Made by a program: the position numbers and the translations under genes. Source: Asterionella formosa (lineage: Eukaryota). Taken from it: a DNA stretch of 64,000 nucleotides. The stretch spans positions 1 through 64,000 of the forward strand of contig NKIB01013093.1 in the NCBI GenBank assembly GCA_002256025.1, given 5' to 3'. Under the pieces are notes generated by a model, which had not been told where the DNA came from, ran no database searches, and saw only the letters and a program-made list of their open reading frames with translations. Positions 1 to 64,000 of the stretch are shown one piece after another (within the stretch, counting starts at the first letter, position 1; every line of letters starts with the position of its first letter).

Positions 1-190
1 TGGCACAACATCTGTCAAACCCAGGCGAGGAGCACTGGAAAGCACTTGAAAGACTGGTTGGACACATTAAAGCAAGATACTATGATGGGTTGACATATCG
101 GAGCCCAAAGGAGCTGAGGCCTATATCATTTGTGGACTCAGACTATGCAAAGAATATTGATAACAGGAAGAGCGTTTTGTCTGGTCTACA
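1..190 (+). mobile_element. Copia (CoDi-like) LTR retrotransposon fragment, RT C-terminus/RNase H start
   Basis: Frame from nt 3 reads AQHLSNPGEEHWKALERLVGHIK...LTYRSPKELRPISFVDSDYAKNIDNRKSVLSG, the typical Copia RT-RNaseH junction (HW..L.R, DSDYA...RKS). It is truncated at about 190. Confidence 0.85.
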
Positions 191-2400
191 TCCACAAGTT
201 GTAAGTTTCACTTGTGGGTGACATACAAAATGTTGCATGATATCGGAATCACGTAACAATCCTGCCATGAGCTGTGCTGGTTCGAAATAATGGAGTGTGT
301 GTGGGATGATCATGTTTGAATTGTTATCAATCTGTATTTGTTTGGTCAACAGTTGACCACCAGCTAATGTTGGTGGAAATGAAATATCCGTGCGGTTTTT
401 CAAAGTCTGGTAGGATGGAGCTTGATACTTTCTTCCATTAAAATATTTCATTGCTTTTGCCTTGAACAGCCATTTCATTAGATGATCAAAGTAAACTGGT
501 GGAAGGTAGCTAATTCTCGTTAAGGAATAACATGAGTTCTAATTCGATTGGATGCATGTTTAAGGAATGTTTACTTGGAAGTTGAAATTGATGAGGAAGG
601 GGCAATTCCATTACATTTTCAGGGAGAAAGCCGGTGTGATCTTGGAAATCTGAATATTGCATGGTCTCTGAATTCAATCCTAGGAGAGTTTTTAGTCTCA
701 ATTGTTCGTCTTGTTGTGACTGAATATTGTTATAAACTGAATCGTCGCTGTCGTCATGAAATGGATGATTGTGGCCATTTGACTCAAGGATAGGACACAT
801 AATCTCTTCTTGTTGTCTACTCTCCCTAAATGCTGCAGCAGTTACACTGCCATCATTAACTTCTTTCCTTGAATGATTCGATGCACTACCGCAATACACA
901 GTTTCATTATGTATTCTAGGAACTCAATGTTCTTGCATGCAATGTCGACAGTGACCATATGCATAGAAAACACGGTTGCTACAATTTAGGTTGTGAGACT
1001 CAGATGGGGATTTGTTCTTCCGAAATTTGTAGTTACACAGACAACACCATTGCAATGTCCGCAAAGACATTGCAAATTTCAAATGATGACAAAGTCAGGA
1101 TATGAACAGGATAGAATGAAAATGAATTATTAATAATAAATTTAGCATCACTCCGATCATGCTGTGCTGGACAATACAGAGTCGTGAAATTATCACTCCA
1201 CCATAGTAGTAAAATTGGAGGTATACCGCTGCATACAGTACAGGCGCCACTGCTAGTAGTATAGAGCAACATCAATGTTTTCCTAACATCTATGATATAG
1301 TTTGTGCATTGTAGAAGTCTCACACTAACTATATTTCTTTTGTAACTACTAAGCATGCATTGGATTCTATTAGATCCATTCAAAATCAACGTCGTCATCA
1401 ATGTCCATTGATCAATGCATTCATTGTAATCAATATTCTTCTCAGGAACATTTGGTTGAAGTGGTTCAACATATTGATGCATATCCTCCTCACTTACATT
1501 GTGAAATGAGAAGTATGAGTTGGGTAGATGATATTTGTTGTGGAAGTAGCAATTCCACTAGGATTCCTTCCATATTCAGATCGATTCTTTTGTGAAAGTC
1601 CAGTGTAGATTTCCTTATAATAAACGAGTAAATCATCAGTCCATTGATCAGTAAGACCATTTGAAACTGAACTTTCTTCCCTCACACTTTTTTAATAAGT
1701 GGCTTCCCACCAATGTCGACAAAATCGGTAGAATGACGAATATCTGTCGTTCTCTGAAATTTCATGGGTATCTGGATTGAAACCCAAATATTTTTGTTGC
1801 AATCGGAATTTTCCTTTCAGCACCAAGAAGCAAAAGGCTTCTGTACTGGTATTGATCAGCGAACCAACAAAACGTGTTTGCAATTCACATTGTGCCCGAA
1901 GACTTAGTTGAAATTTGGTCACACCAGATTTGTCTCTTGTTAAAAATGGTTCTCCACGGCTTGTCCTGCCTATAAAATACACTGGAGCAAGAACATCACG
2001 CCAGACTTGGTATCCTTGGCTTCCCCTGTCAACGTCCTTTGACTGCGCAAAACGATAAAGCGTAAACGCCCACCTAATAAAGTCAGCAATATCCATAGTC
2101 TGGAAGTTATATTCTGTTAGACCAGCTGATGTGTCATGAATTATGTTAGCATTTTTAATTCAAAAATATTTTATAAGAATAATCACCGACTCAAAACATC
2201 ATGCTTTCAGAGCATCTCCCGCCCTGCAAGAACTTACCTAAATTCCTTTAAATTGATTATTCAATACATTCTGACATTCTCCTAACTTTTTAATGCACAT
2301 GCCACCAAATGTTGATTTGATGTAATCTAAATGTGCCTTGTTGGTACGTTCAATGGTCTGATTCACCAGAACCATTCCATATGAAATCGGCAAGCTCTGG
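191..2400 (-). pseudogene. Decayed coding region, possibly a Plavaka/CMC-like DNA transposon remnant
   Basis: Chain of broken minus-strand ORFs (1692-2096, 1033-1482, 510-899, 143-478) with stops and frameshifts. The segment ELELMLFL...MKWLFKA...LHYFEPAQLMAGLLRDSDIM resembles my recollection of the region preceding Plavaka-type transposase cores. Family assignment is weak. Confidence 0.35.
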
Positions 2401-2934
2401 GTCACTCTCCAATTCTTTGCCTAACTCCGGTTTCACTGTGTATAGCTGAGCTAGGCAGGTAAACATTGGGCGAACCAATCCTGTTTGTGATTGGAAATGC
2501 CTTTCATACTACTTGGACCAGATAGGGCGGGATGTTTGATTCTCTTTTGGGGACAGAAAAAAGCACATTTGATTGATATTCTGTTTTACAGTACCTGCAA
2601 TTCACAAACTATAACCTCAAACTTACATGTTCACAGCAAAACTTCTTGGTCTTGAAAATAAAATCAACTCACAACCTTTGTTACAATTGATGATTCAATT
2701 TTTCTTTGTTAACTCATTTTGGTACTTGCTTCTTTACTGCTGTCGTTCTCTTCCTTAAAGTTCGATGATCTTAAAATCAGGTGTTGCTAGCAACAATGAA
2801 ATGAATCATCAGCCACTACATATAATATTTTACGCTGTCTAGATATGATACCATAAAACCAACAGTGCTATTTACATTATCATATACAAAATCAGAATCG
2901 AGTTTGAGTAATAGCATATCTTGCTTTCAAATAT

Positions 2935-3370
2935 ACGATTATACGATCCTAAAAATATGATGATTTACTGTCCCGCTGCAGTAGCAGCACTCATGAACAT
3001 ATGGTGTTCTGTTGCTCGCTTACTACTCCGACTACTCTCATTCAATTTTACAATCATACAATCCTGAAACTATGATGATTTACTGTCCTGCTGCAGTAGC
3101 AACAGTCATGAACACATGGTGTTCTGTTGCTCGCTTACTACTCCGACTATCCTTTTTCAATTTTATGATCATATGATCCTAAAAATATGATGATTTAATG
3201 TCTCACTGCAGTAGCAGCAGTCATGAACATATGGTGCTCTGTTGCTCGCTTACTACTCCGACTATCCTTTTTCAATTTTATGATCATACAATCCTAAAAC
3301 TATGATGATTTACTGTCCCACTGCAGTAGCAACAGTCATGAACATATAGTGTTCTGTTGCTCGCTTACTA
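2935..3370. repeat. 115-bp tandem repeat, about 3.7 copies
   Basis: Unit start ATGATGATTTA at 2957, 3072, 3187 and 3302 (exact 115-nt period), with a shared core TCTGTTGCTCGCTTACTAC. Confidence 0.95.
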
Positions 3371-5039
3371 CCTGGTACCCCCAGTATATCACTTCCTACC
3401 TGCTACTGGTACTCTGTATATATATGATAAAATGTTATTGTAGTATGATGTACCGGTACACATGAAGAACTCCCGCCCAAAAAAGGGTCTTAAACAATTT
3501 GCTACCAAAATCCTCACGTATAAATAATGATACAAATGGGTTATGACTTAGTACACCAATTGAATGGTCTAAATAATTAGTTCCAACGGACGTAGAAAAT
3601 AATGATGCAATCAAATTTCTCAGAAACAGTACCGGTACATGAAGTCGTGGAAAACAATTGACATATAGTGCATTAAATATTTTCGAATTATCTATATGCG
3701 AATATGATCATCTCAACAATACCAGACGTTCCATATTGAGAGTGCCTTTGACTTTCATAAATGTACGACATTTGATATATTTATATATTTACAAATTCTT
3801 ATTTACATGGCAAATATATTTGAAATCGTTCTGTCATGTTAACAAACAATGCCTGCTTCATGAAAAAAATATCGTAGTAAGAAAGCACATGACAAGAAAG
3901 GAAAGTTTACGCAATAACGAAAAACATTGTGGCTTCGACATATTGCGCCTTCGAAGAATGGAGTATGTTTAAGCAAGGTAATGAAGCCATCAATGTGTTA
4001 CTTGGATGAAAATCGTTGGGAGGCAGGACAACAACAAATTGTAAACTAAAACACACATTTCCTTTTCTCTCAGTTGATTCAACAGCTCGTTTCGCTTGTT
4101 GGGGAGCACCAATGCAAAACAAAACGAAATTGGTAACAAGTGCTCTTGTCATTGGACTTATTCACTTATGATAACTGTTGGACACGCCACGTTTACCTTC
4201 TCTCAAAGTTAAGCTAACAAAAATGAATCGGTAAGTTTTATTCGGCAACATTGGAAACCTGAAACTTACTCATTCAAGAAGTTACTGACAATTTACTATT
4301 ACAGACTTATGCATCACTTGCTTTGATTTGGCTGTGGTAAGTGAAGCAAGCAAGAGGATACGATGGAATGGCGTGATGTTGTGTCAATGTAACATGTCTA
4401 GCTAGCTAACAAGTCGTTCCTTCTCATTGTTACTGTAACTGCATAGGACAATAAAACCGATCAAACAACGGAATAGTCGGCGAGTTCAGAATGACATTAA
4501 CAGCAGGGAGAGAGACGCAACATTAGTAAGGCATTGCTTGGAACAAGATTCAGAAAAGAGGAAGAAAAGAGCGAGACAGGAACAATATACATTGAGCCAA
4601 GTAGAGAGAGAAATGTTGGGTCGCTGTCATGTAGATTAATAGATAGCATTGCTAAATTTGATAGTTAAATTACGATCCATTTCAATCTATTTTCAAAAAT
4701 TCTTGTGATTAGAATTAAGATCATGTTTACGATAGATTTACGATGAAGGAATTTAAATGATAGCATAGAGTTGAGCTTATTTTAGGATGCGTTGTAGTAA
4801 TAATTTACATCAGGCAATCACAAGAATTGAAAATAATGTGAGAAGGTTTATGATGTTGATGAGTAATGTTGTTGATCAGTTGATATACATTGTGTGTTGA
4901 TAATGTTCTTATTATCATTATACTTCAGGGTCGGTAAAATATTAATAAATCATCATAGCTATAGGATACCATGATCATAATTTTGAACCAAAAATTATCA
5001 TAGATACGAAAATCCTGTGCCACTTAGCGTACGATACTC

Positions 5040-6340
5040 TTGATCCTATGTGCATGATACTTTTTATTTGCAGATGTAACCCAAGCCTGTAAGCATCAAA
5101 AATGGAGTTTCCATTTTGATGGCTGGGACAACTATGGATTTAATCCGACAAACAGAGGAAGGTATCTTTTTGGTTCATTCACAATGCAACTCAGCACGAG
5201 TTTACTCTCGTACATATAATGTGACTTTTACCTGACCTCAACATTTAATTCCAGTTTCAATTCATAAAACTTCTACCGAGTATTATGAGATAACAGGATA
5301 TCATCTCCGGACAGGCGGAGTTCCTCGAACCTTTGGAAAATATTGTGGATCACAACCAAGGCTGCTATCACACACTCAACACTTCTCACACACCTCTAAA
5401 TCTTTCCTGGAACAGGCGATGGGCGACTTTGTTCTTCCTAGGGATCTGGCTCTTTCCAGGGAAAACCTAGTTTCTGGCCATGTAGTCTTGGCCTCGGACG
5501 GCTCCTTAATTGCCAACCCAGAGAGTGCCGAGCATGGTTGGAAGTTACATGATCGCCGATCAAAAACACAGGCTTATCGGCATGGGTGAGTCACAAGCGG
5601 GGGCCAAGATCATCTATCAATCGCTTAAACATCGGGGCGCATTGGGCAAGGAAGTCACTCTGCAGGGGTATTTGATAAAGCGTTGGAACAAGGCAGCAAA
5701 GAGTTTGGACATCGACAACAACATGATCCTAGGAAAAGTACATGAGTTGTGGATACCTTCAGTTATTTCAAATTTATGAATGGTCGTTCACAGATCATGG
5801 GCAGAAAGAAACGAAATTATTTATCGCAACATCAACCTCATCTTGATCAGCAAATTACACAATAATACCAGCATAAAGACGAAATATGCAGACGGGATTC
5901 CCATCTCTTCTCGATCGCACTGCAGGATCTCCTTGACTACCAACTGAACCGAAAAATCAAGTTTCTGGAAAGAGTAAAATATATATTTCACGCACACAAA
6001 CAGCATTCAAAAAGGTACAGGAATCTATATACAATTTTGTCCCAAGCAATATAGCGCAGGAGACAAGAACTGCTCGGACACTAGCAATCCATCAAAACTG
6101 TCAGAATTACCAAGCTGACATGCAAAACTCAGCTACATGAAAAGGACCCAAGACCCCAGCTACTAGTACCGAATTTTTTTACCAATACTTCTAGTTGTAG
6201 TACTCGAGGGAGTGACTGCCAACACATCTTCCACCGCCCCACCACCTCCTCACTCAGCACTAGCATGGGCCATGGAGTGCACCAATAATGCCAAAGAATC
6301 TGGAAATAGGCTAGTAGGATAACAGCACTATAAAAATTAT
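5040..6340 (+). mobile_element. Degenerate non-LTR retrotransposon (LINE) 3' part with RNase H-like motif
   Basis: Broken frames give VVLASDGSLIA..SAEHGWKL (RNase H-like ASDGS) at about 5480-5550, then LQGYLIKRW...ELWIPSVISNL*MVVHRSWAERNE (W..RN C-terminal motif of algal LINE ORFs). Many stops. Boundaries are approximate. Confidence 0.5.
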
Positions 6341-7254
6341 TGATATATACTACCTAGTTGTATCACTTACTTTTTCTCTCTTCTCTGCTTCTAGCCCTCC
6401 TGCTAGAAACACTAATTGACTTTCTTCCTTAACAAACAGTTTCCTCAATTGATAATCAAAAATTATAAGAAAAACTAAAAATTCCTTTCCATGCATCTTT
6501 GCTTCCCACAAAGTCGTTCTAGGATTCTCTTTCGAATTTCCACTTAACATTTCCATAGAAATCTTCAATCATTGATCTCGCTAGATAGCTGATTGGCATG
6601 GCACAGCAATGCAAGGTTCGAATCCTCGTGACTCGAGCTAATATTCTTGACTTTCTCTTACGGACATTCCTACATATCATTTCAGAAACAGTATGTGTTG
6701 TGCCGGTACTACCTTGCACCCCGGTACCAGTACTCGGAATAATATTTTAGGATATGTACAGGCAACAAAAAGCAAATGTCATTGTCAGCGCACTTACTAA
6801 CTACCGGTACCCTGGTACCAGTACCTGGTACCAGGCACAGCTACGGAGCAATGGATCTAGAACAAGAGTGCGTATTTATTGCAGTGTGTTTACTCCGTAC
6901 AGTATGTATGATTGTTTTAGATCGACATGATCATGCATTAGTAAAATACAAATCATTTTTTTTATGTGCGGAAACGGGCGAAAAGGCTCGGCAAAAAACC
7001 AAAAAAACCCCGCCCTCTTCCAGACATAGTTGTCATTTGAAGCCGGTGCTTCTGCCCTTTTGATAACGCTCTTCCCTTCTTTTCTCCCTATTCCAATCAA
7101 CCCATTACAACCGAGAGATTCTAAAAGAGAGAATAGAAACGAACGCCAGAAGAATAAACCAAAACACTCCAGATCGTTCTATATGAAATTCTAAATCGTC
7201 ATTTTTTCTGCCATTGATCCTTGATAGTTTATAATCCACTCATCCGCAAGTACC

Positions 7255-10200
7255 ATGTCATCTCCCACTGCTGCCGAATCTGGATTTAGTTCTTACAATC
7301 CTATTAGCAGCTTGGAACGGCAATATGCTGCCCCAATTGGCTCACGGATGTTCCTCTTTATCAAAGCTAACCCCAACTGCTGCTTTCCAGGAGGGGTGGA
7401 AGCTCTGTTAAAGATGAGTCAGAAGATAACCGGAGCGAGCGTTCCGTTGAGCAGTATGGTACCAGAAGTCTCAAATAATTCTTTAGAAGCATCCACTTCA
7501 ACTGGAGCGCATGATCCCTTTTCATTTTTGAGCGACAGCGATGCTGGAAGCTCTCATTCTACAGATACAACATTAGTCCCCAAGAAAAACAAGCCTTTCT
7601 CCTTCCTCAAGTCCACTTTGAAGAAAACTCAACAGCAAATTGAACGTGGTATGACTGGATTGGCCATCCGAGCGGATCAAGGTCGTAATCCAGACTATCT
7701 CATGGTCGGACTCTATGATTCGTCTGGAAAAGTGCTCTGCATGACCGATGCAGCACCAATACCGACGGATGATGCAAGTCGACTAAATGGACTTGGATTT
7801 TTTATTCCATTGGTTATTCCTCCAGGGTGGGGGAATGAAGATATTGTCACTTTGAAATTGTGGATTAAGAGTGGAGCAGCTCTAGTGAAGCAGAAGCACT
7901 TTCAGTTAGGAATTTCTCACATGTCTGTCGGGCAACTTAAGACTGGGTTGACTGATATATCAACAACGAAGATGGTACCCTTACAGTCTCATGTGGTTGT
8001 AGATGGGCAGCTGCAAATTCTCGTTACAAGAGACTTAAAATTTCCTGCTTTGAAGGGCCGGGGGTGGTCCTTGACTGATCCAGACATGCGTGGGTATACA
8101 CAGAGTTCACTATATCATTGGCCATTGGATCAGTCCTATGGTTATGCTCCTCCTTCCGGCGCATCATGGTTAGTAGCAACGGAACGTGCAATGGAATCTT
8201 CGGTGGTTCTACCAGTCGCCTTGATGCTGGCCAAGCTTTGTCAGCAGGCCTGCAAAGCAAGCTTGGCACATGCCGCCTCCGTAGTGAGCTACATGACGAG
8301 TCATCGTCATGAAACGGATGATGGACATAAGGCAACATGCAATTTGGATATTGGATATCTTTTGGTTTCAGATGCAACACGGAATGCTGCACTTAGTGTG
8401 CATTGGCAACGTCCCGATAGTATCTTTGAAGTTGAAATCCTCGGACCAACTAAGATTCCAGTCCAGTCCATTCAGACACCATTTCAACCTGTGGTACAGC
8501 TTCCCTTTTATCCAAATCTTTGCAGCGAGGGTATTTTGCCCAGCATTTTGACGCAGTTTCCTCAAAAGCCTGCATTTCTCTTGGGGAATGTCCGCGTTCA
8601 ACTTCAAATGACGAGTGCCAAGGCAAATGGAACATCGAACCCATTTGATCAACTCGGACCTGGGAGTCATGCTGTCAATGCCGAACACGAAACATGGCAA
8701 GCGACCTTCGCGTTGGAATCACACGTTAATAAAGCTACCGTAGGCCCACTTCAGGTGCCACTCTACAATGTGGCAACAGGAGTGCAGATGGGGTCGTTGA
8801 TATTGAGTTTGAATTGCAAGATAAAAGCAGCTTCTGTCCCAGCTCCTTCAGGAATCGCCACCTCCAAAGGTGGTCTTGTATCGTTGATGGGACTAGACAG
8901 TCTTACGGAATCAATGAGCATTGCTCCCAACGTGGACTACGATGTCACACCCGTTGTCCAAGGCGCTAACCCTGCGATAGAACTTCGTCACCAGCAGTTG
9001 CGCACGATGGGACACTTTATGACTCAACAGTACCTACAATCTCATGTTACAACAACGCGAGTGCCTGATATGTCTACATACATGGACCGTGTCGAGAAAT
9101 ACCAAGTCGCTCTTGGAAATCCTCAAAGCGAAGCAACCGAATCACACCGAGACAAGACTCCCAAACCATTTCGACCTTCATCCAGTCGAACTACCCCACT
9201 TTTGGCTGCTATTCCCTTCAATGTGCACAATGTTACTCTTTCAGTCGAATCAATGCCAGGATCTCAATTGGGCACTGTGTTTGAAAACATAACCTGCGGA
9301 GCACCAGCTGATCATGCTCGAGGATTTGATCCAGTCTATGTCGGTGGACCAGGTGGAGGCTTGAAGCGACTTGAAGCAGGCAGGTTGGAACTCCAGCAAA
9401 GATTACAGGAATCACAATCTGCTTTGATAGGCGCCGTGTCAGCTTATTTTATCGCCGCTCGGTCAGCGAATCACAAAGCGTTACACATTCCCGCGCGCCA
9501 TGTCGAGGTTTCTCAATTACGATGGAAAGTAACCACTGAAACGCAACATTTACATCAGTTAACCTGGGCGTGCGCCATTCGACGAGCAAATGTCTTTTCG
9601 CAAGCCGTTGGTCTAGCATTAACTTCGTTCTTGGCTAATTTGAGTGACGCCCCGAAGGTGTCGGCAGGCTGGGCTGACGCGTGGGTCAAACATGGCTACC
9701 TTGTTTCTTTCGAAGGACTCTTGAGTGCAGCTGGAAAAGAACAAGGCATGATTGAGGACGCGTCTACTGGCATTAGTATGTTGCGCATGGTGACAATACA
9801 AATTGTCGAAACTGAAGGTCCTGCTGACAAGGTCCTGATTCCGAATTCGCCATACCTCAAATGGCTCCACATGTATGCGTCTGGCGTTGGCTCCAAGACA
9901 CAGTATCGCATAACCATTGGAGTTGATGCTCACTATTTCCAGGAACGCATTCCAGAACCTCTAAAAAATGGAGGAACAGTACAGTTCTACCCTCTTTTAT
10001 TTCAAGTTGGTGTCGATATTCGCCAGTGGGGTGCCCATACTCACGCTCAAGTCAAGCAACAGATGACCACAAATATGCAACAGGCTTCTTTTTCACTTAA
10101 GGGCGAGTCAGCCTCTGCGGTGCAACCGGAGGTCCAAACTAGTGAAGGATGCTTGCTTGATGAGGAGGACGACGATGTTGGCGTCACTGACGAAGACTTC

Positions 10201-10746
10201 TTGATTGCTCTCAACTTTGAAGCCTTGCGGAAAATGGATGCCTATGCTCACGCCATCTCACCTATAACTGGTGCAAATACATTAAAGTTTGATGTATCGT
10301 CGCAGCAGCCTCCGGCGTTGCAAATCCATCCAGTTCTTACTCACCTGCATGCCCACGTCGTGACGTCGGCCGGAAAGATGAACCATGGAATTTTGGATGA
10401 AGCTGCTGCGGTTGCGCAAAAGCTTGGCGGTGGTGGTGTTGTCTTTTGCAAATCTGGTAAAGATCGAACTGCGATGCATGTAACCTTCAAGCAGGCCCAA
10501 TTCGTTCACCAATATATCCAATCGCTGGGCCGCCTGGCTCCATCCGACATTTACGAAGATGCGACCCGAATGCGGGTGTACGGAACTCGGCTCCCAATTT
10601 GCGAAAAAAATGTAGGTCAAGCGAAGTATGCCTTCAACACCCTACAGGTACGATTTATGCCAGACATGCTCAAGCCTCCCATCAATACATTGGCTGGCTT
10701 TTTGAAAGGAGGGGCTGTTTTCAAGGGCGGTGGCATTGAAAGTTAG
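7255..10746 (+). CDS. Inositol polyphosphate 4-phosphatase (INPP4-like), 1163 aa, apparently intronless
   Basis: Long ORF. The catalytic CX5R motif CKSGKDRT is preceded by FEGLLSAAGKEQGMIEDA and PLLFQVGV and followed by KNVGQAKYAFN, all INPP4-type motifs. Confidence 0.9.
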   Translation: MSSPTAAESGFSSYNPISSLERQYAAPIGSRMFLFIKANPNCCFPGGVEALLKMSQKITGASVPLSSMVPEVSNNSLEASTSTGAHDPFSFLSDSDAGSSHSTDTTLVPKKNKPFSFLKSTLKKTQQQIERGMTGLAIRADQGRNPDYLMVGLYDSSGKVLCMTDAAPIPTDDASRLNGLGFFIPLVIPPGWGNEDIVTLKLWIKSGAALVKQKHFQLGISHMSVGQLKTGLTDISTTKMVPLQSHVVVDGQLQILVTRDLKFPALKGRGWSLTDPDMRGYTQSSLYHWPLDQSYGYAPPSGASWLVATERAMESSVVLPVALMLAKLCQQACKASLAHAASVVSYMTSHRHETDDGHKATCNLDIGYLLVSDATRNAALSVHWQRPDSIFEVEILGPTKIPVQSIQTPFQPVVQLPFYPNLCSEGILPSILTQFPQKPAFLLGNVRVQLQMTSAKANGTSNPFDQLGPGSHAVNAEHETWQATFALESHVNKATVGPLQVPLYNVATGVQMGSLILSLNCKIKAASVPAPSGIATSKGGLVSLMGLDSLTESMSIAPNVDYDVTPVVQGANPAIELRHQQLRTMGHFMTQQYLQSHVTTTRVPDMSTYMDRVEKYQVALGNPQSEATESHRDKTPKPFRPSSSRTTPLLAAIPFNVHNVTLSVESMPGSQLGTVFENITCGAPADHARGFDPVYVGGPGGGLKRLEAGRLELQQRLQESQSALIGAVSAYFIAARSANHKALHIPARHVEVSQLRWKVTTETQHLHQLTWACAIRRANVFSQAVGLALTSFLANLSDAPKVSAGWADAWVKHGYLVSFEGLLSAAGKEQGMIEDASTGISMLRMVTIQIVETEGPADKVLIPNSPYLKWLHMYASGVGSKTQYRITIGVDAHYFQERIPEPLKNGGTVQFYPLLFQVGVDIRQWGAHTHAQVKQQMTTNMQQASFSLKGESASAVQPEVQTSEGCLLDEEDDDVGVTDEDFLIALNFEALRKMDAYAHAISPITGANTLKFDVSSQQPPALQIHPVLTHLHAHVVTSAGKMNHGILDEAAAVAQKLGGGGVVFCKSGKDRTAMHVTFKQAQFVHQYIQSLGRLAPSDIYEDATRMRVYGTRLPICEKNVGQAKYAFNTLQVRFMPDMLKPPINTLAGFLKGGAVFKGGGIES

Positions 10747-11249
10747 GAAGTCTTCCGTGAGATCGTTGTCCGATTTGAGTTTTCAACTTTTTTCTGTGAT
10801 TATCACCTTAGTTTGAATCATGATCAATTTATTTCAAAGTAACAGCATGATTCCATCATACCTCCACTTTCCTTGTATTCAGGCATTAGCAGCTACTACT
10901 CATAGTTCATAAGACTGTTTGACCACACCTGAAAAAGTATAACTTTAAACGAGCGCTTTTGTAACCATCCCCCGACATCTCCATGCACTACCTTCGAGCA
11001 ACGCCCCGTAATGATGGTACAAAAAGCTGCATATGTCATCTACACAGCGACCATCGGTCATTACAGAAATCTACGAACGTTCTAGTCTAGGAAAATCGAT
11101 GTTCGCTACGTGATTGTTGCCATATTTGTGTAGACTCTCCGTCGCTTGTTTTGGCAAACTAGTTCATTGTGCGAAGGTGCCGAAATCAATTTTTAAACTA
11201 CTCACTAGGTTAATGAACGGTTAGCAGGTGGCGTAAGCTACCAAAAACG

Positions 11250-12131
11250 TGGGTTGCCCAGGACATGCACAACCACATCATCTGAAAAGACAACCTCACG
11301 AGTAATCGATAAGTTCCCATTTATCACAACTTCCTTGCCTGTCTCAACAACCAAATCAACCAGGTGGCCCGCTTGGATGATCAGCTGTAGCTCTGTATCG
11401 CTAATCAATATCTCGAAGTGTACCTTTCAGATCGGATGTATCGATGAAATGGATGTATCTTGATAGGTCCCACGTTGTAGTTTGCCTTTTCAAACCATGA
11501 AGATAACGAGAGCGGGAAGTTAGCCAAGTTGTGTAGATAGCCATTTCATAGAATTGAGATTCCTTTCTTATTTGTGTGTTGCAACGCCATTGAATTGAAA
11601 GCAAATTTCTTGACATTGATGTTAGTACCATGCCGTCAAGGAAATCTTCTACACGTAACTCCTGATCTTCAAGAAGAGAGTTTCGAATACTCGATACTGT
11701 GTACAGGATAAGAAGAATAACAATAAATAATGTCCGTAGAGATCGAGGAAGGGTCTGGATCTTTTCACCATCTGGACACCAACCCAAAACTTTCATCATG
11801 ACCCCACTCCACAAATGTTCGTGGTCAATTTTGATTAAGGCCTTAGAAAGAGGAATCGATCAGGATGAGACTAGATTGCTCAATGTTGTCATCATTCAAC
11901 TGAGTCGCAAAGGCTATTGGCTGGGAAGCATACTCGTTGTTTGCGGAATCTTAGGAATCACTCCTAGACTGCATGGCAGATTGTTTTACTCCCATCCTTG
12001 CAAGTTGCTTCATTAACCAGTCCTGCCTCGGGATCCACATCATTCAAATTGATTCCATAGCCTTGAGTCGTCGACGAGAGTCCTCGCAGGTCCCACAAGG
12101 GAGCTGAGGTCTTGGGTCTTTTGGTTGTCAT
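11250..12131 (-). pseudogene. Unidentified decayed gene
   Basis: ATG at 12131 (MTTKRPKTSAPLWDL...) is followed by protein-like but broken frames (11401-11814, then LKVHFEILISDTELQLIIQAGHLVDLVVETG...). No family recognised. Confidence 0.3.
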
Positions 12132-13923
12132 TATAATTAGAGGGGGGAGTAGCTACCGTTCCTTATTTTCCCTCCCTCCTCACTGTGAAGTTATGATCAC
12201 GGGTACTATTCTCCCTGTTGGGACAAGAGCTTAATTCGTGAAAAAAAGGATATTGTGGGGAGCCCGGAGCGTAGTCTTTTACTTTTATCACATTAAGGAT
12301 AAATAATCTCTGTGAAGACAATTGGTTCACAGCCTAAATAGACTGGTGCGATGCAGGAATGTATGGTGTGAAACAGCTAGAAAGTCATTGTCCTTCAAAA
12401 AGAGTTCCGGAATTTATAAATGCGTGCATTGCGGTTGTTTTGCTTGAAAGAATGGTCTGATATGCCGGTATGTACCGGTAGTCTACCGTAGTTCTATCTT
12501 CTATCATACATAATTTCATAATCTAAATATGTGTATTGTACTGTGCCAAACAGAAGAAGAAAAAAGGATATATGATAACAATCCATCCGTACAGCGTCCT
12601 TCGCTATGTTTTATTTATATGCCACCGGTATGGGTACATAAATAGCTCTATGTAGGATGATTAGCTGCACTGTCTTCTTCTTTGGTCGGCATGACGATCA
12701 TGATACAAAAATACTCATGGTCACTTCCGTTACGTATTACTGTAACGAACTGTACCCGGAGTCTACTTACTACTGGCAATGAACTGATTTCGCTCGCACA
12801 GGACATGATTTCCCAGCTACCTGGTACCTGGTACCGTATTCAACGGATGGCCAACGACCAGCAAAGGGCGGAGAAAGCGGGGCTTCTATATACCGGTACC
12901 GGTACCTGATCCCGTTCGTAACACAGTTCGTAGCTAATAATCCTGTTACTTTACCATGTACCATGGAGGTATGTTATGAGTGTAGCATGAACATACCGGT
13001 AGATGAAGCTACGTATCCATAGCTACGTCGTACTACCAGTACCGGCAGTGCATTCTATCCTGCGATGAGCAGATTCGAAGAATCTCTAAAATTTGTTTGC
13101 TTCTTGGCTGAGAACGAAGTTACAGCGAGCACGGTCATTAAGCGTTACAAGCGTTAACAGCCGTCGTAGCCGATGTAGAAAAGCAACGCGATGATGAGAA
13201 CACCAAACGAGGCGAACACCATCGAGAAGCAAAGAAGTGCCCTGGTAGTTTGTACGACAGGAACAGATGCTTCCAATTACGGTGACTCCGTGCCTGAGTT
13301 TGCACAACTTTTCTATTAGCTTATGTACGGTTGCGTACCAAATTGATGCTATGAAAGTAACCCATCGTTGTGTTATTACCACAAGTGAACGATAAGTGCT
13401 TTCATTACCACACCCTACTTGTTAACTTTCCTGGTACTGTAAGTGGTCGTATGTATGAACATGGTACATCATCGGGTGTATGTATCGTTGCTATTGCTGG
13501 AGAGAGAGGCAACGGAGATGGCTGAGACGCAAGGGGAGGAAAGATGGAAGCCAAAGTTCTCTCGTTGGATGGATCATTGAGGCTGTGAATTTGAGAAGCC
13601 CATGGGGCCAGTACCACTGCTCGCGTCGCCTGCGGCTTCCCGTACTGACCATGTCCGGCCCGTGGTGGCGGCCCTGTGGAGCTTGTAAGCTCGGCAGTCG
13701 TCGTTGTCATGGAAGCGGAGGGACCACTGGGCAGGTTGGTCTTGATATGATCGTCGTAATGCAGGAGAGCAGCTGCGAATTCCTCGCGAAAGAGCGCGTG
13801 ATTGCCGCCCGAACGATGTGACTTGGTTCGCTCACCTCACTTGGCCCTTTCTTTGCACTTTATTCGACCCTCAGCTCGCCCCAGGCTACTACTCCTTTCC
13901 ATCATACCAATCAGACGACTATC

Positions 13924-15020
13924 ATGGTGAAGAAAGCTCCCAGAGACCCTAACGTAAGTTTCCAGTCCAGCACCTGATTATCGCATCAGGCCGTTCACTC
14001 TGCTGACAACCTTTTAATCTAAACACCCCCGTGTCGCATTAGGCTCCAAAGCGCAACATGTCTGCCTACCTCTTGTATCAAAACGCCATGAGGGAGACTT
14101 TCAAAGTGCAAAACCCAGGCATGACCTTTGGACAGCTTGCCAAGTACACGTCGGCTATGTACGCAGAACTCTCCCCGGAGGAAAAGGAAGCCTGGGTGGC
14201 CCGTGCCGAAGCTGACAAGGCCCGCTACCTGCAAGAGCTTGCCAACTACGTACCCCCTCCCGGTTACGACGCCAAGGGTGACGCTGTCATGACCTTTACC
14301 ACTGGCAAAGGCGCTCGCCGTGGAAAGCTCGAGCGAGACACCAACGCACCCAAACGCAACATGTCTGCGTACCTTTTGTATCAGAATGCGATGCGCGAGC
14401 AATTCCGCCGCGAGAATCCCGGAATGACCTTTGGACAGCTCGCCAAGTACACGTCGGCCATGTACAAGTGTTTGACGCCCGAAGAGAAGGCTGCTTGGGA
14501 ATCTAGAGCTGCTCAAGACAAGGCCCGATTTGACGCTGAAATGGCGTCCTATGTTCCTCCTCCTGGCCATGACGCCCAAGGAAACCTTATTGAAGACCAC
14601 CGTGTCCACACGAAGCGCATCAAAAAAGTCAAGGACCCTGCCGCCCCAAAGCGCGCTCGTGGCTCATTTGTGTTTTTTACTTTTGATATGCGTCCTCAAA
14701 TCATGAAGGAGTACCCTGGCATCAAGTTTGTTGAACTTGGAACGATCATGGGTGAGCGCTGGAGAGCCCTAACTGCGGAAGAAAAGAAGAAATACGAGGA
14801 CATGGCTTCCGGAGATAAGATTCGTTTCAATGAAGAAATGCAAAAGTTTATGGCCCAAAAGGCCTCGGCCCACCCCCCTGCGGTGGCAGCTCCACCCTTA
14901 TCCCAGACACAATACCTTCAGCATGACATGTACGGCCTCCAGGATGCAACCATGCCACATCATTATGCGGATCCTTCGTACACTACACATTACGAGCAGC
15001 ATTACCAACAGCATTACTGA
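13924..15020 (+). CDS. Triple HMG-box protein, about 335 aa; exons 13924-13953 and 14043-15020
   Basis: MVKKAPRDPN|gtaagt...ttag|APKRNMSAYLLY gives three HMG boxes (two near-identical APKRNMSAY boxes plus APKRARGSFVFF) and a His/Tyr/Gln-rich tail. Confidence 0.92.
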
Positions 15021-15275
15021 ACTAAGCAAGTCGAAATCAGAGGTAACTCGACTTTGAGTGGGGTTGCTGGTGCAGCCTTATATGTTACTTTTGAATCTAT
15101 TGTGGTGGAGGGGTGATGTCCACCAACTTTTAATATTTATAGTCCAATGTCGAACCTAATTTTTTATTGGTTTGCATAAACTAATTGGTTTTATTTACAA
15201 CATGGTAGGTAAACCCATAGTGTAGATAGAAAAGGTGTTGTTCAAAAATTAATTTAACTGATCACAATTTATTGC

Positions 15276-17681
15276 TCATGACTCCTCCATTGTTTGTGTC
15301 TCAATCTCGACAGGTGGTACTGGAATCGCTTGCATGGCAAGAAACTTTTGCCCGGAGAAAGAAAGGCCCAAGAAACTCAACAGCCAACAAGCAGCGATAA
15401 TATTGGTCTGAGCCTTCACGACCTGAGACACTGTTTTGCCCTCCATACCGAACCGAGCAAGAGCATCTTGGCCAGTCTTGGCCAGTGGACCTCGCCTGGG
15501 TCCAGATGTGTCAAAACGTAATCCATCAAACTCATTAAGGGCCAGTCCTTCAAATCCCCATCGAACCAAGCCAATCTTTGGAATCCATCGCAAAAGACGA
15601 GGTGTGTTTTCTTCACTGATATTCTTACCATCGAAAATAATGTTCAAAACAATAGCAACTGGGAATAGAGCAAGAGCAACATCTGATGATGGTGACACAG
15701 CTCCAATCATGAGCCCACCAGCTTCCGAGGCCACGGCATGCAACGAAATCAGACCCAAAAAGGTTTGGAACTTTCCTTTTGCTCGCTGAAGACCTGTCAA
15801 AGCATAGACAATGGTTCCAAAGATTGTTGTGAGTGCTCCAATAAGCGGGATCTCTGCAATTGCTTTCGCCAAAAAATATGGTAGTGTCCTATATAGCTTG
15901 TTTGCGATTTCACTTGTAACAATCGCCTTTTCTTTTGGAAACGCTCTGATTGTGCTTGCTGTTCCCATGTTCATTGTACCAATGGCAATAAGAGACAAGA
16001 GTCCAACCCTATCTTGTATGGAGGCCTGATTGTTTCCCAGCTTGTATATACCACCGTAAACGAGACCAACTGTTACTTGCTGAACAATTTTGATGAGAAT
16101 TGTGGTCTTGCCTCGAAAGGCTTCATTGACTGATCTACTCAGCAATAATTTAAATTGCCGAAAAATGTTGGACCTTGGTTTCGATTTGGTGGTAGCATAA
16201 CGTTTGGAGCCATGTTCGAGGTCAAAATGCAGTTCTAACTTCGCAGCAGCAGCATTTTCCGCCAAGATGCAAATACGATCTACAGATGCTTGTTCTGCTT
16301 CGTTTCCTGCGCCGCTGACTTTACTGATGCAATCCAATACGTGTTCTGCTGTTCCTGTCTCCTTTGCTGCCTTAAAACCCAAACCTTCCAAATAGGAACG
16401 TACTTTCGAGACTTCTCCAAAATACATTTGCTTTCCTTCACTTAGCAATAGCAAGTCATCAAACATAGAAAAAGAGTTCTGTGATGGCTGATGTATCACA
16501 GCAATGATAGTTTTGCCAGCATCAGCCAACGTTCGCAACGTCTCCACCACCTGTTGAGCTTGGTACGAATCCAAACCACTCGTCCTTCAAAAAAAGCAAG
16601 GAAAAATGTGAGTGCGTTATTGATGCGGTGATTTGTTCATTATCTATAAATTCGACTTACGGCTCATCTAAGAACAAAATGGACGGTGAATTGATCATTT
16701 CACATGCAATGGTAAGGCGTTTGCGTTCACCGCCCGACAACCCCCGCACTTTATTATCTCCAACAATCGTATCAGCAGATTTCACCAGATTCAGTTCTTC
16801 CATGAGTTTCATGACCATCTGATCTCTTTGTGATTTGGTCAATGTCGAACCCATGTGTAGCTCCACACGAAAGTCCAATGTTTCCCGAACAGTCATATGA
16901 GGGAAAAAGTTAGTTTCTTGTTGAATGTACGCTGCAGGGATCTGACTATCTTCAGAAACAACTTGGCCATTCAAAAACCGTAGGCCCTTGAGTGAAAGTT
17001 TTTTTGAGTATTTAATGGTCCCCGCTAGTGCATCGAGAAGAGTGGACTTGCTGTGCAAGACAATGTTCATTATTTTGGTGGAAGTTGGTTTTTTTTAGTT
17101 GGCGCAATCATCCATGCCCAATATTGCATTCAATGGATCAGCATCAAACTTACCCTGACCCAGATGGCCCCATAATTGCCAAGAGACGCCCTGGGGAGGC
17201 CTTGCCACGGATGGAACCATCCAGAATCATGCGAGATCCTTTCTTTTGCCTCAATTCCAAACTAATCCCAGCAAATGACAACTCAACTTTTCCATCATGG
17301 AGGCTCGTTTCTACCGTGCCATCGTCTTTAACTTTCACATAGTCTATGCCTTCAATTAATTGAAGAAGAAGCACTCGTTAGCTCTTCTCGAATCAGTGAA
17401 ATGAAAAAGGTCATAGTTGATCTGGATCGTTTGGGGTTCACCGCACACTCACCCCGACGAGCAATCTGTGGAATGAGTAGAGCAACAAAGGTCGTGACAC
17501 CTACATAGATCCACCGCTGTTGCTGATCTTGCTCCTTACCTTGTTGCTTGGCAAAGTCTGACTCTTTCTTCTTCCTACTGTCGAGAGTCTTGAGCTTGTT
17601 TCGAAGCGATACAAGCGTTCGTTGTCCTTGGCAATGATCAGCCAGCAGCAACAGCAGAGAAAGGAGGAACAGCTTTGTCAT
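15276..17681 (-). CDS. ABCG (White-type) half-transporter with N-terminal signal/TM extension; exons 17681-17453, 17349-17154, 17050-16661, 16584-15276
   Basis: Three GT-AG introns restore Walker A GPSGSGKST, signature LSGGERKR, Walker B ILFLDEPTSGLD and the H-loop IHQP, followed by an ABC2 membrane domain. Confidence 0.93.
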
Positions 17682-18122
17682 TGTCTCCTATACTATATAG
17701 TTGAAAGACTCTAGAGACGAGAATGTCCCAAGGGGTTCGGATTCCAGGATGAATGTTGAAGTGAAATGTGCGGTCAGTTGTTTGGTATACCGATACTTGA
17801 TAAAATCATACAATGCTCATCGGAGAATGCTGATCACAAAGTAAATACTGCCTAGCACACAGTACCTGGTACCAGGTACCGGTAATATCCAACCATCATG
17901 ATCACAATTATCAGCCGTAAATACAAACGACTACCACAGGCGTATCTTACGATGAATCTAGTCGGAACTAGCAGGTTTCAGGGTACCTACGTACAGGTAT
18001 TCATTCCGTTGTTTTGTGATACGTACGCCCTAAAGCAATAACACGACTCGTAGAACCAATCCTCACAAATTATGTAACAGGCGGTAACAGTACTGTTATA
18101 CTGTGCACTCTGCGTTTCGACA

Positions 18123-18297
18123 ACCAGTACCTGGTACTACCTGGTACCTGGTACCCGGTGTACCGGTACTAGGTACGAGGTACCAGGTACCAGGCACCAG
18201 GTACGGGTACTCGACTGCTTGATTACCGGTACCAGTACCAGGTACCTGCTAGTAAGACGAAGCTTGTGCGAATCAGTCAGAATACCAGTACCGGTAG
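18123..18297. repeat. Largest TACCTGG/TACCAGG/TACCGG array, in the ABCG-CGR1 divergent intergenic region
   Basis: Dense run of TA-separated CCTGG, CCAGG, CCGG and CCAG units. Similar clusters occur near 6700-6835, 12815-12910, 17862-17885, 20636-20685, 23670-23697, 28185-28225, 28565-28597, 38115-38205, 44850-44962, 47700-47777, 58786-58990 and 61690-61818. Confidence 0.9.
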
Positions 18298-18685
18298 TGG
18301 ATATACGGACAGACACATCGTTGTGCTCCAACCAGCCAAAATTCCTTTCTCCTGCTGCGGTTCAGATCCATAAGCTTGAACCTTCTATTTTCTTAGCTGC
18401 TGCTTGGCTGGTCAATTCTTGGGCACTGTTGTTGTTCGTAGTATGACTAATTAATACGCACCAATATGCAAGATGTATTGCTGCATTATCTGTCGATTTG
18501 ATCCTTGAAAAAAATGTACATCTTCATGCATTCTATTATCCTAGCGTGAAACATTGGAACGAGTCTTTCTTGGTCTATTGTAAAGCGAGCGACTATTGTT
18601 GAGAGCCGTAACGCTTTGTACCGTAACACTCCTTACCACAACTTTCAAAGATAAATCAAACCTACGTATACATTTATTTTTCAAC

Positions 18686-19195
18686 ATGACGATCTCTCGA
18701 TCCACCGAAACAAGAAAAGCAGCAGTTCCTCCTGTTGCAGTGGATACACACAAAACAATCCTTCCTGGAGATGTCACTCAACTTGTCACTGCCCCATCGA
18801 CCAAGGGCCGCAACGTTAGTGGCCGCACGTGGAAGGTCAGACCCCAAAAACGAGCGTCAACTCTCATTAAGACTACCACCAACAATCGAGTCAAAACGTG
18901 GGAAACTCGGCAAGGAGAGAAAATAAATAAACAAGAATCCAAGGACCTGCAAACGGACCTGCGCGAGGAGCGAAGGCAAGGGAAAATTGCAAAGAGGGAA
19001 CGAAAATTGGAGAATGAAAAGCGACGAGCGGAGAATGAATATAAGAATGCTCAAAAGTCAGTGCAGACACTGAATTACAACAAGGTGGGATCAACAATGA
19101 AGGCCATGTCCAAGAAGCAGTTGAGACAAATCAAGAAGACAAGGATGAACACGAAGACTGGGGTAATTGAGTATGTTTCAGCATTTGCGAAGTAA
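18686..19195 (+). CDS. CGR1: rRNA-processing protein Cgr1/CCDC86-like
   Basis: ATG at 18686. GRNVSGRTWK motif, basic coiled coil ENEKRRAENE and C-terminal MSKKQLRQIKK, characteristic of the Cgr1 family. Confidence 0.85.
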   Translation: MTISRSTETRKAAVPPVAVDTHKTILPGDVTQLVTAPSTKGRNVSGRTWKVRPQKRASTLIKTTTNNRVKTWETRQGEKINKQESKDLQTDLREERRQGKIAKRERKLENEKRRAENEYKNAQKSVQTLNYNKVGSTMKAMSKKQLRQIKKTRMNTKTGVIEYVSAFAK

Positions 19196-20410
19196 AATTA
19201 TAATGTCATGAAGGTCAGGCCGTTCATAGCAGACTAGGGGCAACTACCTGGTACTGCAATAATTACAGTCCTTATTCAAATATTAAGGCGACTCTGTTCT
19301 AGCATAAATCATCGGGCTAGGAAGAAAATACTGATAGCATACATACATGTATAGATTTCTCATTTGTTTGCACTATGAAGCAATATACCGGCATGTCGAT
19401 GACATCATAGTCCAAGAATCTATACAAAAAGGGACAACCGGAGTATTGGTGGCAACCTGTACTGGCAGCCTAATTGGCTGTTCATGTGATGCATATAATA
19501 CCAGTACACATGCAACCTTTTGTGCTTCAAACGTTCGTTGCTAAAGTAAAAAAGGCCAATTGAAAGTCATTGTTAAAAGAATCCTAATTACCGTAGTCTC
19601 CTGCGCTGTGAATCACCACGCTCTGTCGTGAATCCCAGAAAATGGGATTCCAATATTCCTTTATATCCAAATACATATTCTCACAGTAAATTTCCAACAG
19701 TAACAAGTGACAACAAGCATACTGGATATTGAAACACAACTTTGTCCACCAGAATGTCACTCAAGTTTTCCTTTTTTGCACCTCTCTTTCTTGCGGATAC
19801 AGCTATAACGATAATACAAGGAATGGGTTGGTTTGCAAGAAAACTGGTGTAATTAAAGTCCAAGAAACATCATTCAAGGTGGATATTGGCAATCCGACAA
19901 GGATCCAAGACAATCAGCGACAATTTCAGTTTCAAGCAATGCTACAATCAACTGAGCAACAGGGAAAGGGGAAGCAACAAATGGGTAGTTCAATGAACAG
20001 GCGTAGTAATGCAGGTGTGGAAATTGCGATTCAAAAATTGATTCTTGTTCGTACTAGATCAATTTTTCTATATGCTATTGCAAGCAAATCACCAAGCAAA
20101 AAATGAACGGCATGGAACAGGGAGTTTCCTACTATGAATTCTCATGATTCGAGTGTCCATTTGAATATAAATAGCTTCATAGCACCTTTTTTGGGATAGT
20201 TACGATTCTTAGGGGGATAACTGCCACTTCTCCCCAGAAATGAGGTCCTTAACATATATCTGAATATAGATCATACCCAGAAGTCGAGCATATGCAAAGT
20301 GATGGTATTGATGAAAGCTATTTTTCCTTTAACTTTTTTATTTGGATCTACGTACTGTGTAGATTGAAGTCTATCATAAAAATAATTTGGAAAAAAAGAC
20401 CTCGCGATGA

Positions 20411-20499
20411 GTAACTGCGGGGCCGCAACCTTAAATAAACAATTTAATATCGAATAAAGGGAGCCAATTATTTCGTTTCAGCAAAATTACCGCAACTTG
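20411..20499 (+). mobile_element. About 88-bp MITE-like element, copy A (left TIR degenerate)
   Basis: Shares TTAAATAAACAATTTAATAT and the terminal CAGCAAAATTACCGCAACTTG with the copies at 40070-40156 and, inverted, 28443-28529. Confidence 0.75.
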
Positions 20500-20846
20500 C
20501 CTGGTACACAATGTATCTAGATTTTTTTTATTTTATATTGATTCATGAATAGACTCAAAAGATCATGACTGGGCTGATTTGGAGAGGATTCAAACAAGAT
20601 TGATTAATTTGACTTATCTGTTTCAACTGCGGGGGTGTACCGGTACGCAACACCGCTAGTGCATCAGCCTACCAGGTACCGGTACGCGCACCGCAAGAAT
20701 CCAGCAGTGCGTTTTGTTTGCGCGAACTCCCCGTCATTTTTTTTCCGTTACGACGGTCACAAAGAGCGATTATATTATTTTGTGCTCCCCTCTCCTCCAA
20801 CATTGTTCAACATCGATGAATTGTTCAGTACTTACCGAATGAATCC

Positions 20847-22063
20847 ATGCCAAAGTTAATTTCAAACTTGGCAAATGAAGCGCTCTGGGACAGCGACGGC
20901 TTGATTGGATACACCAGTGGCCATTCGTCCACCCGACTGCTTTCAATCACCGGGAACACAAGCGTCGCGACACAAGACGAAGGAGACGAATCACCGAAAA
21001 GGGAAGACATGACAGCAAGTGCCAATCAGAATACAGCGAGGAAGTTTTCAATTTTCGGAAGAAAACAAGAAAGTGACACAAACGACAACGACCAACTTGT
21101 TTCGCCTACACCAAATGTTTATAGGAACGCGAAAGCGGCACTATCCACAATTGACAATCGAAATCAATTGGATGGAGCTCCATTGTTGATTCGTCAACAG
21201 GCGGTTGTTTTTAATCGACCCAGTTCAAGCCAAGGTATTTCTGACATTCAAAGTTTAGATAATGACGACGAATCGGAAACAACACCGCATCATGTACGAC
21301 ACATTTCACCGGGGAACATCGTGCGTCTTTTAAGTGCCTTAACAATAGATAGTGGCATTAATATTGGGGTTCCTGAATACCAGGGAGGGCTTATAGCTCC
21401 TCTATTCACCGAGGTCGAAGAAGGAAGCGACGAGATAAATTTAAGTGAATCATTTTTCGTTGCTAAGGAACCATCAGGAATGCACGACCCACCGCTTTCA
21501 GACATTGCCTTTCGACCCCCAGCGTCAAATTCGAAACTACCACCAATGTCAGTGATGCATGTCATGGCTGGAATGATCGTTCAACCCCAATTCCGAAGAT
21601 ATCAAAAATCTCCATCGCTATCAACTCCTCTGTCATCACCTGAAGCGTCGCTGCAGCAGCAGCACAAATCCCAGTCCGCCAGGACGGTGCAGTCGACACC
21701 CCAAAATTCCTCAAGTTGCAAAAGGGAGAGCGTACCACAATCACCTGATGTAGCACTCAAAAAGTCAAATGTCACTTTTCCCAAAATAAACAAATATAAT
21801 AAATTCGGTGCTGATTCCCCTCGTCGTCGACCACCGAGTAACCGGCCTGGTCAAGAAGAAAAAGTCATGATACCATCAATCGAATCATTGACTCCCCCGA
21901 AACGTAACGCAACAACCACCTCCTTTCATTGTAAGTTGGAACATAATACATGCTCTATACCAGACATTTAATGCTGAACTTCAATACAACATCTGAAGTG
22001 AGGCAACAAAGCTAACATACACGATAAATTGAATTGACAGTTAACCTAACAACTCGTTATTGA
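20847..22063 (+). CDS. Ser/Pro-rich, probably disordered protein of unknown function; likely intron 21931-22040
   Basis: 374-codon ORF. A GTAAGT donor at 21931, GCTAAC branch and GACAG acceptor at 22040 give the in-frame end ...TSFH-F-NLTTRY*. The unspliced stop would be 21971. Confidence 0.65.
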
Positions 22064-22122
22064 TACAATGACTCTTTTTATATGCCTTCGCTTTGAGGTT
22101 GCACAGCACATCCTTGTTTTTT

Positions 22123-23532
22123 TTAAGACGCCGGTTTCTGAGCGATGTGGTCTCGGATCCATTCACAGCAAAAGTTCATGGCTTGCTCTCCCTCTGGGGC
22201 AAACCCAGCTAGAAAGCACCACACATGACACATGTACTTCCACAGTCCCACAGTCACGGTAACACCATGCGCCCTTGCGGCATTGACCAGTATCAGTGTT
22301 TGATCGTACACAACTTCATGTTCACTGACCAAGACGCACAAGGGGGGCAAGTTAAAAAAATCTCGATAACAGGGCGATGCTTGTCGGCGCACTTGAGGAT
22401 CAGTGCCCAAAGCATGTTCAAAATAGGGCAGTCCCACTTCCAAGACCGATTGATTGACAATCAAATCATGTTTTTGGTACTCGAGAAAGGATCCTCCTTC
22501 GATCGGTGCGGTGTAGTCGACAAACGGACAAACGAGGACAGCTCCACTAGGCATCATTGTGGAGTCGAGAATGCTTGCCATGTAGGGCGGAGACACCGGC
22601 AGATTTCGTTGAATTTCCGAAACGTATTGCATCAATCTCGTCGTCAATCCAGCTCCACTTGAAATTCCCAGGATGACAATATCGGACGGTTTAACCTTTC
22701 TTACTCTAACAAGGTAACAATAGGCTAAGTTGACGTCCCAAAACATATCATCCACTGCATGCTCTGGGAGTAGCCGATACTGAGGAACAAACACATCCAT
22801 CCCACATTTCCTCCCTGTTTGCTCAGCGGGAGATATATTCCCAAGTGCATCTCCCGATAGGTAGGCGCCTCCATAATTCCAGAGGAGTACTTTCCTCGTC
22901 GTCCTAGGTCCCGAATGAATGAAATATCCTTTCACTAAATGTGGTTGCTCCGCGACTTGCCCGTCAATGGCATCGCTCATGGTGTAGGAAATTTCCTCGA
23001 CCCGACTGCCAATGTCATTGTTCGTCCAGACACTGAGTTGTGCCAATGCAAATCTCATGCGCTCTATAGTTACGGGGAACAGTCTTCCCCACCACATGAG
23101 CGTCGTGAGGGCATGATATTCTTCTGACTGCGCAGGATGAATGCCAGTGGTTCTTCCTAGAATGATCTTGTGAAGAGGCAAGTACAGGGCCCACCCTCCG
23201 AAGCAAATCGCCTTGCGCGTCGAGATGGGTAGATAATTCCAAAAGCGAAAGAGCAGTGTTTCGTACCAGCTGATACATAGGAGATTGAACAGAGCCACAC
23301 AGCTTCGCAGCGTAGGGTTTTCAACTGGAATGGGCAAGCCGAGGTTCAGTTGGAGCGTTTCGTTGACTTGAGTCGGCGTGATGCCAGGAGGAGATGCGGG
23401 GTTCAAAAACGCATCTTTGGAAGTGCACTTGACGTGCGTAATTCCATTTCGCTCGATAATGACAGTCGCCTCGTGCTGACCTTGGCTTTCAGCGGTGGCG
23501 CTCGGCTCGATTACTTCAGGACGAGGGGTCAT
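22123..23532 (-). CDS. Alpha/beta hydrolase, hormone-sensitive-lipase (Abhydrolase_3) family
   Basis: 469 aa. Oxyanion motif YGGAY, YRLLPEH, nucleophile elbow GISSG, SP...LPPL and catalytic His in MCHVW. Confidence 0.88.
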   Translation of the reverse strand: MTPRPEVIEPSATAESQGQHEATVIIERNGITHVKCTSKDAFLNPASPPGITPTQVNETLQLNLGLPIPVENPTLRSCVALFNLLCISWYETLLFRFWNYLPISTRKAICFGGWALYLPLHKIILGRTTGIHPAQSEEYHALTTLMWWGRLFPVTIERMRFALAQLSVWTNNDIGSRVEEISYTMSDAIDGQVAEQPHLVKGYFIHSGPRTTRKVLLWNYGGAYLSGDALGNISPAEQTGRKCGMDVFVPQYRLLPEHAVDDMFWDVNLAYCYLVRVRKVKPSDIVILGISSGAGLTTRLMQYVSEIQRNLPVSPPYMASILDSTMMPSGAVLVCPFVDYTAPIEGGSFLEYQKHDLIVNQSVLEVGLPYFEHALGTDPQVRRQASPCYRDFFNLPPLCVLVSEHEVVYDQTLILVNAARAHGVTVTVGLWKYMCHVWCFLAGFAPEGEQAMNFCCEWIRDHIAQKPAS

Positions 23533-24012
23533 CGTTCTGATTTGCCTGTTGGCTACGGAGAAATGAATATATATAAGTACCGGTAGAATAGGAAAGCATT
23601 GGTATGAGATTATATTTGGGAGTTGGAGGGTTGTGTATAGCAGCCACTAAAAACCTATGATACATACTGGGTACCTGGTACTACCAGGTACCGGTAGTCC
23701 AGCTGTATCACTGATTCAAGGCATGCGTCGCTCGAGCAAAACATACATAGGAAATATATCGTATGTACGGGGAGTAGTCTACTTATTTAGTTCGAACCTC
23801 ACTGGTATACCGTTTCTACTGTCGTAGATAAGAAAATACCGGTAAATATGCTTTTAGAAACCCGGACACACACCGCCTGCTTCCACGGACTCGGGCTCGT
23901 TCCCGCCATCCTAAAAACTAGAGTACTGGTAGCCATTATCGCTGCATTAGCTATCATGGTCGTCGCGGAAGGAGGTAGAATATCATCGACAAGGACGACG
24001 ACTTCTTTCATC

Positions 24013-25578
24013 ATGCAGCGGTGCTTCTCACTGCTACTGCTCTCACTAGTATGTTCATTTCATGCAGTAACTTGTTTTAGCGTCAACCCAGCGCAAGCAA
24101 GTACGAGACTTCAGTCAACAGCAACGACAGCCATTCCAATAGCACCAAGTATTGTTCCCACCTCAATACCGCCAGCAATCTGCCGAGAACTTACCATCAT
24201 TGACGTAGAGTCCGTACTATCTGGAAGATTTATGTGGACGCATGAGAGTCTAGCGGCGTCTGCTTCATTGATGAAGCAAGGCAATCAAGACCTGGTCTTG
24301 CTAGTGTGCAAAGGTCAACAGAATGCAATGTACGTTGGAGGTCCATTGGCCAATGGTGTCGGAGTCATATTTGCTTCCGACGCATTTTCACATACCATTC
24401 AACATGACATGCGACAATGCTTTCATACCTCTGTCATGACCTTGGACTCTTCCACTTGGAGTGATGGCACTGCCATTTTGCATCCCCATAACGCACTTGC
24501 TAACTTGGAAGCTATGGGACCTATTCAAAGTCTCGACATTCAACAAACATCCGTTACTACGCAAGATCTAATGGATATTCAATCTGAAATTGAAGGAATA
24601 CGCGAAATTTTAAAACCGTCCCATCAAAGAGCATCACCCACTTACAAAAAGTCCATGTCACGAAAGAAGAGGACTAAACTGACCAAACAGCTGGTGCGAT
24701 CAACGACAAAGCAGCAACCAAAATTTATAAAGGCTATGAAGCAAGATATGGGTGTCAGTACACCCGATTTATTACTGAGACGATTAGAAGAAGGTGGATG
24801 CACTTTTATCGATATGAATGAGGAAGGATGGTGGCAAACGTCTACTTTGGTGTTTCAGCAACAGGCACCGTCCCATGCACACATTGACCTTGACAGTCGC
24901 ACTCTGTGTGATGTTCCTGTTCTAGAAGTAGCAGTAGTAGGTTGCAAGACGGTTAGACTTTTGGTACTTTCAGATACGCATGGTTTTGAAGACCAACTAT
25001 TCAAAACGAACGAAAACAGCCAAGTGTTCCCTCCAGCTGATATCCTTGTCCACTGCGGAGATTGGTGGGGCAACCACAATTCAAGAGATCGCTTGGACCA
25101 AGTCATGGCTGCCCAAACTCATATTCCTACTAAAATTGTCGTACGGGGTAACCACGATCCCATTCATTTCAATTTCGCCCTCAGCGGAGCCTCCTACATT
25201 ACCAAACCCTGTATCATGGAAATGAATGGGTTGGTCATGGAAATTCGTCCATTTCGTCGCAGTCGCACTATTCAGCCCTTGTTACACCCTAACGTTGATA
25301 TTCTTTTGACACATGAGCCACCCTATGGAATTCTGGACCTTACCTATCGCAAGGAGCGGGTGGGAAGCATTGTTTTACGGCATGCGGTAGAGTCGTCCCC
25401 AAACAAACCGAAATTGTGGTGCTGTGGCCATATTCATGAAGGACGAGGGGCCAAATCTCACATTTTTGGTAACTCACAGCAGCGAACGCTTGTAGTGAAT
25501 TGTGCCAATGCGAATTCTGGTAAAGCGAAGCGAATCATTACGGGGCCAGTCTTGATTGACTGTGGAGGGAACACTTGA
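24013..25578 (+). CDS. Calcineurin-like metallophosphoesterase (MPPED-like C-terminal domain) with probable bipartite plastid presequence
   Basis: ATG at 24013: MQRCFSLLLLSLVCSFHAVTC|FSV (signal peptide, Phe at +1). Motifs SDTH, HCGD, GNHD, THEPP and GHIHE. Confidence 0.85.
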   Translation: MQRCFSLLLLSLVCSFHAVTCFSVNPAQASTRLQSTATTAIPIAPSIVPTSIPPAICRELTIIDVESVLSGRFMWTHESLAASASLMKQGNQDLVLLVCKGQQNAMYVGGPLANGVGVIFASDAFSHTIQHDMRQCFHTSVMTLDSSTWSDGTAILHPHNALANLEAMGPIQSLDIQQTSVTTQDLMDIQSEIEGIREILKPSHQRASPTYKKSMSRKKRTKLTKQLVRSTTKQQPKFIKAMKQDMGVSTPDLLLRRLEEGGCTFIDMNEEGWWQTSTLVFQQQAPSHAHIDLDSRTLCDVPVLEVAVVGCKTVRLLVLSDTHGFEDQLFKTNENSQVFPPADILVHCGDWWGNHNSRDRLDQVMAAQTHIPTKIVVRGNHDPIHFNFALSGASYITKPCIMEMNGLVMEIRPFRRSRTIQPLLHPNVDILLTHEPPYGILDLTYRKERVGSIVLRHAVESSPNKPKLWCCGHIHEGRGAKSHIFGNSQQRTLVVNCANANSGKAKRIITGPVLIDCGGNT

Positions 25579-26603
25579 AGGGAAATGACGACGAAATCCA
25601 CGAATGATACGAATTTTGATGTGCATTCATTCATCGGCGTAGGATGGTTGTAAAGTTGTCAAGCGTATCTGTAGCAGTACAGGCAAAATGTGGTGATGAC
25701 ATGCGGCAAGGAAGACATCATAAGATACAATCGTCGAAATCAAAACGCGGTTGATTTGACCTATGCACTTGTAGTTGCTCCCAAGGTTTATACCCTCAGC
25801 ATTCCAGCAACGATATCTATTATGCTGCAGTGGAGTCCACGACACTTGGACTTCTGAACCTCCCACATATTTATGAATTCTTGTCATTGCCTGTCATCAT
25901 GTTGGCAGCTTCAAACCCCCTTGAAAGCTTGCTCGGACAAATGTTAGCTGATGCACGCAACAAAGATAGATGGCCATTACTCAAACCCTGTTATATGTTT
26001 TCAAAAGTCTTGTACTATCCCCGAGGCATCAGTTTTGTCTGCATAGAGCTCAAAACTTGCACTAATGGACACAGGTGCATCCACGACATCCAACCACATA
26101 CAAAAGCGGTGCCCCGATCTGGATATTACAACATGTTTTGATCCAAATTTTTATCATTTTGGGATCACGTTCCCCTCGCGCTGCGTAGGGGACAAGAAAT
26201 GGTTGTTTTTCATTGGAATTCCAGCTCATTGATCTTGGCACCATTTTCTCTTCCACCAAAACATTGAGCTGAGCCACTGTTTGTTGCGCATATGGGCCTA
26301 GGGCGACACTGAGAATGGAATTCGAATAGGCAAATACATCGCACACATTCATCAAACAATGGGGTACGAGCATCAATCGCATCCAGTTAAGGGAACAAAA
26401 TATTGGTTCTCGTGATACTCAAAATGGAGCATCCAGCTTTTAAGAAGTTTTCTCAAAGTTCTGACCTATTTAAAGCGTATGTTTCTTCCTGAAAATTTGT
26501 CGCAATTCAAGCTCAGCATTGATATTAGTATGTAACATTGTATTTTGTGCATTAGGCTCAAAAATCTAGGAACATCCAAGTATAAAGTATTTGTCTCCTC
26601 CGG

Positions 26604-28043
26604 CTACAGAGGGACAAATGAAAAGTTTTGATCTCTTTGAACCTTATGGTCCTCCCTAAAAATTTCTCTCTTCTTGAGCTCAGCATCAATATTTACATGA
26701 AACGTTGTATTTTGTGCATAGGACCCGAAAATAAAACCGATGCCGGAATGTGAATGGACATAGACGTCGCAAAACTTTATCAAACGAAAGATGGAATGAA
26801 GAATAACCACCTCTAGCCGAGGCGATTTAGATGGTACTTGTCCTTCCCAGCCTCCTTCGATTCCTCGATGACGGGTACGATTCAGATAAATCCAGTTGTG
26901 ATGAGGGTAGTTAGATTCCGCTTCTTCTATTGCGTTCTGGTCGTCGGTAAATAAAATTACATTCTGATGAAACCTATCTGGGACAGCCTTCTTGGCGGCG
27001 TCCATATACTCCTTGATGGCGTGATACCGCCGTGTCATTTTGGTCCGCAGCACCACGTCGGATCTTCGTACGTGAAGACACATGACCGGTCCTATAATTT
27101 CTGGTACGTTGGTCTTGACATAATCATATATCTCCTTCCGAAAACTTTGCTTTGGACGAGCGACGTAGTTCAGTAGATACGAATATGGTTTGATGTAGTT
27201 TTTGATTCTGGGATATAGGTTCAAAAAGTAGTTTCCATTGAAAGCCATGACTGCCTTATTCCAACACGAGGAAAAGGGTAGAAAATAGCATCGCATATCT
27301 TGCGTATCACATTGATCCTTGGCGTACATCCAAGGGGCGCGACGAAACACATTAAAGCTCATCTTGTTCCTCCTCCCATACTCCACACCATCAACTACGT
27401 TTCCAATATCAGCACCATACCCGGTGCTCCACATCTCCTTGTAAATGCTTGTACTGTTATTGCACGTTTCGATGTACTGACTCATGTATACTTCACGAAG
27501 ATACGATGCTTCTTCCTCGTCCTCCAAAGGACTAAAGCATAAGTGTGTATCATTCTCCTTACTAACACCCCAATCAACATGATGCTCCCACCATTCATCC
27601 ATGTTGTTGTCCCAAGTTACACAAAATGGAAATTTCAATTCTTGGGGTGGATTTCCCGATTTTTCACTAGACTCCCTATCAGATTCGTCTGTTTCTGAGT
27701 TGTATGTAATATTTGTCGATGCTCCCATCAATTTGTCTGCTATCATATGTGGCAGCGATTTGTCCGTGACAGGTTCCGATTCGGGCGCTACTAATGCACT
27801 TGATGATACATCTAGATTCGGAATCTCCAGTTTTGGTAATGATATGAACGAAGCATTCTGTTTTGAAGTTTCAGAAGGTTCTAATGGTGCGGTTTCCATG
27901 TTAGACTCGGGAATAGCCGGGAATTCGACAAGGGTTTTTAAGGAACCGATACACTGAAACAAGACCAAGATCGGTATAACAATAACGATCCAATAATTGC
28001 TGCCTCTCTGGCAAGGAACTTGATTATTTGTGAGCATATTCAT
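26604..28043 (-). CDS. Type II membrane glycosyltransferase, alpha-1,6-fucosyltransferase (GT23/FUT8-NodZ)-like
   Basis: N-terminal TM helix and stem, with motifs GYGADI, LHVRRSD, ILFTDD and CDVYVHSHSG resembling GT23 motifs I-III. Confidence 0.78.
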   Translation of the reverse strand: MNMLTNNQVPCQRGSNYWIVIVIPILVLFQCIGSLKTLVEFPAIPESNMETAPLEPSETSKQNASFISLPKLEIPNLDVSSSALVAPESEPVTDKSLPHMIADKLMGASTNITYNSETDESDRESSEKSGNPPQELKFPFCVTWDNNMDEWWEHHVDWGVSKENDTHLCFSPLEDEEEASYLREVYMSQYIETCNNSTSIYKEMWSTGYGADIGNVVDGVEYGRRNKMSFNVFRRAPWMYAKDQCDTQDMRCYFLPFSSCWNKAVMAFNGNYFLNLYPRIKNYIKPYSYLLNYVARPKQSFRKEIYDYVKTNVPEIIGPVMCLHVRRSDVVLRTKMTRRYHAIKEYMDAAKKAVPDRFHQNVILFTDDQNAIEEAESNYPHHNWIYLNRTRHRGIEGGWEGQVPSKSPRLEVVILHSIFRLIKFCDVYVHSHSGIGFIFGSYAQNTTFHVNIDAELKKREIFREDHKVQRDQNFSFVPL

Positions 28044-28442
28044 ATAAGAGGGCTGTATAGCTATTTCAAATGAAGGACGAGATGATGACAAAACATCAGA
28101 CGAAAGATAGCAAAATAGAAAATAATATGATTTGTATATAATGACCTGGATTTTGTGTAGGAATTAATACGGTGGTCAACCAGATACCTGGTACATGGTA
28201 CCTGGTAGCTGGTACCAGGTACCATCAGTACACAATACCGGTAATATCGCTCTTTCCTTTTTTCATTTATACGAGTAACAGTTACCGGTAGACTAACTAC
28301 CGGCATGTATTTTCACAGGAAATACAGACCGGTAGTGTCCCGGTACATTCTGTACTTGTACTTAGGGGTAACCATGGTGATCATGATGCAAACGAGCAAC
28401 ATGCAATGACATATATACACATACCGGTATGCGATCTACAAT

Positions 28443-28529
28443 TGCTTTGCGGTAATTGTGCTTAACTAAAGATTTAGCTTTGTTTATCTCAAATTAAATT
28501 GTTTATTTAAGCAAATTGACCACAACTTG
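28443..28529 (-). mobile_element. About 88-bp MITE-like element, copy C (inverted)
   Basis: Reverse complement aligns along its length with 40070-40156. Confidence 0.75.
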
Positions 28530-28964
28530 CTGCTGAAGTGTGCGTCGACGCCAGTACATTTTAATTACCTGGTACTCGAGTACCTGGTAGCAGGTACTAT
28601 GTGCAGCGCGCTGTGTGATGATGGCGGCAAGCAAAATACCGGGAAGTGGAACAGCAGAAGGATGATTCGAATCCGCGTCGTCGAGTTCGCCATGTGCTCC
28701 TATGTACTATCTATATGTATCCGTAGCTATTTAGTACTATTACATGGCACCGTTTGCACAAGCTACTTGGAATACCGGTAGTACTGCTGCCGGTGGAACC
28801 CTGTTACCGGTATAGACTGTAGCACGGTATACCATAAATATAGTTTATTAATTCTTAACTATCCTCTTTGCGAGATTCGCTCGCTGCTGCTGTAGAAGCC
28901 TTTGACCTCCTTGGGTCCTCCAAAGTCGGAGATCCCGTCACTTTCTCTCCACAGTGCATCCGCG

Positions 28965-29969
28965 ATGAACACAACCGCCCATATCGCATCGGTAGAAGCC
29001 CTAACGGATGACTCCGCACTCCTGGATGTAACTGGCTTTGAACGTATTTCCGATGCATTGCTAGGTCTTGCGTTTTTGACGACAGCCATTATTGCTGCCA
29101 AACGCATGAGCTGGTCCAGGCAACAAGGAGGCGCTGAAACGACGGTTGTGACCGCATTTTACTCCCTCATTCTTTTGACGAGCAGTCTGCGTACTATTTG
29201 GTTTGTGGTGCCAAGTTCGGTTTGGCAACCCTCCTACACGCCCAAGGCATGTTTCGCGTTCGATCCGCTCTACCCTTCGTGGTTTGGTGCATTCCTGTCA
29301 GAAGTTGTTTTGACAGCAGGATCGTTGGGACTTTTCTCTATTTTTATCCTCATTTTGGTTTACTGGGCCGACATTCTAAAAAAATACTTTTATCCCGGTG
29401 CCCGTCGGTCTCGTCCAATGATGACTTTTTTTGCTCTTGTTACTCTCTTGGTGGTGTTGGAGGTGGTCAATTCGCTACTGTTTTTAATGCAAGTATACTC
29501 CAGCGAGGCCATGATTTTATTCAATTCCTTGCTGTTGGCAACTGTTAGCATGATTTGTGTGGTCGAAATCACGATTTTCTCTCATCGCTTCCAGACGGTT
29601 CTTAAGACTCTAGGAGCGATCAATCAAGTCTCGACAGAAAGTCAAGTTAAGAGAATTGTGTGGATTACAGTCACTGGAAACCTTTTTTTCGCTGGGAGAG
29701 CCTTGTTGGAAACAGCCTTTGCTATACTCTTGCTGGGATATTGGCATAAAAACGGCAACGTCGAAAAAGTATTTTCCCACAAATTGTGGGATTCGTATAT
29801 TTTATTGAAGCATTGGTCGGAAGTCGCTATTTTAGGATTGATGCTGTATATTTTGCAATCAAGATTTACTGCCGCAGCAGCACGAGCTAGTGAAGGATAT
29901 GAAGCGGTGCCAGACACCGAACCTACCATTGCCCAAGTTGCAAAGAGTGACATGCCAGTTGTCGTTTAG
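28965..29969 (+). CDS. Multi-pass (about 7 TM) membrane protein, TOM1/THH1 (DUF1084)-like
   Basis: ATG at 28965. About seven hydrophobic segments, LFSIFILILVYWADI motif as in TOM1/THH1 proteins, and a C-terminal YEAV sorting-like motif. Confidence 0.75.
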   Translation: MNTTAHIASVEALTDDSALLDVTGFERISDALLGLAFLTTAIIAAKRMSWSRQQGGAETTVVTAFYSLILLTSSLRTIWFVVPSSVWQPSYTPKACFAFDPLYPSWFGAFLSEVVLTAGSLGLFSIFILILVYWADILKKYFYPGARRSRPMMTFFALVTLLVVLEVVNSLLFLMQVYSSEAMILFNSLLLATVSMICVVEITIFSHRFQTVLKTLGAINQVSTESQVKRIVWITVTGNLFFAGRALLETAFAILLLGYWHKNGNVEKVFSHKLWDSYILLKHWSEVAILGLMLYILQSRFTAAAARASEGYEAVPDTEPTIAQVAKSDMPVVV

Positions 29970-30797
29970 TTTTTGGAGTTGGAAGAAACTTAGGTCATGC
30001 TTTTTGAGATTCACACTTGGATCTAAAGTTGACAAAAAAGTTATAGATAATAAATTATTAACATTTACTTACTGTGCGCATGGAACTACATTATCAAAGT
30101 CATTTCTATCTTTGCTGATTGTTGAGCAAGGGTATTCTTGCCTTTTCGTGCCCTGAACCTAGATTATACCTAGTTATACCTTTACTTCACTTGATACTTA
30201 CCCATGCATACCGGTGTTTTTATACCTGGTACAGTGCGCACTCATGTTGTACTGGTACTCTGAATAACACATTCCGCTTGTTTGCAGCATAACATTTGCT
30301 ATTGCAATTGTGCATAAAATCAGGCGCTTTTCGCATTACCCGCATTTTTGGACTTTAGGCAATGACCACACGCCAAATGTCCTTGCATCTGAATATTATT
30401 CAGCTAATACTGATCAGGATTTTTCTTCCAAGTTACAACACTGATATGAAATGGTGAATGATTCTATTGTGTGTTCCATCAGAGGAGACAAGCTCCATCA
30501 CCCTGCCTGCATGTATGCACCATGAAATCCTATCATGAAGCTACTGTCCAAGCAAAAAGATTAAGTAACATCAGGCAGCATTACATAGGATTGTATTTCA
30601 AAATAGATTCTTACATGATATATTTTTGCTACTAAGCACATTCTTAATAGTATCCACATTTATAATACATTTCAGGGGACATGAATTCAGGTTGCATTCC
30701 CAGTAACATCTACTTTGCTAATGGTCTTTGGTAGAATCATCAAATGACCAGGTGATAATTGTGTGAGAGATATTCCAATTGAAAAATGCTTGAGAGT

Positions 30798-31140
30798 CAG
30801 GGGGGGGGAGGGGGGGGGGGGCACGGTTGNNNNNNNNNNCCCCCCGCCTCCCCCTCCCCCCCCCGCCTCCCCCCCCGCCCGCCCCCCCCCCCCCCCCCCC
30901 CCCCCACGGATGATAAATTTGAACAAGGAATAATGTTAGAAAGGACTCTTACTGTGTTTTGAAAGTAAAATAAATGAGAATGCATTTAAGTTTTGGGGAG
31001 AGGAGCAGAGAGTCTCGGACTGACGTGCAAAATGTCTATATTGGTTCGTTTCATTAAATAGAAAAACCTCTCTTTCGAGAATTTCACTGTCATCAAGATT
31101 GAATCGCGAAATGATTGTCGTCATGGACTCTCCTTTGATA

Positions 31141-31200
<60 letters not shown>

Positions 31201-31253
31201 CGGCGGGGGGGNNNNNNNNNNCTCCTTTGATACGGCCCCCCCCCCCCCCCCCT
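30798..31253. other. Two assembly gaps (N runs) flanked by poly-G/poly-C tracts
   Basis: N runs at about 30830-30839 and 31212-31221 sit inside homopolymers. CTCCTTTGATACGG occurs on both sides of the second gap. Confidence 0.9.
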
Positions 31254-32168
31254 CGTATTAGCAATAAAGTGTAGTGTAACCCTGAACATCCTGGGGAGCA
31301 ACAAACGTACCTTAACTCATGTGCCAGGATCATAATCAGGTTGAGCTTCACAGAATTGCTCTGTCAACATTTAACGAATATGCATATGAATTACTCCTAT
31401 ATCAGTTTTTTCTGAAGATAGAGATCACAACGACACCATCATTAGGCAAATACAAGAATTCATGTATTGTTAGTGGGGCACAGCTCCTTGTTACATTTGC
31501 AAAACTTTCTGGCACTTGAGGAGGAAGTATTCATTATCGTCAGGATTTTGTTGATTCTGTTCTATGTAATGCGTCGTATTGTATTGATCTTGGGGACGCA
31601 GATTACATACATAGAGAATGTCACCTTTTCGGGCAAACCGTACTACCGGTAGCTGCGGTAAAAGTCGTCGCTTTATCATTCCAAAAATTGTGACATGCCC
31701 AAGATCGCTATTGATTGTATAATAAATCTCTTTCTACAGAAGTTTACAATAGCTCTTGTAATGTGATTATGGTATTTCCGTCTTTGCTTGGCTTGTTGGG
31801 GTCATGATCAGAGATGATGACACATCGAGAGCCACCACAACATTGAATGAAACAACTCTGTGTTTGTAGCTGACAAACGGAGCTGGGTGTCTGGTAGAAT
31901 ACATACCGGGAGCCTACGGACTAAATGATTTTGGACTGCTACCTGGTACCATTAGTATCATATTTCGGGGTGCTATTTTGTACTGGAATGTACATACGAC
32001 GCAAGGATGGCTAAAATTCTCTGTTGATATTCTGAAAGCTTCGTTCCATCCTCATCTGCGGAAAGAAAAAGATGCTAGAACATCATGCAAATTGTAATGC
32101 GCACATTCTTTCGTTCACTCAAACACGACTTGTCGTCCCTTACTCAGATCGTTCACTAATTCGTTGCC

Positions 32169-33616
32169 ATGAAGCTTTCAGGTATGTTGTGTGTCCCACA
32201 CATACTGAAGATGTCGTTCGTTGATGCTTTGTGATTGATATCCGGAAGGACAGAAGAAGTAAAAAGGCGCTTGTAGAGCTAATCAGGGAACATCAAGATG
32301 GAAGCGTTGGATCGTGCTGGTGCAGCGTATGTACAGTCCTGCACTGTCAATTTTTGGCCAGATACTTTCGTTGCCCCGCCCAATTGATCGTCCAGCAACA
32401 AATACTAACTCGCCTCTACCTATTCCTCGTCACTGCAGCCGTAGCTATCTTTTCTATTGGCGCCAGCACTGTCAGTGCTGCCGTGAGCAAGGTGGCGCTC
32501 CACAAGCGCTCCGATGAAGACATGATTGCCGCTCACTTGAAGCGCGAGCGGGATGCCTTGCTTGCCTTTTACGAGTCTGGAATCCAGCCCGGTGTCACTC
32601 AGCGCCATCTTCGTACAACGGTCGCAAACAGCGAGAACGAAGTGATCAGCGACTACGCGAATGCTCAATACTTTGGTGTCATTAGTATGGGAAGCCCTCC
32701 TCAGTCATTTACTGTTATCTTTGATACTGGAAGTTCCAACTTGTGGGTCCCGAAGGTTGGTTGCTCTCATTGTGGAAATCCCTTCTTTGGAAAGAAACAC
32801 AAATATGACCACACGACCTCGGAATCGTACGAAGAAGATGGTAAGACCTTTGAAATCATGTATGGATCCGGGTCTGTCAGTGGCTACTGGAGCAAGGACG
32901 AAGTGACCATAGCGGAAGATATCGCCATTAATGGCCAGAGATTTGCCGAGATTTCCGATGCTGGTGGTCTTGGCATTGCCTATGCTTTTGGAAAATTTGA
33001 CGGAATTCTTGGATTGGGATTTTCCTCCATTTCGATTGACAACACTCCCACCGTCTTTGAAAACGCTATTCAGCAAAATAAAGTCGATCAGCCAGTCTTT
33101 GCCTTTTACTTAGGCGACAATGGTCCTGGGGAGTTGACCTTTGGTGGATACGATCCAGATAAATTCGAAGGAGATTTGGAATTTGTCAAGTTGGAAGCTG
33201 CAACCTATTGGGAGATCGCCATGGATGGAGTGTCGGCTGGAGCCTTCAAAAAAGAGGGCAAGATAACTGCTATCGTTGATTCAGGTACTTCCTTGTTGGT
33301 CGGTCCCAAGGCAGATGTTTCCCAATTGGCCAATGCCCTTGGTGCTACTGCGAACATTATGGGCGAGTACACTATTGACTGCAAACTGGTCAATGACTTG
33401 CCCGACATTGTATTTACAATTGCTGGCAAGGACTACACAATCCCTGGGCCATCGGCTGTTATTCAAGCACAAGGAACATGTCTGTTCGCCGTCATGGGCA
33501 TGGACTTCCCTGCCGGTGGACCACAGTGGATTCTTGGGGATGTCTTTATGAGAAAATATTACACTGTCTTCAATTATGTCGACGAGACTGTTGGCTTCGC
33601 TCCAGCAAAGAAATGA
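32169..33616 (+). CDS. Pepsin-family aspartic protease (cathepsin D-like); exons 32169-32181 and 32439-33616
   Basis: MKLS+g|gtatgt...TACTAAC...cag|cc gives signal peptide MKLSAVAIFSIGASTVSA. Catalytic FDTGSSNLW and VDSGTS, YGSG flap and WILGDVF. Confidence 0.95.
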
Positions 33617-33793
33617 GAATTTATATAACATGTTTGTGACATATGCATTCATTGGTTTCAAAAGTCGATTGGCGAAGATATTATCCACTAGCATTGCAAC
33701 AACACAAGCTTTTTAAATTGATGAAGAATAGTTAAAATTTAAAGTACATATACATTATAGTGATACATCATTCTAGTGCTTCGTAGAAACAAG

Positions 33794-34423
33794 TTAAAAA
33801 AGTTCAAACTCGTTCCTTACCGTCACTCGATGAACATGCTCGGTGACCATTGCTGCAATCCCATCAATTAGCTTAGGGGCAACGTGGTCGCGGAATCCAA
33901 CAATGAATTGCTTGGGTCGTAGGTTGTCAAAGATGGCAAGACGGTGACGACGATCAATTTCTGTTGTTGTTGTTGTGGCAGCAGGGGCAGTAGAAAAATC
34001 AACATTGCCGATTGCTGCTGCGAGAGAAATGTTGCAGTTTCCTAGTTTCATGGTGTCAAGACGAGATGATGGCGGGTTAACAATACCAAAAGCAAGGGAG
34101 AGTGTGGCAGCAACCATTGTTAAGCGCATTAGAACCATGTCAAAGTGATTCCTCCGATTGAAGGAGGAACTGCTCTTGAGGGCAGCGAAACGACGGCGGT
34201 GAAAGTTCCTCGCCTTTTGACGAGCTTCAATTTTGGCGAGGAGACTATTTGCAATCTGCCGAGTCTTCGCACCCTTAATGGCACGAAGAGCGTCCGCTTC
34301 TTGACGCGCATGCAATTTCCTTTTGGCTCCAAGAGTTTCAACATCAATTTGGCAGGCGATGCCTGTTTGTGGAGCAGCGTCGAAATCGACAAGATGTCTG
34401 TCGGTGGAGTCAAAGGGAGCCAT
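33794..34423 (-). CDS. Hypothetical protein, 209 aa, basic helical region plus one TM segment
   Basis: ATG-initiated ORF with gene-like GC/CpG content and hydrophobic MVLMRLTMVAATLSLAFGIV. No family recognised. Confidence 0.6.
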   Translation of the reverse strand: MAPFDSTDRHLVDFDAAPQTGIACQIDVETLGAKRKLHARQEADALRAIKGAKTRQIANSLLAKIEARQKARNFHRRRFAALKSSSSFNRRNHFDMVLMRLTMVAATLSLAFGIVNPPSSRLDTMKLGNCNISLAAAIGNVDFSTAPAATTTTTEIDRRHRLAIFDNLRPKQFIVGFRDHVAPKLIDGIAAMVTEHVHRVTVRNEFELF

Positions 34424-35625
34424 GTTGGTTGAACATAGGATTTACAACAAAAATTATGTTTTTATGAGTTTGGAGGGAGTGCTTTATTGGATGGAGGTTT
34501 TGTCAAGTTTTGGCTCACAGCAACATGAGGGAAGGAATGTGTACGTTGGAGTGTTATGACATTCTTGTCACAGTGTAAAACTAACTATTATCCTTCCTAT
34601 GTATGGTCAATGTAGCATGCAGCATGTAACTAAGATAGAAAATCACCTTCGTCAGCGAGCTGCTCCACATCATTCAGACAACTACTTACTAGACGTACCG
34701 GTGCTAAACCCAAGTACATATAGCTAAGAATACTGAATCATTTGTTCCTTTCGTTCTTAAGTTGCACCGGTAACCTGACTCAGCAAACCTTTCGGGCTCA
34801 ACTTGTACCACTACCGGTACTCCTACTCCTGTGAGCGAATCTCTGTGGTGTGCCCTATTCACAACTGTGCGTAAGTAAAGAGTATTCTGACATATGACGT
34901 AATCAACGAAGAACATTCGTTTTATTCCTACTGTGTTTTGTAAAACATCACAACTAGGGCTTTCCAATATTACTTGAGGGCCTACGGTATCCTGGGTGCA
35001 ATATCTGGGGTCACGAGGTAGCCCCTGGTGGCCTAGAATTAGTAAAACCCTCACCCTACTATATATAATATTTTGCGCCTAAAATCCCTGCCTTCTTAAA
35101 ATCACATTGACCATGTCAGTATTATTCTGTTGGTTTACTCAACAATTTTACTACCTCCCGTGCTGCTTGATTTATCAACATGACCGGCATGAGCAGCACT
35201 ATCAGTAAACACATCAAGCAGCATGGGAGCAAACGATTTGGTTTATACTATATTACCTATTTATTGTTAAGCATGGCAAATCCGTGCCTACATGACCAAC
35301 CAATTCACATGCAAAAGCTCTTGAGCTTGACAGTTGTGAACTATCTGGGGTTGAAACTGTAAAGGAATGCATCAAATACGGTCCTATATTAGTTACAATT
35401 AAGTTACTACAATTATTTCACAACCAGCCATCGCTGTGCAATAGACTTCGATTTCATGTTCATCCTGAATGAACTCAGCCATGACAACAACAAGATTGGA
35501 TGGTAAAATTATTTAAATGTAAACATAAAATTTATTCATATGAATGTTTTTTATGTACAAAATTTTACTTAAGCCAAAATTATTTAGTACTGGTAGCTAT
35601 GGTGGCTACCTAATGTAGTTTCAGG

Positions 35626-35662
35626 ATGCACCCAGCCATACTAGTACTATGGCTGGGTGCAT
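35626..35662. repeat. Perfect 15-bp inverted repeat (hairpin)
   Basis: ATGCACCCAGCCATA - CTAGTAC - TATGGCTGGGTGCAT. Confidence 0.9.
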
Positions 35663-36807
35663 GGTCCAGTAGTGTACATTTGATGCGCACCTTTTCAGGT
35701 GCAATTCACTCCCAATGATTCATCCCATGCCAGTCTGACAAGATGGGCCAGCTTTCGATGAAAATAATGTTCCTTACGTAATTTTGTAAGATGTTACTCT
35801 TATTGACCAAGAATGATGATTTGCAGAATCAATCTCTGAACATGACTCGGATTTGCTGCCTGATCAACCGGTTCAGCAACCGTCTTCTTGCTTCAAAATA
35901 CAAATAGGAATTATTCTATGCTTGGAACTTCCTGATTACAAATAGAAACTGCTGACTATGAATAGAAATTGCTGACAACACTAGAATGTGCTGACAACAA
36001 CCAGAACTTGAGGGTGAATACACACAGATTTTCTGAATGACCCTTATGCAAATGAAGTACCGCTATATACATGAACATTCACAACTGGGTGGAGTATAAT
36101 ATACCCCCTAAAGGCCATGCTAATACTGCTAGCTATGTTTGAACATACACAATGTTATATCTATAGACATAGTAACAGTCATTATCACGCCTGATGCAGC
36201 AGCGTACAAGGCAGCAGTTACAGGCATATTTGCAAATATCATACAGATCACATAAACTATGGCTCATAGACATTGGATATACTGCATACTCAGGGTACCC
36301 AAGGTAGCCCTTGTAGATGCTAGTAAATATTTATTTAGATAAGATGCTGCGATTTGTTTCTATGAGATCATATATAAAACGCCTTGACCATGATGAAAAT
36401 AGCGAATTTCTCCACAAAAAATGATAATGATGGTTTGCTATTCTTGGGGGGTTACATAGATCTAGCACGATACAGATAATTCAATCGTAAAAGCACTAAT
36501 TTTGACAATAAAAAATTGAAGTCGCCGATGGCGGATTGCTTCATGTAGTTTAAAGAAAATGCACAATTCAAAATGACGAAGTTATGAAGGCCAAGATTTA
36601 ACAGTTTCACAGCATGCAATACGCTACACTACTACAGTAATCTGTAGGTCAAGCCAAATTTTGTTTGATTCTCTTTTTAACAATACATCAATTAATAATC
36701 CATTAATATATTCAAAATGACAATTTTGTTTATGAGTACTGGTACTGATCCAGTTGATTACTAAATATGACTAGAAATTTGCTGACAATGACAAGAACTT
36801 GCTGACT

Positions 36808-37793
36808 GGGCGCGCTCTGATGTTAAAAACCTATTATAGTATCATATGTATTAAAAAAAGGGTGCACCCATAACTCCAAAATTTTATCAACACAAACACA
36901 TATTTTTTACAGTTATAAATAACAGTGTATAATATAAGTATATATTTAGGCATGCAAAGACTATATATAAATTCCTGTAATATTTCAAGACTTGCTTGCT
37001 CATACCCGAAATGGCTTGCTCTTACCAAAAAGGATGTCGGTATGCATGTACATATCTATAAACATCAATCATCCTAAAGGTATCATCAATTGTCTGCTTT
37101 CAGTTTTGTTGTGATCATGTCTTCGTGCTGACAATCCACCTGTAATACAATCTTAGTGGTCGCACCAGCCACTATCAATTCATGTGAAATGTCTGCACTG
37201 ATTGATAACCATAAGTCGAAATGAAGAAACTGAGCGCATTATATCATTCTATAAATTTGATTTTTAACTTTAATGTCACTACATCGTCAACACTGCCATA
37301 AACTAAAATTCATTTGCTGTGCTTCTTGTAAATGAAGATACCTTTTTCACTACAGACCTTTGTTACTGTAGCATCCTTTGGACAATGGCGTCTGCATGGA
37401 ACTTATTTTCCAGACAAAACACATTCCACTGAGTTTTTCCGCTGGTACCTGGTCGTCTCCATCTACAAGCTGCAATACATTTGGATTTGCTGCCAATTGC
37501 TCTTGGCGGCTGTTGAAATTAATTTTCAATGACATCAGAAACTGGATTGATTCCACCTGCGTCCCCATGGGAATTGATACAACATTTTCGTTGAAAGTCG
37601 GGAATAAGTTGGGCTTGCTGACAATCGCTCTCACCTTGGATGAAATTGATTCTTAATTTCATCGAAAACTTGATTGATTTCACCTCCATACCTATGGGGA
37701 TTGATAAGAACTTGTCACTGAAAACCGGGAATACTATAACTGTTATATATTGAAGTTAAATTTATTTAAAACGGCAGATATCAGAGCGCGCCC
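36808..37793. mobile_element. Non-autonomous PIF/Harbinger-like DNA transposon (986 bp), 14-bp TIRs, 3-bp TSD ACT
   Basis: GGGCGCGCTCTGAT at 36808-36821 and ATCAGAGCGCGCCC at 37780-37793, with ACT on both sides. It interrupts a roughly 20-bp minisatellite (GAAATTGCTGACTATGAATA-like) also seen uninterrupted at about 35942-36005. Confidence 0.8.
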
Positions 37794-38390
37794 ACTATGA
37801 TTAGAAATTGCAGACTATGAATAGAATTTGCTAACTACTAATAGAGGTTACTGAGCGATATGTTAACTCTATAACCAAACCGTCTTCCAGTTCCTGCATA
37901 CTATCGCCTGTAGAAGTAGTTGAACACAATTTCGATGATCAGAAGGCGACTTCGATTTACTGAATAATTATTTAAAGGCACAGAAAGTTATTTAAGAGAG
38001 TTTGGAATGGAAAACCACCAGCCTATTTTTCTGGTAGGCATGGGACAAGTCATTGAGAGTGAGTGGAAATTGAATAAATGGGCGTAAAACATGCGCTATT
38101 GGGCCTTCTTGTTGGTACCAGTACCAGTTGTCAAAAGGACTTCCAACGTATAAAGTGAACTCCTATGTACCTGGTACGATAGTAGTAGGGAGTAACAGGT
38201 ACCAGGTTGTCCACATACCATCATTGTATGATAACAAAGAAAATCTGATCACATTATATACTACATCATATTGGAAGAAGCTACTGATATGCACAAATAA
38301 ATTAATATAGTGTCATCTATAAATATGAATACAGAATTAATATGTATATTGACTGCATGAAACATTTCAATTGCACGTCTTCTTCCTTGC

Positions 38391-39506
38391 CTAGTACATG
38401 GATATTTCCATTGCTTTTTTCATGTGCTCGAACCTGAATTGTTCACGAATAACACCGACAACATTCATGGGAACTTCTCGGTTCTGGATGGCACTTGTCA
38501 AAGTTGAATTAGAGGAGTCAAAAGCAGTGGAAGCGAATGAGATATTATCATCCAATGAAAACATAGAGAAAAAGTTGGGCTTGATGGGCTTGGTAACATC
38601 AGAAAGCATACTGATGTGTGTAATCAAGGCAACCAGTCCGACAATGATAAGGAGTCGTCGGGACCAGGAGTCAAAAGAGAATGCATGAAATGAAAGAGTT
38701 TTGGTTTTGTTTGGTCCCTGAAATGCAGCTTGAAGCCGAGTATGAAACCCTTTTTTCGCAAGGCGGACACGAAAAGCTGAAGTTATGGTGACAGCAGCTG
38801 TCGATTGTCGTTCCAGCTCTCCTTTAATAGTCAAATAGAGCTTCTTTTTCGCAAGATATACTCTCCCAGCATTTTGAAGAGTGGAAACAGCAGCTTGTTT
38901 CAATTCTTCCTCAAGAAGCGAATGGAGATTTATTTTGGCAAGATAAATTCTACCAGCATTCTGAATAGTGGAAGTGGCGGTGCATTTCAATTCTTCTTCA
39001 AGAAGCGAATGGAGTTTCTTTTTGGCTAGATGAACTCGAACAGCATTCTGAACAGTGGAAGCAGCGGCGCAATTCAATTCTTCTTCAAGAAGCGAATGAA
39101 GTTTTGTTTTGGTATGATAAACTCCAATAGCATTCCGAATGATGGAAGCAGCAGTACGTTTCAATTCTTCCTCATGAAGCGAATGAAGTAACTTTTTGGC
39201 AAGATAAACTCTAACAGCTTTCTGAATTGTGGAAGCAGCGGCGCGTTTCAATTCTTCCTCAAGAAACGAATGGAGTTTCTTTTTGGCAAGATAAACTCTA
39301 ACAGCATTCTGAATAGTGGATACAGCATCGTTGACTCTGTTGGGTAAGTCTGTTTCAATGTTGATTTGTAAAATTGGCTTCTCATGCAGGATGTTTGTTC
39401 TAGTGCTGTTTGATTTCTGGATACTCTCAACTGCAGTATCAAGAGCAACTTGAGCAATAACATATGATAAGGAAATCATGGCGGCAGTGAGAGCAACTCG
39501 AGACAT
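38391..39506 (-). CDS. IQ-motif tandem-repeat protein with C-terminal TM segment, 371 aa
   Basis: Six 29-aa units (AxSTIQNAVRVYLAKKKLHSLLEEELKxx; 87-bp DNA period) plus a seventh partial unit, then hydrophobic LLIIVGLVALITHISML. Confidence 0.8.
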   Translation of the reverse strand: MSRVALTAAMISLSYVIAQVALDTAVESIQKSNSTRTNILHEKPILQINIETDLPNRVNDAVSTIQNAVRVYLAKKKLHSFLEEELKRAAASTIQKAVRVYLAKKLLHSLHEEELKRTAASIIRNAIGVYHTKTKLHSLLEEELNCAAASTVQNAVRVHLAKKKLHSLLEEELKCTATSTIQNAGRIYLAKINLHSLLEEELKQAAVSTLQNAGRVYLAKKKLYLTIKGELERQSTAAVTITSAFRVRLAKKGFHTRLQAAFQGPNKTKTLSFHAFSFDSWSRRLLIIVGLVALITHISMLSDVTKPIKPNFFSMFSLDDNISFASTAFDSSNSTLTSAIQNREVPMNVVGVIREQFRFEHMKKAMEISMY

Positions 39507-40069
39507 GGTTTAAGTAATTAGGATGGATTAGCTGCGGAGATGCAGATACAAGATTGAAAAATAGTTACCGGTAGGCAGATTGATGTTACACAGAGGAAAA
39601 TCTTTATAACATGCATCCACAAAGTTCGGGAATTCTGTAAATTATAAGAGATCTGCCACCAATTCCTGATGGCATCCTTCACAATTATAATCACGGAATG
39701 TGTAAGTCATCATGAGAGAATGGTATACCACGTCAGCAATGAGTCCCGGTAGATACCTTGCAGGAAGATGTAGAAGGGTACCAGTTGCAATAGCACGACA
39801 GCATAATATTGAGGAACAAGAGGTTCCAGCAGGTAGTGTCTAACAGATGGGGTCGCTGCCGTAATGTAAGTTCAAGTTCAATTTTGTTGTCAAATACGTC
39901 AGAACGACGTCAGCAAGCAGGTTGACATGATCATTTTCGGAGCGAGAGTTAGACTACTGCTTACCGTACTGACTGGTAAGGAGTAACAGGCACTTTATTG
40001 TACAGTAGCTACAAGGAATTGTCAGAATTTAAGAAAGGAACCAGGTACCTACCACCGTGGTACTATCAG

Positions 40070-40156
40070 CAAGTTGCGGTCATTTTGCTTAAATAAACAA
40101 TTTAATATGGGATAAAAAAACTTAACTTTTAGTTTCAGCACAATCACTGCAACTTG
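40070..40156 (+). mobile_element. 87-bp MITE-like element with about 20-bp TIRs, copy B
   Basis: CAAGTTGCGGTCATTTTGCT ... AGCACAATCACTGCAACTTG. Confidence 0.8.
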
Positions 40157-40196
40157 TATGTACCAGTACCTACAAGGTAAAGTAGCAGGTACCAGG

Positions 40197-40845
40197 TGAA
40201 GTATCTAGCTAGAAGTAGTACCAAATCCTTCTGTGCAACTTTTTCTCTAGTCGACACCAAAGTAACCATATACAATAAGGGTTAGTCGAGTTCTCTCATT
40301 ATTGAGTTCTGATATATGACATAACTCTAACCCTGTATACATCTGTATTGATGCACGGGATCGCTCACTCTCCCAGCCACACCAAGGGAAAACCTTCTAC
40401 TCATGAAAAGGTTTGATGCGATGAAAAATAATTCGTTCCGTAATATGCATAGTTCGTTGAAAAGTAAATATACCATTGGCATGTACTTGATTAATAGAAT
40501 AAGGACCTCGTACATTGTCATTGAAAGTCGACTAGTACTAGGATTATCCAATAGGATTAAAAACTCGTCACCCATTTTGTAATCACAAGAGCGCCAACGG
40601 AAATTAGCACGACGTAGATATTCGTCAATTATCACTTGTCGATGTTGATTTATTAATTGCAAATCTGTAATCAAAGGAAATTTTAATATCATATTCCGTT
40701 GGAAAACCCATGCTCCTGGTGAAATACGCAATGAACTATAAATAGTCGTAGCTCAAGCTGCATATGATGCAGCTGCAAAACATGTATCCAAAATATTTTG
40801 AGCTTGAAATTCATTAATAGGAGAATGAGCCTTTAACATACACTT
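40197..40845 (-). mobile_element. Truncated Gypsy element: 3' LTR (40368-40197), PPT and integrase C-terminus; same family as 54266-58786
   Basis: Reverse complement aligns with about 58100-58786 (TGAGCGATC...TACTTCA LTR, GGGAGAG PPT, ISPGAWVFQRNM...DYKMGD integrase tail). Confidence 0.9.
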
Positions 40846-42185
40846 TGCTCCTGAAATGAAGGATCATCACATGATGACGCGGAAAACGAAAGTGATAATA
40901 CACCACAATGATACTTGCAGCTTAGAAGGAGTGACTACGGAGAAGGGCTGAATTGATTGATGGTAAGTCAAGAGCAAATGCCTTTCATGTTCCTTGTCAT
41001 GCATCCACTTCCTGAAATGAAGGATCTCAAGCAGCACATGATGCGAAAAACTGAAGTGACAAGACAACACGATGATACACCATGAGTGAATATGAGGGAG
41101 AAGGGAGGAATCAACACGCTGTGCATGGTACCATGTCAATAGCAAATGCCAGGATGATAAATTTTTGGGATTACAAATACGGAATTACTTGTCCCCTTTC
41201 AGTTCTTCAATAGCTCCTTTTCGATTTGGTGGCCAACCATCAATGTGAACAAAAGAAATCGGTAAGTGCTACCATCTTTGGATCAATCCACAAATGTTAG
41301 AAAAACTGACACATGTGTGTTGCTTCTTTCAGGCTAATGGTAAACAAACAGTATTTGTTAGTTAGAAACAGTAGCGTTGGAGCCTATTTATTGATCGATA
41401 CTTGCTTATTCAATCTTCAACTGACACATTCTTTTACAGAAATATGCATCAGTTACTTCCTCAATTTGTGGTATGTGAAGATAGAAGCGAAATGCATGCT
41501 ATTGTGTAAGCAAAACATGAACAGCTAACAATGAATTGCTTCTCTTTGTTAGTATGATTGGGATAACAAAACGGATTAAATAGTATTGGGAAAATGCGTG
41601 AATGCAAACTCAGATTCATCAGGAGTAAAAGAAAAGCAGGGGAACAAGGGCAAGAAGGCAACCAGTACTACTACAACAACCTTCAGAATTGGATTGGGGG
41701 GAAGGTGGAAGTGAAAGCACCAATCATTGCGATGAGAGCATTGTAGAAAATTCTGTAGCCACTCAAGATATAGAAGCATAGAACCATTCTAAAATATAAT
41801 TCTAAATTTCGATTCTTTTCATTCTATTTTAGAAAGTGATTTCGATGAAAATTATGATCATGTTAAGATGGATGTTTGACAAAAGTATACGCATCATAGG
41901 CCCATGTTTAACTAATGATATGATGCAATGGTATTATAACTATGAAAAAATCATCATACTTCACGCATCTTTTGTACTGCCTTTCGTGTAAGTACTTCAT
42001 GTCTTGGTTCATATATCTATGGAATCTTGAGCAGGTCATTTTGAAGTTAAATATAGATATGTAACACTATACTCCTTGTTCTTTACGCGACTAGAAACTT
42101 CGCATTATGAGAAGAGTCATGAATTCCTCTGACAGATGGTTTATGCATTTTCGGACACTTTTATACAAAAATTGTATTTTTTCCT

Positions 42186-42660
42186 AGTTTGCCCACCATA
42201 GCAACAGAATCAGTGTTACTATCCTGCCTTATTGATGCCATGGAAGATCGGGATGTGGCTACCATCAACATCCCCAGAGCTTTCATGCAGGTAGACATGG
42301 ATGATGTTGTCCATATGAAACTGGAAGGTAAATGGCAGAGCAACTTGTTTGTATTGACCCGAAACTATACCGCAAACATGTAAACATCGAAAAAGGAAAA
42401 CAAGTTTTATATGGGGAGTTGTAGAAGGTCTTGTATGGAACACTTAAGGTTTGCACTCCTGTTCTGGAAGAAGCTGACTGGTGAATTGAAGAAATGGAGG
42501 TTTGAAATCAACCCATATGACAAATGCGTCATGAACAAGATGGTACTAGATGGGAATCAATGTACCATTCTGTGGCATGTTGATGACTTAGAAAAGGTTT
42601 TGCATGTTGACGCAAACATGGTAACTGCGATAATCAATCAATTGGAGGCAGAATTTGGCA
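42186..42660 (+). mobile_element. Copia (CoDi-like) reverse transcriptase remnant
   Basis: Frameshifted PTIATESVLLSCLIDAMEDRDVAT.NIPRAFMQ...LYG...ALLFWKKL...INPYDKCVMNK...ILWHVDDL. Confidence 0.9.
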
Positions 42661-42860
42661 TTGATAGCTTATGCTTTGCTATGCATGTTGCTTCCAGATG
42701 GAAGAGTTTAAATCTTGATAATTTGACCTTTAAAAATTTGTTTCAGCTGTATCAAAAACTAGTTCAAGGTCCAAAGGGAATAAGAATTGTTTTATTATAT
42801 ATCGTTTGTTCATTTGTGCATCTATTGTAGATGTAGCTTTGATTATTATGTGGTTCAGAG

Positions 42861-43206
42861 GGAATGGCTTAGCTAGTGGATAAGCACATTGCCTTTGATT
42901 TGAAGTTGTGTGGCTTGATTCCCGCATTATTTTTGAGAAGTAATTGTTCGACTCCCACACTACTTCCCATTCCGCATGGTCTAGCCTGATGTGCAGGAAA
43001 TAGTGGGTTGCCTCCCTACAAGCAGCTTGTTGCGCTGCCTTCCTAGGTGGTCAGAGTTTCCCCTAACACTGCGGCTATGATGACCACTTTTCGCAAAAGG
43101 TGATTGGGGAGTCACCTATGCCAACAAAACTAGGGAAGCACAGGTCTTGTTGGCAGGTAGCACAATGAATACTTGCCAAAAGATAGGTGAGTAGGAATGG
43201 GCTAGC
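42861..43206 (+). mobile_element. tRNA-headed SINE-like element with highly structured body
   Basis: A-box/D-arm-like TAGCTAGTGGATAAGCAC, T-arm-like TGTGGCTTGATTCCCGCA, a second B-box-like GTTCGACTCC at 42946-42955, then many complementary segments (see findings). Confidence 0.5.
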
Positions 43207-43449
43207 ATAAAACAGAATATCATTTAAATATGAGGTTCAGTTTGTTAATGAAAATCTCTATGCTTCTTGCAATCCACTTTTTCTTCTCCATGGTTTCTGC
43301 TGTCCTACTACTACCTTAATTTTTCCCACTCTTGAGCCTGGGTTTCGCTCACAACAGTAAATGTTGGTGATCAAATGTACTGCACCCATGCTTGAATCTA
43401 ACTCTTGTCCTTTCTATTAAATAATAAGTTGTCCCGTTTTTATATTAGA

Positions 43450-44676
43450 TCATTCATACTTTGCTAGAGCTTTCTTCACTCCAATTCTGTATTGAAGCGA
43501 TGACCGGACTGCACCGTGACTGCTTGCCAACAATGTCTCGTCTTGATCCACAGTCGTTGATTGGAGTTGCTCTAGGCTTGCTTCACGGTCAACAATTGCA
43601 ATCGATCGTCCGGCAGTGGCTCCCTCTGCTAACCGTCGCTTTCCAAGAAGCTGCTGTGCAACAATTGCAAAAGCAGCCTCACCATCCAAGAATCCATAAT
43701 CCTGCAGAAAGCGATCGTTTCCTGCTACACCGCCACCATAGCAAATATTGATTTGATCACCAGCAGACACTGACTCTCCAGCCACCACCTTGAGCTCGCC
43801 TCCTGGTATGGCCCTTCCAGTCAATACATGTGGACTGGATCGATCATGATTGCACATGTCGAGAAAGGGAATCAGCAGTCGGTACGATTTGTTCTCCTTG
43901 GAGTCGCCTTGTACCGTCAAAACACGTGAAGTGATTAACCATGCAGCCCATCGAAGATGAGCTTCCTTTATTGGAGTTCCATCAACCCATGATGGAAACG
44001 CTTCATTTGTAGCAATGTCTTGATTAAATCGGCGTTTTGTCCGCTCTCGTCGCTTGGTTGTCTCCTCCACTATCAGAGGAGACTGCAATGCAGCCATGGC
44101 GTCATCTGGGAAGAAGTCGGTACTACCCATGCAGTCTTCGCCTTGAAAAGGAGGAAGCATGTGAAAGTACATAGATCTTCGGTCATTGGCCTCCGAGGGT
44201 CCGAGAGCGTTACAGTAGAGCCTCAACAATTCCATCCCAGGAAGCGTCGGATCTTCTCCTTCCCCTCCCAAATTAATTGCTAGCTCGTAAGGGATACGAA
44301 TCATGACATCGCCCTTTTTCATGTCCTTGAGTGCCACGACACCACGAAGAGTTCCGCCACCATCAGGCAATGGAAAGTATCCTAGCGCACATCGCTTTAA
44401 ATTTTCCCCCGCTCCGTTTTTTTCTATAAAGTCGTAAAATGCCATGGCATCCTTGGAGCGGTCCATATCGACAGCGCTGGTTTCGCTTGTTTTTGCAGAA
44501 GAACCGAATCCCTTGACTCCGGCAGAAGCGGGACCAGTCTTCTTCTTTTTCTTGTCATCCTTGGCAAAGCGGGGTGTGGATTTTTGAAATTTGGACGATG
44601 GGAAGGTTGCAAATCCATGTACGCATGAATTTGCCAAGCCAAATAGAAAAATGGCGGTGACCTTTACAGGTTTCAT
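43450..44676 (-). CDS. SET-domain lysine methyltransferase (Rubisco LSMT-like), predicted plastid-targeted
   Basis: Signal peptide ending VHG|F. Motifs RGVVALKDMKKGD, LIPFLDMCNH and ICYG...NDRFLQDYGF. Confidence 0.9.
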   Translation of the reverse strand: MKPVKVTAIFLFGLANSCVHGFATFPSSKFQKSTPRFAKDDKKKKKTGPASAGVKGFGSSAKTSETSAVDMDRSKDAMAFYDFIEKNGAGENLKRCALGYFPLPDGGGTLRGVVALKDMKKGDVMIRIPYELAINLGGEGEDPTLPGMELLRLYCNALGPSEANDRRSMYFHMLPPFQGEDCMGSTDFFPDDAMAALQSPLIVEETTKRRERTKRRFNQDIATNEAFPSWVDGTPIKEAHLRWAAWLITSRVLTVQGDSKENKSYRLLIPFLDMCNHDRSSPHVLTGRAIPGGELKVVAGESVSAGDQINICYGGGVAGNDRFLQDYGFLDGEAAFAIVAQQLLGKRRLAEGATAGRSIAIVDREASLEQLQSTTVDQDETLLASSHGAVRSSLQYRIGVKKALAKYE

Positions 44677-45310
44677 AGTTTCTCTCCTTCGACTTAGGGG
44701 GGAGAGTGGTTATTAAAAACTCTTGTGGAAGAGACTACTGATATTATGACGACAGAAGCCGAAGCATTCAAATGCAAGCACCGCCACACTTGTCGGGAGC
44801 CATCCAGTTTGACAAATGTCATAAATACAACCGGTAGCTCAATATTGAATTGGTACCGCTAGGTTCCTGGTACCTGGTACTACATAGCTATATAGCTTAT
44901 GATAGCCTATCGTATTACATACCGGTAGCTACATAGCTTATGATACCGGTAGCCTATCGTATCCTCTGCCATTAGCCAAATGTGACGCACCACGCTCAGC
45001 CATCAATCACATCCTCAGCATAAAAGCAATTCATCTACCAGTACCGGTACTTACCGGATGGATACCGTATGATGTTATGATAAAGATCTACCCCATACGT
45101 ACAGGTAGTACTGTTGATCATCTATCTTTATTTTCATACATGATTATACATATGCGTATGCAAACCATGTGCAGACAATGTGGATAGAGTAGACTACATA
45201 CCGGTACATGATAATATCTTCTTACGTACCTGTATTTACAATCAAAATCATTCTTTCCATGTTGCGACAATAACAGTAACAACAAGCGCAGAAACAACAA
45301 TGCCGAGACA

Positions 45311-46872
45311 ATGACATCAACTCTGATGACGACCATCACACTCACCCTACTCCTCTCTGTAGGAGATGCTGCTTTCACGTCTGCTCCTCGCATGATCGAG
45401 CAGCCCCGACCCTCCCGTCGAGCTGTTGTTGTTTCGTCCATCTTTGGAGGAAGTCTATTCGGAGGAGGATCCGTCGAGCCGAGCAAGGGGGCCACCAACG
45501 AGGTCCTCAAAAGTTCCCATGGTATGAAGCAACGCCGCTTGGGCGGGTCAGACATTCTAGTGAGTGCCCTAGGACTGGGCACCCAACGATGGGTATCGAC
45601 GGACTTTAACGCTCCCAACGAGCAAGAATGCTTTGCGTTTATGGACGAAGCGATTCTGAAGCACGGCGTCAATTTGATTGATACGGCAGAGCAATATCCC
45701 ATTCCTAGCGACGGAAGTCGAGCGAAGGAAGGAGATACAGAACGATGCATCGGGAAGTGGATGAAAGAACGGAAGGTGTCAAGAGAGAAAGTCGTGATTG
45801 CCACCAAGATTACTGGAGGGCGGAATGTCACGCCCAAGAATATCAAGGCTGATTGTGAAGGGTCCTTAAAGAGGTTGGGAACAAACTATATTGATGTCTA
45901 TCAGGTAAGTTCGTTGCAGGAATGTCATGAATTAGATATTGGCCTCGTGCTCAAGTTAATGTTTTGATGCATGTAGCTTCACTGGCCGCAAAGATATTCT
46001 CCACAGTCGAATTGGGGTCAATCCATGGCTTATAACATTGACAACGACAGCAACCCCTACTGGCGGTCCAATGGAGGACCAACCTCGTTTGAGGACCTGT
46101 GCTTGGCGATGGAAGGACTCATTCAAGAAGGAAAGATTCGGGGATGGGGATTGTGCAATGACAATGCATATGGTCTCACTGCCTGCACAAGGACTGCTAA
46201 GGCATTAGGAGTCACCCCGCCGTGTTCAATACAGGGTGATTTCAGTCTCATTGATCGCAAATCTGAAGAAAATGGAGTAGCTGAAGCTGCATCACCCTTT
46301 AATGAAAATGTTGGTTTCATGTCATGTACGTAACATAACTTGTCTCTTTTGTTTGTTCTAACGTCGGGATCAGAACCAGGAATTCACCAATGACTTTTTT
46401 CAATTCTCCAGACAATGCCCTCGCGGGTGGAATGTTGACTGGCAAATATCTGAGTGTCCCTTCCGCTTCAGACGATATTGGTGAACGCGCCAATGCTTCA
46501 TTTCGTCAACCTCGGGGTCGCATGGACACGCGTGGATGGGGCCAGACCCTCTATAGGTATCGAACTGACGCGGTCCAAGATGCGATACGGGACTATGCCA
46601 CAATTGCTAACGAGCACAAAATGACGCTCACGGAATTGAGTTTGCGATGGACACAGCAAAGATCCTTGGTAACGACGACGCTGGTAGGGCATTCGACACT
46701 GGAACAGTTGCAAGAAAGTTTAAAATACTTTACAATGAAGGAGCCACTCTCGGATGAAATCATGTGGGCCGTGGATCGTGTGCACATGAGAAATCGACTT
46801 CCTATTTTCAGTTCCAATAGAGTAGGATCAGATTGGTATGGATCGGGTGAGATTGGTGAACCGATTCCATAA
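45311..46872 (+). CDS. Aldo-keto reductase (Tas-like), predicted plastid-targeted; exons 45311-45904, 45977-46325, 46412-46872
   Basis: Two GT-AG introns restore LGLGT, IDTAEQY, IATK, IDVYQ|LHWP, GKIRGWGLCN and S|YNALAGGMLTGKY. N-terminal signal peptide ...GDAA|F. Confidence 0.93.
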
Positions 46873-47121
46873 GCAATTCTTTGCTGTTAGGATCGAAACA
46901 TTTTTAATTCAAGAAATGACCCATATCATTGCTACGGTTAGCAATGGGAGAATAATCACCTTTAAAAGTTTACCTAGCTATAGCAATACGAGTTGATTCA
47001 GACAGTGCCATTGCCAATTCGGCTTGGCCATCAGTCAAAATAGATCAAACTCAAGGCTACCCAAAGTCCAACTACAATACCTCACGCATGTATGGAGTTT
47101 GCCTCTGCCGAAAGAATAGTT

Positions 47122-47580
47122 TTACCACTTGTTTTCCGAAGCTTGGTCAAGCACATATGCCACGACATTCTCAAAATCCTCAGGAGATTTGACAGTTCCA
47201 CCAAACAAGAGTGCCCCCTTGTGAACTGCTCCATTCTGCACAAATGCTTGAATGGCAACAGGATCCATACCAAAGTTCTTCTGAAGCGTGTCTTTTTGAA
47301 GGTCCTTTTCTTTCACCACGCGATTCTGTCCTCCAGCGTGACAGGCAGCACAATTGGCAGTAAAGAGTTCCTCGCCAGCTGCCACGTCTACTGCCGATGC
47401 TGCAGGCGCAAACATAGCGGTAAAGAAGAGCGCGGTTGCTGCGGTTGTCGCCACTCCCTCATACATGGACTTGGACATTTCCAACGACGTGCGTTTTGTG
47501 GTTGGAGTGACAGCCACAAAGCCAAAGGCGGATGCAGAAGTCGCGAGAAAGAGGGCAAGGAGGGACAAGATTCGAACCAT
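47122..47580 (-). CDS. Cytochrome c6-like protein (nuclear-encoded, thylakoid-lumen-targeted), lacking the canonical axial Met
   Basis: Signal + ASA|F, transit peptide and lumenal signal ending ASA. GEELFTANCAACHAGGQN heme motif and C-terminal ENVVAYVL..A...W. Confidence 0.9.
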   Translation of the reverse strand: MVRILSLLALFLATSASAFGFVAVTPTTKRTSLEMSKSMYEGVATTAATALFFTAMFAPAASAVDVAAGEELFTANCAACHAGGQNRVVKEKDLQKDTLQKNFGMDPVAIQAFVQNGAVHKGALLFGGTVKSPEDFENVVAYVLDQASENKW

Positions 47581-49443
47581 GGTGCAAAAGGATTTACTGT
47601 GGATGTTGTGTCTTACATAGTTGTGTTTCTTCGTTTAGCTTAGGCAACAAAGATACAGATTCTCAATCGTTGTTTTATGCATTGTGAAGTTACTTCGCTT
47701 ATTACCTGGTAGTCCCAGGTCCTGGTACCATGTACACTGAGGATATGTCTATGTAGTTTTACCGTATGTACCGGTAGTTCAATTCTCTACTGACACATGG
47801 ATACACAAGACCAAAAGTTGATGTCATGATTCCAAACAGACAAAACGTCGATTCGAGTTTGCTTGAACATATGTACAGTATTACATACCAGTAGCTAGTA
47901 TGCATTACCGGTATGTCGTTCTCAAGAAGATACCGTCAAAATTCGGATTGCTTAGTTTCGTCATATTTCATGTATGATGCTGGTATCGTCGTACGTTCGT
48001 CCAATAATAAGTATACCGGTAGTATGCAAGAATCAAAAGAATCATCAGCCCCGCAAAGAAAATATTGAGAACCATGCATCAATGCAGTTCTACTGGACAA
48101 AGTACAAGGATTCCATGTAGCTCCACCGGAAAAGTATTTGAGAAAATGATTGAAACTTTTCATCATCTGCAAGACGAACACGGTGAGGCTAGTGATTTCC
48201 GGTTCAAGTTAGAGTACAGGTACAGCAAATCACCTTCACGGCCTTCTCCCAGACGATTGTCGGGTAGGTGCCTGGTACGAGATCATTGTAGCTAGTTAGC
48301 ATCCTAACAAAGGCTAAATTAATTCATGGAATCCTGTGTTGTACACACATCGATACCTTTTTCGTGAGTTCATGTGTGTTGGAAAAGAATTTTGATACAG
48401 GCATCATGATCAACTCACGCATACATCACATACGACTAGCCATGTTCCATCATTTCATTGTTACATGACCTGATGGCTGTTCCCATCAATCAGCCTCTTG
48501 ACAAACACTTATTGCGCTTGGTAGACCTTACAGAAAATCATTGAGTAGTTGATGCAGGTTCTGAACAAGTTAAATAGTAAGGCATGTTTGGCATTAGCTA
48601 GATTTGCAGCTAGATTTGCAGCTAATGTATAATTTCCTTTTGTTACAAATCTTTCCCTCCATCATGCACACAGAACTTGGCTATACTCAGCAGAAAATCA
48701 AGTTCCTCTTTCCATGTGAATTCTTCTTCTTTGACATGATGAACTTTGTCTAACAAACTCGACCCACCTAGAATTGATTTTTAGATAATCTGTAATTTTA
48801 TGTGCTGGCCAGCATATTGCACTAGGGATTGGGTCATAGGTGCGACTACATTGTATTTTGCTGAGATTGGAATGTCAGCAAAATTACCACAACTTGCAGG
48901 TACATGGTACATTAAAAACTTCATACTCCTTTCCATGGGCAGGTATCTCCTCACATAGAACTTACCTGTTGTAGTACTAGTACTGTTATCTTTTGCTGCT
49001 AGAGCTCTTGCTAGTTTTTTGCTATTGACCTAATTCTCACTGTTTCTTAATTTTAAAAGCTTGAACTAAAACCTAGTTTTGATCCCATTCATCACGCTTT
49101 GAGAACCTGTTCTGTGTGATCCCTTTTTGTTGATACAATCCTCCTTCTGATTGATCTAAAATGTCAATCTCATTAGCAAGGTTCTTGACATGGAAATGCA
49201 CCATGTGATTCATTGGACCATAGTTGAGTCCACAGTCTTCATGATCCATCATAGCTATTGACACTATCATTTTGAAACTGGTAATACCCTATGAGTTCTG
49301 TTGAACTTAGAGTGTAGACTTGTTCTTATCATGGGATTTTTTATGGTATTATTGTGATTACACATTTGAATCCATTATATCATCCCACACTTTCACGGAA
49401 TGCACAACAAAAATATGGTGGAAAGATGCCATTGAATCATATT

Positions 49444-50769
49444 TTAATACCAAAATTCTTGATATCGCCTCACTATTTCTTCCTTCACTTGTCGTTCATC
49501 GCGTTGTGCATCTGGGTGATAGAGGAGGTCATACATGAACAATGTGGCTCGCTCAGATATTTGTCTTGCCTTTTGGTCATTGTCTCTGACCCACTGCACC
49601 ATTTCTTCTGCATTAGCCCCATCAACATCCATAGGAATGTAATGTACCCAAGGCTCCAGTAATTCTTCCATCGCCCAAGATGTCCTTGTCGGCTTTGGCA
49701 TAAGAACCACAGATTTGCTAAGCAGATTCCATTTAAGCCCTGATGCCACATCATTGCCTTCGAAGCTGATTAATATTTTGTAACTTTGAAACTCTCCCAT
49801 GGACAATCGTTCCTTGGTGAGTTTGACTCCATTCACAGTGTCTGGTATCAAGCCGACGGTGTCATCGATACCAGCATCAATTAATTTCGAGTTCATGTGT
49901 TCTAACACAAAGCGACATCTCTGGTTTTCTCGGCAATGCTGTAGTGGTGGCAAATCGCTGGGTGCATGACCTTTCCCAGTGAACGCCCCTCTCCAAATGG
50001 CTAGCGGTTTCTTCTGTTCCCATGCCCTATCACAACTCCTCGAATCTTCCAACGGCTCCCAGTGGCGAATTGTCTCCAACTTCCAGATAATACTACCGGT
50101 GGGGATGGCTGATATCAGTTCATTATTATCTGGACATTGACTCGTCAGATCTTGTAGTTCCTGACGGGTCATGGCATTTCGCCATTTGCCAATCATCGGC
50201 ACGCTATCGTCATTGACAGCAACATCTCCAAAGTGAGCCACTAGTGGAGTCCGTCTCGATAGAGGAGTGTCAAACTGATCATTGATATCCATCAAATCTT
50301 GTACATTTTGGCAGTAACTACGCATGGAGCCTCGTTGGTGCACATGCGGGCTTTCTCCCCCCCTGGAATCTGCACAATCATCAACAACGGGCCGGTTCAA
50401 CAGTAACTTGCTGTCGGGTTGGACAAGGCCAAGAAAAAGTGCCTCCTCGTCGTTGCTGGTGTTGTGAACTTGCAATGTGGGGTAGGGCCCATCCTCGTTC
50501 CGGCTGTATTGGATATTAGGAAGAGTGAAATTGTGGCAGAGCCTTACTGCGTACCAACGATGCATGTATATCTTGACGCGGTCCTCCACACTTGGGAATC
50601 GGTCCTCTCGGGACAGTGGATGCCACTCGGCATGGAAGGAAAATGGTAATGGCAAGAATGCTGGGCGTAGAAAGGAATGAATATAAGAAACATTGCCCAC
50701 GACAACGAACAAGAAGAGGAATACTCCAATTACTCGAAGGTGATGGCCAAAGATACGGCGAGCGCTCAT
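49444..50769 (-). CDS. Glycosyltransferase family 90 (CAP10/KDELC-like), type II membrane protein
   Basis: N-terminal TM. Motifs WRGAFTG, YKILISFEGNDVASGLKWNLLSKSVVLM and LEPWVHYIP. Confidence 0.88.
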   Translation of the reverse strand: MSARRIFGHHLRVIGVFLFLFVVVGNVSYIHSFLRPAFLPLPFSFHAEWHPLSREDRFPSVEDRVKIYMHRWYAVRLCHNFTLPNIQYSRNEDGPYPTLQVHNTSNDEEALFLGLVQPDSKLLLNRPVVDDCADSRGGESPHVHQRGSMRSYCQNVQDLMDINDQFDTPLSRRTPLVAHFGDVAVNDDSVPMIGKWRNAMTRQELQDLTSQCPDNNELISAIPTGSIIWKLETIRHWEPLEDSRSCDRAWEQKKPLAIWRGAFTGKGHAPSDLPPLQHCRENQRCRFVLEHMNSKLIDAGIDDTVGLIPDTVNGVKLTKERLSMGEFQSYKILISFEGNDVASGLKWNLLSKSVVLMPKPTRTSWAMEELLEPWVHYIPMDVDGANAEEMVQWVRDNDQKARQISERATLFMYDLLYHPDAQRDERQVKEEIVRRYQEFWY

Positions 50770-51518
50770 TTGGTCCTTGGAACGGATCGAAACGAGTCTA
50801 CCGTACTACACTGCGTTTCGTGTCAACGCAGTTCTGTTTGGCTTGGCTTGCAGCCCTGACTGTGCTGTCAATGAAAGGAAGGATTGGGATTGCTCAATAG
50901 AGATGTGCCGCAGGGGACAATGACAGCGAAGAATGATTTTGTTCGAATGTGTCAAGGGCACTGCTATCATAAGTATACCGGTACTCGGCATGGTTCGGTT
51001 GTTTGTTTGATATAGCTATACCGGTATTACTCCAACCATCCACGTAGTAGTATATATTGATACACATGACTGAAGAAAAAAATACAAGAATCGAGGACAA
51101 CGATGACGAATCTGTTATCAAGGATTTCTCAAATGCAGTATATGCCGGTCGTGGCTAAGCAACTGGAGAGATCGGCTCCCGCCACACCAGCCAAAGATGA
51201 TCTTTCGAACGCACATTTTATGTACGTACAGGAACCATCATACGTTGCTACATACAGGAATCGGAATGGCTACATTTTTAAACCGGCATGCTGCATTTTA
51301 ATAATCAATGCCCCTTCTTTTGTAGAAAAATCATTTTATTCAACTTACGGTATACCGGTAATAACAATTAATACGAACAGTGTGACTACATTTTTTTATG
51401 AGCGATCATTCAAGATTACATTGAATTCCATCACAACACTCCTGCATCGCAGTTGTTGGCTACATTCTTGCAGAGTAAGTTCGACCAGAAAGTCACATCA
51501 TACCGGGTATTTGGAAGG

Positions 51519-52235
51519 ATGCATCATATTAGACGTCTCTCGGTATTATTCGCACCGTTCATACTGAAAGTATTTGCACTGTTCATTGTTGCGTCAATAC
51601 AAACAACCAACGCTTGGTCCATTCCGATATCACGACGACAAGCCTTCGACCATGCCATTCTTGTATCAACGATGATACCATCATGGCCCACACAGGCTCG
51701 AAACTTGCCGGAGGATAATGGTGCTGATCTGTCAAATGTTGGAACAGTGCAAGCGCTGTTACCCATTATTGACATCGAACAAGTCCTGTCAACAATGCAA
51801 TCGACATTGACCACATCACCATCGGGGATTCTTCTCCTTCCGTCGTCTATTCCAACCAATGAACTGCAATTCAAAAAAATCTTTGATGCCTATAGCATCC
51901 CAGTCACATACAAACAAAAGTTTCGCAACAACAATGCATTTTTGGTGTACTACACTCAAGGCTATGATGGTCCCAATCGACCCAATTTAGAAGATTTGTC
52001 AGAACGTGAACTGCTGCAGCAAGAGCAGTATGGAGCTAGAAACGAGTGTTGGTTGGCTTGGAATGAACTTGTTAATGAAGTGGAGTATGTGACTAGATCG
52101 GGTGATTATTCAACTAGCGATGAACTGGGTTTACTATTGAACACCACGATTGCAGCTGTCACTGCATATTTAACATTGGCACCCAATCAGGTGGAAGGAA
52201 GAACAATGTGGCAGGCAAAAAATCCAAGCATCTGA
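51519..52235 (+). CDS. Conserved-looking hypothetical protein, predicted thylakoid lumen (Tat) targeting
   Basis: ATG at 51519. Signal peptide ending TNA|W, twin-arginine SRRQAF plus a hydrophobic stretch ending TQA. Globular core FKKIFDAYS..VTYKQKF...NAFLVYYTQGYDGP. Confidence 0.75.
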   Translation: MHHIRRLSVLFAPFILKVFALFIVASIQTTNAWSIPISRRQAFDHAILVSTMIPSWPTQARNLPEDNGADLSNVGTVQALLPIIDIEQVLSTMQSTLTTSPSGILLLPSSIPTNELQFKKIFDAYSIPVTYKQKFRNNNAFLVYYTQGYDGPNRPNLEDLSERELLQQEQYGARNECWLAWNELVNEVEYVTRSGDYSTSDELGLLLNTTIAAVTAYLTLAPNQVEGRTMWQAKNPSI

Positions 52236-54265
52236 AATGAATGTGGATAACCATCAGAATTGAGCTCATTGTTCATGTCAAGGGGTCTATTGGACAGTAA
52301 TGGAGCAGTTGTAATTAGGAAAGGAAGACTGCAGTCTTTTGTACAACTGAGTGCCCACCAGCAGATTGATTGCAATACTTTTGTCATGGTTAGTATATCA
52401 TTTGGGCTACAGCCAGCTTCCATTCATAACTGTTTGAATTTCCAGGAATATTTTCTGTCCTCCTCAACATTATTGTGTTTTTTGGGAATCAAACAACCGA
52501 CTTGACAATGTTGATGTATCCCTGTTTTTACATCACCAGGCTCGTAAAAATCAATTAGAGAATGTAGCATGAGTTTACTCAGACTGATCAAATAATGGTA
52601 ATCAGCTCATAGGGGAAAATTTCTTGTCAGTGTAAAGTTGTTGAGCTGTGGAGGTCCCAACTCATATCTTGTATTGGCTTGTATATACCAGACTATGCAG
52701 TGCACCTAGTGTGCTCATATATCATAAATATTTAGACAATACTCATAAAAAGAGCCAAATACTGTGTGTCATTGTATAGTTATTATCAATTATGTTGGAT
52801 GAAGAATTTCACTGCAAAAACTAGCTTGCCAGGAAGAACAAGGGTACTGGTACTTAAATCGTAGGTTCAAACATCAAAACGAGGGTGGGGGTCATGAAAA
52901 GGTAAAATAGTATTCAACTATATGCAGAAGCAAGTGAAGAGGTTCATTCCCTTATGGCTGATAGAATTAAATATTTCTGATCAAAGCAGTTTTCTAATAA
53001 ACAAACCAGGAGATATCAAGTCAAAAAGTATGTGAGCATCTTATTTATGATAAAGATGTGCTACGTGCGAAGCCAATCCTGAAAATCGTTGAAGGGCACC
53101 AGGCTATCATAGCTGCTTTCTGGACAAGTGATCTAGTAAGTGCGGTGATAATGTGAACTATGTGAACTATGTTATGATTTCTAATATCATCATTGTCATC
53201 ATAATCATCAGCACTGAACAGTCGCTAACATTGGCTACTTCTAAAAACTAGTTAACGAGAGGAAAGGTAGTCGTGATCTCCAAGTAATGATTATCCTTGT
53301 TTGAATCTGATCTTACATCATTTGACCAATTCAGCTCTTTTCTAACCAAATTAATAAATACAGCTTGTACCACTATTGCAGTTGGATTGTACATAAATTT
53401 GCAATATGTTCGATGTCAGCAAGGAGGTACTAGCGGATTGCCTCTAATTTTGAACATGGGTGTTATTCAATTAAAATCCAGCTCAATTCTCCATGGACCC
53501 CCGCCTTCTATTACCCTCCAATATGTGCCTTCTTGCGCCAAACTCTTCTGTCTTGTTTTACTATTTGGTGTTGGTAGCTGAATATTCTCTAAAATGTCAA
53601 CCCCAATTTGAGAAGATGCAACACCATTTGTCATTTCTTGCTCCAGTATTATACTTCAGAAACATTATGATGTACATGACCGAATAACTTCGGACAGTTG
53701 GTAGCAATGACCCAACATCCATTTAAAATGCAGAAAAATACCACAAACCATGCTGCCGCCTTCATGGATTATCAACATCAACAACTTCATGGTAAAAACA
53801 GGTGCCCTATTTAGGCAACAAACAAACAATTCTGAGAAATCATCATGTATCATTTCATGCATGTTTTATCAGAATTTTTCAAATTGTACTATTCCTAAGG
53901 GAATGAACCTGAAGGAACTATAGTAATCTGCGATTTCCTAAACATCGAAGAGTTCACTACAAGGCATTCCTGTATATGCGTATAAACCAATGATATATCT
54001 ATTGCAACAAAATTTCTATCCATCATTATGAAGATATGTATGAGTTAACGTCAAGACATTCACACACATGCAAACATAGTATAGCTATACCGCTGTTGTG
54101 CATTCATATGTATGTATGCCAGCCATGTAATTTTCTGTGTGATGCATATCCCTTCTCACTAGTACTAGGACTTCAGTTTTTGTAGTGGAGACTCAGTCAT
54201 ATTATTCGAATAGATTATACACTGGTATTACAGTACCGGTATGATGGTACCTTGTTGTACCTAGG

Positions 54266-57200
54266 TGAGCGATCTTGCAAATCAATACAGATGTAAATAG
54301 GGTTAGTGTTATATCATATATATCAGAACTCAATAATGAAAGAACTCGACTAACCCTTAATGTATACTTTGGTGTCGACTTAGAGAACGAGTTGCACACA
54401 AGGATTAACTCATATATCCAACAATTACTACTACTACTACTTCTAGTTAGATACTTCACTTTGAGTTCAAAAAGAGTCCAATTAAAATTAATAATCATGT
54501 TGATGTACTGTCCTCTCAAGTTCCAGTGGTCCCATTGATGAAGGATAACAACATACAGAGCATCAAGACTCAGACCTCTTTGTGTATCCTTACAAGCCAG
54601 GTCGATTTTTGGAGTCTTTCAACAAAGATATGATCAATTGACACTCAGGGGAATCTTGTTAATTGATTTCAGTAAATTCTGTGATATGGCTAACACATAT
54701 ATCTTCAGTCCAGCAGATTCCTCTCTTGTTATCCTACTGCTACAGAATATGCATTTATAGATATCGCCTTGTCTGACTGGATGAGCGTTGCAATACATCC
54801 AGCCAGATGCTCAGTCCTATGACAGTCTCAACAAAATCATGGTGATGTGGCTGGAGCATTATTGTACTCATGACTTGTTTTTTGAGAGTCAGCATCATTG
54901 GATGTGGATTTTCTGATAATACTCAATTAAACCGTTCAACATGCTGTTGATGAATGTCGCTGCCTGTTTCAAGACCTTAAAGAAGTTCCTAAAACTCATG
55001 ATAACTCATCCAGAAGATCAAGAGGTTTCCGCCAAGGAAGATTTGAGGTTGATTGTCATTTTGCTTGATTTACAATGTGTGGCAACAAGTGCTGTTTGAA
55101 TGGAACAATGAAAATAACACAAAAGAATTGATTCGCTTTGTTTTGACTTACTTCGAGAGTCAACAATAATTCAAAGATCAACTCAAGCACATCCTCAAGC
55201 ATGAGTTCTACCATAAGCCGAAATCGACTTCGCATCGCTGAAGGCAATCGTGTTATGTCGAGAGAACGCACGTGCCTGGTGTCAATTTTCTAACACAAAA
55301 TCGAAAATAAATAGTTAAAAGTTGAAGAAAATCCCGTGATGCATCAAGAAAACAAGCGTGACTTGTGTCAATTTTAACAAAAGATTGTCTTTGCATTGCT
55401 GATTTCAGTCCCGTGATGCATCAAGAAAACAACCATTTCCAGCGTCAATTTGTACATGATTATTTTATACTAAGTGGTAATGATAGGGCACATGCATTTT
55501 AATGCAGCTGGCCATCCATGGGATAGTGAAACAACGGTCAAACATAAGTCCTATCAAGAAAACATTACTAACACTACTAACCCTGATCCTGTTCCTGTTC
55601 CTGTTCCTGTTCCTCTTGCATGAAATTCTACGCAGAGCGAATTATCATACTGACACAGCTAACCTGCCCTATTCATGTTTTTCTTCTGTGCATGTTTTAT
55701 ACAAGTAAATCCATGGATTAACCCTATGATGATGTCTGGTTAGGGTACTGTGCCGAGGGCCATATCTGCCGACTTTTATGAATCTGCCCAGGAAAATTTA
55801 GTGGTCATGATGAATCCTCCTGGTGGTCAGCTAGTGGCCTATGTGCCTAATAAAAGCCAGCAGAATGCTGAACAGATCGCCTTAACAGAAGTATGTGCAA
55901 CAATAGCAATGCTATGATTTTTATAATATATATATATGTATATTTATGAGCAATAGTACATTGAATATGTCTTACATCAATCATTACCTGGATAACATTT
56001 GCTATATTTATAGGATAATTACAGGTTGGAAATCACCGCTATTGAAAGGCGGGATATGATTTTAAAATGCAAAGGTAGATTCAATATATCATTCCATATG
56101 CACATCTCAAGGCCTGATTCCGGTCTCATTTCACTCTTTGCCTAAGAATGCATAAGCTTCATTGCATTTCATTCCCTTTTCACTACCAACCCAATGATTG
56201 GTGGCTGCTGTGTAGCTATATACATGACATAAGATGAATGTTATTTGATCACGGTGGGTCCTGATCTTTAACTTATGAATAGATTGTACTTCAGGACATT
56301 TCGTTGTCCATCGAACATTTATAATTAATATATACCATTCATAGCAGGTATGATCTTTTATTCCTTTGCCAGTACTCTTTCATAAAAAATGCATGATGCT
56401 CCAACAATGTCATCCGCCATCTTGTATCCTGTAACAGAAGTACCTGGTCTTAGTACATTCTGCGAGTTTGCTCATTTGTCCAGCTGGTTAATTGATGATG
56501 GATTTTGTACAAAATAACATGTCCTGTGTGGTGGATATATCAGTGTTTTTTTGCATGTCATTGATTCCTATAATGATACAGAACATTTTCATAATGGGGT
56601 CTGATATTTTGATAGATCTATCAAGGATTATGTTTACACATGGAACATTAAAGCTGCAAACTATACAGTTACGGAAAGGTGCTGTTATGGCTGAAATAAA
56701 TGTATTTAACCACAAGTCATCAAGCACACCAATTCCAAATGAAATGGTCTGTTGAAGAAACTGACTCATTAGGATATCGATAAACTCCAACCAACCTCAA
56801 ATTTTGGTTTTCACAATTAAAAAAGGATTTAAATGGAACTGGTCCATTTGTCTGGCTACCTATGCATACATCAACAAGCTTTTGAATCAATGAAAGCATT
56901 GTTAGTTGCTGCAGATACACTCATGCGTTATCCTAATCGTAATTTTCCTTTCCATATTTTTACTGATGTTTCTGATTTTCAATTAAGAAACTTTCAAAGA
57001 ATTTCGCTCTAGCTATGTAATTGAAAGCGGTTCTACATGTTCACACTGAGCATCGTATTTTTTTTTATAATACCCTACACAGACACTCAACATCTTCTCC
57101 GGTGGAGGATTTATATTGAAGAATATCTTCTTACTTTTCACGATGTGAAGGGTACTGATAAAGCTAACTATTACAGATTTCTAGTATCTCTCGCCTCTCG

Positions 57201-58786
57201 AGGCTTGAGTCTTTGGTTGGGGATGATATTGGGCCGAAATCTTCAGCATCAACTCCACTTCTACTTTCTCAATTGAATTAGATGATGAACCTCCTCTGTG
57301 TACCTGTTTACTCAATGATCCAATCTTGGCAGACAATATTCAATATCCTCTGGATTATAATTCAATACATGATAGACAATTGCTGGATATACAATTGATT
57401 CTCAATCAAACCACAAATCTCATTCTTAATCAACAAACACATCCGTTGAAATTTCCCTCTATCAATTTTCATGATATACATTTAATATGTTTTGTGAAGA
57501 ATCCAGGAGATACTTGGCATATTGCTATTCCTACATCACTATTGGATCCTATTATTAGTTGGTATCATCAGATGTCAGCTCATGTGGGTATGACAAGATT
57601 AAATGCTACAATTTCTTCACATTTTTTAACCCTCCATTAAAAGCAAGAGTGGAACATATTGCAAGCATATGTGAAACATGTTAAGACGTACAAAATTACC
57701 TGGTGCTGGGTTTTGGTGAACTTCCACCAAGGAATGCATTGTTATTACAATGGTCAGAAGTCACAGTGGATTTCATTGGTCCATGGAAGATAACAGTGGC
57801 CGCACAAACGATTGAATTTCGTGCTCTAACTTGAGTTAACACAGTCACCAATTTACCAGAAATTTCATGTATCAATAACAAGACATAAGAATATATTGCA
57901 ATGAAATTAGAAAATGATTTGTGAGGCAGATATCTCCGTCCAGAACGTTGTATATATGACAATGGAGGTGAATTTACTGGTATTCCTTTCATACACATGT
58001 TAGTGTTGAATGGAATTAAAAATGGGACTATTATAGTCAAGAATCCACAAACAAATGCTATCTGTGAATGTTTACATCAATCTATCAGTAACATTCTACG
58101 AGATATGTTAAAGGCTCATCCTCCAATCAAGGAATTTCAAGTTCAGAATATTGTGGATACATGTTTTGTAGCTGCATCATATGCAGCTCGAGCTACTATT
58201 TATAGTACATTGCATATTTCACAAGGAATAGACTATGGCTGAGTTTTCCAACATGATATGATATAAAATATTCCTTTGATTACAGATATGCAATTAGTAT
58301 TGGGATATCAATGTCGAAAAGTGATAATTGACAAATGTCGATGTCATGCTAATTTCCATCATCGTTCTTGTGATTACAAAGTTGGTGACGAGATTTTAAT
58401 CCTAGTATTGGATAATCCTACTACCTTGGATGAGTGTGGACAAGGTCCTTATTCTAATATTCAAGTATACCAATGGTAAAGTTACTTTTCAACAAACCAT
58501 GCATAATACGGAATGAATGAATATTCATTGCATCAAACCTTTTCAAACAAGGTAAAAGGTTTTCCCTTGGTGTTGTGGGAGAGTGAGCGATCTTGCACAT
58601 CAATACAGATGTATATAGGGTTAGTGTTATATCATATATATCAGAACTCAATAATGAAGGAACTCGACTAACCCTTATTGCATACTATGGTGCCGACTTT
58701 GAGAACGAGTTGCACACAAGGATTAACTAATAAGCTCATATTCAAAAAATACTACTACTTCCAGCTAGTTACCGGTAGATATTTCA
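54266..58786 (+). mobile_element. Degenerate two-LTR Gypsy retrotransposon; LTRs 54266-54458 and 58584-58786
   Basis: TG...CA direct repeats with about 8 mismatches by eye in the first ~145 nt. TSD CTAGG/CCAGG and PPT GGGAGAG. RNase H remnant ([25 protein letters not shown]) precedes the integrase remnant (WYHQMSAHVG, VDFIGPW, DNGGEFTG, NPQTNAICE), the Gypsy order. RT is largely missing. Confidence 0.93.
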
Positions 58787-59090
58787 CCAGGTACCAGGGT
58801 ACACCGGGTCGATAATACTGGTATATCATTGTAGTTCACGACCAAGCACCAGGTACACCTGGTACTGTAAAAGTTACAAGTACCGTATCTGGATTATCCA
58901 GTACCGGTAAGTGTGTAGACGAGCACAAATACTCGACACGACTCAAATTGAGCACCTGCTGGTACGTATAAGGGTTTTCGGTACCAGGTGCTACATAACT
59001 ATCGGTAGATACAATCATTGCCTCAGCAAACGAACCACCACGACCCACCATCCATAAAATGACTACATCGGGTTTTGACGAACGAAATAA

Positions 59091-60323
59091 ATGGGAAACA
59101 AACCAATCAAGGTCGGCATCCAGTTGGATCGATTTACGTATAAATCTGGGAGTGAACTGACAGGACGGGTCTTTCTGTCCGTGTCAGACGGCGCGGAAGG
59201 CATTCCAATTAGCAGCACTGGCGTCACTTTGGCTATCGTCGGCGAAGAATATTATGGAATAGTAGTGCGAGGACAGAATCCTCAAACAAAAGCCCCCGTC
59301 AATGAGGTAGATGAGGTACATCAGTTCCTCCGTATAGAGGTACCACTGACAGCATTCCAGTCGAAATGTATCCCATCGACTGGTCAATATGAGTATCCGT
59401 TTCAGTGGACAATCCCTGCCCATTTGCCCAGCTCCATGGCATGCCAATATTTCAACGTGCACTGCGGAATCCGGTACAAAATCACTGCCTTCTTGAACCA
59501 ACCAGCAGCAAGGCACATCTCGGAATATACCGCGACTCAACTTTTTAAAATTTCCGCTGAAGGCCAGCACAAGGCAGCGACCACAGGCATTGTCGTTGTC
59601 GAACCAGAATACATTCCCGTCCATGTTTGTTGTTTCAATAAAGGTTCCATGATGCTGGGATTTGACATTTCATCAACGAATGTCTCGCCAAATTCGACTC
59701 TAGAAGTTGGAATTGTTGGAACGAATGCATCTTTTGTTGATGTCCACTATCTAAAGGCGGAGTTGTTTGAAGCGGTTGAGTGCCCCTTTCCCCATGACAA
59801 CGGCCATAATAAGTATACGATGAGGCGGCTATTAGCAGAAAGGAAGTTTGGACCAAATGAGCATTGGGCTCCTATTATTAACACTCCTCGTTTGAGTTAC
59901 ATGGATCAAGTGCAGGTAACTGAAGAAACAGTTGGTCGAGTCCATGGAGTTTTGCGATTGCCAACTGATGCTAGAGATACCTATCAAGGATCTTTTATTG
60001 TAGTCAGTCACTCCCTTGTAGTTACTGCAGTGACTTCAGGAGCATGCTTTGTCACTTCACCCTCGACCTTCATTCCTGTTCGAATGGGGAGACAGGAGGC
60101 TTCTATCGATGACGATGACACAGTTGGCCTTCACCAAGGTGCTCCCATTGGGGGTAACTTATGTGAGTTGCAAGATGATCCTCCTATGGAATCTGCTCAA
60201 TTTTTACCTGTCGGTTGGTCGCCCCATGAAGCAGATGTAGTTTTCATTCCAGCTTCTACAGTTTCACTTGAAGGCGACTACAGCTTAGTGGAACTCACGC
60301 CGACAGCTCTAGATCCTTTGTGA
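59091..60323 (+). CDS. Arrestin-domain (alpha-arrestin-like) protein, 410 aa
   Basis: Y.SG..LTGRV, GQYEYPFQWTIPAHLPSSM, GIRYKITA and DTYQGSFIVVSHSL motifs. N-terminal MG is a possible myristoylation site. Confidence 0.85.
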   Translation: MGNKPIKVGIQLDRFTYKSGSELTGRVFLSVSDGAEGIPISSTGVTLAIVGEEYYGIVVRGQNPQTKAPVNEVDEVHQFLRIEVPLTAFQSKCIPSTGQYEYPFQWTIPAHLPSSMACQYFNVHCGIRYKITAFLNQPAARHISEYTATQLFKISAEGQHKAATTGIVVVEPEYIPVHVCCFNKGSMMLGFDISSTNVSPNSTLEVGIVGTNASFVDVHYLKAELFEAVECPFPHDNGHNKYTMRRLLAERKFGPNEHWAPIINTPRLSYMDQVQVTEETVGRVHGVLRLPTDARDTYQGSFIVVSHSLVVTAVTSGACFVTSPSTFIPVRMGRQEASIDDDDTVGLHQGAPIGGNLCELQDDPPMESAQFLPVGWSPHEADVVFIPASTVSLEGDYSLVELTPTALDPL

Positions 60324-60867
60324 CGAAACGAAAATATCATTCGAAGGAATTTTTTGACAACAAATTCAAAGACAATGGTTTTGGTTGATGACCCAAAAAT
60401 TTGAGGGTTTAGGGGACAAGAAGTTTTGATATTTATAAATTATTTTCAGAGGGCAGAAGGTTCGAGTTCATTGTAGTCACATTGGTAACTAGATTCGAAC
60501 ATTGTGCTCACGAGTGATGGGAATCTACCATTAAAAGCAAGAGAAGAAAAATTAAACCTGACAAAGACGAACCAGGAGGCATATAGTTCACCGAAGAAAA
60601 ACTATATACCGGTAAATAAATACCTTTCTTTTTAATTTAGCAGACAGTTGACTAATTATTCAACGAAAGCAATACTCTAATCTTCGCAAAGTTGCAAAAA
60701 ATGGCATTCATTCAATCAGTACTCAAGTAAAACCAAGACCTCGTAAGCATGTTCATTCTACACCTTCCTTCGATGCTTGTTAGTTATTAAGTAGTGTGGA
60801 ATATTCTCTATTATTCATCCATATAATATATACAACCATTTCACTCCCTCTGATTTCCGATGCTCCT

Positions 60868-60950
60868 CATGTATTCTATTTATCTTTCAGCCATTTCAGT
60901 AATGCCATCTGGTTACTCCTGAAACAACGTCATTCACTGCTATATAACAT
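60868..60950 (-). promoter_or_regulatory. SECIS element candidate in the 3' UTR of the selenoprotein gene
   Basis: Minus strand: AUGAC-GUUGUUUCAG-GAGUAACCAGAUGGCAUUA-CUGAAAUGGC-UGAA. This gives an AUGA...GA core and a fully paired 10-bp helix II (3 G-U). Helix I is weak. Confidence 0.75.
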
Positions 60951-60998
60951 TTCGGCAGCGTAAATTTCCATTGGTAGCGGTATTTTAGTACGACGCAA

Positions 60999-61454
60999 CT
61001 AGACCCGTTGTCATCCAACCTTTGGGTCGCAAGGCAAATCTTTCATTCCTCGAATATTTGCCCCTGGTTGTTTCCTTCTCCCTCCACCACTAGATGAAGG
61101 AGATGTTATACCACTAGCACTACTAGTCGTGATGCGATTGAAACATGTGTAGGCACCCAGTGCAATCAGTAATGCAATAGCTACCATGGTAACAACAAAG
61201 AACAAGGAACGAGTAAGTAACAAAACCATCCCACAGTGTACACAACAACAAAATCGTAGCTACTTCCAAGCATTTGACGCACTCCCAGAGGGTCCCAGAA
61301 GAAAAGAAATAATGGCAAGTGATACCAAGAATTGCTTCACGTCGAGGTTGAATCCAAAGACATCAACAGTGGTACCACCAGAAGACGTCAAGGTCTCATC
61401 GCCGGCTACGACTTCGCCGTTGACAATCCTTGTCTTTGTCTTTCTCGCTACCAT
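60999..61454 (-). CDS. Small membrane selenoprotein (SelK/FAM241-like), 117 aa with Sec at residue 114; exons 61454-61283 and 61180-60999
   Basis: A GTGCGT...TAG intron (61282-61181) joins two track ORFs in frame. C-terminus GANIRGMKDLPCDPKVG-UGA-QRV-TAG, N-terminal RIVNGEVV, and a downstream SECIS-like hairpin. Confidence 0.8.
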
Positions 61455-61689
61455 TCCAATATGGTATTTACCACAGTTGGGAAGTAAAAGTCGTCACGAT
61501 TTTAAATGAGGCTGAGGATCTTGTAGAGTCTACATACACCCCCAACATGTGCCTCATCACAAATGGAACAAAGAAAATGTAGACAACCTTGGTGTGCTAC
61601 GGGAATCCCATGGAAGCGCGAATGACTAAAAACAGGAACCAGGCAGGCGGCAGATTGCTTCATCCACACATGTGCATGGTGTTGTTTTC

Positions 61690-61818
61690 TGGTACCTCGT
61701 ACTATTCGGTGTACCTGGTACCTGGTACCTGGTAAAACTACATTCTTATGTAGGTAGCAATACCTGGTACCTGGTACCTGGTACCAGGTACCTGGTACCT
61801 GGTACCCTGGTACCAGTA
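61690..61818. repeat. TACCTGG heptamer array upstream of the selenoprotein gene
   Basis: (TACCTGG)n runs with interspersed TACCAGG, TACCCTGG and TACCAG units. Confidence 0.9.
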
Positions 61819-62392
61819 AGTAAAGCATAATAATCGAGCTTATAAGTTCAAGGGTTTTGCTAATCCTAGACCTACAGGCGGGTCTACCTGGTGGCCACAG
61901 AAATTGCACCCAGCGTTTTAGTACCGGTAGTCGAGTTTTGAGCTCACAAACAACATTTGAAAAGCTTTTGAGATCCCATGCATCATTCTGTTACTGTTAG
62001 TATGGATGACTTACCCTGTTTCGCCGCCCAACAAAAGGTTGACCCTGGTTTGGAATCTCTTATGATCATTCCAGGCAGGTCAAAAGCTATCAAGAAGAAA
62101 TGTTTTGTAATGAGGGGTCAATCTTTATGGGACAACTCTCATACAAGTTAATCCCATGCAGCAATCACCTTGCATGGTGAAATTGACCAAGAAGGTCACC
62201 CATGTTATGGTAATGGGTTTATTGCATGCAAGGGTATAGACCCTATATTTGTGGCATTCCACCAAACAAGAAGAAGATGCACCAGTTGTTGGTTTCTTGA
62301 ACAATAGAGAATAGCCCCTCCCTCCCCCAAATGAAATATTACGAGGTTCTCAAATATACTATTGTTTATGTCCTTTCAGCCCCTCACACGAT

Positions 62393-63863
62393 ATGGTAGG
62401 GCTTTCAGATACCGGTAGTCGTGTCCTCCAACTCACCATGAAGTATCGTGGAGCCATGGATCTTGTCAAGAATTTTGTACTTTTTAGTAATTGCAACAAC
62501 AAAAACAATTATAATAATAGCACAACATTCAAAGCTGCTATTACCAGTAGCAGTAGACGAGAATTGGAAGCCATATTGTTCCGGCTGATCCAGAATGGGG
62601 TACCGGTACCCTGTATCCCTTGGGGTCACCATTGGGTATTGCAAATGGTGTACTACTCTCTACCAGCCACAGTATGGGTCTATGAGTACACACAGGCACA
62701 AAATACAATGCGACAGAAGAAACGATGCATCGACACTGCGGCTGATAGTCAAACAGGTATTATAATGGCAAACAGTGCAACTATTGGTATTGCACATCAG
62801 GATTGATCCAAGATTACGTCCCTTTCACGGAATGCTCCCTTCTTGTATGCACTAGCTAGGTCTCACCAATGAACGAGGTGAAACCAAACCAACCAAGTCA
62901 GCAAAAATAAAGCGATGTAAAAAATTTGTGGAAATTGTTAGTCACTTGATCCAAATTGCATTGGTGGAACCCACTGCTGCTGCTGCTCCTGCTGCTGCTG
63001 CTGCTCCTCCTCCTGCTCCTCCTGCTCCTGCTCCTGCTCCTGCTCTTACTACTCTTAAGAGAATCATATTATGTACTGACATGGGATGTGGTCAAGGATA
63101 CTTGACATTTTCGTTACAGCATCATTATTTAAAGGAAAAGTGTCATGGGAAGCAAATACAAATCCACTCGAAAGGGATTGATATGAGACCCAAATTGGCT
63201 AAGGAAATGAATGATATTGCAACGAAGCTGAACATGGAAGGATTAGCGTTTGAAGGAGGAACTATTGAAGATGGGTTATTTCCTCAGACTGATGACCATG
63301 AGCGGTCAATAGTACATGCTGCAACCACAGAAAACCCATCACTTGACATTTTGATTGCCCTGTATGCATGCGATTCTGCCACAGATGATGCCATTTGGTA
63401 TGGAATGTTACAGCAATCAGATATTATTGTGGTGGCCCCATGTTGTCACAAACAAATTCGACAACAACTTGACCAATGCTTGTCTACAACTACCACTACC
63501 ACCAGTCATCCACTTGGATCTGTCTTACAGCACAATGTGTACAAAGAACGCATGGCCGAAATGGTCACTGATTCCATCTGTGCTCTATTACTGGAATTGA
63601 CCAATTATCGAACACAAGTCTTTGAATTTGTTGGTGGAGAGCACACATCAAAGAATCATGTCATGATTAATGCAGTGAAATGAACCAAGAAACGAACTGT
63701 CCAAGAACAATGTGAGTTGAGGACCAAGTTAAAGGCACTGGCAACCTTGCATGGGGTCGTCAATCAACAATTGGCCAAGTGGATGAATGTAGAGTTGAGT
63801 GATAACATTCCATCAACAACAACAACCATGAAGCTATCAACCAAGAAAATGCCTCCTTTGTAA
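62393..63863 (+). pseudogene. SAM-dependent methyltransferase (Methyltransf_32-like) pseudogene
   Basis: Motifs DMGCGQGYLTF, IALYACDSATDDA, VAPCCHKQ and VFEFVGGEHTSKN. In-frame TGA at 62804-62806 and 63681-63683 and a +4 frameshift at about 62855. The reading continues 59 codons to TAA at 63863. Confidence 0.8.
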
Positions 63864-64000
63864 GGAGTGTATCAACCTTGGTTTTGAGAAATTTGTATAA
63901 ATCAATCATGGCAGTTCCCACTGTATTATTTAACTATCATGATTATTTGCATGTAAACAAGAAAATAATGAAAGACTAAAATGGAACTTTACTGATTGCA

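Follow-up and report, generated by a model that had tools for sequence, protein, structure and literature searches.

The DNA of this diatom carries many short palindromic units in which a few bases, beginning with CC and ending with GG, stand between two TA dinucleotides, and these CC..GG units are probably the excision footprints of TA-targeting pogo-type (IS630-Tc1-mariner) transposons belonging to two element groups. The units are gains at sites that formerly held a single TA, the genome has abundant elements whose ends match, and the element groups differ in their choice of target. That elements were excised at the unit sites we infer from these sequence patterns; a footprint origin is likely, and we are somewhat less sure of the assignment to two element groups and of the self-targeting described below. 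An earlier note on this DNA had proposed one CC..GG-ended element as the source of all footprints. The single source is not upheld; the data instead implicate two or more element groups that differ in the targets they choose.

General features of the locus

The window, which is the whole stretch of DNA analysed, comprises the first 64 kb of contig C13093 in an assembly of 68.4 Mb. Diatoms are the main source of named homologues for its proteins, and the sequencing runs that contain it are mostly freshwater or algal metagenomes. A SET-domain gene on the reverse strand (open frame 43450..44709, PF00856) and a divergent aldo/keto reductase gene on the forward strand (first open frame 45215..45967, PF00248) flank an intergenic 35-bp tandem duplication, located upstream of the SET-domain gene. 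Read on the forward strand, copy 1 (44881..44915) has both TA sites empty, whereas copy 2 (44916..44962) has two TA-CCGG-TA units (44920-44927 and 44944-44951); on re-reading, both sequences are exactly as the earlier note gave them. When the two CCGGTA inserts are removed, copy 2 is identical to copy 1 at 34 of 35 bases. A TA-CCTGG-TA unit (44871..44879, forward strand) stands immediately upstream of the duplication. Blastn found no match to the intergenic stretch in six other diatom loci, which leaves this pair with no outgroup, and in metagenomes the locus had only distant relatives, with 50-65% protein identity, whose DNA was not alignable to the intergenic stretch. Two gains in copy 2 would be the parsimonious reading of the pair.

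Abundance and distribution of the units

In the window, TA-CCGG-TA occurs 41 times against 0.6 expected from an order-2 Markov model, TA-CCTGG-TA 27 times (0.4 expected) and TA-CCAGG-TA seven times (0.5 expected). A sample of 264 kb that was not selected for the motif, composed of the window and loci L231-L250, has 106 CCWGG units and 89 CCGG units, where an order-3 Markov model predicts 1.8 and 4.8, respectively. As two CCGG units and no CCWGG unit are present in 43.8 kb from three long loci of other diatom-like records, the feature looks lineage-specific in this small sample. Scar context was counted in 751 kb that remained after de-duplication and in which element flanks are over-represented; the spacers comprise 330 CCGG, 341 CCWGG, 205 CCAG/CTGG and 148 CCG/CGG, and CCGCGG is absent. 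Among six-base spacers, CCAGGG/CCCTGG is found 51 times and CCACGG/CCGTGG never. CpG decay of CCCGG/CCGGG was rejected as the source of CCWGG, with 20 such units against 341 CCWGG, and is also countered by CCGG (330) being more frequent than CCAG/CTGG (205); part of the CCAG/CTGG units may come from CpG decay. TA-CA/TG-TA (288 versus 150 expected) and TA-CG-TA (50 versus 22 expected) are also enriched in L231-L250 and the window, and may represent further scar types or CpG decay.

Outside the approximate gene intervals (24 kb) of the window lie 74 of its 75 units. This distribution could indicate that selection has built the palindromes as binding sites in promoters and maintains them, as has been proposed in Phytophthora, where TACATGTA lies upstream of 12,070 genes and was read as a transcription-factor site (PMC3520976). 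The exclusion from exons, however, is also expected from selection against the original insertion, the other diatom-like loci (43.8 kb) have so few units, and clean gains of 6-7 bases are found in dead transposon copies and in a pseudogene, as described in the following section. An origin as selected binding sites is thus very improbable, while a later co-option of some units as binding sites is possible.

Polarity of the units

The earlier note described an empty and a filled allele in the two LTRs of a decayed, putative Gypsy retrotransposon on the forward strand, and the pair is as claimed. The 5' LTR (54266..54458, left flank CTAGG) is empty at 54443-54452, and the 3' LTR (58584..58786, right flank CCAGG-TA) is filled at 58765-58780, with a TA-CCGG-TA unit at 58770-58777. 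Because the corresponding site is empty 58 times and never filled in other copies of the LTR, the unit was gained by the 3' LTR of the window.

Small indels were polarised by comparing about 840 kb of genomic loci and the window all against all; an indel was used if one copy alone carried it and three or more others did not. This gave 347 insertions and 126 deletions. Gains of the type TA>TA-CC(n)GG-TA make up seven of the 42 polarised insertions of at least 5 nt: CCGG was gained three times, CCWGG twice, CCG once and the double CCTGG-TA-CCAGG of 14 nt once. No exact unit was lost among the 126 polarised deletions; possible losses at two minority-copy sites are the near-unit AACCGG, of 6 nt and found twice, and 11 nt that include TACCG. 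A further gain, absent from the earlier note, is found in a methyltransferase pseudogene (62601..62608, forward strand), where TA>TA-CCGG-TA is in frame and gives EWGTGTL instead of the EWGTL of intact homologues. The short allele is therefore ancestral at the LTR site, at the seven polarised gains and at 62601, which argues against the short alleles being deletions from longer ones.

The same pseudogene has a further TACCGGTA at 62410-62417, where the TGS peptide is common to the homologue P0100; at this site P0100 is about three residues longer than P0101 and P0102, and the unit may be an older gain in common with P0100. A private TA-ACCA-TA gain occurs at 40263, in an inverted fragment of a second LTR-element copy (40067-40840, corresponding to 58104-58639).

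Strains were compared over 11000-30750 in four runs, and no clean unit is present among the 12 indels listed of 58. Two strain contigs are 7 bases short over CCWGG-bearing stretches (20551-20853, with 0 mismatches, and 13318-18109), the gaps being unlocated within them, and are only suggestive of unit polymorphism. An element allele and a scar allele at one site were found neither in about 750 kb of unique sequence nor in the four runs over 11000-30750, a thin data set for this purpose.

Transposon families with matching ends

The genome has 93 matches to PF03184 (DDE_1), several of which are identical, and two pogo families have ends that begin with CCG. Exact TA|CCGTAAAACC ends of the first family number 109, against 4 for the control, and exact TA|CCGTATACTTC ends of the second number 324, against 2. 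Complete copies (L161, L099, L089, L188, L053 and others) measure 2.2-2.7 kb, with TA on both sides and terminal inverted repeats, and derivatives measure 0.6-1.4 kb. DDE_1 transposases were identified by Pfam in L161 (E 3e-20) and L099 (E 8e-9). In both families there is also a second ORF, convergent and about 145 aa long, that contains Cys/His residues (L161:3023-3460, reverse strand; L099:1380-1841, forward strand), and a Pfam search with that of L161 gave no match. Profile searches of the genome with DDE_3 (PF13358) and Transposase_1 (PF01359) found nothing, the latter having no match in the control genomes either, and classical Tc1 or mariner families are consequently not demonstrated. 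A CAG-ended pogo element (L032) was rejected as a source of scars, TA-CAG/CTG-TA being barely enriched (51 versus 36 expected).

The second group of elements, a divergent clade resembling pogo, has CCAG or CCAC ends. De novo search found TA|CCAC-ended copies, and exact TA|CCACY ends number 437 genome-wide, against 8 for the control; exact TA|CCAGY ends number 155 against 11, with a pattern that leaves out ends with C seven bases upstream. The CCAC copies L261, L191 and L242 have both ends, a TA duplication and terminal inverted repeats, and L261 is a 2.9-kb element with a broken transposase. P0001, an intact relative of this transposase with 90% identity, has many diatom homologues, and the genome contains at least 70 matches to the P0001/L261 type. 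For the CCAG branch, the contig of a relative (L268, 55% identical) starts TA|CCAG by a CTGG flank and adjoins a long open frame, and opposed pairs of CCAG ends are present among the ends listed for the genome. An alternative in which GTAC is duplicated and the ends begin with CAC reads alike at most sites, but 12 of 100 CCAG ends lack the G, and the gains at L004 and L054 duplicate TA only.

Transposases of the CCAG/CCAC clade have no Pfam match above the cut-off and no sequence match in PDB. Features from the ESM language model match them to DDE_1 clusters (0.96), and the six best Foldseek hits of the predicted P0001 model are all Mos1 mariner structures, with a probability of 1.0 and an E value of only 1.4e-3. 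In the transposase alignment (A1), D241, D390 and D428 are invariant and 37 residues separate the last two. Passer-type pogo elements have DD35D catalytic spacing; the 37 residues of this clade differ from it, for a triad assigned from motifs. The TA-flanked elements with matching termini that the footprint proposal calls for are thus present at high copy number, with CCG, CCAG and CCAC ends.

Target choice of the elements and context of the scars

CCG-ended pogo families choose TA sites without flank bias: of 91 distinct flanks, 26 have G before the TA, where the background is 25%, and an intact unit adjoins one of the 91. The ends of the CCAG/CCAC clade lie in a different context. All 17 CCAC ends have G before the TA, and 10 of the 17 adjoin an intact unit. 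A hand count of the 100 CCAG ends listed, of 155, found G-TA before 88 and GG-TA before 75, and a TA-CCWGG unit directly before 30, compared with 0.7% of all TA; these 100 ends are not all independent, because some flanks recur (for example, TAGGTGG).

The scars show the same division. A G..C context surrounds 222 of 341 CCWGG units and 46 of 330 CCGG units (Fisher p 7e-44), and a neighbouring unit is present for 174 of 341 CCWGG and 53 of 330 CCGG (Fisher p 3e-22). The flank bias of each scar class therefore matches that of one element group. Within the CCAG/CCAC clade, the 51 CCAGGG/CCCTGG spacers against no CCACGG/CCGTGG point to the CCAG subfamily.

Arrays of units

As described in the earlier note, the arrays parse as TA-x-TA with shared TAs, and some units are mutated (CATGG, GCTGG, CGAGG). 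On the forward strand, the longest (61761..61822) has three CCTGG, CCAGG, two CCTGG, CCCTGG and CCAG. Others are a mixed array of CCTGG, CCAGG, CCGG, CCAG and mutated units (18127..18295), an array of 7-bp period with two mutated units (28185..28223), one with CCGG, CCCTGG, CCAG and CCTGG (6802..6834) and one in which three different units, CCTGG, CCAGG and CCGG, follow each other (17863..17885).

Such arrays could be ordinary microsatellites, in which rare seeds have grown by slippage or unequal exchange of a 7-bp unit. TRF does detect period-7 arrays, and the window contains triple CCTGG runs as well as a CCTGG:CCAGG strand skew of 27:7. The composition of the arrays nevertheless argues for independent events. 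Adjacent CCWGG units are the same in just 36 of 68 pairs, the others being 17 A-T and 15 T-A (p 0.72 against 50:50), and this 36:17:15 split is the 2:1:1 of independent events, whereas slippage predicts otherwise. In addition, 757 of 885 chains are single units, the polarised gains arose at TA sites with no identical neighbour, and the 14-nt gain consists of two different units. Growth of the arrays from rare seeds is accordingly very doubtful, and the suspicion that units are gained only beside identical ones is answered by gains at lone TA sites and by array neighbours that are not homogeneous. Slippage is not needed for the arrays, and may add to the longest one. Duplication of CCWGG by the LTR element was rejected as a source of arrays, since it places no TA between the two copies of CCWGG.

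A second signature and the balance of scars and elements

A second class of insertions, XY>XY-(C|G|GC)-XY, occurs at any dinucleotide and accounts for 171 of the 347 polarised insertions, of which 33 are at TA. Indels of 3 nt comprise 152 insertions versus 9 deletions, and those of 4 nt 64 insertions versus 8 deletions. Where a 2-bp duplication can be read in one way only, 70 of 71 insertions of 3 nt have C or G in the middle, and 16 of 22 insertions of 4 nt have GC as the spacer; TA is the duplicated pair in 14 of 70 and 2 of 16 (GC) of these, respectively. Examples in the window are found at 55090, 55807, 58403, 58546, 40745 and 35809 (3 nt), and at 35424, 40373 and 62853 (4 nt). This signature would fit either an element that has G..C ends and duplicates 2 bp, or a staggered break of 2 bp at which each end receives one additional G; among the matches listed in the de novo searches there is no convincing family of the former kind.

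This class takes over part of what the earlier note had ascribed to one CC..GG transposon. The attribution to CC..GG ends stands for CCGG, CCWGG and the CC..GG variants, and fails for C, G and GC, which belong mostly to the any-dinucleotide signature. Likewise, TA-GC-TA in the methyltransferase pseudogene (62853..62858, forward strand) does explain the +4 change of frame near 62855 relative to the intact P0100 and P0102, as proposed, but belongs to XY-GC-XY and is not a CC..GG footprint.

Scar density here is about 0.7 per kb, with scars chained through shared TAs. Extrapolated from long contigs, in which 195 units were counted in 264 kb, the scars would number about 50,000, and the elements with exact ends number about 500 (from 1,025 ends, a lower bound), which gives a ratio of roughly 100:1. 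Very high element turnover is therefore needed. It might instead be supposed that a transposase or a repair enzyme writes the units without a full cycle of insertion and excision, by aborted integration at TA and trimming or by filling of a 2-bp staggered cut with added bases, and that the same host repair step also makes XY-(C|G|GC)-XY. The excess of scars over elements would be explained in this way, as would the commoner 2-bp-duplication signature, which comes with no element found. Yet the spacers are equal to the ends of resident elements, the flanks of each scar class follow one element group, and fixed spacers of 4-6 bases are not expected from untemplated addition. We consider such a shortcut unlikely, and excision footprints of the two element groups are the preferred reading.

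Other repeats and the possible use of arrays as landing sites

The LTR family represented in the window at 54266-58786 (also L002-L030 and L102-L130) has 3' flanks that begin with CCWGG-TA in 25 of 29 copies and 5' flanks that end with TA-CCWGG in 22 of 33 hits, a few of which are not true 5' ends, compared with a background of 0.0006 per position. Apparently this family inserts into G-TA-CCWGG-TA-C and duplicates CCWGG. Sequence-specific integration is described as exclusive to Drosophila errantiviruses and their derivatives (PMC5408687). An 88-bp MITE with 397 exact ends also lands in CC-W-GG; it is found at 40069-40157 and 28446-28530, with single ends near 20499 and 48896, and at loci L201-L230. 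Its adjoining bases are nearly invariant G and C and the outer ones are variable (L202, L204, L218, L225, L229, L013), which fits a MITE with G..C ends that duplicates a single A/T base pair better than it fits a duplication of CWG.

Among the remaining repeats, an element of about 1 kb at 36808-37793, with GGGCGCGC inverted ends and an ACT duplication, is possibly Harbinger-like. The Harbinger-type transposase PF13359 has at least 150 matches in the genome, and about 40 with identical scores suggest a recent burst. Tandem repeats of 115 bp (2925-3371) and 87 bp (38834-39320, within a 372-aa ORF) are present. Poly-G and poly-C tracts with two N gaps at 30800-31260 probably mark a G-rich element end at which the assembly broke. 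The read depth at 19567-20884, about 60-fold in three of four runs and about 30-fold in the fourth, marks this segment as a high-copy repeat.

Proposed origin of the units and comparison with known systems

We propose that an element would insert at TA and, when cut out, leave a few terminal bases as 3' overhangs, which end joining would then fix between the two TAs. Overhangs of CCG could anneal through their terminal CG to give TA-CCGG-TA, dispersed like the insertions of the CCG families. The CCAG/CCAC clade would give TA-CC(A/T)GG-TA, with CCAG overhangs pairing through CAG around a central A-A mismatch, that is, the logic of Sleeping Beauty with one more base. The length of the overhangs and the mode of joining were fitted to the spectrum, given that CCG/CGG (148) is rarer than CCGG (330) and CCGCGG is absent. 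The CCAG/CCAC clade prefers GG-TA-CC, half of which is supplied by every scar, so that it would land beside old scars and add one unit per cycle; growth by one unit per cycle could build 7-bp arrays with no slippage. TA-C-TA, TA-G-TA and TA-GC-TA would come mostly from a different process. A broader reading, to which we give somewhat less than an even chance, is that a pogo-like transposon regenerates its own target, that the resulting arrays serve as landing pads for the LTR retrotransposon and the 88-bp MITE, and that, with the XY-(C|G|GC)-XY type included (half of all small insertions in repeats), scars of break and repair exceed polymerase errors as the main source of small insertions in this genome.

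If this proposal is correct, footprints, usually seen as rare curiosities, are among the most over-represented words of a genome, and small insertions arise from them recurrently. Array length would record past transposition at a site, and a short tandem repeat could arise by a route free of slippage. Intact natural transposases, among them a DDE_1 frame of the CCG families, P0001 and a 779-aa open frame on contig C14068, are candidates for direct testing. Neither genome-wide TACCGGTA footprints nor arrays built from footprints are described in the literature searched, which was poor in subscription journals, and the words footprint, mariner and pogo are absent from the main text of a recent preprint on diatom transposable elements (10.1101/2025.10.24.684338).

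Compared with the pogo superfamily (Pfam DDE_1), the elements are alike in the TA target duplication, the terminal inverted repeats, the DDE_1 domain of the CCG-ended families and the predicted mariner-type fold of the CCAG/CCAC clade. They differ in that the transposases of this clade have 700-1000 aa and are missed by Pfam, in the spacing of 37 between the second and third putative catalytic Asp, and in the strong GG-TA-CC target.

Transposases of the IS630-Tc1-mariner type duplicate TA, and 0-4 terminal bases stay behind when the element is excised (PMC9976928, PMC7913693): 0-4 bp for the pogo element Passer (PMC9976928), 0-3 bp for ZB (PMC7913693), and canonically cag or ctg for Sleeping Beauty (PMC5224488). 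The diatom units share with these footprints the TA duplicated around a short spacer of terminal bases, and with those of Sleeping Beauty the central A/T ambiguity, although the A/T class of the diatom has five bases. The former are assay products at single donor sites, whereas the diatom scars are fixed genome-wide. In rice, clean excisions were only 8 of 94 and most were untidy (PMC4423477), in contrast to the uniform scars seen here. Natural footprints of Stowaway in intron 4 of the Triticeae beta-amylase gene retain 2-4 plus 1-2 terminal bases, and in one case a new element had inserted beside an earlier footprint (PMC1925063). That history concerns one locus over millions of years; in the diatom, re-insertion next to a scar is a preference measurable across the family (30 of 100 listed ends) and would build arrays.

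The closest parallel is motif-1 of Phytophthora promoters, TACATGTA, for which its authors rejected a footprint origin because of its abundance and conservation (PMC3520976). In this stramenopile, too, a TA-xxxx-TA palindrome is abundant upstream of genes, and its form is identical to a Tc1 footprint. If the present proposal is correct, the argument from abundance that was used against footprints in that case (PMC3520976) is weakened, and abundant TA-xxxx-TA promoter motifs of other eukaryotes, now called binding sites, might have a footprint origin as well. The diatom units differ from the Phytophthora motif in that their abundance goes with a demonstrable insertional origin.
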